Below are positions 1 through 27,314 of a stretch of DNA of 27,314 nt, in pieces (the first letter of the stretch is position 1; every line of letters starts with the position of its first letter). Source of the stretch: Candidatus Bathyarchaeum sp. (GTDB lineage Archaea; Thermoproteota; Bathyarchaeia; Bathyarchaeales; Bathyarchaeaceae); contig JAOZIF010000106.1 in the NCBI GenBank assembly GCA_026014495.1, positions 1 to 27,314 of the forward strand. Reading direction: 5' to 3'. The position numbers were made by a program, and so were the translations under genes. The notes beneath the pieces are model-generated. The model was given only the letters and a program-made list of their open reading frames with translations, ran no database searches and was not told the DNA's origin.

Positions 1-144
1 CCTAACAATTTCAGTTATCGCCTTTGCAGCCTGGCCGACTATCTCGTGAAACCTCCGGAATACATAAGTGCCTTCCTTAAAGTTGTTTTGTTCCTTTTTC
101 CACTTATTGTCGCCGAATCCATTGGGGGTGCTTACATAGGACAT
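1..144 (-). CDS. 5' part of a hypothetical protein running off the left edge (MSYVSTPNGFGDNKWKKEQNNFKEGTYVFRRFHEIVGQAAKAITEIVR...)
   Basis: Manual translation: ATG at 144-142 and an open frame to position 1; divergent from the 484 gene across an AT-rich spacer. No family recognised. Confidence 0.5.
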   Translation of the reverse strand, partial: MSYVSTPNGFGDNKWKKEQNNFKEGTYVFRRFHEIVGQAAKAITEIVR

Positions 145-483
145 AAAATCTACTTGCGCGTCAAAAAAGATGCGATAGTAAACACATAGAATCTTCGTGA
201 ATGGCCAGTTAGTATTTTTTTGAAGATTTGTTGCTAAAACAATAATCGGCTCTGTTTCTTAGTCATGAGTTTTTTTGATGTTAAAAAGCGTTTTAATTTG
301 GTCGTGTTTTCATTGATTGTTCGAAAGGGGTGATTACAAAGATTTAATTATAATTATTAGAAATCACGTTATTTAGATTAAGAATTATTTAATACTTTCT
401 AATTATTTGCTTTAATGTATAGAAAAACTTAAATTTTAAACAACTGATAAACACTCCTTAAATTAAAAAAAGGAGAACAAAAA

Positions 484-3078
484 ATGAAAAAACTCGTAAA
501 AAACAAATTGTTATCAATAACTGTGCTTTTTCTGCTTGTGTGCCCAATATTTTTTCTGATGAATTTCAATCTTGCTGCAGCTCAACAAAACAACACTGAC
601 TTACTTCAATATGAATGGCCTAACAACCTAAAAGGTGATATGACCGTAGGCTGGCGTGCAGGAAGTGGACCTGCTCCTGCCTCACAAAATATTTTGTGGG
701 ATTCTAGTCTCGGTTATCCTATGGCTGCCTTTAATGGCTTAGTTTTTCTATCTGGTGGATACGCGGTTGATCCTTGGACGGGAGATCTGGTATATCAGTA
801 TGCAGGTAGTGGCGCAACAAAGATCGATGAAACATACTTTTTTGCTTCAAACGCGGTTTTTGAAACAGCAACTGGAACTAAACTGTTCGCATATGATGTC
901 ATAGCAAATAACTATGATCCTGATTTGGGAATGTTCTGGACTCAAGACAGCCAGACTGGAGGAGGCGGTGGGCCATCAATGATTCGTGCTTGGAACTGGC
1001 CTGACATAACCCAGGCTCCTACATTGGCTTGGGAAAAATTCATACAGGAGAACTACCGAGGAGCTACGCTGATAGTAGAGGACGGTCGAATACTTGTTGG
1101 AACGTTAGAGTCTACAGCTATTGCTTTGGATGCTAAGACTGGGGATTTGCTTTGGGAAACGCCAATGGTTGGTTACATGGCCTATGATGGAGCTTACTAT
1201 GATGGGAAATGGATTCAAGCATCTCAATCTGGTTACATGTACTGTTTTGATGCAGCAACAGGAAATGTCTTATGGACATATGATCCACAGGGATTTTACA
1301 GTTTCTGGTCGTTCACTGGTGCTATTTATGATGGTAAAGTCTACGCTATTAATTGTGATAACCATGTATACGCAATAGACATAGAAACTGGACAGCTTGT
1401 TTGGAAGTGGAAGACTACAGATGGTGGTGTTGGATACCCAACATATACTATTGCAGGTGATGGTAAGGTCTTTGCCTATACTGGGCGTTCAGACTATACC
1501 GATCCAACTACTGGTGAACGATATAAAGAAGAATATGTGTGCTTGGATGCTGATACTGGTGAGTTTCTATGGAAAACACGCTCAACTCTAGGAAGTAACA
1601 GAGACTTTGGTGGACCGCCACGAATATATAACATACTTGCTTATGGCAACCTTTACCTTGGTGACGTTAGAGGTCAAACTGTAGCTTATGGTCCTGAGCA
1701 AGCATGGACTGATTTTCAGGGAAATCCTCAACATACTGGTGAAAGCCTTGCTAATGGACCAGAAGAGTTGAGCCTGAAGTGGACATACGATGCTGGATCA
1801 GGAATATACGGTGCTCCTGCGGCGTACAATGGCAAAATCTATGTTGGTTCAAATGATGGCGTTTTTCATGCTGTTGACCATATGACTGGTGAGCTCGTGT
1901 GGACCTATGAGACTGGTGACGCTATTAAGAATAATCCTGCCATATACGGGGGAAATGTTTATTTCGCTTCTGATGATGGCTATCAATATTGCTTAGACGC
2001 AGATGCTGGAACTCTAGTTTGGAAGACCTATATTGGATCAGATGCTCCCTTTTACTACCATACTTTACAAAGACATACTTCATCACCAACAATTGTAGAC
2101 GGCCTATTGTATGTTGGTTCAAGGAATTTTACTGCTTTCTGTCTTGACGCCGAAACAGGAAATGTTGTTTGGAACTTTGACGCTGGAGGGCTGATTTCTA
2201 ATAACCTTGCTGTAAGCGATGGTGCAGTATATCTTTCAGTAGGTGGACTCTCAGCATGGAAACAAGCGGATACAGGAGGAGATAACGGTACTTTGTATAA
2301 ACTTAATGCAAATACTGGTGCTGTTATTTGGGAAACCGCAATTCCGTATCACAGATACACTGGTAGTGGTCAATTGGTGGGTAGACATTTCCTTGCATCT
2401 CCTGTAGTTGCTGATGGAATTGTTTTCCAAGCTTCAAACGCTTGGGGTACATACGCAATTGATGTGGATACCGGCGAGCAAATATGGTGGTCCAATATTA
2501 CTACTCTTCCTGAACACATTATTACAGCTGCTCTACCCTATGATATTACTCCAGTTTACGTCGATGGCAAAATCTACATAATGGATTTCTTCAGTATTCT
2601 TTGCCGAAATGCTACCAATGGAGACTTGATTTGGTCTCAGTACCTTGGTCATAACTGGCATGGTGGTCCACTCTATGCTGATGGCAAAATATATGTTGCT
2701 AGTGAATTGCAGGTCTGCTATGTTCTTAATGCTGAAACAGGGGAAAAACTTGATTTTGCTGATTGGCAAGCGTTTTGCTGGTCTTCGCCTTGCATCTATG
2801 ATAATAAACTCTATTGGGGAACGGTAGATTGGTTGCTATTCTGTTATGAGCAAACTCCTTACGGTGAAACAACTTACTACGGAACAACTACACTAGGTTC
2901 AGAAATGACTACTGATCTCATGACGTCTGAACTAGAATCAGAGCCTAACGCAGTTGACCTCTCTGTTGAAACAAACGAAACGACCCTAATCACAACAGAA
3001 ACAGCGATTATCGCGACAGTTGTTGTTGCGGCAATTATCGGTGCAGTCAGCTTCTACATTATACGAAAGCGAAAATAA
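484..3078 (+). CDS. Secreted, C-terminally anchored PQQ-like (BamB-type) double beta-propeller protein, 864 aa
   Basis: Signal peptide (MKKLVKNK + hydrophobic run + AAA/QQ); many A.D..TG...W propeller repeats in two blocks, the second opened by WTDFQGNPQHTG; Thr/Glu-rich stalk; C-terminal TM helix plus RKRK; AGGAG RBS at 471-475. Confidence 0.9.
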   Translation: MKKLVKNKLLSITVLFLLVCPIFFLMNFNLAAAQQNNTDLLQYEWPNNLKGDMTVGWRAGSGPAPASQNILWDSSLGYPMAAFNGLVFLSGGYAVDPWTGDLVYQYAGSGATKIDETYFFASNAVFETATGTKLFAYDVIANNYDPDLGMFWTQDSQTGGGGGPSMIRAWNWPDITQAPTLAWEKFIQENYRGATLIVEDGRILVGTLESTAIALDAKTGDLLWETPMVGYMAYDGAYYDGKWIQASQSGYMYCFDAATGNVLWTYDPQGFYSFWSFTGAIYDGKVYAINCDNHVYAIDIETGQLVWKWKTTDGGVGYPTYTIAGDGKVFAYTGRSDYTDPTTGERYKEEYVCLDADTGEFLWKTRSTLGSNRDFGGPPRIYNILAYGNLYLGDVRGQTVAYGPEQAWTDFQGNPQHTGESLANGPEELSLKWTYDAGSGIYGAPAAYNGKIYVGSNDGVFHAVDHMTGELVWTYETGDAIKNNPAIYGGNVYFASDDGYQYCLDADAGTLVWKTYIGSDAPFYYHTLQRHTSSPTIVDGLLYVGSRNFTAFCLDAETGNVVWNFDAGGLISNNLAVSDGAVYLSVGGLSAWKQADTGGDNGTLYKLNANTGAVIWETAIPYHRYTGSGQLVGRHFLASPVVADGIVFQASNAWGTYAIDVDTGEQIWWSNITTLPEHIITAALPYDITPVYVDGKIYIMDFFSILCRNATNGDLIWSQYLGHNWHGGPLYADGKIYVASELQVCYVLNAETGEKLDFADWQAFCWSSPCIYDNKLYWGTVDWLLFCYEQTPYGETTYYGTTTLGSEMTTDLMTSELESEPNAVDLSVETNETTLITTETAIIATVVVAAIIGAVSFYIIRKRK

Positions 3079-3086
3079 ATCCACAA

Positions 3087-3107
3087 TTTTCCCTCCCTTC
3101 TTTTTTT
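3087..3107 (+). terminator. Pyrimidine/oligo-T tract, likely archaeal intrinsic terminator of the propeller gene
   Basis: ttttccctcccttcttttttt begins 8 nt after the TAA stop. Confidence 0.5.
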
Positions 3108-3441
3108 GGGAGTAAAAGACATTGGAAGAAAATGGGGACTGAAAAGGCTTCGGCACAAAAATGGAAATAACTAAAGCAATAGTAGCTGTTTTGTTGTTTT
3201 TCATTTTTTTCTCCTCTTAATGCGCGTGCAGGAGCCTCAGCAAACCCCAATTCTTCATGCAAAACAAAATTTATGCATAGCCTCAGAATATGTTCACTGT
3301 TGAAAAATGCAATATTCGCTTATTATTTCTTCATTCATCAAATTATGTTACAGTGAAAATAAAAACCGTGAATTGTTGAGGTGGTATTGAACACGTTTCA
3401 TTAAGCGTTTACCTTTCAGAAACTGTGCGGTGACTTTAGTT

Positions 3442-4353
3442 TTAGGGTTTGTTTTTGTAACGTTTAATTCTTATAAACGCTGCTAGGGCTACAAACATGC
3501 TGGCTGAAAGCATGATTGTGCCCAATGGGGCTTCGGGGATTACTGAAAAGCCTGTAATTTCTAAGGAATCAACTTGGTCTAGTTGTGCGTCGAAGACTCC
3601 GTCTTGGTCTACGTCCATTACGATGTCGTAGTTTCCTATTATTGTTGGTGGGACCCAAATTTGTATTGTCTGTGTTCCCTGTCCACTGTTCAACGTTACT
3701 GTTTCGATACCGTCAAGAGAAACATCTGTTAGTATGTCACCGTCGTTCCATGTTGATTGCGTGTCTACTACATACAATGACACTGTTTGACCCGCCTCTG
3801 GAACCGTTACATACACAATTTGACCAGAACTAAACGAGTTCTTCACATTACCCAAACCATCAGAAGACCAAATATCACCAACAGGAACATAACCAGAACT
3901 GACTGTGAAGTCTGCGGTGTAGTCGGTGCCGTAATAGTAGAATACGTTATTTTGTACGTTATCTCTGCATTCTACGTAATCAACTGTCCATACTCCAGCT
4001 TCGGCGTATTGTGGTATTGTTACTTCTTTTTCCCATAGGCCTGAAGATGGGTTATAGTCTAGTCCGCCGAATTGTATCCATTGGTCTGCTGTTGGACTTA
4101 GAATGATTGGGAATACACTTTTAGTTCCAGATATGTCGTCTGTGATGTCTGCGTAGATTGTTATGGTTTCTCCGTCATTAACTGTTGATGGTGTAACCCA
4201 TACATCATTCAGAACTGGTGGGGTAACATCTTCTATTGCGTAAACTGTTGTTGTGTTTGTAACTATGTTGAGTACTAATGTTGGCGTTGCAGCTAGCAGT
4301 AGTACTATTATTATGGTGGTTATTGTTTTCATCTTCATTTTCCTTTTCTCCAT
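3442..4353 (-). CDS. Secreted surface protein with two beta-sandwich-like domains and a PEF-CTERM-like sorting tail
   Basis: Signal peptide (MKTITTIIIVLLLAA...VYA); D.TPP.L...D..SG Ig-like module; DVDQDG Ca-binding-like loop; ends VIPEAPLGT + TM helix + RIKRYKNKP. The start may be at a downstream Met. Confidence 0.75.
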   Translation of the reverse strand: MEKRKMKMKTITTIIIVLLLAATPTLVLNIVTNTTTVYAIEDVTPPVLNDVWVTPSTVNDGETITIYADITDDISGTKSVFPIILSPTADQWIQFGGLDYNPSSGLWEKEVTIPQYAEAGVWTVDYVECRDNVQNNVFYYYGTDYTADFTVSSGYVPVGDIWSSDGLGNVKNSFSSGQIVYVTVPEAGQTVSLYVVDTQSTWNDGDILTDVSLDGIETVTLNSGQGTQTIQIWVPPTIIGNYDIVMDVDQDGVFDAQLDQVDSLEITGFSVIPEAPLGTIMLSASMFVALAAFIRIKRYKNKP

Positions 4354-4536
4354 TCCCTAAGCTACGCTGAAGCTTTCAAAGTTAATATTATTCATTATTA
4401 AAGGAATTACGTATTAGTCTTTCTACAACATTCATCTAGAAAATGTAACCCAAAATTCTATATGCCACAAACAGTACCTAAATTGCTTCACAAGTCTTCA
4501 CCAGAACAAAAACATAACCAAATCATCAATAACCTA

Positions 4537-5367
4537 CTATTTGGAGTCTTTTATGCTTCTGATAATTGTTGGAGTGCTGATGTCTATTCCATGCTGGTTG
4601 CATTTTTCTAATACTGTTCGTTTAATTTCTGCATCTATTTCTGGTAACCGCTTAATCTGGTCAATAAAAACATACAAGGTGTACTCGACAGCATAATTCC
4701 CAAACTTGGTAACCCACACATACGCTTTAGGCTCCTTCAAAACGTGATTCATTTCCACTAACTTGTCTGCCGCTTCTAACAATGCAGCTTCAACCTGCTC
4801 TGAAGCCAGCTCATAACCTGCAGTAATCGAGCAGCTTCTCCGCACAACAGTTTCTTTTCCATAATTATCTATCTCATCCTTCAACAATTCTTGGTTGGGA
4901 ATAGAAACCAAAACATTATCCAAAGTACGCATCTTAGTGTAAATCAACTCGATGGCTTCAACATCCGCAAATTGACCCTTAAAGAAAATTCTGTCTCCAA
5001 CCTTGAAGGGACGACTGGTCATAACAATTAAACCTGCAATGGTGTTTCCAATGGTGTTTATTGCAGCAAAACCTATGATGGTTCCTCCAAGAACTGTTAA
5101 CACCCCTGAAAGTTCACCCAACGATACTCCAAACTGAGCCAAAATAACCGCAAAAACCGCCATAAAAATAAGCCACTTCATGATTCGGTTCAATGTGTAA
5201 GCTGCATGCTGCTCAAGCCTATTTTGGGTTCTAAGAGATTTTATCTCTCGTGCAACCAGCTTGATGACAATGTAGCCTACAATGATTGTTATAAACGAAA
5301 ACATGATGTTTTCTAGGTTTGTTAGGGTCCATTCGCCTATTGAATTAATGAAATATACAGTATTCAT
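4537..5367 (-). CDS. mscS: Small-conductance mechanosensitive channel (MscS family)
   Basis: About three N-terminal TM helices; IGFAA...IAGLIV...RPFKVGDRI; IPNQEL motifs. Confidence 0.9.
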   Translation of the reverse strand: MNTVYFINSIGEWTLTNLENIMFSFITIIVGYIVIKLVAREIKSLRTQNRLEQHAAYTLNRIMKWLIFMAVFAVILAQFGVSLGELSGVLTVLGGTIIGFAAINTIGNTIAGLIVMTSRPFKVGDRIFFKGQFADVEAIELIYTKMRTLDNVLVSIPNQELLKDEIDNYGKETVVRRSCSITAGYELASEQVEAALLEAADKLVEMNHVLKEPKAYVWVTKFGNYAVEYTLYVFIDQIKRLPEIDAEIKRTVLEKCNQHGIDISTPTIIRSIKDSK

Positions 5368-5451
5368 AAACTAAAAATTCCCCATGTTTTAATTGTGATA
5401 AATCTTTAAAAGCTTCACCCATCAACCTAGAATACTACAAGTACCTCTGGT

Positions 5452-6420
5452 GTGCCTCAAATGATACTCTACAGTATACCTGTTTTACTTATATCATTGC
5501 TTCTGATAATGCTCATTAGCGACAGACTCATTCGATACGTACTAGTTATATCCAAAACCCTCGGCTTATCCGAAATGGCTGCAGGATTCATCATACTATC
5601 CATCACAACATCTCTACCTGAACTGTCAGTCTCAGTAGTTGCATCCCTAAGCGGTGAAGGCGGACTTTCAGTCGGTAACGTCCTAGGCTCTAACGTCGCA
5701 AACCTCACCATAATCCTTGGATTGGCAATACTAATCGCCAGAAAAGCCATCACCCTCAAAGGACAATCCAACAAAGAACTTGTACAATTCCTATTCATAT
5801 CCTCAATAATCCCCTTGTTCATTGTCCAACGGGGCAGCCTAGACATTGTCTTAGGAATCGTACTCCTAACACTATTCGTTTACTTCGGCATAACAATATC
5901 TCGTAAAACCGAAGCCACAACCGTCATCGATGAGACCCCCAACCAACAAAAAAACGAAAAAATAGCTTTTGTAGTAATCAAATTCTTGATAGGCGTTGGA
6001 CTAATAATACTTCTTTCCAACTTTGCAGTAGACAGCTCAACCGACATCGCAAACTTCATAGGTCTACCCACATCAATAATCGGCGCAACCATAATCGGTC
6101 TTGGAACCTCACTACCCGAACTTGCAACAACAATCCAAGCCCTAAAAAAGGGATTAGTCAACATGGCACTTGGAAACCTGCTCGGAAGCTGCATCACCAA
6201 CATCACCCTTATACTGGGAATTTCATCCCTGTTATCCACTTCCGAAGTGAACGTTGTAGCCGTGCAAAGCATCATGTTCTACGTGCTGATTTCGTCATTA
6301 AGCGTATGGTACATGGTAGGAGCAAGTGAACGGCTAACCAAAAAATCTGCAATATTCCTTTGTGTCATATATGTAATATTTATTCTACAACAAGTGGGAG
6401 TCTCAGCAATTATCTTCTAA
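5452..6420 (+). CDS. Na+/Ca2+ exchanger (CaCA, YrbG/NCX_Mj-like)
   Basis: Two alpha repeats: TTSLPELSVS...GNVLGSNVANL and GTSLPELAT...GNLLGSCITNI; about 10 TM helices. Start is GTG 5452 or ATG 5461. Confidence 0.9.
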   Translation: MPQMILYSIPVLLISLLLIMLISDRLIRYVLVISKTLGLSEMAAGFIILSITTSLPELSVSVVASLSGEGGLSVGNVLGSNVANLTIILGLAILIARKAITLKGQSNKELVQFLFISSIIPLFIVQRGSLDIVLGIVLLTLFVYFGITISRKTEATTVIDETPNQQKNEKIAFVVIKFLIGVGLIILLSNFAVDSSTDIANFIGLPTSIIGATIIGLGTSLPELATTIQALKKGLVNMALGNLLGSCITNITLILGISSLLSTSEVNVVAVQSIMFYVLISSLSVWYMVGASERLTKKSAIFLCVIYVIFILQQVGVSAIIF

Positions 6421-6527
6421 ACAATAAACCTGAATGCAAAAGTGTTTAAACTAAACTACAAACACTTGATTGTTAGAAAACCTAAAAAAGACCTGCACCC
6501 TTCTAAGAATGTGCTGAGGAACTTTTT

Positions 6528-7370
6528 ATGCTTGCTACCCTTCAGGGAGTATTCGAAGATCCAATTCTGATTTTAGAAATAGTCAGTACCGTAATCGGAG
6601 CCTTTGTTATTGTAACAATATTTAACCGGCTAATAGGTAGAATCGAAAAAAGAGGAGAACTAGAAAAAGGAAAACTTGTACATCTCAGAAGATTCTTCCA
6701 GATAATCATATACCTTGTAGCAGGTATCATAGTACTCTCTCTTTTGGATGTCAACATTACAGGAGCAATTGCAGGTCTTGGAGTGGGTGCCTTAGTTATC
6801 GGCTTTGGCTTGAGCGACATAATAGAAAATTGGGTTTCTGGCGTTCTGATAATGTCAGGCAAAACTTTTGCCATCGGTGACGTAATCCGAGTTGGAACCT
6901 TAACAGGTACAGTCACGGACATAGCCCTCAGAACAACCAAACTAACCACTTATGACCGAAACGAGATAATCATCCCAAATGCAGTGCTTATTAAAGAAAA
7001 AATAATCAACCTCACTGGCGGAAAAAAAGAAGCGGTGGCAGAACTAACCTTTGCCATAGACTATACCGCAGATGCTGAAAAAGCCAAATCCATAATAGAA
7101 ACCATACTAAAAAACCACAAATCAGTCATCTTTAACCTGAAAAAGAAAAGAGAAATACGGTTCATTTTCCGCAACAAAGAGTGGACCAACGAAATTGAAA
7201 CCCTGTTTTGGATAAATGAACCCTCCAACGAAGAATTCATTAAATCAAACATTACCGAGTTAATCCAGAAAGCCTTCAAGAATGAATGTATACTGCCTCC
7301 AATTCCTTCACTGATGAGGAGAGAGTATCTAACTGGACAAAAAACACCAAACGACCAACAAACAGAATAG
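6528..7370 (+). CDS. mscS: Second MscS-family mechanosensitive channel
   Basis: GLGVGALVIGFGL...NWVSGVLI...F.IGDVI; LRTTKLTTYDRNEIIIPN. Confidence 0.9.
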   Translation: MLATLQGVFEDPILILEIVSTVIGAFVIVTIFNRLIGRIEKRGELEKGKLVHLRRFFQIIIYLVAGIIVLSLLDVNITGAIAGLGVGALVIGFGLSDIIENWVSGVLIMSGKTFAIGDVIRVGTLTGTVTDIALRTTKLTTYDRNEIIIPNAVLIKEKIINLTGGKKEAVAELTFAIDYTADAEKAKSIIETILKNHKSVIFNLKKKREIRFIFRNKEWTNEIETLFWINEPSNEEFIKSNITELIQKAFKNECILPPIPSLMRREYLTGQKTPNDQQTE

Positions 7371-7700
7371 ATACTAAATTAAGTTCTTGATGTGCGGTTA
7401 TAGTGACATTTTGGGCACGAAAAGAAAACCTGTTTTTTTCCTTTTAGTTTTCGTGTAATCATCTCGGTTTCGCATCTTGGACATTTCATACCAAAGCAAT
7501 CCACACATCGTTATTTTATGTTTTTCTATAACTCTTCATTTCTGTGCTTATGTATAATATATCTGTTTCATGCTGCACAACAAACCCATCGGCAATTGTG
7601 CAGCCAAAACACGACCATCTGTTATTACATAACTATTTTATTTATAAGCACAAACAACATAAAATATTACACAACAAATTCAAACAGGACGTAAATAAAT

Positions 7701-8162
7701 ATGAAACAATACGCCTTCATCGTCTTGAATTTTGAGAAATTCTGGAACAGACTCTGTAGCCAAAACAGAGCAGGTAAAACCAACCACTCTTTTGTCCGCA
7801 GAGGTGTAATGGGTCCCAAAAAAACAGAGAAACTCTTCTTCTATGTGACAGGTCAACGAAAAGATATTTCCGGTTATGCAGACTTCGTTGAACGCGTAAC
7901 TGATGATGCTACAGACATCTGGGAATCTCTTGGACATGAATCGCTGCTGAAATCTTATGCTGAATATAATAACGATTTTTTGCAGGGAAGAAAAAAAGCT
8001 ACATTCGTAAGGTTCAAAAACCTAAAAGAATTTCCAAAACCCGTCAAAATGGAAGCATGGGCACAAATCATCGGGAAACAAAGAATGCCGCAAGGAGGCA
8101 TGTACATAACCAAAAAAATGGCCCACCAACTGCTGTCAGCTGGCGGCGTAGACCATTTTTAG
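7701..8162 (+). CDS. PUA-like (EVE/ASCH/DUF365-like) domain protein
   Basis: LFFYVTG..KDISGYADF strand pair; DIWESLG...EY...F.GRKKATFVRFKNLKEFPKPV resembles archaeal ASCH/PUA-like proteins; ends with P.GG.YI. Confidence 0.55.
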   Translation: MKQYAFIVLNFEKFWNRLCSQNRAGKTNHSFVRRGVMGPKKTEKLFFYVTGQRKDISGYADFVERVTDDATDIWESLGHESLLKSYAEYNNDFLQGRKKATFVRFKNLKEFPKPVKMEAWAQIIGKQRMPQGGMYITKKMAHQLLSAGGVDHF

Positions 8163-8293
8163 CTACATGCCTCAAAAACTATTGTTGAACTGCTAATGCT
8201 CTGGATGTCTGCTGTGTCTTTTTATTGTATGTTATGATGCGCCAACCGAGCCTTCTGCAGCCATGAGTTGGAATAAATATTTCTGATTAAGAA

Positions 8294-8668
8294 ATGTATA
8301 AAGGCGGCTGGGGGTCATTGTTAGCTGAAGTGGTTATTGTGACACGTGTCCGGGTTCAAAAGATTGAATCTACTAAAGATCCTGAAGGCAATCTTGGTAA
8401 GCGCATCGAACTCATTGAGGATCGGGTAATCCCCAAGTTTGCTGTTAGGCCTGCAACAGAAGAGGCGCGAATGGTTCAAGAAGTAATGAAAAGTTTGCAA
8501 CAACAAATTCCAATGCTTGCTACACAAAAAACCCAGTTTGCTCTCCAGAAAATGATTTTGTTTCTAACAGAGAATGAATATGAACGTCTTGGAATTATCT
8601 TTGATGTGAATCAAATTTATGAGCTAGAACTGTCTGGACAATCTATTAGTTTCAAGAAATCATCTTAA
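8294..8668 (+). CDS. Arcadin-1 homolog
   Basis: DPEG..KRIELIE...P; TEEARMVQEVM; KMILFLTENEYERLG.IFDVNQIYELEL match the arcadin-1 pattern as recalled. The true start may be TTG 8318 after GGGGGT. Confidence 0.75.
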   Translation: MYKGGWGSLLAEVVIVTRVRVQKIESTKDPEGNLGKRIELIEDRVIPKFAVRPATEEARMVQEVMKSLQQQIPMLATQKTQFALQKMILFLTENEYERLGIIFDVNQIYELELSGQSISFKKSS

Positions 8669-8748
8669 CCAAGAATCGGTTCGTGTCTGCCGTTCATTTG
8701 TTGCTCTGCTAGTTGCACTGTTGTGTTGGTACTTGGTTGATGAAATAA

Positions 8749-9036
8749 ATGAATGTTAGAGCCCACATTTTTGTAAGTGGTAGAGTCCAGGGCGTATTCT
8801 TTAGAGTAGAGACGCGCCATGAGGCTATGAAACGAAACGTTACTGGTTGGATTCGTAACACATCTGACGGTAAAGTGGAAGCCATCTTTGAGGGTGAGAA
8901 AGAAAATGTGGATGGTCTGATTGACTTTTGTAGAAATGGACCCCCCGAAGCCCGAGTTACCCAACTAGATATTCAATGGGAAGAATACACTGGAGATTTT
9001 AACAATTTTAAAATCCGAAAAGCCGTCATCATCTGA
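8749..9036 (+). CDS. acyP: Acylphosphatase
   Basis: VSGRVQGVFFR and GWIRN..DGKVE signature motifs; GPPEARV. Confidence 0.95.
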   Translation: MNVRAHIFVSGRVQGVFFRVETRHEAMKRNVTGWIRNTSDGKVEAIFEGEKENVDGLIDFCRNGPPEARVTQLDIQWEEYTGDFNNFKIRKAVII

Positions 9037-9089
9037 CGACCTCTCTTTGCTTTCTTATTGTGCTTGACTATAATTTAGAACTGAAAGGA

Positions 9090-9200
9090 GGATGGGGGAC
9101 TTGGCACATGCGCGCGTATGCACCGTCGATCGCTCAAGGAGAGGGTATGTCTCTTGGCGAATGGAGAATAGGGTTTTTTCTCTACGTCCCCTCACCATCC
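9090..9200 (+). ncRNA. Candidate structured RNA (four-way junction), family unknown
   Basis: GC-rich island in an AT-rich spacer; ends pair (GGATG/CATCC and GGGGAC/GTCCCC); three internal hairpins at 9103-9124, 9130-9160 and 9162-9184; G-U pairs favour the + strand. Confidence 0.4.
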
Positions 9201-9344
9201 ATCAAGAGCGTCAAAAAAGCATCCTGTAATATAAACTTATTGCAAATAGAATATGTATTGTGTCTTTGTTCTAGCTGAATATCGCTTGATTTTTCTTTGA
9301 CTTTTTCAAATATTTACTGTTTTTTTGATTTTCCATGTTGTTTT

Positions 9345-9884
9345 TTAGTTGGACTGTTTCTCTTTGTTTTCGCGTTTCTTTTTTTCTTGTTTAACAGCTG
9401 CTACATATTCTATGAATGACAGATTATTTTGTTTCGAATAGTTTTTGATTGAGTATCTAAATTTCTTGAAGAGGCTTTTCATTATTTGAATTTCAATTAT
9501 TTTGGCTCCTGTTCCAAAAATATTCTCAAGGATGTCCGTGAATTCTTCAATTCTGTACGGAATATTTTCCCTTTCTATTTTGAATGTTTTTTCTAAATGG
9601 AAGTAGACTATCTGTTTTGTTGATTCTCCGAGTACAGCTAGTCCGTCATCTATGGATTCCAGCAGTTTTTCTTCAAAATTTGGTGTTTTCTTGGTTCCCG
9701 CGTTTTTTGTTCTTTTTTTTGTTTTGCAGTTTTTTGTTGTTGTTTTAGAGTTTTGTTTTTGTGATTTTGCGGAGATTTGGTGTAATTGTGTTTTGTATGT
9801 GTGGTTTGGTGTTGTGGATATGTGCATTGTTTTTTCCTCTTTTGTTTTTCTGTTCTTTTGTTCGTTTGTTCTACTTAGGAACAT
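9345..9884 (-). CDS. DUF3227/NitrOD5-like protein with a Lys/Thr-rich low-complexity N-terminus
   Basis: LESIDDGLAVLGESTKQIVYFHLEKTF.I.RENIP.RIEEF...LENIFGTGAKIIE.QI is a small helical domain common in TACK archaea; start codon uncertain. Confidence 0.6.
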   Translation of the reverse strand: MFLSRTNEQKNRKTKEEKTMHISTTPNHTYKTQLHQISAKSQKQNSKTTTKNCKTKKRTKNAGTKKTPNFEEKLLESIDDGLAVLGESTKQIVYFHLEKTFKIERENIPYRIEEFTDILENIFGTGAKIIEIQIMKSLFKKFRYSIKNYSKQNNLSFIEYVAAVKQEKKKRENKEKQSN

Positions 9885-10053
9885 ATTATGTCTGATTACT
9901 TAATATACGCTATTTCATTCGTAAGCATGATATAAAAACCGATACATGTCTGTTCGGAGACACATATGAATGACTATGACCTAAGTGTTTCAAGACATTA
10001 AGAATATCCTAAAATAACGGAACATCATATCTAAAGCAACCGGAGGAACTGCA

Positions 10054-10842
10054 TTGCCTACTATACTAGTAATTAACGATGACGGCATCAAATCAATTGG
10101 GTTGTCTATTCTTGCAAAGCATCTAAGAAAATTGGGGAATGTAATAGTTGTCACTCCCCGAGATGAGAGGAGCGGTATTGGAAAAGCCATTAGCATAGGT
10201 CGCGTAAACATGACTGAGGCTAGTTTCGGAGACGAAACAAAGGCATACGCCATAACTGGCACACCAGCAGACTCTTTTATGATAGCCGTGAACAAACTCC
10301 TAGACTGTCCACCTGATTTAGTTGTGTCAGGAATAAATATAGGTCCAAATCTTGGAATAGACGATGTTTTGACATCAGGTACAATAGGTGCTACCTTTGA
10401 AGCAGCCATCCACAAAATACCAGCCATCGCCGTTTCCTATTGCTTATCCGAAATCACAGACAAATCGCCTGATAAAAACAGAGTTTCTGCAAAAGACTTA
10501 GAGTTAGCTGCAACTTTTGGCTATAAAGCTGCTAAACATGTGCTAGAAGAAGGGATGCCTCCCGATGTGGATATTATTTCGATAAATGTGCCGGAAAATG
10601 CTGACTGTAAAAATGTAAAGCTTACGCGCCTGTGTTATGATGGCTACGGAGACATACACATAGAAGTGGAGGATGGGTATAAAATAAAAAGTTGGTCATT
10701 GCGCCATTATCCGGATGGTGAGCCTGGAACAGATTTGCATGCAATAAAGAATGGTAATTGCGTCTCTGTTACGCCCATTAAACTAGGTTTTATCCACAAT
10801 GTATCATCAATGAAAGGTGTGCTTGACTCTCTTTCACGCTAA
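10054..10842 (+). CDS. surE: 5'/3'-nucleotidase SurE
   Basis: ILVINDDG, SGIG, GTPAD, VVSGINIGPNLG, SGTIGA..EA motifs. Confidence 0.95.
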   Translation: MPTILVINDDGIKSIGLSILAKHLRKLGNVIVVTPRDERSGIGKAISIGRVNMTEASFGDETKAYAITGTPADSFMIAVNKLLDCPPDLVVSGINIGPNLGIDDVLTSGTIGATFEAAIHKIPAIAVSYCLSEITDKSPDKNRVSAKDLELAATFGYKAAKHVLEEGMPPDVDIISINVPENADCKNVKLTRLCYDGYGDIHIEVEDGYKIKSWSLRHYPDGEPGTDLHAIKNGNCVSVTPIKLGFIHNVSSMKGVLDSLSR

Positions 10843-11292
10843 TGTTACTCATTAAACGTGGTCTACACGAGATGACTAGTTAATTCGGCACATTGTTTGT
10901 CACGTCATTTTTTGATGTTTCTGTCTAGTTTTGTTTGAGGCGTATTTTGGTACTTTTTGTGCTTTATTTTCTTATGATTAATTCTTTTGATGTGCTTGAC
11001 TCCAAAAAGGTTCGATATAACAATCTAATTTAACTCAATTTAATCAAATATAATTTTCTTATTCAAGTTCTAGTTTATTATACGGAATCCTTAAATCCTA
11101 AGTTTTTACTTCCCGTCACAAAGGCGGAGGTATTCAAAAACGCACACAAAACTAACGCTTTCGTTCACACACAAGGCGGTTTTCGCTGTCTTACTAGGTT
11201 GGCATCTGCTCCAACTGACAACAAAACAACTTCTTGGGACACGAAAACCAACAAGCAACACACCTGTTGTAGACACAATTCTGACAATAGAC

Positions 11293-11327
11293 GCTAAATA
11301 CCTGTTATAATCTTTCGAATGGTGAGG
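11293..11327 (+). promoter_or_regulatory. Putative TATA-like element and Shine-Dalgarno for the hydrogenase operon
   Basis: GCTAAATA at 11293-11300 about 40 nt before the TTG start; GGTGAGG at 11321-11327 is a canonical archaeal RBS. Confidence 0.5.
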
Positions 11328-11335
11328 TTAAACAT

Positions 11336-11659
11336 TTGCTGCTGGAATCTCTTTTTGCCTTTCTAATTATCTTAATCCTTGCAACACTACTTTACTTATT
11401 CAGCCGTCTGTTAACCCAAAAATCACCTGACACCGAAGAAAAAAGCGCAATGTACGCCTGTGGAGAAAAAGTCTTCTCAAAAAGACTTCTTGTCAATGTA
11501 ACTCTCTACAAGTACCTCATATTCTTCGTAATCATAGACTCTCCTGCACTTATTCTAGCCTTTGCAGCCTTAGCCCTAGAAATGATTAATCCGTTTAGTT
11601 TACTGATTTATTTGGGCATAATTTTAGCGGCAGATTTGCTGCTTTTGGGAGGATATTAA
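11336..11659 (+). CDS. nuoA: NuoA/FpoA-like membrane subunit of the hydrogenase complex
   Basis: Three hydrophobic segments; K.AMYACGE loop (YECG-type); FFVIID; first gene of the operon. Confidence 0.75.
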   Translation: MLLESLFAFLIILILATLLYLFSRLLTQKSPDTEEKSAMYACGEKVFSKRLLVNVTLYKYLIFFVIIDSPALILAFAALALEMINPFSLLIYLGIILAADLLLLGGY

Positions 11660-11676
11660 AGACGCCCGACCTAGGC

Positions 11677-12090
11677 TTGTTGAAATGGGCTAGAACAAAA
11701 TCGCCTTGGTTGCTTCACTTCAACACAGGAGCATGCAACGGATGCGACATCGAAGTTGTTGCACTGCTCACACCCAGATACGATGTTGAACGTTTCGGCA
11801 TAAAACTGGAGCCCTCGCCCCGTCATGCAGATGTTCTTGTTGTAACTGGGCCTGTGACAAAGCAGTGTGCACCACGGCTCAAGATGATTTATGAGCAGAT
11901 GCCCTCGCCAAAATTTGTCATAGCCGTAGGTGCCTGTGCATGTTCTGGCGGAATATTTCAGGACTGCTACAACATAAGTGGGCGACTCGACGAGATAATT
12001 CCGGTAGACGTATATATCCCGGGTTGTCCTCCAAAACCCGAAGCAATAGTTCAGGGCGTTGCTAAACTGCTTGGAAAACTGAAGGGATAA
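11677..12090 (+). CDS. nuoB: Group 4 [NiFe]-hydrogenase small subunit (NuoB/MbhJ/HycG family)
   Basis: ACNGCDIE (hydrogenase-type CxxC rather than the tandem CC of complex I), SPRHAD, GACACSGG, PGCPPKPE. Confidence 0.92.
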   Translation: MLKWARTKSPWLLHFNTGACNGCDIEVVALLTPRYDVERFGIKLEPSPRHADVLVVTGPVTKQCAPRLKMIYEQMPSPKFVIAVGACACSGGIFQDCYNISGRLDEIIPVDVYIPGCPPKPEAIVQGVAKLLGKLKG

Positions 12091-12093
12091 ACC

Positions 12094-13767
12094 ATGGAAA
12101 AGTTTGAAACTGCTGTAGATGTTCTCAAGAACAATTTGGCTGATGCTATTGTTGAGCTAAAGGTTCCTAGGCCCAGAAAAGCCTACATTCTTCTTAAGTC
12201 TGAACGCCACAGAGATGCAGTCTCTTTGCTTCTGAAGCATGTTGAAGAGTCGATGCTTTCGACAATAAGTGGCGTTGACTTGGGAACTGAGATAGAGTTA
12301 AACTACCACATGGTTTGTGGGGGAACAGTAACCCTCAAAAATCGGGTTCCACGAGAAAAACCTGTTACAAAAACAATTACTGATATTTTGCCTGGAGCAA
12401 ATTTGTATGAGCGCGAAGTATTCGACCTTTTAGGCGTCGTTTTTGAGGGGCATCCTAACCTAGAACGGTTGCTACTTCCTGACGGCTGGCCTAAAGGAAA
12501 CTATCCTCTCAGAAGAGATTGGACGCCTCCACTTATTCAAGAAAACGATTCGGGTTCTGAGGAAGATTCGCAGAATAATTCAGAGGAAGATGATGTTGGG
12601 TCACTAGTTAGTGTTGTTGTGGGTCCTCAGCATCCAGTTTTGCATGAACCTGAGCGATTCAATTTCACTGTTGATGGCGAGACTGTTGTAGATGTTAAGC
12701 CCCGTCTTGGCTATGTTCATAGGGGTATTGAAAAAGCGGCTGAGCGTATGATGTACTTCCAAGACGTGTTTTTGGTGGAACGTATATGTGGTATCTGTAA
12801 TGCTGCTCACACAACCGTTTTCTGTCAAGCTGTTGAGGACATCGGAAACATTGAAACTCCGCCTCGGGCTTTATACTTACGTACCATTGTGCATGAGTTG
12901 AACAGGGTTCACAGTCACCTTTTGCTGCTTGGTGTTGGTGGTCACCTGCTTGGGTTTGAAGCACTATTCCAGCATGTTTGGCGTGACCGTGAGCCAGTGA
13001 TGGATATTATTGAGCAAATTACTGGCAACCGTTTGATGAGCGGCTTTAACACAATCGGCGGAGTAAGGCGCGATATTAATCCCAATACCGTCGAGAAAGC
13101 CCTAAAGACTGTCAAGGCAGTTAGGAAACGGGCTGTTTTCTACAAGAACGTGTTCGAGGAAGATGCAACATTGAGGCTCCGAACCGAAGGTGTTGGCGTG
13201 TTAAGCAAAGAAGTTGCTCTGAAGCTATGTGTTGTTGGTCCTGTTTTGAGAGGGTCAGGTGTTGCTTCGGATGTCAGAAAAGATGATCCTTACGCAGCGT
13301 ATGCTGAAATTCCTTTCAATGTACCCTGTTATGATGAGTGTGACACGTGGGCTCGGCTGATGGTCAGGGTTGACGAGGTGGTGGAAAGCTTGAACATCCT
13401 AGATTATGCGTTTAACAACCTTCCGGGTGGACGTTTGCGGGTTAGGGTTCAACGTAAAATACCTGAGGGCGAGGCTGTTAGTCGTGTTGAAGCTCCTCGA
13501 GGAGAACTTATACATTACGTTAAAAGTGATGGAACTGCGTATCCTTACAGGGTTAAGGTTAGGGCTCCAACTTTGGCGAACCTTCTGGCTTTTCCAGACG
13601 CTATTCGTGGCGGCTACATCGCTGACATTCCCTCTGTGATGGGAAGCTTAGACCCCTGCTTTTCTTGCACTGATCGTATGGCATTCGTTGATACTGCAAA
13701 TGGTCAAAAATGGCGCTGGAGCCTTGACGACGTAAACAGTCACAAAAACCGGAGAGTGCTACTCTAA
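12094..13767 (+). CDS. Group 4 [NiFe]-hydrogenase large subunit, fused NuoC+NuoD (HycE-like architecture), with C-terminal extension
   Basis: NuoC motif ERE.FDLLGV.FEGHPNLERLLLP..W...YPLR; GPQHP; GY.HRG.EK; L1 RICGIC (12781-12798); L2 DPCFSCTDR (13651-13677) plus a 29-aa tail. Confidence 0.93.
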   Translation: MEKFETAVDVLKNNLADAIVELKVPRPRKAYILLKSERHRDAVSLLLKHVEESMLSTISGVDLGTEIELNYHMVCGGTVTLKNRVPREKPVTKTITDILPGANLYEREVFDLLGVVFEGHPNLERLLLPDGWPKGNYPLRRDWTPPLIQENDSGSEEDSQNNSEEDDVGSLVSVVVGPQHPVLHEPERFNFTVDGETVVDVKPRLGYVHRGIEKAAERMMYFQDVFLVERICGICNAAHTTVFCQAVEDIGNIETPPRALYLRTIVHELNRVHSHLLLLGVGGHLLGFEALFQHVWRDREPVMDIIEQITGNRLMSGFNTIGGVRRDINPNTVEKALKTVKAVRKRAVFYKNVFEEDATLRLRTEGVGVLSKEVALKLCVVGPVLRGSGVASDVRKDDPYAAYAEIPFNVPCYDECDTWARLMVRVDEVVESLNILDYAFNNLPGGRLRVRVQRKIPEGEAVSRVEAPRGELIHYVKSDGTAYPYRVKVRAPTLANLLAFPDAIRGGYIADIPSVMGSLDPCFSCTDRMAFVDTANGQKWRWSLDDVNSHKNRRVLL

Positions 13768-13768
13768 G

Positions 13769-14764
13769 ATGGCCATTGACCTCATTTTTTTTGTGAGGAC
13801 ACTGGTATTTCCTGGATTCCTTTTCCTTTTAGTGTTGGTGCTCTTTTTTGACTGGTTTGAAAGAAAGGTTGCGGCTCGTTTCCAGAACCGCATGGGACCA
13901 TCGTATGCTGGTCCATTTGGTATCCTTCAGCCAATAGCTGATTACATTAAGCTGTTTTCGAAGGAAGACATTACTCCAAAGCAAACCAACAAGTTTTTGT
14001 TTGTTGTGGCTCCAATTCTTGCGTTTTCGCTCTTTGTTTTTGCCCTTTTTTACATCCCGATTGACGGCTCGAACGTGATTTTGGATTCAAGTTTCGAGGG
14101 CGATTTGCTTTTGGTTTTGCTTTTGGTGACTCTTGCTAATTTTGGAATTTTTCTTTCTGGTTGGGCTTCTTTGAATCCTTACAGTGGAATTGGTGCAACC
14201 CGAATTTTGACGCAGTTTCTTGGTTATGACATTCCTCTTATCCTTTTGGCGATTGGTCCTGCTTTTCTTGCAAAAAGTTTGTCCATTGTGAGTATTGCAT
14301 CTAGCCAAGTTACTGTTCCATTTATTTTGTTGATTCCTTGGTCTTGTGTCTTGTTTATTCTTGTTTTGCAGGCTGAGCTAGAAAAAGACCCCTTTGATAT
14401 TCCTCATGCAGAAACCGAGATTGTAGGCGGTTACGAAACAGAGTACAGCGGAAGAAAACTGGCTTTCATAAAGCTTTCAGAAGATTTCCAGTTCTTGATT
14501 GGTGCTTCTCTTGTCACTGTCCTGTTTTTGGGCGGCTTTCATGGGCCTGTTTTTATTGGACCTGCTGAATTTTGGTATGTTTTCTGGTTTATTGTTAAAA
14601 CTCTTGGTGTGGTGTTCATTTTAGAGTATGTGGGCAACGTGTCTGCCCGATTGCGTATAGACCAAGTTGTTCATGGCAACTGGAAACTGTTGATTCCTTT
14701 GTCTATTTTGTCTCTTGCTCTTACAATACTTGTTGAACCCTTGTTGCGGTCGGTGATTGGTTAG
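13769..14764 (+). CDS. nuoH: NuoH/MbhM-like membrane subunit
   Basis: ERKV.AR.Q.R.GP...G..QP.AD..KL..KE; AELEKDPFDIPHAETEIVGGYETEYSG; RLRIDQ. Confidence 0.93.
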   Translation: MAIDLIFFVRTLVFPGFLFLLVLVLFFDWFERKVAARFQNRMGPSYAGPFGILQPIADYIKLFSKEDITPKQTNKFLFVVAPILAFSLFVFALFYIPIDGSNVILDSSFEGDLLLVLLLVTLANFGIFLSGWASLNPYSGIGATRILTQFLGYDIPLILLAIGPAFLAKSLSIVSIASSQVTVPFILLIPWSCVLFILVLQAELEKDPFDIPHAETEIVGGYETEYSGRKLAFIKLSEDFQFLIGASLVTVLFLGGFHGPVFIGPAEFWYVFWFIVKTLGVVFILEYVGNVSARLRIDQVVHGNWKLLIPLSILSLALTILVEPLLRSVIG

Positions 14765-14776
14765 GAGGATAATTGT

Positions 14777-15178
14777 GTGACAAAAAAACGACGACGATTA
14801 CCCGCGCTGATAAAAGACATGGGCTCCTGTCTATTCAAAAAGCCCTTTACTCAAGAGTATCCTTTTGTTTCTGTGCAGGCTCCTGAAGGTTACCGCGGCA
14901 GACAAACTTTTGATCCTGAAAAATGCATCAGTTGTGGTTTATGTGAGCGAGACTGCCCTGCTAAGGCTATAGAACTTGTGGAAGTTTCTGGGAAACGGAT
15001 GCCCTATTTTTACCTTGACCGATGCATATTCTGTTATCAATGCGCGGAAGGTTGTCCAAGAAATGCAATACAGCTTTCTACAAATTTTGAGATGTCAACT
15101 ACAGAAAAAGACGAGTTGCTTGTAAAGGCAGAAGAATTTATTTCTAAACAAAACATCAGTTCGGACGAGGGACAATAA
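14777..15178 (+). CDS. nuoI: NuoI/MbhN-like 2x[4Fe-4S] subunit
   Basis: T..YP...YRG; CISCGLCERDCP and CIFCYQCAEGCP. Confidence 0.92.
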   Translation: MTKKRRRLPALIKDMGSCLFKKPFTQEYPFVSVQAPEGYRGRQTFDPEKCISCGLCERDCPAKAIELVEVSGKRMPYFYLDRCIFCYQCAEGCPRNAIQLSTNFEMSTTEKDELLVKAEEFISKQNISSDEGQ

Positions 15179-15179
15179 A

Positions 15180-15644
15180 ATGTGGCTTGAAACAGTTTTG
15201 GCTATTGGAATGGTGACTTCTGCGGTCTTCGCGATATATCTGAAAGAAACAGTTTCTTCGGTTTTGTCCCTGAGCACCATGATGATTTTGCTTGCTGTGC
15301 TTTACTTTAATTTGAATGCTCCGTTTGCTGCCATTTTTCAGTTGGCGTTAGGCACTGGAACTGCCGCAATTTTCCTTCTTGCTGGTGATTCGTTAACTAA
15401 GAAAAGTGACTTGAAAACATCCAGCAAAACCAAGTTTGTTGGGCTAATTGTTTCTGCTGTTTTATGTGTTCCTGTTATTGTTGGGACTGTGGCAACTGCG
15501 TCTTTGAGTGCTTCATTGGATTTGTCGATTTCTAGTGCAATATGGGAGTTTAGGGCAATCGATGTTCTTGCTCAAGGCTTAGTTGTTTTGACTGCTGCAC
15601 TTGGCGTAGTTATCCTTCTAAAAGAGGAACGGAGGCGCAAGTAA
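15180..15644 (+). CDS. nuoJ: NuoJ-like subunit (MbhD+MbhE-like)
   Basis: L.APFAAIFQL..G.G N-terminal half; WEFRAIDVLAQG C-terminal motif; positioned between I and K. Confidence 0.75.
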   Translation: MWLETVLAIGMVTSAVFAIYLKETVSSVLSLSTMMILLAVLYFNLNAPFAAIFQLALGTGTAAIFLLAGDSLTKKSDLKTSSKTKFVGLIVSAVLCVPVIVGTVATASLSASLDLSISSAIWEFRAIDVLAQGLVVLTAALGVVILLKEERRRK

Positions 15645-15980
15645 ATGGATTACATTATACTATCTGTTACTATATTGGCGATTGGAATAGTTGGATTGGT
15701 TACAAAACATGACTTGATCAAAATGCTGATCGCCATAGAAATGATTACTGCCGCAGCAACAATGAATTTTGTTGTTTTTGGTTCCTTAATGGAAAACTCT
15801 TTAGGTCAAGCCTTCTCGATTCTCGCTTTATCTGTTGACGCTTGCGTAACTGCTGTTGCTCTTGCACTTGCTATTGCAATCTACAAAAAACTAAACATCC
15901 GAGATGTTCGCGATCTATCGGAAATAACAGAGACCTCATCAGACAAAGAAACCCAAACCGTGGAGGAAGACCAAAAGTGA
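15645..15980 (+). CDS. nuoK: NuoK/MrpC-like subunit
   Basis: IGIVGL...LIKMLIAIEM; GQAF.ILA; three TM helices. Confidence 0.88.
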   Translation: MDYIILSVTILAIGIVGLVTKHDLIKMLIAIEMITAAATMNFVVFGSLMENSLGQAFSILALSVDACVTAVALALAIAIYKKLNIRDVRDLSEITETSSDKETQTVEEDQK

Positions 15981-18073
15981 TTCCGGTTGAGTACGCAGCG
16001 TGGTTATGCTGGGCGATTCCTTTTGCAGGTTCATTATTTGTACCTTTAGTTGCTAAGGTTCGTCGTAGAAGCGTTGGATGGTACGCGGTAGCCGTCACTT
16101 TTCTTGCGGTTGCATGTACACTCTCTTTGATTTCAGGTATGCTTGGTGGTCATGCTGATGCGCATGTGTATTCTATACCTTGGATGCCTGCTCTTAACAT
16201 TGATCTTAGTGTTCTTGTTGACCCGTTAAGCGTTATGATGGCAAACATTGCAGCCTGTATTGGCTTGCTAATCATGATTTACTCAGTAAACTATATGAAA
16301 AAAGAAAAGGCAACCCCTAGATTCTTTTTCTTTATGCTTCTTTTCATCGGGGGAATGCTTGGTTTAGTTATGGCCAACAATCTTTTGCAGATGTACTTTT
16401 TCTGGGAAACCGTTGGACTTTGTTCATACTCCCTTATCGGATTCTGGTACAGCCGAGATGACGCAGCAAAAGCAGGAATGAAAGCATTTATTGTAACAAG
16501 AGTTGGCGACATTTTCCTTTTACTTGGAATATTGTTGTTATATGTGAACACTGGCACCTTCAATTTTATGGAAATAAAGGAACTCATAGCCGCTGGGGCT
16601 GTTTCGGTTCCAATGTTAACTATATCAATTTTGATGCTGATTGGAGCTATCGGCAAATCTGCCCAAGTTCCGTTGCATGTATGGCTTCCAAATGCCATGG
16701 AAGGGCCATCACCTGTCAGTGCCCTTATTCACGGTGCAACAATGGTAAAAGCAGGAATCTATCTTGTGGCAAGAATCTACATCCTATTCTCGATAGTGCA
16801 ACCATGGTTAACAACAATCACCTATGTTGGCGGAATCACAGCTTTTCTTGCCGCAACCATGGCGTTGACCAGCTCAGACCTGAAACGTGTTCTCGCATTC
16901 TCAACAATAAGCCAGCTGGGTATGATAATGTCCGCGCTGGGAATAGGAACTGAGCTTGGTTGGTTCGCTAGCCAATTTCATGTAATCAGTCATGCACTCT
17001 TCAAGTCGCTTTTGTTTTTGTGTGCTGGAGTCATTATGCATGTTACTCACACACTTGACCTAAAGCAGCTTGGCGGTTTAAGAAAGGCAATGCCAATAAC
17101 TTTCATAGTGAGTGTTATTGGAGCGTTTTCTCTTGCTGGTATTCCGCCATTTAGTGGATTTTGGAGCAAAGACACCATATTTGAGGCTATAATATTAGCC
17201 AACAACGTTCCCTTGTTTATTTTGATATTTGGAACCTCTGTGCTAACAGCAATCTATAGTATACGCTGGATTTGTTCAGTTTTCCTTGGAGAAAGATCCG
17301 CGTTTCTGGCAGACCATCACATACACGACCCCAGCCCCATAATCTATGTGCCCCTTATCCTGTTGGCTGCTGCTTCATGCATTACAGGTTTCTTCAAAAC
17401 CCCACTAGAGCATTATCTTGGAGTACATGCTGAAGCTTCAATGTCTGGTGTACTTTTGGCAAGTGCAACTTCTGCTGTAATTCTTGCGATTGCAGTTCCT
17501 GTAGCCTATTATCTTTACTACAAAAAACGTGCAACTTCACTGTTTTTCGCAAGAAATCTTTTAAACAATCCACTTTATTTGTTAATATCTAATGGCTACT
17601 ATTTCGACGCCGTTTACAATAAAATCTTGAATGGAGTCATGGGTTTGGCACAATTCACCTGTAGAGTAATAGAACGCTCTGGAGTGCAGCAGTTCCCATA
17701 TGTTGTAGCATGTGGGGCTTCCAAGCTAGCCCAAGGTACACTAAACTATATCGAATCGTTTCTTGACCGATTCGTTTACGTCATAGCTGGTGGAGCTGTG
17801 ATTACTGCCCACAAAACCCATGTGCACCTTGACGCTTTTCTTGACCGCTTCTGCTACATTCTAGCCGGTGGAACCGTAGAGACTGCCCGAGTAACCCACG
17901 AATATATTGATTCATTCTTGGATAGAATGGTCTATCTTTTTGCAGGAAAAACTGTTGAGCATGGGCAGAAAATCAAGAAAATGCACCGAGGACCCCTGCC
18001 AGACTTTGTTTTGGCAGCCGCGCTCGGATTCTTCCTAATTGTAATATTACTATTATTAACTGCTTTGAGGTAA
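15977..18073 (+). CDS. nuoL: NuoL/MrpA-like antiporter-like subunit, about 698 aa from GTG 15977
   Basis: FFWE, GKSAQVPLHVWLP.AMEGP.PVSALIH.ATMV.AG, HALFK, GFWSKD; the GTG start overlaps the K stop (GTGA). The provided 15842 start is in frame but gives a non-homologous prefix. Confidence 0.92.
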   Translation: MIPVEYAAWLCWAIPFAGSLFVPLVAKVRRRSVGWYAVAVTFLAVACTLSLISGMLGGHADAHVYSIPWMPALNIDLSVLVDPLSVMMANIAACIGLLIMIYSVNYMKKEKATPRFFFFMLLFIGGMLGLVMANNLLQMYFFWETVGLCSYSLIGFWYSRDDAAKAGMKAFIVTRVGDIFLLLGILLLYVNTGTFNFMEIKELIAAGAVSVPMLTISILMLIGAIGKSAQVPLHVWLPNAMEGPSPVSALIHGATMVKAGIYLVARIYILFSIVQPWLTTITYVGGITAFLAATMALTSSDLKRVLAFSTISQLGMIMSALGIGTELGWFASQFHVISHALFKSLLFLCAGVIMHVTHTLDLKQLGGLRKAMPITFIVSVIGAFSLAGIPPFSGFWSKDTIFEAIILANNVPLFILIFGTSVLTAIYSIRWICSVFLGERSAFLADHHIHDPSPIIYVPLILLAAASCITGFFKTPLEHYLGVHAEASMSGVLLASATSAVILAIAVPVAYYLYYKKRATSLFFARNLLNNPLYLLISNGYYFDAVYNKILNGVMGLAQFTCRVIERSGVQQFPYVVACGASKLAQGTLNYIESFLDRFVYVIAGGAVITAHKTHVHLDAFLDRFCYILAGGTVETARVTHEYIDSFLDRMVYLFAGKTVEHGQKIKKMHRGPLPDFVLAAALGFFLIVILLLLTALR
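17750..17983 (+). repeat. Three tandem 78-bp (26-aa) repeats in the lateral-helix region of the L subunit, plus a degenerate 27-aa copy at 17669-17749
   Basis: FLDR Phe codons at 17759, 17837 and 17915 (78-nt period); consensus [IL][ED][SA]FLDR[FM].Y..AG..V. Confidence 0.9.
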
Positions 18074-18080
18074 AACAAAA

Positions 18081-19598
18081 ATGGAAACCCTATTAATTGC
18101 TTTGATGTTGCCTGCTCTGGCTATTCCAGTAGTGTATGGCATTGGAAAAAAATCTGCGAAAACTGCTGCTTTGATTCTTACATTAATTGTTTTGGTTAGC
18201 CTGTCTCTTTTGCTAACTTTGGTACCCACGGTTCTTAGTGAGGGACAATACATTGAATCGTATTATTGGATACCTACTTTAGGTTCGGCTTTCACGCTTT
18301 TTGTTGACGGAATAAGCCTGTCGTTGGCTATTGCCACATTAATACTTGTTTCAGCAACAACAGTATATTCAATAAACTATATGGAAGAGAAAAGTTCACT
18401 TCCAGAATATTTTGCGTTAATGAGCTTACTAACCATCGGGTTAATTGGAGTTTTCATAACCTCCAATCTTTTGCTCTTTTATTTCTGTTGGGAACTCATG
18501 CTTGTTCCAACATACTTTATCATAGGCGGCTGGGGATACAAGGACTCCTTCAAAACAGCCTTCAAATTTTTCATATTCACTCACGCTGGAGCAATCTTTG
18601 TTCTCTTAGGCATCGGCGCCATCTACATGCTCACCGGCACCCTTGACATATTCGAAGCCCAAGCCATTCTAGCCACCACAGTAGACCAAAGTATCTTACC
18701 TTGGGTGCTGATTTCGTTTGTTGCAGGATTTGCTGTAAAAATGGCTATTGTTCCACTTCATATGTGGCTTCCAGACGCGCACGGTGAATCACCTGCACCA
18801 ATGTCTGCACTCCTTAGTGGTGTAATAATTGGGGCTGGAGGATACGCTGTTTTGAGGATAGCTCTTGGAACCGTATACACTGCAATGGTGCCCGCAGGGA
18901 ACGAATTCTTGTTAGTGTTAAGCTTTTTCGGCGTATTATCCGCATTTTACGGGTCATTTTTGGCGTTAGCAGAAACCGACATCAAACGAATAATTGCTTA
19001 CTCTAGTATAAGCCACATGGGCTACGTTCTGTTTGCACTTTCCCTGTTTCCATCTTCCGAAGGAATCACTGGAGCAGTGCTCCATCTGGTTAACCATACC
19101 GCAAGCAAGGGGCTTCTCTTCTTGACCGCAGGCGCAGTCATGCACCAAACTGGCTTAAGAAACATAAATGACATGGGTGGTTTAGCTTCAAAAATGCCCC
19201 TAACCGCGATAGCAACTGCTATTGCAGCCTTTAGCATAGGTGGAATTCCACCGTTTGCATGCTTCATAAGTGAGTTCCACATTTTCGTTGGAGCTGTCAC
19301 CGCTGCTGGCGCAGATAGTTCATATTATTTGCCTACGATTTTGATGCTTATTGCAACTGTTTTCAGTCTCGCTTATGTCCTCAGATACTTCTGGAAAGTT
19401 TTCTTAGGGTCTCCCAAGGCAAAAACTGACGTTGAACCTGTTACAACCGATGAAACGGGTGAGCAAAAAACTAAGAATAATGACCCGTCAATGTTCATGC
19501 TTATTGCAATGCTTGCTTTGGCAGCGTTTGTTGTGATATTGGGAATTTATCCTGGAGTTTTCATTGATTTAATTCATGCTGTTACATCAATAATATGA
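18081..19598 (+). CDS. nuoM: NuoM/MrpD-like antiporter-like subunit
   Basis: FCWELM, FAVKMAIVPLHMWLPDAH.E.P, KRIIAYSSISHMG, NH..SKGLLF, ISEF. Confidence 0.92.
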   Translation: METLLIALMLPALAIPVVYGIGKKSAKTAALILTLIVLVSLSLLLTLVPTVLSEGQYIESYYWIPTLGSAFTLFVDGISLSLAIATLILVSATTVYSINYMEEKSSLPEYFALMSLLTIGLIGVFITSNLLLFYFCWELMLVPTYFIIGGWGYKDSFKTAFKFFIFTHAGAIFVLLGIGAIYMLTGTLDIFEAQAILATTVDQSILPWVLISFVAGFAVKMAIVPLHMWLPDAHGESPAPMSALLSGVIIGAGGYAVLRIALGTVYTAMVPAGNEFLLVLSFFGVLSAFYGSFLALAETDIKRIIAYSSISHMGYVLFALSLFPSSEGITGAVLHLVNHTASKGLLFLTAGAVMHQTGLRNINDMGGLASKMPLTAIATAIAAFSIGGIPPFACFISEFHIFVGAVTAAGADSSYYLPTILMLIATVFSLAYVLRYFWKVFLGSPKAKTDVEPVTTDETGEQKTKNNDPSMFMLIAMLALAAFVVILGIYPGVFIDLIHAVTSII

Positions 19599-19613
19599 CG
19601 AGGCGTACATTAA

Positions 19614-21095
19614 ATGAATATTATCGACATTCTATTACCAACAATAGTCTTCACGGTTTGCTCTTTACTAACCGTTCCACTTCTACGACTTGTACGAAAA
19701 ACCAAGTTTAATCCTCAACATTTCATGGTTGCTTGGGTACTTCTCACCTTTTCTGCAGCTGCGGCTGGAGTTTTTCGTATAGCAACAGAGTATTTTGGGC
19801 AGGCTGAGTCGTTTCTTCAGATTTCTTCTGTAGACACGCTTTTGGAGTCCATGTCAACGGTATTTCTTGTAGACACAGTTTCGGTTTACATGGTGATAGC
19901 CTACCTGATTGTAGGTTCAATCACGTGCCTGTATGGTGTTTTGCATGTTAGTTCACAGGAAAATCTGTCTGAAAGGTATTACGCGTTGATGCTTATGGTA
20001 ACTGGCACTGTGATAGCTGCTACTTTTTCAGGAGACTTGCTTACGCTTTTCATCTTTTGGGAGGCAACAGCGGCTGGTTCTTGTTTTCTTGTGGCTTACA
20101 AAAAGTCTCGTGAATCGCTTGAGTCTGCTTTGAAGTATCTGGTCATGGTCATTATAGCTTCTGGTTTTATAATCTATGGTTTATCCTTGATTTTTGGTCT
20201 TACGGGCTCGCTTAACTTCTGGACAGTTAGAGACGTTTTGTTAACTACTGCTAACCCTGAGCTTTTGGTGGTGGCTTTTGCTTTTATTATTGCAGGATAT
20301 GCTATCGAAACTGCTATTGTTCCGTTTCACATGTGGATGCCAGATGCTTACACTGCTGCTCCTGATTCTGCTTCAGCTTTCTTATCTTCAATAGTTGACC
20401 AAGGCAGCTACTATGTCTTGTTGCGTGTTTTGCTGTTTATTTTAACACCAACTGCGGTTGTTGATTGGCGATTTACTGTGGCAATATTTTCTGCGATTAC
20501 TATGACCGCGGGGAACTTGTTTGCGTTGGCACAGCAAAATGTTAAGCGCATGATTTCATACGTTTGTATTGCAGATATTGGCTATAACTTGATAGCTATT
20601 ACCAGCATCACTTCTATTGGTCTTATGGGTAACCTGTTCTTTTTCTTTGTTGCAGCCATGGAAACTGCTCTTGCCTTCATGGTTATTGGGGTTTTCAGAA
20701 AAATGGGATTGGAAACGTTAGATGATTTATCTGGTATGGGACGTAAAATGCCTTTGACCAGCGTGGCTTTTGTTTGTGCAGCTTTGTCGTTTTCTGGTGT
20801 GCCCCTGTTCGCAGGGTTCATCGCAAAGTACATGGTGTTTACTTCAGTTTTGCAGTCAAGCGTTGCGTGGTTAGCTGTGGTAGGCGTTCTAAACTCGGTT
20901 CTGCAAACATCTTACTTCCTAAGAGTGATACATTACTTCTATGCCAAACCCGCGAAAAGTGACGTACCATTCAAGGAGCCAAAAAAGTTGCTGGTGCCAA
21001 TTTATTGTTTGGTTGTCATAATTGTTGTTCTTGGATTATATCCTGATTTGGCGCTAGATTTGCTCTCTGCTGCTGCGGCATTGTTGCCTACGTAA
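19614..21095 (+). CDS. nuoN: NuoN/MrpD-like antiporter-like subunit with a divergent charged axis
   Basis: FIFWE, ESLESALKY, VPFHMWMPDAY..AP, KRMISY, S..GVP..AGF.AK; last membrane gene in the operon. Confidence 0.85.
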   Translation: MNIIDILLPTIVFTVCSLLTVPLLRLVRKTKFNPQHFMVAWVLLTFSAAAAGVFRIATEYFGQAESFLQISSVDTLLESMSTVFLVDTVSVYMVIAYLIVGSITCLYGVLHVSSQENLSERYYALMLMVTGTVIAATFSGDLLTLFIFWEATAAGSCFLVAYKKSRESLESALKYLVMVIIASGFIIYGLSLIFGLTGSLNFWTVRDVLLTTANPELLVVAFAFIIAGYAIETAIVPFHMWMPDAYTAAPDSASAFLSSIVDQGSYYVLLRVLLFILTPTAVVDWRFTVAIFSAITMTAGNLFALAQQNVKRMISYVCIADIGYNLIAITSITSIGLMGNLFFFFVAAMETALAFMVIGVFRKMGLETLDDLSGMGRKMPLTSVAFVCAALSFSGVPLFAGFIAKYMVFTSVLQSSVAWLAVVGVLNSVLQTSYFLRVIHYFYAKPAKSDVPFKEPKKLLVPIYCLVVIIVVLGLYPDLALDLLSAAAALLPT

Positions 21096-21143
21096 CCCAA
21101 AATTTTAACTTGCTAGAATGATACAAGATTGTAAGGGAATTGT

Positions 21144-22643
21144 TTGGCAGCAAAAAAAGGCAACCTAATAGCATATAATGATTTGGAAAGTAAAATCATT
21201 AACTCTGGATTTTGTACCTTCTGTGGAGCATGTGAAGCGGCATGTCCTGTTCATGCGATAAAAATAGAGGGCTACAAAGTTGAGCACTCTGATTGCTCTA
21301 AACACATTGATTCCTGTCCGATATGTTATGAGATTTGTCCCCATTCTGATGAACTTGTTTCTGAAAGCCTAAAGTTTGTTTCAGACTCGCCTACAAAACG
21401 CGAAGGTTTAGGGTATTACAGAAGAATTCTGCTTGCACAAGCTGCAGACCCAGAGCTTAGAAAGCTTGGGCATGGTGGTGCTATTGTTACTACGCTTTTA
21501 ACAAACGCCATAGACACTGGGATGATAGATAGTGCGATTGTTTCTCAGGCGGAAACCAATATTCCAATTAAACCTAAAGCCCTTGTTGGTGTGGTTCCAG
21601 ATGACGTGTTTTCTGCTGTTGGGAGCAAATTCTTTCCATCATCTGTAGCTCGAGCTTATGGAAGTGCAGTTTATGAGTATGGAAAAGGCGATATTGCGTT
21701 CGTTGGGGTTCCTTGTCATGTGTTGGCTCTTCGTAAGCTTGAGGCTTGGGAACATAAAATCACTGGAAACCTAAAGGTGATAATTGGGCTCTTTTGTTTC
21801 TGGACACTTTCTTTTGGGCACCTGCTTGATTACCTGTCAAAAACTTACAACATTAACCCCGACGAGATAAAACGGCTTGATATAGTAAAGGAGTTGATAG
21901 TTCAAACCGACAAAGGTACAATAACCGTTCCATTGTCTGAAGTTAAGCCGCACATTTTAACTAGCTGTGAAACCTGCACTGATTTTACTTCAGAGTTAGC
22001 TGACATTTCTGTTGGAAGTGCTTATCCTCTTAAGGAGTGGTCTACAGTGATTATTCGAACAAAGGCTGGAGAGGACTTCTTTTATTCTGCAGTAGAGGCG
22101 GGGGTGATAAACACGGGCGTAATAGAGCTTGAGCCAGACGCTTTTGCGCATGTGATTGAGACTGCAGTGAATAAACGAAAAACTGCACTAAAAGAGCTAA
22201 ACGAAATGAAGGAAGCATATGTTCCTGTTCCAGTTAAGCCTTTACAGGAAATTTCTATTCTCTCCAAGTTTAAAGTGAAGGATGTTATGTCCAAGAAACT
22301 CAAAACAGTGTCTCCAGATTTTACTGTTAGTCAACTCTTGGATTTTATGGCTAAGCATCATCACACGGGGTATCCTGTTGTTGATGAAAGCGGAGACTTC
22401 ATGGGACTCGTCGCGTTGGAGGATGTTGTGAAGGTTGAGAAAGAGAAAAGAGATGAAGTTCTTATTCGTGACATCATTCAAAAGAATCCTGTTGTTATTT
22501 TTCCTGAAGAGCTTGCTTTGGATGCCTTCAAAAAGATGAGGGTTCATGATGCGGTTCGTATTGCGGTTGTTGACAACGCTAATCCAAAAAAAATAATTGG
22601 TATGCTCACTAAAACTGATTTGCGACACATTCTAAGTGACTAG
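21144..22643 (+). CDS. FpoF/FrhB-family (coenzyme F420 hydrogenase beta subunit-like) flavoprotein with N-terminal 2x[4Fe-4S] domain, fused to a C-terminal CBS pair
   Basis: CTFCGACEAACP and CPICYEICP; GGAIVT, GSKF, VGVPCH, IGLFC, CETCTDFTSELADISVG, WSTVIIRT..G; CBS pair from about 22269 (VKDVMS...YPVVD...G.V...D; I.....V...AVVD...GMLTKTDL). Confidence 0.9.
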   Translation: MAAKKGNLIAYNDLESKIINSGFCTFCGACEAACPVHAIKIEGYKVEHSDCSKHIDSCPICYEICPHSDELVSESLKFVSDSPTKREGLGYYRRILLAQAADPELRKLGHGGAIVTTLLTNAIDTGMIDSAIVSQAETNIPIKPKALVGVVPDDVFSAVGSKFFPSSVARAYGSAVYEYGKGDIAFVGVPCHVLALRKLEAWEHKITGNLKVIIGLFCFWTLSFGHLLDYLSKTYNINPDEIKRLDIVKELIVQTDKGTITVPLSEVKPHILTSCETCTDFTSELADISVGSAYPLKEWSTVIIRTKAGEDFFYSAVEAGVINTGVIELEPDAFAHVIETAVNKRKTALKELNEMKEAYVPVPVKPLQEISILSKFKVKDVMSKKLKTVSPDFTVSQLLDFMAKHHHTGYPVVDESGDFMGLVALEDVVKVEKEKRDEVLIRDIIQKNPVVIFPEELALDAFKKMRVHDAVRIAVVDNANPKKIIGMLTKTDLRHILSD

Positions 22644-22718
22644 CCGTGAGTTGTTACAAACCCTGTTAGTGATATTCGTTAAGAAAGTTAAAATATCCAA
22701 TGAAACTTAGATTTACAT

Positions 22719-23600
22719 GTGAGATTAATGAGCAATAAGCAACTTTTTAAGAAGATTCTTGTTCCTGTGGATGGTTCACACTCTTGTCTTCACGCTAAAA
22801 TGCTTGCGGCTTCTATCGCAAAAAAGTTCAAATCAAAAGTAACTGTGGTTCACGTTGCTTCTCATGAGTTTATGCATCCTGAACTGAAAGCACAGTATCA
22901 GTTGCCCCATTCAATTTTGCATAAGGTTGACGAGGCATATTTGCAGGCGGGCAAAAAAATCATCAGAAACGCCGAAGAAATGTTCAGAGAAGCTGGAATA
23001 ACTGTTGATTCTAAGCTAGTTACACACGAAGACCCTGCTGAATTTTTGCTTGAGTTAATAAAAAGCGAGAAATACTGTTTGGTTGTTATAGGAAATCGTG
23101 CTGAAAGTCAATCTGAGCGCTACTCTTTGGGAAGCGTTACCGAAAAAGTTGCAAGGCATTCTGAGTGTCCTGTTCTTATAGTCAAACAAAAACCAAAAGT
23201 TGAGAAGATTCTCACCGCTGTTGACGGCTCTAAATATGCAAACAAAGCACTTGAATATGCAGTTGAATTAACTAAAAGCTACAGCGCAAACTTGGCTCTA
23301 TTGCACGTTGAGGAAGACAAACTTGTTCGCATTGGCGGACCACAAGTTATGGATTGTCTTGGAACTGTTGGTGAATGTATCCTAAAAGATGCATCAACTA
23401 AAGTTCAAGGCGTTAAATTTGACAAGATGCTGGAATATGGTAGCCCTGCAGAAATAATAATCAAAGTTGCAAAAAAGGCAGATGTTGACATTATCGTTGT
23501 AGGAAGCAGAGGCTTAAGCAGTGTAAGAAGATACCTGCTTGGCAGCGTCAGCGACGACATAAGCATGCATGCAAGAAGTTCAGTGCTAATTGTCCGATAA
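22719..23600 (+). CDS. Tandem-domain universal stress protein
   Basis: Two USP domains (KKILVPVDGS; KILTAVDGS); GSRG...LLGSVS in the second. A BRE/TATA-like GAAAGTTAAAATA at about 22683-22695 suggests start at ATG 22728. Confidence 0.92.
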   Translation: MRLMSNKQLFKKILVPVDGSHSCLHAKMLAASIAKKFKSKVTVVHVASHEFMHPELKAQYQLPHSILHKVDEAYLQAGKKIIRNAEEMFREAGITVDSKLVTHEDPAEFLLELIKSEKYCLVVIGNRAESQSERYSLGSVTEKVARHSECPVLIVKQKPKVEKILTAVDGSKYANKALEYAVELTKSYSANLALLHVEEDKLVRIGGPQVMDCLGTVGECILKDASTKVQGVKFDKMLEYGSPAEIIIKVAKKADVDIIVVGSRGLSSVRRYLLGSVSDDISMHARSSVLIVR

Positions 23601-23639
23601 ACTGTTCATTTGAGAAAATATTCTCCAGCAACGCTACAG

Positions 23640-24026
23640 CTACTTTTTTACTACAAGTACGTTGCAGTTTGCTTTGGAAACTACCTGTTTTGATACGCTG
23701 CCTAACAAGAAAGCTGCAGCATTACCCAGTCCTCTGCTGCCAACTACTATTAAGTCAATTTTCTCGTTTTCTGCAGTGTCAACCAACGCTCGGGACGGAT
23801 TGGAGCCAAGAATAGGCTCTAAACTAGACTCGATTTTTTCTTCATCTAAAAGCTGTTTTACTTTTAGCTGAGTTTTGGCTGCTTCGTCTGCTTCTCCTCG
23901 TTTGTAGATTGTAATAACTTTTATGTGACCTGAAAACTTTTTTGCGATGCTAATTGCTTCCATAAGTGCCCATGTGGAATTGTCTGAGCCGTCAACTCCT
24001 ACTAAAATTTTCATTCCTGTTTTCAT
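23640..24026 (-). CDS. Single-domain universal stress protein
   Basis: KILVGVDGS; IVVGSRGLGNAAAFLLGSVS; CNVLVVK. Confidence 0.93.
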   Translation of the reverse strand: MKTGMKILVGVDGSDNSTWALMEAISIAKKFSGHIKVITIYKRGEADEAAKTQLKVKQLLDEEKIESSLEPILGSNPSRALVDTAENEKIDLIVVGSRGLGNAAAFLLGSVSKQVVSKANCNVLVVKK

Positions 24027-24111
24027 TTATTTAACCTCGCGAATGTTTCCCCTTTTTTATTTTAGAATTGTTACTATTCATTATTTATTCGCCCAAGTTT
24101 TAATGCTTTCT

Positions 24112-25311
24112 CTATGCTTTCGCATCCATAAGTCCTGGATTATTTTTTATGCCTCTGGCAAGAATTGGCGGAAGGATAAGCGTAGTTATTAGACTCATCG
24201 ATACTAGGGCAGAGAAAATCTCTGGAGAAATTAAGCCATACTGTATTGCAATCAATGCAATCACCAATTCTGCTGCGCCTCTTGAGTTCATTGCCCAGCC
24301 TACATAGTAGAGTTGTTTCCAGCTTAGGCTAGAGACTGGTTTAACAATTAATGTTCCTATAATCTTTCCAACAGTTGCAATTGTTACTGTTATTGCTATC
24401 ATGGGTATGTTGGCAAGAAATGTGTCGATGTCAAATGTTAATCCAACGTTTACGAAAAAGAATGGAACAACAAAGCCCATTGCAATAAGTTTGATTACAT
24501 TTAGCAACTGTTTTCGGTTCTTTTTGCTGATTTTTTTCATTGATGCCTGCAGTAGAAAACCTCCGAGAATAGCACCAATCAAGTAGCCCACGTTCAAGGA
24601 TTCGGAAAGAGCTGCAAGAACCAGAATGAAAATGAGCACTATAGAAAACAGTTCTGTTTCTTCACCTGTTTTTTTGTCTAGGTTCTGTAGAACTTTTGAA
24701 ATTATCTTGAACGCGATGAACGCAATTACAAGGAAGACAATCATTTCTACGGGAATCATTGCTAAATCAAGTAAGCTTCCGCCCTTTGCCAAGACTACTA
24801 CTAGCGCCAAAAATAGTACTTCAAAGATGTCGTCTATTGCGCCTGCGGCAAGCATTATTGCTCCCAGTCGGGTGTTTAAGACGTTAAAGTCCATGAGCAC
24901 CTTAACGTTTGTTCCTTCGGAGGTAACCATCAGTGCACCCCCAAAAATGACGCCTGCCATAAAGCCTTGTTCAGGGAAAAGTAACATGATAAAAATGAAG
25001 CCCAGTGCAAATGGAATTAGCGCAGAGCAAATTGATATGAGAATTGAATCTCTTGATGTCTCCTTTATTTTTTCGATTTCAATCTCTAATCCTGCCAAAA
25101 AGAGAAGCAGTAGTATTCCAAGTGTAGCCAAAAAATCGATTATTACAAGCGTTGATCCTTCGCCGAAGAATAGTTCCTTTAATGCTGGGATTCCAAACAT
25201 TAGGCCTGCGAGTATTTGTCCAATAACTGATGGCAAGCCAATTTTTTTGAACATCTCACCGAGTATGAATGCGGCAATCAGAATGATGGGTACAATTGCT
25301 AATATTTCCAT
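24112..25311 (-). CDS. CPA2-family cation:proton antiporter (NapA-like)
   Basis: G..LLLFLAGLE; VTS; AGAIDD; GAILGG; FVVPFFFV.VG; GK..G; MNSRGA.EL. Confidence 0.9.
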   Translation of the reverse strand: MEILAIVPIILIAAFILGEMFKKIGLPSVIGQILAGLMFGIPALKELFFGEGSTLVIIDFLATLGILLLLFLAGLEIEIEKIKETSRDSILISICSALIPFALGFIFIMLLFPEQGFMAGVIFGGALMVTSEGTNVKVLMDFNVLNTRLGAIMLAAGAIDDIFEVLFLALVVVLAKGGSLLDLAMIPVEMIVFLVIAFIAFKIISKVLQNLDKKTGEETELFSIVLIFILVLAALSESLNVGYLIGAILGGFLLQASMKKISKKNRKQLLNVIKLIAMGFVVPFFFVNVGLTFDIDTFLANIPMIAITVTIATVGKIIGTLIVKPVSSLSWKQLYYVGWAMNSRGAAELVIALIAIQYGLISPEIFSALVSMSLITTLILPPILARGIKNNPGLMDAKA

Positions 25312-25650
25312 GTCTAGTTCACCCGAAAATTCGATTTACTCAGTGACTTATTCAAAGTCAGTAGGCTATTGTCTATAAGCTTTTCTAGTTGTAAAATCAT
25401 CATTTTTGTCAACACCCGCGATTATTCAACTGTTGAGCATTAGCGTTTCCAATTGTTGAAGCTAAATGTGCGCGTAGCACCTGAATTTTGTGCAACTGCA
25501 TTTGGACCTTTTTTCTGAGACACGCCTCAACATTTCCTGTTTTTCTGTCCTGAAGGCAGAGCATTGGATTTAAGTTTTTCGTCTAAAGATATATATGTGA
25601 ACGATTGGATTAATCAAAGTTAATGAAATTTAAATTGCTGGTACAGTTTC

Positions 25651-26730
25651 ATGTCAGAGACAAGAAAAATCCAAAAAATAGGCAACACACTATACATATC
25701 AATTCCTAAATCTTGGACAAACACCTTAATGTTGAAACATGGAGAAAAAGTTACGTTAGTTACCCAACAAGACGGCTCAATCTCGATTTATCCAAAACCT
25801 GAAGACAGCCAACGCCGCGAAATAACCTTGACCATGACTAGCAAAAGCTCCAGTCAATCCCTTAAACGAGGAATTATTGCAGCTTATTTGGATGGTTTTG
25901 ATACAATTGAACTCAAGACTGAAACAACATTCACTGAAGACCAGCATGAATCTATCCGAAAAACAATCAACAGCCTGTTTGGTTTGGAAGTAATTGAAGT
26001 AACAGGCAATAGAATGATGATTGTGTGTTTGCTCAAACAAACTATGCCTGTTAACAAGGCGATAACTCGGATTCATAATGTGATTTTATCTATGTTTGGT
26101 GAGACAATTTCTGCCATAAAAACACAGAACACTGATCTAACCAAAGGTTTAACTCGAAGAACCAAAGACATCAAAAGGCTTTTGCTTGTTACTAACCGTT
26201 TGCTCAGAAGCTCTATATTGTTCCCAAAGCCATCCCAGACTGACGACATAACTTTGATTGATTGTGTAGATTACCTGCAGATTCTTCACATAACATCGGA
26301 GATAACTGGAAATCTAAACAAAATCGCCGAAAACATTAACTCATTAGCAGAAAACCAGTTGCCCCCGCCAATAATGAAATCTCTAGTTGAAACAGGCAAC
26401 AATATCCAAAACCTGTATGACAGTTCCGTGCAAGCCCTATTGTCCAAAGACATTCCTTTAGCAAACAATGTTTTAGACGCCTCATTTGACCTCGAAACTC
26501 TATGGAACACTTGTTTGCAAGCAAACGATAAAAAAGAACTTTCCAGTTTGACGCTAGCAAACCTGCGAATAGTTATCGACAGCCTAGAACAAATACAACA
26601 ACACACCCACGAAATTGCTAACACATCAATTGACCGCACCGAAGCTGCTAACGCAAGAGCATCAACACTGGAAGCACCTTCAAAGAAAAAACAATCAATC
26701 TTCGGAAAGAAACTAGGCAATACCCGATAA
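25651..26730 (+). CDS. phoU: Archaeal AbrB/SpoVT-PhoU phosphate uptake regulator-family protein
   Basis: RKIQKIGNTLYISIPKSW...L..GE.V...DGS..IYP N-terminal domain; IAAYLDGFD.I; GLEVIE; two helical PhoU-like repeats. Confidence 0.82.
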   Translation: MSETRKIQKIGNTLYISIPKSWTNTLMLKHGEKVTLVTQQDGSISIYPKPEDSQRREITLTMTSKSSSQSLKRGIIAAYLDGFDTIELKTETTFTEDQHESIRKTINSLFGLEVIEVTGNRMMIVCLLKQTMPVNKAITRIHNVILSMFGETISAIKTQNTDLTKGLTRRTKDIKRLLLVTNRLLRSSILFPKPSQTDDITLIDCVDYLQILHITSEITGNLNKIAENINSLAENQLPPPIMKSLVETGNNIQNLYDSSVQALLSKDIPLANNVLDASFDLETLWNTCLQANDKKELSSLTLANLRIVIDSLEQIQQHTHEIANTSIDRTEAANARASTLEAPSKKKQSIFGKKLGNTR

Positions 26731-26741
26731 TGTAACTTGCC

Positions 26742-27050
26742 TTACGCATTTATTGTAATGATGTGTTTTTTTTGGATGTGCTTGTGTCCGCATTCACATT
26801 CAAAACCCACTATTTTCTCGTTGCGAACTATTTCACGCCACCCATCTGCATTGCATTGCATTTGTTGCTTGTGAACTTTCCATAATGTCTCAGCTTCTTT
26901 TGTAGTCAACGGAACAACACGTTTTGCTGACAACAAAAACCAAGCAGTAGCCAAACCTAGACTCAACCATATAGCAGGTATTAGTACTCCAGAACTGAAC
27001 AGGGCATCTAAGATTTGTGCCATATCTTCCACATCAATGTATCTTAACAA
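26742..27050 (-). CDS. Small hypothetical membrane-anchored protein with a C-terminal His/Cys cluster
   Basis: One TM helix (VLIPAIWLSLGLATAWFLL), then WKVHKQQMQC...FECECGHKH. The start may be a downstream Met. Confidence 0.65.
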   Translation of the reverse strand: MLRYIDVEDMAQILDALFSSGVLIPAIWLSLGLATAWFLLSAKRVVPLTTKEAETLWKVHKQQMQCNADGWREIVRNEKIVGFECECGHKHIQKKHIITINA

Positions 27051-27314
27051 GAACTGTGGAAAAATCCCTTTTAAGAGATATGAATGTTGAATACAGATGT
27101 AATCATTAATAGCGTTACTTCACTATTTTTTTATACAAACATCTGTGACACAAATTAAATGGATAAACTATAAACAAAATTCCAATCACAAATGAAATTT
27201 TGTGTTGTTGTGTGTCGTTTATTCACATGTTTGTGCGGCATATTAGTCTCCTAATAGAGGTTCATTGTTGAAAACTAGCTTTTTTTCTGAAATTTTTTGC
27301 ACAGCACACATTTG

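Follow-up and report, generated by a model that had tools for sequence, protein, structure and literature searches.

The window, a stretch of 27,314 nucleotides from Candidatus Bathyarchaeum sp. (GCA_026014495.1 JAOZIF010000106.1:1-27314), encodes large and small subunits whose sequences identify the head of a group 4 [NiFe]-hydrogenase on a complex-I/Fpo chassis, together with a conserved F420-type flavoprotein next door that probably plugs into the hydrogenase. The architecture itself is already published: Hfo, named in 2021 from Bathy-6 Bathyarchaeia and placed in HydDB subgroup 4g, is a [NiFe] hydrogenase of 11 subunits that resembles Fpo (Loh, Herve and Brune, PMC7886697). The flavoprotein, here called F, is our addition to that picture, and the reading that we consider probable is a complex-I-type hydrogenase in which F is a twelfth, detachable subunit linking the enzyme to F420/F420H2, with ferredoxin also serving as a partner.

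ORF calls combined with Pfam and NCBIfam searches placed ten close-packed genes, A-B-CD-H-I-J-K-L-M-N, on the plus strand at 11336-21095. They represent all 11 subunit families in nuo/fpo order, with C and D fused. These genes and the two that follow them are:

11336..11659, plus strand: HfoA, NuoA-like, 107 aa (PF00507, E 6e-8)
11677..12090, plus strand: HfoB, hydrogenase-type small subunit, NuoB-like, 137 aa (PF01058, E 1e-36)
12094..13767, plus strand: HfoCD, NuoC domain fused to the [NiFe] large subunit, 557 aa
13769..14764, plus strand: HfoH, NuoH-like, 331 aa (PF00146, E 2.5e-90)
14777..15178, plus strand: HfoI, NuoI-like, 2x[4Fe-4S], 133 aa (Pfam/NCBIfam)
15180..15644, plus strand: HfoJ, NuoJ / MrpB-DUF4040-like, 154 aa (PF00499, 34 bits against a cut-off of 33.2)
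15645..15980, plus strand: HfoK, NuoK-like, 111 aa (PF00420, E 3e-19)
15977..18073, plus strand: HfoL, NuoL-like antiporter subunit, 698 aa (NuoL model NF005141, 541 bits)
18081..19598, plus strand: HfoM, NuoM-like, 505 aa (TIGR01972, 344 bits, above its cut-off)
19614..21095, plus strand: HfoN, NuoN/MrpD-like, 493 aa (TIGR01770, 255 bits)
21144..22643, plus strand: F, candidate twelfth subunit "HfoF", FrhB-type with CBS pair, 499 aa (Pfam)
22719..23600, plus strand: tandem-Usp protein, 293 aa (PF00582)

The intergenic gaps from A to N were 17, 3, 1, 12, 1, 0, 7 and 15 nt, besides a 4-nt overlap in which the GTG start of L overlaps the TGA of K, and HfoA starts with TTG preceded by a GGTGAGG ribosome-binding site. 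A closed genome from this genus and many other Bathyarchaeia carry the operon in synteny, indicating that it is not a chance assembly. A profile search detected neither NuoE/F/G nor MrpE/F/G families among the ORFs of the window, and a search of the whole genome (93% complete) gave no MnhG/MbhC (PF03334). The preliminary description of this DNA had reported the same packing (gaps of 17 nt or less, one 4-nt overlap), the same missing modules, all four Ni-ligating cysteines and a CNGC small subunit; the ORF coordinates, the profile searches and the motifs RICGICNAAH, DPCFSCTDR and GACNGCDIE read in the translations agree with it on each of these.

HfoCD carries the L1 motif RICGICNAAH at residues 230-239 (nt 12781-12810) and the L2 motif DPCFSCTDR at residues 520-528 (nt 13651-13677), the latter followed by a 29-residue HycE-like C-terminal tail. 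Group 4 is defined by L1 C[GS][ILV]C[AGNS]xxH and L2 [DE][PL]Cx[AGST]Cx[DE][RL], which hold the four Ni-Fe cysteines (PMC7886697), and CGICNAAH and DPCFSCTDR match both definitions. In an alignment of 20 large subunits whose columns averaged 44% identity the four cysteines were invariant, and the remainder of L1/L2 and the protease-type tail were also kept across this clade. HfoB contains the motifs GACNGCDIE, GACACSGG and GCPP, with C20-x2-C23 (CNGC) where complex I has a tandem CC, and with C87/C89 and C117 (GCPP) in addition. This cysteine motif was kept in relatives and fits a CxxC plus two further cysteines for one proximal [4Fe-4S] cluster. Compared with solved structures, HfoCD scored best against HycE (7z0s_E, 290 bits) and MbhL (6cfw_L, 280 bits) and lower against the non-hydrogenases Nqo4 (232 bits), NdhH (~219) and Mbs (194). 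The genome carries HypB, HypA, HypD (two HypD matches) and a HycI-family protease; it also encodes an Mvh-type group 3c hydrogenase, which itself needs Hyp/protease maturation genes.

Gene order and subunit set are the same as in Fpo/Nuo and H is a full-length NuoH homologue, as would be expected if the locus encoded no hydrogenase and instead a respiratory Fpo/Nuo-like complex reducing a membrane carrier, with the cysteine motifs as relics. We regard this reading as very improbable in view of the nickel-site motifs and tail retained at 44% mean identity, the CxxC of HfoB, a D domain that resembles HycE and MbhL more than NuoD, and the failure to find methanophenazine synthesis genes in the MAGs of Loh et al. 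(PMC7886697). Assignment to the complex I/Fpo class itself, with a D lacking Ni ligands and a B with tandem CC, was rejected because Ni ligands and CxxC are present.

The preliminary description was right to place a [NiFe]-hydrogenase on a complex I/Fpo chassis, and it half acknowledged a subgroup 4g proposal from Bathyarchaeia, for an architecture that had in fact been published as Hfo (PMC7886697). The window and Hfo have in common the 11 subunit families, the nuo/fpo order, intact L1/L2 and the class Bathyarchaeia, and both lack NuoEFG and an MbhA-C module. They differ in the fusion of C and D in the window, and the large subunit of the window fell in a clade other than that of the unfused, CofH-positive operons L023 and L084 (which we would guess to be Bathy-6-like) in a tree whose named references were only E. 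coli HycE and NuoCD, with no Mbh, Ech or Fpo references, and whose outgroup consisted of NuoCD and L029, a Bathyarchaeia D without the Ni site. FpoFO was reported absent from Hfo and FrhB was treated as unrelated to it (PMC7886697), whereas in the window an FpoF/FrhB-like-CBS gene follows N and is conserved there; the absence of an FpoF/FpoO or NuoEFG input is a description in the Hfo paper and no definition of the family. A literature search found no biochemical or structural study of Hfo or of a subgroup 4g enzyme.

The contrast that had been drawn between this enzyme and known hydrogenases was incomplete. E. coli Hyd-4 (Hyf) likewise has three antiporter-like subunits (HyfB, HyfD and HyfF), although a phmmer comparison detected no homologue of NuoA, NuoJ or NuoK in the Hyf set. 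Eleven-subunit, Ni-site-bearing relatives are also widespread in bacteria, in at least 10 phyla. HycE of E. coli Hyd-3 (7Z0S) resembles HfoCD as a NuoC-NuoD fusion ending in DPCYSCTDR plus a tail, and this C-terminal tail is cleaved by HycI. Unlike the window, Hyd-3 and Hyd-4 have another gene order and receive electrons from formate dehydrogenase via HycB/HyfA. Mbh of Pyrococcus furiosus (6CFW), a ferredoxin-linked, ion-translocating enzyme, is also a group 4 hydrogenase; it has one antiporter-like subunit and differs from the window in an MrpEFG-like Na+ module that was not found in the window or the genome. Fpo, the F420H2:methanophenazine oxidoreductase of Methanosarcina, shares chassis and gene order with the window and its FpoF, like F, joins a ferredoxin domain to an FrhB core, but FpoD is without Ni ligands and the complex reduces methanophenazine; no FpoO was seen with the operon of the window. 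A similar pairing with frhB is found in Ehi, the frhB-flanked, membrane-bound group 4 hydrogenase of Methanonezhaarchaeia strain YNP3N, for which F420H2 oxidation was proposed from genomic and transcriptomic data (Sci Adv 2025, PMC12700198). A Nezhaarchaeota MAG in our sample has the order B-C-D-I-F with a 6-nt gap from I to F; its F does not belong to the clade that holds the window's F and is without the CBS pair, and its locus does not have the full nuo order.

The membrane part is complete in outline. HfoL, HfoM and HfoN each match Proton_antipo_M, in agreement with the three antiporter-like subunits of the preliminary description. HfoL covers positions 4-606 of the 615 of the NuoL model NF005141, ends in a TM helix after a long lateral element, and keeps all eight of the key residues checked (E144, D178, K227, H335, H339, K343, K398 and D399). 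HfoM keeps E138, K220, H312, H339 and E398; HfoN keeps E150 and K405, and at the positions aligned with NuoN K217 and K247 it has Glu and Asp, the alignment being just 25% identical. HfoA Asp68 aligned with E. coli NuoA D79, and HfoH R145, D154, D210 and E217 with charged residues of E. coli NuoH. HfoK Glu32 aligned with NuoK E36, with Val in place of E72, and the best NCBIfam matches of HfoJ were Mrp DUF4040 models. The eight cysteines of HfoI were invariant. The lateral element of HfoL contains three tandem 26-residue repeats (17747..17980, plus strand), which read YIESFLDRFVY..., HLDAFLDRFCY... and YIDSFLDRMVY...; the triple repeat was also present in L001, two copies in L010, and one or none in most other relatives.

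In the preliminary description the gene set ended at N, and F, which starts 48 nt downstream, was missed; with this FrhB/FpoF-like-CBS gene so close behind N, an F420-type input module is probably present. By Pfam, F consists of an N-terminal 2x[4Fe-4S] ferredoxin domain, an FrhB-type FAD/[4Fe-4S] F420-reductase core at about residues 88-363 (FrhB_FdhB_N and FrhB_FdhB_C) and a C-terminal CBS pair at about residues 375-498, which probably senses an adenosyl ligand. Twelve cysteines were invariant, among them C191, C218, C275 and C278 of the core [4Fe-4S] cluster. Against NCBIfam, F scored 180 bits to FrhB (equivalog cut-off 269) and ~100 bits to FpoF (cut-off 475), indicating a member of the FrhB family that is an orthologue of neither; it differs from FpoF in these scores and in its CBS pair. 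Its nearest solved relative in a PDB sequence comparison was 8riu_B (172 bits), and its fold matched 8RIU_B, 8RJA_E and FrhB with TM-scores of 0.83-0.88. The first ~370 residues thus match, in sequence and fold, the zeta module of ACDS (8RIU) and FwdI (8RJA), in which a 2x[4Fe-4S] domain likewise precedes an FrhB core. In Ca. Ethanoperedens thermophilum, F420 reduction by zeta and FwdI was shown by experiment, and these modules anchor via the N-terminal domain and make a ferredoxin-type enzyme reduce F420 (PMC11493965). Unlike F, they are attached to CODH or formylmethanofuran dehydrogenase rather than to a hydrogenase and are without the CBS pair.

Several lines of evidence join F, the only FrhB-family gene found in the genome, to the hydrogenase. 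Firstly, an FrhB-family gene lay within 10 kb of a D gene in at least 28 of the 121 sampled Bathyarchaeia genomes having both, in at least 12 GTDB families and in many arrangements, with F adjoining N, A, M or I; I and F were separated by 6-nt gaps, including in membrane-less B-C-D-I-F clusters, and overlapped by 14 nt in one locus. Secondly, the F tree mirrored the D (large-subunit) tree inside the clade of the window, even in G114, where F and D are unlinked. Thirdly, the docking prediction for HfoI and F(1-365) passed, with a score of 0.61 where the best control gave 0.11; 58 out of 80 solved complexes reach this mark, as do 2 out of 110 mismatched pairs. At least 49% of the contacts agreed between runs, and the partner pLDDT was 82 or higher. 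In the predicted interface, HfoI residues 49-58 and 92-96 take part and the HfoI cluster C50/C53/C56/C93 faces the ferredoxin domain of F. The model contained HfoI and F alone, outside the context of B, D and H, and the high score may stem from a resemblance to contacts of ferredoxin domains in solved structures.

The published model (PMC7886697) is that of a ferredoxin-only Hfo, in which the 11 subunits are the whole enzyme and H2 reduces ferredoxin at the expense of membrane potential, or the reverse. F would then act as a soluble enzyme in its own right, with shared regulation or neighbourhood as the only tie; it might be an F420:ferredoxin oxidoreductase or might partner Hdr, and Loh et al. 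suggest that FrhB may work with HdrABC (PMC7886697). Operons without an adjacent F (L017, L025, L028 and many others), genomes with no close F orthologue (G102, for example), and an A/T-rich stretch in the 48-nt gap, which could hold a promoter of its own for F, are consistent with this model. Against it stand the survival of the linkage through so many rearrangements, the co-divergence of F and D, the docking prediction and the finding of F as the only FrhB-family gene in the genome, so that we consider the model rather unlikely. The same missing neighbours and orthologues do indicate that F is not obligatory and, as some Hfo lineages have no F gene, that reduced ferredoxin is probably also a partner.

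The supply of F420 bears on what F would do as a bound subunit. Mer (444 bits) and CofE (283 bits, above cut-off) are present in the genome and point to F420 use, and CofE was above cut-off in 131 of 151 Bathyarchaeia genomes. Searches of this genome (93% complete) gave neither the FO synthase CofH nor CofD, and a search of the closed same-genus genome gave no CofH either; class-wide, CofH was found in 16 of 151 genomes and FrhB-like genes in 135. Either F420 is salvaged, or F uses another acceptor. The latter, a bound F with a non-F420 acceptor or donor in this lineage, would be like FrhB-family proteins in organisms without F420; Thermococcus FrhAGB reportedly reduces rubredoxin, and the FrhB fold recurs in the ferredoxin-dependent HCAR (5DQR). 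We judge it improbable given the CofE and Mer genes, the FrhB paralogues that adjoin CofE in several genomes, and closest relatives of known activity that all use F420.

For the favored twelve-subunit reading, electrons would pass between the two [4Fe-4S] clusters of HfoI, the proximal cluster of HfoB and the Ni-Fe site in D, where 2H+ and H2 would be interconverted, and the ferredoxin domain of F would dock on HfoI and join this chain to F420/F420H2. As in complex I and Mbh, the H2 chemistry would be coupled to ions moving along the H/A/J/K channel and across the three antiporter-like subunits. What the analysis shows is homology, gene content and motifs, linkage and co-divergence, and a docking prediction that passed; for this scheme we infer Ni content, H2 turnover and ion translocation, their direction and stoichiometry, and F420 as substrate. 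The enzyme would pump ions and appear as an "intermediate" between Mbh and complex I, an evolutionary link also argued by Loh, Herve and Brune (PMC7886697). The fuller version, a 12-subunit membrane-bound, ion-translocating F420:H2 oxidoreductase in which F is gated by the CBS nucleotide sensor and relies on salvaged F420, is put forward tentatively and with somewhat more doubt than belief. If true, Fpo would have in it a counterpart among hydrogenases, an F420-type input would have worked on the complex-I chassis before the Ni-Fe site was lost, and the enzyme would run in archaea seemingly unable to make deazaflavin and reliant on salvage. From redox values, F420H2 to H2 would yield only ~8-18 kJ/mol at 1-10 Pa H2. 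No more than roughly one H+ could then move for every 2 e-, which sits badly with the four putative ion paths and counts against the twelve-subunit reading.

A tandem-Usp gene lies downstream of F in the window. Such a gene also adjoins F in L001, and L059 has the order Usp-F-A; the arrangement was not seen in other loci, and the tandem-Usp protein is possibly associated with the hydrogenase locus.

The window corresponds to contig C71 of a Bathyarchaeia genome of 2.19 Mb (196 contigs, 93% complete). Annotation of its central part revealed ten co-directional ORFs matching NuoA, NuoB, a NuoC-NuoD fusion, NuoH, NuoI, NuoJ, NuoK, NuoL, NuoM and NuoN, in that order, with the GTG start of L overlapping the K stop codon by 4 nt and all remaining intergenic gaps being 0-17 nt. 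This agrees with the anatomy given in the preliminary description, and the Ni-ligating cysteines and the CNGC small subunit reported there were likewise present in the CD and B translations. Its interpretation as a [NiFe]-hydrogenase built on a complete complex I/Fpo chassis was right in kind but had already been published, and it was incomplete at the 3' end, where an FrhB-CBS gene was missed. The features concerned are as follows.

11336-21095, hydrogenase operon A-B-CD-H-I-J-K-L-M-N
17747-17980, three tandem 26-residue repeats in L (residues 591-668)
19614-21095, subunit N
21144-22643, candidate twelfth subunit F, a 499-residue ORF starting 48 nt past N

Exactly such an architecture was described in Bathy-6 Bathyarchaeia by Loh, Herve and Brune (2021; PMC7886697), who named it Hfo, assigned its D subunit to HydDB subgroup 4g, noted Hfo-like clusters in Ca. 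Methanomethylicus and Pyrodictium, and argued that Hfo closes the gap from energy-converting hydrogenases to complex I. The same authors stated that no 4g enzyme was characterised, and a literature search for later characterisation of Hfo or group 4g returned only that paper and genome surveys. Without the FrhB-CBS gene, the operon would repeat the 2021 paper; its C-D fusion and the attached FrhB-CBS gene mark it as a new lineage variant of Hfo. Our composite reading, held with moderate confidence, is that the operon encodes a genuine hydrogenase coupled to ion movement and that the flavoprotein docks onto it as an F420-type module.

The CD protein carries RICGICNAAH (L1) and DPCFSCTDR (L2), the latter followed by 29 residues, and matches the L1 and L2 definitions of PMC7886697; B carries CNGC, GACACSGG and GCPP. 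Comparison of the D domain with solved structures showed that E. coli HycE (290 bits) and P. furiosus MbhL (280 bits) were closest, versus 232 bits for T. thermophilus Nqo4 and 194 bits for Mbs. Like the window's CD, HycE is a C-D fusion, and it ends in DPCYSCTDR plus a tail that aligns with the window's tail. The window's D was the sole NuoD-like gene found in the genome, in which HypB-HypA-HypD and one HycI-family protease were also found. The Hyp genes were downgraded as support for Hfo maturation because the Mvh-type hydrogenase of this genome requires the same machinery.

In one CD-fused Hfo subclade (loci L011, L012, L017, L028, L038, L039, L043, L044, L046, L049, L051, L053, L055-L059 and L064), the large subunit stops exactly at DPCFSCTDR and is therefore without a protease-cleaved tail, as are Ech and CooH. 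Tails of about 24-39 residues are kept in the window's subclade and most other Hfo subclades.

In the membrane arm, 8 of 8 functional residues of L checked against E. coli NuoL and 5 of 6 checked residues of M are kept, as are the main acidic residues of K, A and H and the TM5 Glu and TM12 Lys of N. Glu232 and Asp262 of N align with K217 (TM7) and K247 (TM8) of E. coli NuoN, which would invert the charge at these positions of the last antiporter-like subunit, as read from an alignment of only 25% identity. L resembles NuoL in its long amphipathic stretch and last TM helix and is about 85 residues longer owing to the repeats (consensus about Y/H-I/L-D/E-S/A-F-L-D-R-F/M-x-Y-x-x-A-G-G/K-x-V) in this lateral element; the antiporter-like subunits are the same three. 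The repeats are common to the related locus L001, L010 has two copies, and the majority of other relatives have at most one. The window had no detected MrpE/F/G-type genes, and a search of the 93% complete genome did not find MnhG, which bears out the absence of this module noted earlier.

F comprises an N-terminal 2x[4Fe-4S] domain, FrhB_FdhB_N, FrhB_FdhB_C and a CBS pair, and was the sole FrhB-family gene found in the genome. Among solved structures, 8RIU_B, the zeta subunit of Ca. Ethanoperedens ACDS, was its best relative (172 bits across residues 6-371), with FrhB next. The predicted structure (mean pLDDT 80.5) gave target TM-scores of 0.83-0.88 to 8RIU_B, 8RJA_E and FrhB, and its C-terminus matched nucleotide-binding CBS tandems. 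The Ethanoperedens zeta and FwdI modules (8RIU, 8RJA) have the same layout as F; they are anchored by their N-terminal domains, and with them CODH and formylmethanofuran dehydrogenase have been shown to reduce F420 (PMC11493965). Direct orthology of F with FpoF was unsupported: by NCBIfam and PDB scores, FrhB and the zeta subunit are closer to F than FpoF is. A scan for sigma-70 promoters and intrinsic terminators gave counts at shuffle level; with the host being an archaeon as well, the scan was uninformative on N-F co-transcription.

Linkage of F with hydrogenase genes was analyzed in 150 evenly sampled Bathyarchaeia genomes plus the window's own genome (n = 151), of which 135 carried FrhB-like genes and 121 D-like genes. 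By the listed coordinates, F and D lay within 10 kb of each other in at least 28 genomes from at least 12 GTDB families, and F directly flanked the hydrogenase cluster in the majority of these. About two genomes were estimated to show adjacency by chance versus the at least 28 seen, related genomes not being independent observations. The arrangements vary widely across loci, and L1 and L2 are kept in D of these loci with the sole exception of L029. One reading considered for the B-D-I clusters that face an FrhB gene makes them putative soluble F420-reducing hydrogenases.

Arrangement of F relative to the hydrogenase genes at the compared loci
N-F-CBS: window, L001, L010 (another family)
F-CBS before A: L012, L059
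F-CBS divergent from A: L039
F-CBS after M in a rearranged cluster: L011
A-B-C-D-H-I-F-CBS: L014 (I and F overlap by 14 nt)
B-C-D-I-F-CBS: L013 (6-nt gap, no membrane genes nearby)
B-D-I with convergent F: L019-L022
F divergent from unfused Hfo: L023
B-C-D-I-F: L063 (Nezhaarchaeota MAG)
A-B-CD-H-I-J-K-L-M-N-F: L053 (MAG labelled Promethearchaeota)

The tree of D, with E. coli HycE and NuoCD as its only named references, placed the window's D in a clade of 22 CD-fused, nuo-ordered operons (SH-aLRT 98), and F was found in all three deep branches of this clade. The tree of F contained a clade of Hfo-associated proteins (SH-aLRT 99) whose inner branching was that of the D tree, including genome G114, where F-CBS sits on a separate contig. 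The deeper D clades did not match the F clades, a mismatch indicating that some module exchange has occurred. CD-fused, nuo-ordered operons of L053 and of L043, from a MAG labelled Thorarchaeota, were nested inside the Bathyarchaeia clade, with F following N in L053; these Asgard-labelled operons could be due to lateral transfer or mis-binning.

Complex prediction with subunit I (17-row alignment) and F residues 1-365 (39-row alignment) gave a docking score of 0.61, and the best control scored 0.11. Of 80 solved complexes, 58 reached the docking mark, as did 2 of 110 mismatched pairs. Contact agreement among the I-F runs was at least 49% and partner pLDDT at least 82. The predicted contacts place I residues 49-58 and 92-96 against residues 33-36 and 54-60 of the F ferredoxin domain, and the I contact residues lie around the cluster whose ligands are C50, C53, C56 and C93, a cluster which we take to be the one facing NuoG in complex I. 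The model, in which I was folded without B, D and H and which may draw on ferredoxin-domain contacts of solved structures, supports a putative binding of F to I.

Searches for F420-related genes in the window's genome identified Mer (444 bits, over the cut-off) and CofE (283 bits); neither CofD nor the FO synthase CofH turned up there, and de novo F420 synthesis was thus dropped as support for the F420 reading. The search for CofH was likewise negative in five relatives with F-CBS beside hydrogenase genes, one of which belongs to the same genus and has a closed genome, and CofD was found in one of the five (G098, same genus) and not in the other four. Among the 151 Bathyarchaeia genomes, CofE was present in 133 and CofH in 16 (families f11, f20 and f15). 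In several genomes (G004:C2, G077:C39, G003:C5, G082:C1 and G136:C12), CofE and FrhB-family paralogues were about 1-3 kb or less apart, a proximity that supports an F420 link of the FrhB family in Bathyarchaeia. The simplest reading suggested by these data is that F420 is used widely by these archaea and its deazaflavin is salvaged. Alternatively, F may serve another acceptor, or F420 use in these archaea may depend on another synthesis route in place of deazaflavin salvage.

F420H2 lies at about -340 to -360 mV, and protons at 1-10 Pa H2 at about -266 to -296 mV. From these redox values, H2 formation would yield roughly 8-18 kJ/mol from F420H2 at 1-10 Pa H2 and about 29-39 kJ/mol from reduced ferredoxin at 10 Pa H2, and moving one proton against 150 mV costs about 14.5 kJ/mol. 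A four-channel pump fits ferredoxin better than F420 because of the greater energy yield. Since some Hfo lineages are without F, the core enzyme is probably ferredoxin-linked, and F would add or switch coupling to F420, a proposed role much like that of FpoF in Fpo. The favoured direction in PMC7886697 is ferredoxin reduction by H2, powered by the membrane potential; that scheme involves ferredoxin and H2 only and does not account for where F420H2 comes from. Should the FrhB-CBS protein prove to be a real subunit, the scheme would need revision and the enzyme would become a clear target for cryo-EM and F420-dependent H2 assays. Because Bathyarchaeia rank among the most abundant archaea of anoxic sediments, the donor of their main membrane hydrogenase and the direction in which it runs bear on models of H2 and acetate cycling.

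For the origin of respiratory complex I and Fpo from hydrogen-evolving ancestors, the best living models are complex-I-shaped hydrogenases, and we know of none of this kind that has been purified. A scan of species-representative genomes with the D domain returned 598 relatives, of which the best 80 were kept. A bacterial clade accounted for 43 of these best 80 (L060, L065-L067, L069-L070, L072, L074-L083, L085-L088, L091-L094, L096-L108 and L110-L114), with L1 and L2 both kept in 42 of the 43. It covers at least ten phyla (Elusimicrobiota, Omnitrophota, Planctomycetota, Bacillota, Acidobacteriota, Aminicenantota, Myxococcota, Spirochaetota, Chloroflexota and Margulisiibacteriota) and has the full 11-subunit set in the permuted order antiporter x3-J-K-A-B-C-D-H-I, with C-terminal tails of 34-50 residues in nearly all members (one of 21; 31 in L066). 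No F gene was present at the bacterial-clade loci. Three antiporter-like subunits likewise occur in E. coli Hyf. Taken with this bacterial clade, this indicates that uncultured microbes commonly have a Ni-Fe site on a full chassis, which is thus not Bathyarchaeia-specific.

Other genes of the window are listed below.

484-3078, 864-residue protein with PQQ/BamB-like beta-propeller repeats, no relation to the operon
4537-7370 and 22719-25311, ion-homeostasis/stress genes on both operon flanks (two MscS channels, Na+/Ca2+ exchanger, tandem-Usp protein, single Usp and Na+/H+ exchanger)
8294-8668, Arcadin-1 homologue (PF18653, E 9e-21) upstream of the operon, adjoining an acylphosphatase

The upstream block of ion-homeostasis/stress genes is syntenic in L001, which also keeps the homologue of Arcadin-1, a cytoskeleton protein associated with crenactin.

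Follow-up and report, generated by a model that had tools for sequence, protein, structure and literature searches.

The antiporter-like subunit HfoN, encoded in the window (the whole stretch of 27,314 nucleotides analysed here), carries carboxylates at three positions of its central membrane axis, E232, D262, and D321, at which E. coli NuoN has the basic residues K217, K247, and H305, and this acidic triad is conserved throughout the Hfo clade. Judged from the sequences compared, the triad is a selected rewiring of the subunit rather than the result of decay. The three basic-to-acidic swaps had been read by eye in the initial annotation and were upheld by alignments, HMM mapping, and an AlphaFold2 model, the codon positions given for them (20307, 20397, and 20574) being exact; the TM5 Glu and the TM12 Lys that it described as remaining are indeed retained (E150 and K405), the latter as the sole basic residue left on the axis of HfoN.

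No description of an acidic N axis, or of the residues of the Hfo membrane subunits, was found in the literature searched, and the terms "NuoN", "FpoN", and "antiporter" are absent from the text of Loh et al. 2021 (PMC7886697). As far as this literature shows, the acidic axis is an undescribed property of an already described complex.

HfoN within the Hfo operon

The operon that contains hfoN (11336-21095, forward strand; Table 1) is tightly packed and shows a nuo/fpo-like gene order, A-B-CD-H-I-J-K-L-M-N, so that eleven subunits, three of them antiporter-like, are encoded by ten genes, with C and D fused. All of its genes belong to the Nuo A-N families, and no additional gene of the Mbh/Mrp type was found among them, in agreement with the initial annotation, which had taken the Mrp Na+ module to be missing. 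The [NiFe] motifs are intact in the D part of the fused protein (L1 RICGICNAAH, L2 DPCFSCTDR), and also in six orthologous operons. From its genes, the operon is identified as that of Hfo, a complex-I-shaped hydrogenase of the [NiFe] type in Bathyarchaeia, which Loh, Herve and Brune reported in 2021 from genomes as an Fpo-like [NiFe] hydrogenase of 11 subunits without MbhABCF-type genes (PMC7886697), and which was also noted in the genome of B. tardum (PMC10477458). The nearest database homologues are labelled Candidatus Bathyarchaeum, and B. tardum CP122380 is among the top named genome matches. In the window genome, which is 93% complete, only three antiporter-like genes were detected, all of them in this operon.

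Table 1. Positions in the window of the Hfo genes and of the axis residues discussed in the text.
Feature	Position	Strand	Description	Basis
Hfo operon, remainder	11336..15644	+	A, B, fused CD, H, I, J	
HfoK	15645..15980	+	NuoK-like	PF00420
HfoK E32	15738-15740	+	TM2	
HfoK D65	15837-15839	+	TM3	
HfoL	15977..18073	+	NuoL-like; canonical Glu/Lys/His..Lys/Lys axis	NF005141/TIGR01974
HfoM	18081..19598	+		axis alignment
HfoN	19614..21095	+	NuoN/MrpD-like antiporter-like subunit; acidic central axis	PF00361, AlphaFold2 model, structural matches
HfoN E150	20061..20063	+	TM5 Glu (FWE), equivalent to E. coli NuoN E133; retained	alignment; 80/80 loci, GAA/GAG
HfoN E232	20307..20309	+	end of TM7a; replaces TM7 Lys (NuoN K217); AIETAIVPFH versus GFKLSLVPFH in E. 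coli NuoN	alignments, model, 80/80 loci
HfoN D262	20397..20399	+	mid-TM8; replaces central Lys (NuoN K247); IVDQGSYY versus ASKIAIFG in E. coli NuoN; Q263, S265, Y266 clade-specific alongside	
HfoN D321	20574..20576	+	mid-TM10; replaces bridging His/Gln (NuoN H305, NuoM H322); CIADIGY versus SISHLGY in E. coli NuoN; N325 clade-specific alongside	
HfoN E350	20661..20663	+	TM11; additional acidic residue, only in the window's genus-level group	
HfoN K405	20826..20828	+	TM12b Lys (FIAKY), equivalent to NuoN K395; retained	alignment, model, loci

The start of HfoL was placed, in our reading of the frame, at a GTG codon that overlaps the stop of HfoK. The 493-residue HfoN itself contains a PF00361 (Proton_antipo_M) domain (E 1e-57, residues 139-430) that spans the TM4-TM13 core. 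Its best NCBIfam match was the NuoN family TIGR01770, with 255.4 bits against a curated cut-off of 332.6, and the score against the MbsH/MbxH-type family NF006241 was likewise below the cut-off (220 versus 645 bits). The AlphaFold2 model, built from 132 sequences (pLDDT 94, pTM 0.94), superposes on MrpD, NdhB, and NuoN over about 470 residues with Z scores of 47-50 and an rmsd of about 2 Å, and shows the 14-TM antiporter-like fold, in which TM7 is interrupted at 233-240 and TM12 at 395-399. In this model, E232 is the last residue of TM7a (215-232), next to the canonical helix break, D262 and D321 lie in the middle of TM8 (251-275) and TM10 (310-331), respectively, and K405 stands directly past the break of TM12. 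With this domain, the broken helices, the TM5 Glu, and the TM12 Lys, HfoN is a member of the antiporter-like superfamily (NuoL/M/N, MrpA/D), and it falls outside canonical NuoN/ND2 (TIGR01770), given its score and its lack of the TM7 and TM8 Lys.

The equivalence of the axis residues was established with a MAFFT alignment of HfoN, the M subunit of the window, four orthologues, and NuoN, NuoM, and NuoL of E. coli K-12, in which E232, D262, and D321 are placed opposite NuoN K217, K247, and H305 beside conserved anchors (VPFH.W.PD, KR..(S/A)Y, and GF..K). A separate phmmer mapping gave the same pairs, and the same equivalences were obtained from the PDB-search alignments to MbhH and to mycobacterial NuoN. 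As MAFFT, phmmer (PDB and E. coli), and the secondary structure of the model concur, misalignment was excluded.

Conservation in the Hfo clade and rarity outside it

The triad was present in 119 of 119 close database homologues (62-91% identity) and in one further homologue at 49%, in all 30 species-level genomes (45-87% identity), and in each of the 80 named genome loci, which, by their record names, belong to MAGs from coastal sites (B. tardum), hot springs (DRTY), peat (palsa, bog, SPRUCE), and soil in Denmark (MFD). The exceptions were the cluster representatives P0126 (at TM8) and P0136 (at TM10), both fragmentary and deviating at one site each. Orthologues thus carry E/D/D throughout the clade. 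Across the 80 loci, E232 is encoded by GAA in 62 cases and GAG in 18, D262 by GAC in 52 and GAT in 28, and D321 by GAC in 34 and GAT in 46. Such synonymous variation at each axis site indicates that selection acts on the residue itself. Position 350 in TM11 varies among the same loci, being Glu in 19 and Thr in 60, with Thr corresponding to other Hfo lineages.

The initial annotation had considered three concerted swaps unlikely to be decay, and this judgement is borne out by the signature of purifying selection just described, the triad remaining invariant while its codons turn over synonymously, so that the decay of a pseudogene was rejected as an explanation. More generally, an artefact, whether by misalignment, pseudogenization, or an error of assembly, has a negligible chance of accounting for the observation. 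Nothing speaks for it except the two fragmentary sequences mentioned above; against it, three independent alignment methods agree, the model puts the residues at the canonical nodes, the reading frame is intact within an intact and tightly packed operon, and the same residues recur in more than 200 independent sequences.

Outside the clade, the picture is different. Among 1.84 billion cluster representatives, identity to HfoN drops from 49% to 36% or less on leaving the clade. The 155 antiporter-like domains from the nearest non-Hfo cluster representatives were taken as the outgroup. TM7 carries Lys in 145 of these and Glu in 5, and TM8 carries Lys in 136 and Glu in 5; an acidic residue in TM10 was found in none of the 155, and neither was the full three-acid axis, with two acids together in a single domain. 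In the tree, the HfoN clade is monophyletic (support 1.0) and sister to NuoN-type sequences, on a stem branch of 0.81 substitutions per site, the median internal branch being 0.10.

The surroundings of the axis have also changed. A comparison of 34 members of the clade with 112 canonical N-like representatives identified the positions that are invariant and clade-specific in HfoN, which are R121, A154, Y229, E232, D262, Q263, S265, Y266, C318, D321, N325, T330, N340, F343, F393, Y406, T410, and Q431. Eight of the 16 non-triad positions lie four residues or fewer from axis sites (binomial P = 1.4e-4), and most of these near-axis changes are gains of hydrogen-bonding side chains, with Y229, then Q263, S265, and Y266, and finally N325 placed within about one helical turn of the respective carboxylates. 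This polar shell has co-evolved with the triad. No compensating new buried base was found among the clade-specific positions, R121, at the end of TM4, being the only new basic residue.

HfoN compared with related complexes

As a fold, HfoN is close to NuoN/ND2 (7z7s_N, 3rko; Z about 47, rmsd about 2.3 Å), with which it shares the operon position, the broken TM7 and TM12, the TM5 Glu, the TM12 Lys, and a conserved TM6 Lys (K174). It differs from NuoN in the three exchanges of the triad, in the replacement of the Tyr/His of TM11 by Phe, and in its host complex, which is a [NiFe] hydrogenase and not a quinone reductase. In proteoliposomes, the activity of the K247A and K395A variants of E. coli NuoN is at or below about 10% of the wild-type level, and the NADH oxidase activity of K217A is roughly halved (PMC13073174); as K247A is nearly inactive, the natural state with Asp at this position is not a trivial one. 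The best structural match to HfoN was MrpD of the Mrp antiporters (7qru_D, Z 50.3); the canonical Lys in TM7, which PMC13073174 cites as K219 for the B. pseudofirmus protein, is presumably retained in it.

Partial precedents were found among other archaeal complexes. MbsH of the P. furiosus MBS complex (6u8y_H) has, like HfoN, a Glu (E219) for the Lys at the TM7 break, and in the published interpretation this residue belongs to a proton pump (PMC7684303); the MbsH/MbxH-type NF006241 representatives P0205 and P0231 share the TM7 Glu. However, MbsH retains Lys in TM8 (K250) and has a residue other than an acid in TM10, whereas HfoN inverts all three positions. E. coli HyfB, HyfD, and HyfF, as well as HycC, have no acid at the axis positions. 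One subunit of another [NiFe] complex from archaea, at locus L138, presents Glu at TM7, TM8, and TM12 together with a Lys in TM11. Single acid-for-Lys exchanges thus recur in archaeal relatives, with HfoN as the extreme case. We also considered whether the triad is tied to the possession of a [NiFe] site, which was rejected, since other Bathyarchaeia complexes with intact L1 and L2 motifs keep the TM7 Lys; these complexes have split C and D genes and a K-N-L gene order, and many of them carry Glu in TM8.

By homology and gene order, N would be adjacent to K in the membrane arm, and E32 and D65 of HfoK are probably, by homology, the acidic residues that adjoin the N axis. In an alignment that included E. 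coli NuoK, the TM3 Asp D65 is conserved in the K subunits of Hfo, three residues ahead of E72 of the E. coli protein, and is absent from those of other Bathyarchaeia. Along the arm, acidic residues thus run from K through N as far as K405, and Lys/His chemistry appears again in M and L. The axis of HfoN would in this respect resemble the E-channel (NuoH/A/J/K), a lateral chain of uncompensated buried carboxylates, although the E-channel is made of small subunits and has no antiporter-like fold.

Coupling ion and candidate mechanism

In models of complex I, the ion pair of TM5 Glu and TM7 Lys, the central TM8 Lys, and the TM12 Lys pass charge along the arm. The exchange of Lys, Lys, and His for carboxylates, invariant over an order-level radiation, with the fold and the M and L pumps intact, makes HfoN a natural test of how complex-I-type pumps work. 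We put forward, at about an even chance of being right, that HfoN relays protons along its carboxylates, by which the E-channel would be prolonged through N as far as K405. Every node of HfoN stays titratable with its sign inverted, and protons would still be conducted laterally by way of buried, largely protonated carboxylates, from the E-channel of H, A, J, and K (K-E32, K-D65) to E150, E232, D262, D321, and K405, the last of which would hand over to the Lys/His-based M and L. Coupling would then consist of a moving negative charge, i.e., a proton vacancy, instead of the opening of a Glu-Lys ion pair, and the E-channel and N would work together as a single unit rather than as two pumps, which would be in keeping with the small driving force between ferredoxin and H2.

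Several of the observations above argue for such a relay: the position of the residues in a preserved fold, their invariance despite synonymous changes in a monophyletic clade with a long stem, the polar shell near the axis with no new buried base, and the TM3 Asp that, among the K subunits compared, is present only in Hfo. In addition, TM12 already accepts either an acid or a base (Glu in NuoM, Lys in NuoN), a TM7 Glu occurs in the published proton pump MbsH, Glu is found at TM7 or TM8 in other archaeal [NiFe] complexes, and the window genome has no antiporter-like genes other than these three. Against the relay, burying as many as four or five carboxylates without compensation carries an electrostatic cost, which a bound cation would relieve, and the K247A and K395A variants show that these positions matter, not that a carboxylate can substitute there. 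If HfoN still conducts protons, the chemistry of a titratable node would outweigh its sign, which would constrain electrostatic-wave models.

In the proposal of the initial annotation, the carboxylates form a Na+ or K+ site that replaces the missing Mrp Na+ module. It is unlikely, in our estimation, that E150, E232, and D262, with Y229, Q263, S265, and Y266 as oxygen ligands, bind Na+ or K+ in the middle of the membrane, and similarly improbable that N moves Na+, or exchanges Na+ for H+, in place of an Mrp/Mbh-type module. A cluster of uncompensated carboxylates that has gained Ser, Tyr, Gln, and Asn does resemble cation sites; MbhABCF-type genes are missing from Hfo (PMC7886697), and the window genome offers no further antiporter-like genes.

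The coupling ion of the ATP synthase, which was examined in eleven Hfo-bearing genomes, bears on this question. No match to an A/B or c subunit was obtained in six of them, namely the window genome and five others that are 92-98% complete, one of these in two contigs; Loh et al. likewise found no ATP synthase in some lineages (PMC7886697). Since none was found in the window genome, the c subunits of its congeners were used instead. In G090 and G199, of the same genus, and in G157 and G193, of genus g9, the c subunit has Glu followed by Ala and lacks the Gln of helix 1, so that these c-rings would be classed as H+-type by the Q...E(S/T) criterion for Na+-type rings (PMC4320612). In contrast, the c-ring of the Hfo-bearing genome G071 carries the Na+-type motif (Q...ET/ES), a point in favour of the cation site.

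The triad therefore occurs with c-rings of H+-type, with one of Na+-type, or with no detected ATP synthase, which leaves no link to a Na+ economy, and it is as invariant in MAGs named for peat, bog, soil, and hot springs as in coastal ones. With c-rings mixed or not detected and habitats so varied, it tracks neither the coupling-ion signature nor the salinity of the habitat, which weakens the case for Na+. B. tardum, moreover, grows without added NaCl, in a medium that still contains Na+. We know of no antiporter-like subunit for which Na+ transport along this axis has been demonstrated, and single exchanges of Lys for Glu at these positions occur in MbsH, which was published as a proton pump, as well as in further archaeal complexes of the group-4 hydrogenase type. 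From the initial interpretation, then, an altered coupling chemistry with respect to canonical NuoN stands, as it is implied by the conserved swaps, while the Na+/K+ site is unsupported by the evidence examined. Should HfoN nevertheless bind these cations, which we doubt, Na+ would be translocated through an antiporter-like subunit, a new route of Na+ coupling and a third solution beside the distal module of Mrp/Mbh and the rotary c-ring. As no ATP synthase was found in many of these archaea, their membranes may be energised mainly by Hfo.

HfoN also bears on the way in which a chassis of three pumps is matched to the small energy span between ferredoxin and H2. It is quite unlikely that N is a silenced pump, that is, a non-translocating scaffold that holds M and L and lowers the number of ions per two electrons to suit the weak ferredoxin/H2 couple, and there is equally little likelihood that its acidic residues serve packing or assembly. 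By our estimate, the step from ferredoxin to H2 allows about 1-2 ions per two electrons, Loh et al. assume 2 H+ (PMC7886697), and E. coli preparations lacking NuoN keep part of their activity (PMC13073174), all of which would be compatible with a silent N. However, a dead channel should drift towards hydrophobic or variable residues, whereas the carboxylates and their shell are invariant down to 45% identity while codons turn over synonymously, and the TM5 Glu, the TM12 Lys, and the broken helices are all kept.

Also cited in favour of a silent N is the neighbouring subunit HfoM, which too is without the TM8 Lys: the residue equivalent to NuoM K265 is Gly in the window and Ser or Glu in other Hfo. 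HfoM keeps the TM5 Glu, the TM7 Lys, the TM10 His, and the TM12 Glu. That HfoM is a dead pump was rejected, as its TM11 carries a NuoL-like His...Lys.

Antiporter-like and small membrane subunits of Hfo

In the M subunit, the TM8 Lys corresponding to E. coli NuoM K265 was absent from every Hfo operon examined, the position being occupied by Gly in the window and by Ser or Glu in other Hfo. HfoM also showed a NuoL-like His...Lys arrangement in TM11 (H..SKG) and retained the TM12 Glu. Because of this combination of a NuoL-like TM11 and a retained TM12 Glu, its axis, as read from the sequence, is a hybrid of the NuoM and NuoL types. In HfoL, a unit of about 26 aa (FLDRF.Y..AGG.V...) was found three times in tandem in the C-terminal part, preceding the final TM helix, at the site of the lateral helix HL.

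HfoJ barely passed the Pfam NuoJ cut-off (34.0 bits vs. 33.2), and NuoJ was listed as not found by the authors of the Bathyarchaeum tardum study (PMC10477458). A candidate Mbh/Mrp-like motif is suggested at its C-terminus.

Coordinates of the features described
Feature	Location	Basis
HfoJ, J subunit	window 15180-15644	Pfam NuoJ
Triple repeat, C-terminal part of HfoL	window 17669-17983	translation
HfoM, M subunit	window 18081-19598	
FrhB/FpoF-like flavoprotein fused to CBS pair	window 21144-22643	
Counterparts next to Hfo operon in other genomes	L034:502-2022, L036:449-1981, L035:11696-13333	
Further [NiFe] complex-I-like operon	L138:1285-11533 (GCA_053996695.1)	

Other complexes

A second complex type, common to many Bathyarchaeia (examined at loci L040, L041, L043-L045, and L051), comprised A-B-C-D-H-I plus a K-N-L group encoded either on that strand or on the other one. 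The [NiFe] cysteines were retained in several of these complexes. In this second type, the N-like subunit carried Glu instead of Lys in TM8, and the K subunit had no acidic residue in TM3. The L138 operon encoded only two antiporter-like subunits, the final one (P0133) with Glu at TM7, TM8, and TM12, and included a 702-aa unannotated gene between C and D; the operon was immediately followed by V-type ATPase I and c genes.

Genomic neighbours and ATP synthase

The flavoprotein-CBS fusion followed the N gene in the window and adjoined the Hfo operon in three of the six other genomes examined. Neither PF00006 (ATP synthase A/B) nor PF00137 (ATP synthase c) was matched in G000, G202, G235, G288, G032, and G253, Hfo-bearing genomes that are 92-98% complete (G288 consisting of two contigs), in which Hfo may be the sole ion-motive machine found. 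An A-type ATP synthase was present in five other Hfo-bearing genomes.

Follow-up and report, generated by a model that had tools for sequence, protein, structure and literature searches.

In anoxic sediments, few archaea are as abundant as Bathyarchaeia, whose energy conservation is unsettled. Published models give them an Fpo-like/Hfo complex that has no F-type input subunit and is fed by ferredoxin only. The DNA analyzed here (the window, a 27,314-nt stretch of a contig of Candidatus Bathyarchaeum sp.) raises the question of whether such a complex may have a further electron input: a gene for an FrhB-family flavoprotein fused to a CBS pair (FrhB-CBS) lies at the end of its hfo operon. A sequence-only reading had placed this ORF 48 nt past the N gene and on the same strand, and this was confirmed: the nuoN stop ends at 21095 and the ORF opens at 21144. 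The features of the locus are collected in Table 1.

Table 1. Position of the FrhB-CBS gene, its domains and its neighbors in the window.
Feature	Position	Strand	Basis or conservation
hfo operon A-B-CD-H-I-J-K-L-M-N, Fpo-like 11-subunit group-4 [NiFe] hydrogenase	11336..21095	+	gene order, L1/L2 motifs
BRE/TATA-like box AAAATTTTAAC (within CCCAAAATTTTAAC)	21099..21109	+	kept in 9 genus members
Shine-Dalgarno-like AAGGGA, 5-10 nt ahead of the TTG start	21133..21138	+	GGGA/GGGGA in most genus members
FrhB-CBS gene, 499 aa, TTG start kept in genus	21144..22643	+	open ORF, Pfam, genus alignment
N-terminal ferredoxin-like domain, residues 18-67, 8 Cys for two [4Fe-4S] clusters	21195..21344	+	
FrhB_N + FrhB_C flavoprotein core, residues 96-327, FAD loops + [4Fe-4S] ligands C191/C218/C275/C278	21429..22124	+	
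Long linker helix, residues 331-357	22134..22214	+	
CBS pair (Bateman module), residues 378-495	22275..22628	+	PF00571, two stretches
Tandem-Usp gene, next after FrhB-CBS throughout the genus	22719..23600	+	neighborhood comparison

The fusion of a 2x[4Fe-4S] domain, an FrhB-type FAD/[4Fe-4S] domain and a CBS pair, recognized earlier from the letters, was borne out, all domains scoring above their Pfam thresholds. Fer4 matched residues 18-40, and dicluster models extended to residues 18-67; FrhB_FdhB_N (PF04422) covered residues 96-170 (43 bits vs. a gathering score of 22) and FrhB_FdhB_C (PF04432) residues 184-327 (125.6 bits vs. 23.3). Two consecutive CBS domains (PF00571, 85.6 bits) spanned residues 378-495, and their extent (nt 22275-22628) is close to the ~22269-22640 first proposed. 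The four-domain architecture recurs in >100 clusters at 90% identity; this recurrence excludes both a chance ORF and a chimeric assembly. In this CofD-less genus, interspecies identity of the protein is 81-88%, a conservation equal to that of CD (73-87%).

Twelve Cys residues (C24/27/30/34, C51/58/61/65 and C191/218/275/278) were invariant or nearly so among 50 homologues. The last four, the [4Fe-4S] ligands near the FAD, were invariant or at least 90% kept in these sequences, and C218 aligns with FrhB C134. The FAD loops are present and conserved, but clade-specific: HGGA, VGSKF and GLFCFW stand where FrhB has QDGG, AGTKY and GIYCMENF (FrhB reference loops 24-QDGG, G73-T77 and I132-F138). The signature of the FrhB-CBS clade is SHGGA, AVGSKFFPS and GLFCFW vs. 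the canonical QDGG, AGTKYT and C-x-E, and in the loop around the flavin ring the clade has C-F-W/G rather than C-x-E.

The best matches of FrhB-CBS in both sequence and fold are the plug-in F420-reductase modules 8RIU zeta and 8RJA FwdI, described from Ethanoperedens thermophilum (Lemaire, Wegener and Wagner, 2024; PMC11493965). The zeta protein was matched over query residues 6-371 (phmmer E 1.5e-49; Foldseek TM 0.82, rmsd 2.7 A over 356 columns) and was followed by FwdI, FrhB and Fsr, so that all the closest solved proteins are F420 oxidoreductase modules; the non-F420 relative HCAR scored far below them. FrhB-CBS shares with zeta and FwdI a one-chain plan (2x[4Fe-4S] host-anchoring domain, FrhB-type [4Fe-4S]/FAD reductase, C-terminal helix) and the concept of a bolt-on that switches an enzyme of the ferredoxin type over to a hydride carrier. 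By analogy with zeta residues 1-83, its N-terminal 2x[4Fe-4S] domain is likely a docking and wiring domain. The linker helix matches the position of the zeta C-terminal extension (residues 350-370), which is a homodimer interface (PMC11493965). The hosts of zeta and FwdI are CODH or Fwd, whereas for FrhB-CBS the host would be a group-4 [NiFe] hydrogenase in the membrane. FrhB-CBS also differs by the appended CBS pair, another flavin-loop signature and an identity of only ~31%, and its F420 activity, in an organism without the core F420 biosynthesis genes, is putative.

The protein had been called FpoF-like, which does not hold in the sense of orthology. Its scores were far below the FpoF equivalog cut-offs (NF040616, 99.5 vs. 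475 bits; NF006808, 102.8 vs. 444 bits) and below that of frhB (160.8 vs. 331.5 bits), and none of the 10 relatives scanned reached the FpoF/FrhB cut-offs. FrhB-CBS is thus an analogue of FpoF and not an orthologue, with FrhB and the zeta/FwdI reductases as closer relatives; no FpoF structure was found among the PDB matches. With the FrhB model the clade scored 164-215 bits vs. 250-295 bits for canonical relatives, and it separated from the canonical group in a FastTree tree that shows no support values and is indicative only. FpoF/FqoF (Methanosarcina Fpo, Archaeoglobus Fqo) is likewise an FrhB-family Fe-S flavoprotein with an N-terminal dicluster domain and a genetic tie to an 11-subunit complex-I-like membrane complex. 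Its partner, however, has a quinone or phenazine site, whereas that of FrhB-CBS keeps the [NiFe] site, and the CBS pair is a further difference. The FrhB-CBS core overlaid FrhB of FrhABG (group 3a; PDB 4OMF, 4CI0, 9R51) with TM 0.87-0.90, with cluster ligands and FAD loops at equal positions, and FrhB-CBS, like FrhB, would join a [NiFe] site with a deazaflavin. In contrast to FrhB-CBS, FrhB has neither an N-terminal ferredoxin domain of its own nor a CBS pair, and its partners are the soluble FrhA and FrhG.

The complex-I-like hydrogenase with a Ni-containing CD subunit, suspected from the letters, is real but not new. The fused CD has RICGICNAAH and DPCFSCTDR, the two motifs that bind the [NiFe] site, and the enzyme was published as Hfo (Loh, Herve and Brune, 2021; PMC7886697), an 11-subunit Fpo-like hydrogenase found in Bathyarchaeia. 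Hfo is a [NiFe] hydrogenase with complex I or Fpo architecture, defined as Fpo-like group-4g with eleven Nuo/Fpo-type subunits and both L1 and L2 in D; the window operon has these features and is like Hfo in gene set, order and L1/L2 motifs. L1 and L2 are kept in every D subunit linked to FrhB-CBS (L2 assessed by direct reading of the C-termini), HypD is present in this genome, and no FpoO was seen with FrhB-CBS/Hfo. The FpoFO module was reported absent from Hfo (Loh et al.; PMC7886697), fpoFO is likewise lacking in the account of Qi et al. (2021), and the Hfo cluster is also described in the B. tardum paper. Loh et al. considered a lone FrhB homologue a possible HdrABC partner, without mention of a CBS domain or of a position next to hfo (PMC7886697). 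The new point is the linkage of FrhB-CBS to hfo.

This linkage was analyzed in the 67 genomes that carry the full-length fusion, with a threshold of 12 kb to the hfo CD or D gene. FrhB-CBS lay within this distance in 40 of the 67 genomes, and in 40 of the 44 with both genes on one contig, and the synteny check proposed with the sequence-only reading thus came out strongly in its favor. Three independent gene orders were found: (i) FrhB-CBS after N (the window and loci L002, L004, L020 and L023); (ii) FrhB-CBS upstream of A (L001 and L019, and directly before A in L018); and (iii) FrhB-CBS directly after subunit I, in an (A-)B-C-D-H-I-FrhBCBS arm operon opposite a divergent J-K-N-L-M operon (L016, L017, L022, L024 and L015, the last without H). 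From the linkage and the three gene orders we conclude that FrhB-CBS very probably serves Hfo as its dedicated accessory module. CD-type genes were present in 63 of the 67 carriers vs. ~60% of non-carriers.

An obligate partnership, on the other hand, is weakened by several observations. Many Hfo-bearing genomes have no FrhB-CBS gene; four carriers gave no CD match; FrhB-CBS and hfo are on different contigs in 19 carrier genomes; and both are unlinked in G229, G395, G193 and G347, with 0.5-0.9 Mb between them in four closed or long-contig genomes. The gene is also always set off by a spacer (50-165 nt across loci, 48 nt in the window) and has a promoter-like box of its own. The sequence-only reading had cautioned that AAAATTTTAAC, given as 21098-21108, could be the gene's own promoter; the box is present, one base further on, at 21099-21109. 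Within CCCAAAATTTTAAC it is fixed ~36-40 nt ahead of the start codon in nine genus members, and this distance holds even where an insert of ~60 nt parts the box from the nuoN stop, which upholds the caveat and suggests, as far as sequence can, that the FrhB-CBS gene has its own promoter. Because of this conserved element, the level of FrhB-CBS can probably be set apart from that of the core complex. The tandem-Usp gene that follows may belong to the same regulatory neighborhood.

The gene content bearing on coenzyme F420 is mixed. Lack of F420 biosynthesis in the genome had been named as evidence against the F420-linked reading. Searches for CofD, CofG and CofH indeed gave no match in this genome (93% complete) or in the closed genus genome G090 (97% complete), and among 21 genomes of the genus a single one has CofD. 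This genome does, however, carry Mer (444 bits), Fno (172.6 bits) and also CofE (283 bits), each above its curated cut-off, and F420 is therefore probably in use. FrhB-CBS is the sole FrhB-family gene of this genome, and the FrhB adjacent to CofD in relatives is a different paralogue (32-35% identity). As a marker, CofE (66 of 67 carriers) is near-universal in the class (363 of 401 genomes) and thus says nothing specific on FrhB-CBS; CofD (38 of 67 carriers vs. 73 of 161 genomes in the order) shows no clear association; and Mer occurs in only 16 of 67 carriers, so that FrhB-CBS is not tied to the methyl branch. The F420 pocket is empty in the FrhB cryo-EM paper, and no F420-contact residues are given in the 8RIU paper (PMC11493965).

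The CBS pair carries the ribose motif G-h-h-[ST]-x-x-[DN] in both domains (GLVALED and GMLTKTD) throughout the clade, together with a conserved HH-x-GYPV and an Arg ahead of the second strand. The CBS part fold-matched the adenosyl-ligand CBS pairs MJ0922, MJ0100 and CBSX (TM 0.8-0.9). These motifs suggest that the pair most likely binds an adenosine nucleotide, and conserved adenosyl-binding motifs are common to CBS-regulated enzymes and FrhB-CBS; CBS-pyrophosphatase, IMPDH, MgtE/CorC, OpuCA and AMPK gamma likewise have a Bateman module on a catalytic or transport domain. The fusion had been taken as unfamiliar from any characterized enzyme, and in the searchable literature no paper was found with both "FrhB" and "CBS domain". 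We know of no CBS pair on an FrhB-family flavoprotein, a hydrogenase or a complex-I input module.

From the observed architecture, fold, cofactor ligands, conserved linkage and gene content we propose, with about an even chance of being right, that FrhB-CBS adds a twelfth, accessory component to the Hfo of Bathyarchaeia, an F420-type input tuned by adenosine nucleotides. The N-terminal 2x[4Fe-4S] domain would bind near subunit I and extend the Fe-S wire that runs from subunit I through B to the [NiFe] site. By means of its one [4Fe-4S] cluster and its FAD, the FrhB core would convert one-electron Fe-S traffic to hydride transfer with a soluble two-electron carrier, and vice versa. This carrier would most likely be F420, which the genus, apparently a non-maker, would scavenge. 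The outcome would be a membrane-bound, ion-gradient-coupled oxidoreductase working as F420H2:H+ or H2:F420. The CBS pair, most likely with an adenosine nucleotide bound, would tune or gate the module by energy state and possibly also dimerize it. The bolder reading is tentative and on balance improbable: an unrecognized class of energy-converting hydrogenases, complex-I-shaped [NiFe] enzymes with an adenylate-gated F420 input that act as ion-coupled F420H2:H+ oxidoreductases, with Bathyarchaeum relying on scavenged F420 because Mer, Fno and CofE are kept but CofD, CofG and CofH are lost.

A conserved FrhB-type partner alters the range of electron carriers with access to the membrane complex, and would provide a candidate route to re-oxidize or produce a hydride carrier (e.g. 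F420H2) in methoxy-group and C1 metabolism, extending the plug-in F420-reductase principle to a membrane hydrogenase. An F420-input hydrogenase, if true, overturns the repeated claim that bathyarchaeal Fpo-like complexes are devoid of an F subunit. The loss of core F420 biosynthesis together with the retention of F420-dependent enzymes leads to a hypothesis of cofactor auxotrophy that is relevant to cultivation and, if true, ties such auxotrophy to the difficult pure culture of Bathyarchaeia.

Whether F420 is the substrate of FrhB-CBS is finely balanced. The module may be attached to Hfo and serve NAD(P)H, a free flavin or another cofactor, or be a mere Fe-S/flavin relay or ferredoxin-docking cap. 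This is unlikely, although 29 of the 67 carriers (genomes 97-100% complete among them) have no CofD, the genus has lost CofD, CofG and CofH, most carriers are without Mer, and the CofD-linked paralogue is another FrhB. The clade-specific FAD loops, the low FrhB-model scores and the separate position in the tree also fit such a module, as does the inclusion of non-F420 members such as HCAR in the family. Against it, the close solved homologues are all F420 enzymes, Mer, Fno and CofE are kept in this genome, and Pfam and NCBIfam scans showed no domain or motif for NAD(P) binding. An Hfo-type core should also take ferredoxin without an adaptor, as do Mbh, Ech and the FpoF-less Methanothrix Fpo. 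By textbook values the F420 and H2 potentials lie ~70 mV apart, a small gap for a complex that has three antiporter-like subunits, and this counts against the proposed mechanism. A quite improbable alternative is that FrhB-CBS is an independent soluble enzyme, an F420:ferredoxin-type oxidoreductase or the partner of another complex such as HdrABC, as proposed for the lone FrhB by Loh et al. (PMC7886697), that lies near hfo through co-regulation alone. Its own promoter-like box and spacer, the unlinked and split loci, and the four carriers with no CD match would be accounted for in this way. The linkage, however, survives at least three rearrangements, including placement right after subunit I in the peripheral-arm operon. 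The neighbors at the unlinked loci (aconitase, proteasome, NUBPL-type ATPase, histidine kinase, ClpB, cytochrome c assembly, COX1 and NosD) are non-recurrent and include no Hdr gene. In Methanosarcina fpoF is unlinked from the fpo operon, and an unlinked FrhB-CBS is therefore no argument against a subunit role.

The role of the CBS pair can be read separately. As far as we found, it would be the first nucleotide sensor on such a module, which would point to direct energy-charge control of a respiratory-type complex. It may instead be structural, dimerizing the flavoprotein or two complexes in place of the zeta-type C-terminal dimerization extension; this is possible, though we think it rather unlikely, and it would fit each of the substrate readings. 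CBS pairs commonly dimerize, the C-terminal extension of 8RIU zeta is a homodimer interface, and the long helix at the equivalent place of FrhB-CBS runs into the CBS pair. Some clade members without the pair (genus g2) are still linked to hfo, so that the pair is dispensable for the core job. In contrast, both canonical ribose motifs and the phosphate-suited basic and His residues are conserved across 41-91% identity, which favors the sensor over a purely structural role, and a CBS-less relative has a divergently adjacent stand-alone CBS-pair gene that resembles a regulatory subunit.

The ORF at 21144–22643 (+) is genuine, and its 499-aa product, FrhB-CBS, carries the 2x[4Fe-4S] domain, FrhB part and complete CBS pair that the sequence-only reading had described; the nuoN gap, measured at 48 nt, also agreed. 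Twelve cysteines are invariant or nearly so among 50 homologues, sufficient for three [4Fe-4S] clusters, and the TTG start is consistent with the N-termini of homologues. The nearest homologues carry the name Candidatus Bathyarchaeum, and the gene is the sole FrhB-family member in the window genome. The label "FpoF-like" held as far as an FrhB-family Fe-S flavoprotein; the nearest NCBIfam models were FrhB (180 and 161 bits), and identity with the FpoF equivalogs was rejected, the scores being well under the cut-offs (99.5 vs. 475 and 102.8 vs. 444). No paper with both "FrhB" and "CBS domain" was found in the searchable literature. Overall, the earlier observation was confirmed and its interpretation supported in part.

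Upstream of FrhB-CBS lie nuo/fpo-type A, B, fused CD, H, I, J, K, L, M and N. CD contains both [NiFe] ligand motifs, in agreement with the Ni-containing subunit proposed earlier, and HypD is encoded in the genome. Loh, Herve and Brune (2021) described the enzyme that this operon encodes as "Hfo", an Fpo-like 11-subunit group-4g hydrogenase. When 401 Bathyarchaeia genomes were searched in all six frames, the full-length fusion was detected in 67 (44–88% identity, query coverage about 1–497), nearly all within one order. The same genomes were searched with the CD subunit and the coordinates were compared. The two genes were ≤12 kb apart in 40 of the 67 carriers, which is 40 of the 44 with both on one contig, and 0.5–0.9 Mb apart in four (G229, G395, G193 and G347). 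They were on separate contigs in 19 carriers, several clearly fragmented, and the CD search gave no match in 4 of the 67. When the window's proteins were mapped onto fetched loci, three distinct gene orders were observed (see table), with both [NiFe] motifs kept in every D subunit. In order 3, FrhB-CBS is immediately 3′ of the 2x[4Fe-4S] subunit I, within the peripheral-arm operon, where an input module would be expected. A CBS-less orthologue of the sister genus (54% identity) is also near hfo genes. The synteny that the sequence-only reading had proposed to check was thus observed, and its persistence while gene order changed repeatedly speaks strongly for a functional partnership, probably a physical one, between FrhB-CBS and Hfo. 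Hfo-type CD genes are also present in many genomes without FrhB-CBS, suggesting that the module is accessory, much as FpoF is for Fpo.

Features of FrhB-CBS and related loci (L, fetched loci; G, genomes; C, contigs)
Feature	Position or loci	Remark
4Fe-4S ferredoxin domain	residues 18–67	Pfam
FrhB_FdhB_N	residues 96–170	Pfam
FrhB_FdhB_C	residues 184–327	Pfam
Two CBS domains	residues 378–495	Pfam
AAAATTTTAAC box	21099–21109	in nuoN/FrhB-CBS gap
Order 1, A-B-CD-H-I-J-K-L-M-N-FrhBCBS	window, L002, L004, L020, L023	L020, another family of the class
Order 2, FrhBCBS upstream of A	L001, L019, L018	L018, directly before A
Order 3, (A-)B-C-D-H-I-FrhBCBS, J-K-N-L-M divergent	L016, L017, L022, L024, L015	L015 without H
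CofD-adjacent FrhB paralogue	G318:C7:26295–28310, G361:C5:208514–211188, G288:C1:789756–792415, G387:C1:3917–6545	examples

In the description of Hfo by Loh, Herve and Brune (2021; PMC7886697), the FpoFO module is absent and a lone FrhB homologue appears solely as a candidate for pairing with HdrABC. F420 and FrhB both go unmentioned in the B. tardum paper, which does report the Hfo cluster. Qi et al. (2021) describe bathyarchaeal fpo without fpoFO, and in a 2024 paper "FpoF" is listed, with no comment, for a Bathy-6 genome in which it is unlinked. Contrary to the published accounts of an absent module, the bathyarchaeal Hfo/Fpo-like complex has a conserved F-type partner, which is the point of most value here. 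Plug-in FrhB-type reductases are already known; the host complex and the regulatory domain are new.

The best solved homologue of FrhB-CBS is 8RIU chain B (E 1.5e-49 over residues 6–371), followed by 8RJA_E, FrhB and Fsr; HCAR, a non-F420 family member, is a far weaker match. In the F420-reducing CO dehydrogenase of Ca. Ethanoperedens, 8RIU_B is the zeta subunit. Its ferredoxin domain anchors it to the host enzyme, a single [4Fe-4S] cluster and FAD reside in its F420-reductase domain, and a C-terminal extension serves dimerisation; this CO dehydrogenase and the FwdI-containing Fwd complex both reduce F420 in assays (Lemaire, Wegener and Wagner, 2024; PMC11493965). The AlphaFold model of FrhB-CBS (pLDDT 82.9, pTM 0.75) is similar to 8RIU_B (TM 0.82, rmsd 2.7 Å) and FrhB (TM about 0.9). 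A long helix (331–357) occupies the site of the zeta extension and is followed by the CBS pair, and this C-terminal part matches adenosyl-ligand CBS pairs in fold.

That the carrier is F420, scavenged in this genus, has in our judgment a roughly even chance. Each close characterised relative of FrhB-CBS is an F420 enzyme, the window genome offers no FrhB-family rival, and Mer (444 bits), Fno (172.6 bits) and CofE (283 bits) are encoded there, all exceeding curated cut-offs. The cof genes, a check proposed in the sequence-only reading, were found in part: CofE is present, whereas CofD, CofG and CofH were not found in the window genome (93% complete) or a closed genus genome (97% complete). Nearly all genomes of the class have CofE (363 of 401), and its presence is therefore uninformative on F420. 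Use of another hydride carrier, or action as a pure relay, has perhaps one chance in four. CofD is present in only 1 of 21 genus genomes and in 73 of 161 genomes of the order, 29 of the 67 carriers lack it (some 97–100% complete), and Mer is present in only 16 of the 67. In relatives a different FrhB paralogue (32–35% identity to FrhB-CBS) lies beside CofD, which counts against F420. The FrhB-CBS clade has GLFCF(W/G)T in the flavin-ring loop, where FrhB has GIYCMENF, and HGGA rather than QDGG in the pyrophosphate loop; it is separate from canonical sequences in an indicative tree and has lower FrhB-model scores. In the CofD-less genus FrhB-CBS is as conserved as CD (81–88% vs. 73–87% identity) and is therefore functional there.

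The F420 gene content of the window genome (C58:23172–23915, C113:64747–65718 and C3:7734–8474) and of its relatives is lopsided, which points to auxotrophy for F420 with salvage or to a different function of CofE. In relatives (e.g., G365, G394, G346 and G371) CofE often adjoins Mer. The CofD-adjacent paralogue, of about 350 aa, has no CBS pair, adjoins CofD directly in several genomes and is absent from the window genome; in its own lineages this paralogue may be the FrhB that is truly linked to F420. In the single-contig genome G395, CofD is in four frame-shifted pieces with one TAG (C1:498831–499739), reflecting either a decaying gene or long-read assembly indel errors.

In the proposed mechanism, electrons would move between FAD and the [NiFe] site by way of the FrhB cluster, both N-terminal clusters, the subunit I clusters and the subunit B cluster, and the flavin would convert one-electron transfer to hydride transfer and back, as it does in Frh. 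Textbook potentials for F420 and H+/H2 lie near each other, so that direction would be set by H2 partial pressure and the ion gradient. Energy-charge gating via the CBS pair would be sensible if the complex draws on a gradient that ATP hydrolysis generates, as proposed for Hfo (Loh, Herve and Brune, 2021; PMC7886697).

The G-h-h-T-x-x-D ribose motif is kept in both CBS domains. Also conserved in the clade are HH-x-GYPV and an Arg preceding the second strand, which would be suited to the phosphates of a nucleotide. Beside P0129, a relative without CBS (40% identity), a separate gene in divergent orientation encodes a 123-aa CBS pair on its own (L033:8499–10107, JGI 3300031604); such a split counterpart of the fusion speaks for a functional CBS association. 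The pair may be a sensor or purely dimerising. No hfo lies in the L033 neighbourhood, which contains genes for cytochrome c maturation, multihaem cytochromes c and an NrfD-type membrane protein.

A spacer of about 50–165 nt always precedes FrhB-CBS; genes inside the operon abut. In nine genus members CCCAAAATTTTAAC is at a fixed 36–40 nt before the conserved TTG start, a distance that holds despite a ~60-nt insertion between the box and the nuoN stop, and is followed 3′ by a GGGA-type Shine-Dalgarno. This arrangement fits an archaeal BRE/TATA promoter, reinforcing the earlier caveat that the gene could have its own, and expression of FrhB-CBS can probably be tuned separately from that of the core operon. 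Read-through from hfo may also occur. Downstream (22719–25311) are a tandem-Usp gene (+), a single-Usp gene (-) and a Na+/H+ exchanger (-), an order unchanged throughout the genus (L002, L004 and L005); TATA-like TTAAAATAT is ~35 nt before the likely ATG (22728) of the tandem-Usp gene.

The composition of hfo differs among lineages (L019:14609–17736; L018:10816–12659; L015–L017, L021 and L022). G381 has a duplicated subunit M, G346 lacks a B gene between A and CD, and several families encode C and D separately; in the fused CD of the window the two parts are joined by an acidic Ser/Glu/Asp-rich linker at ~residues 150–170. At the unlinked locus of G229 (L036:8357–9265), the next genes include an NUBPL/Mrp-type Fe-S transfer P-loop ATPase, maybe coincidentally; this family assembles complex I clusters in eukaryotes. 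A few kb from the unlinked FrhB-CBS of G347 (L038, C1:942800–956400) are a COX1-type haem-copper oxidase subunit I and a cytochrome c assembly gene. Bathyarchaeia are regarded as strictly anaerobic, and the COX1-type gene is unexpected in this closed genome.
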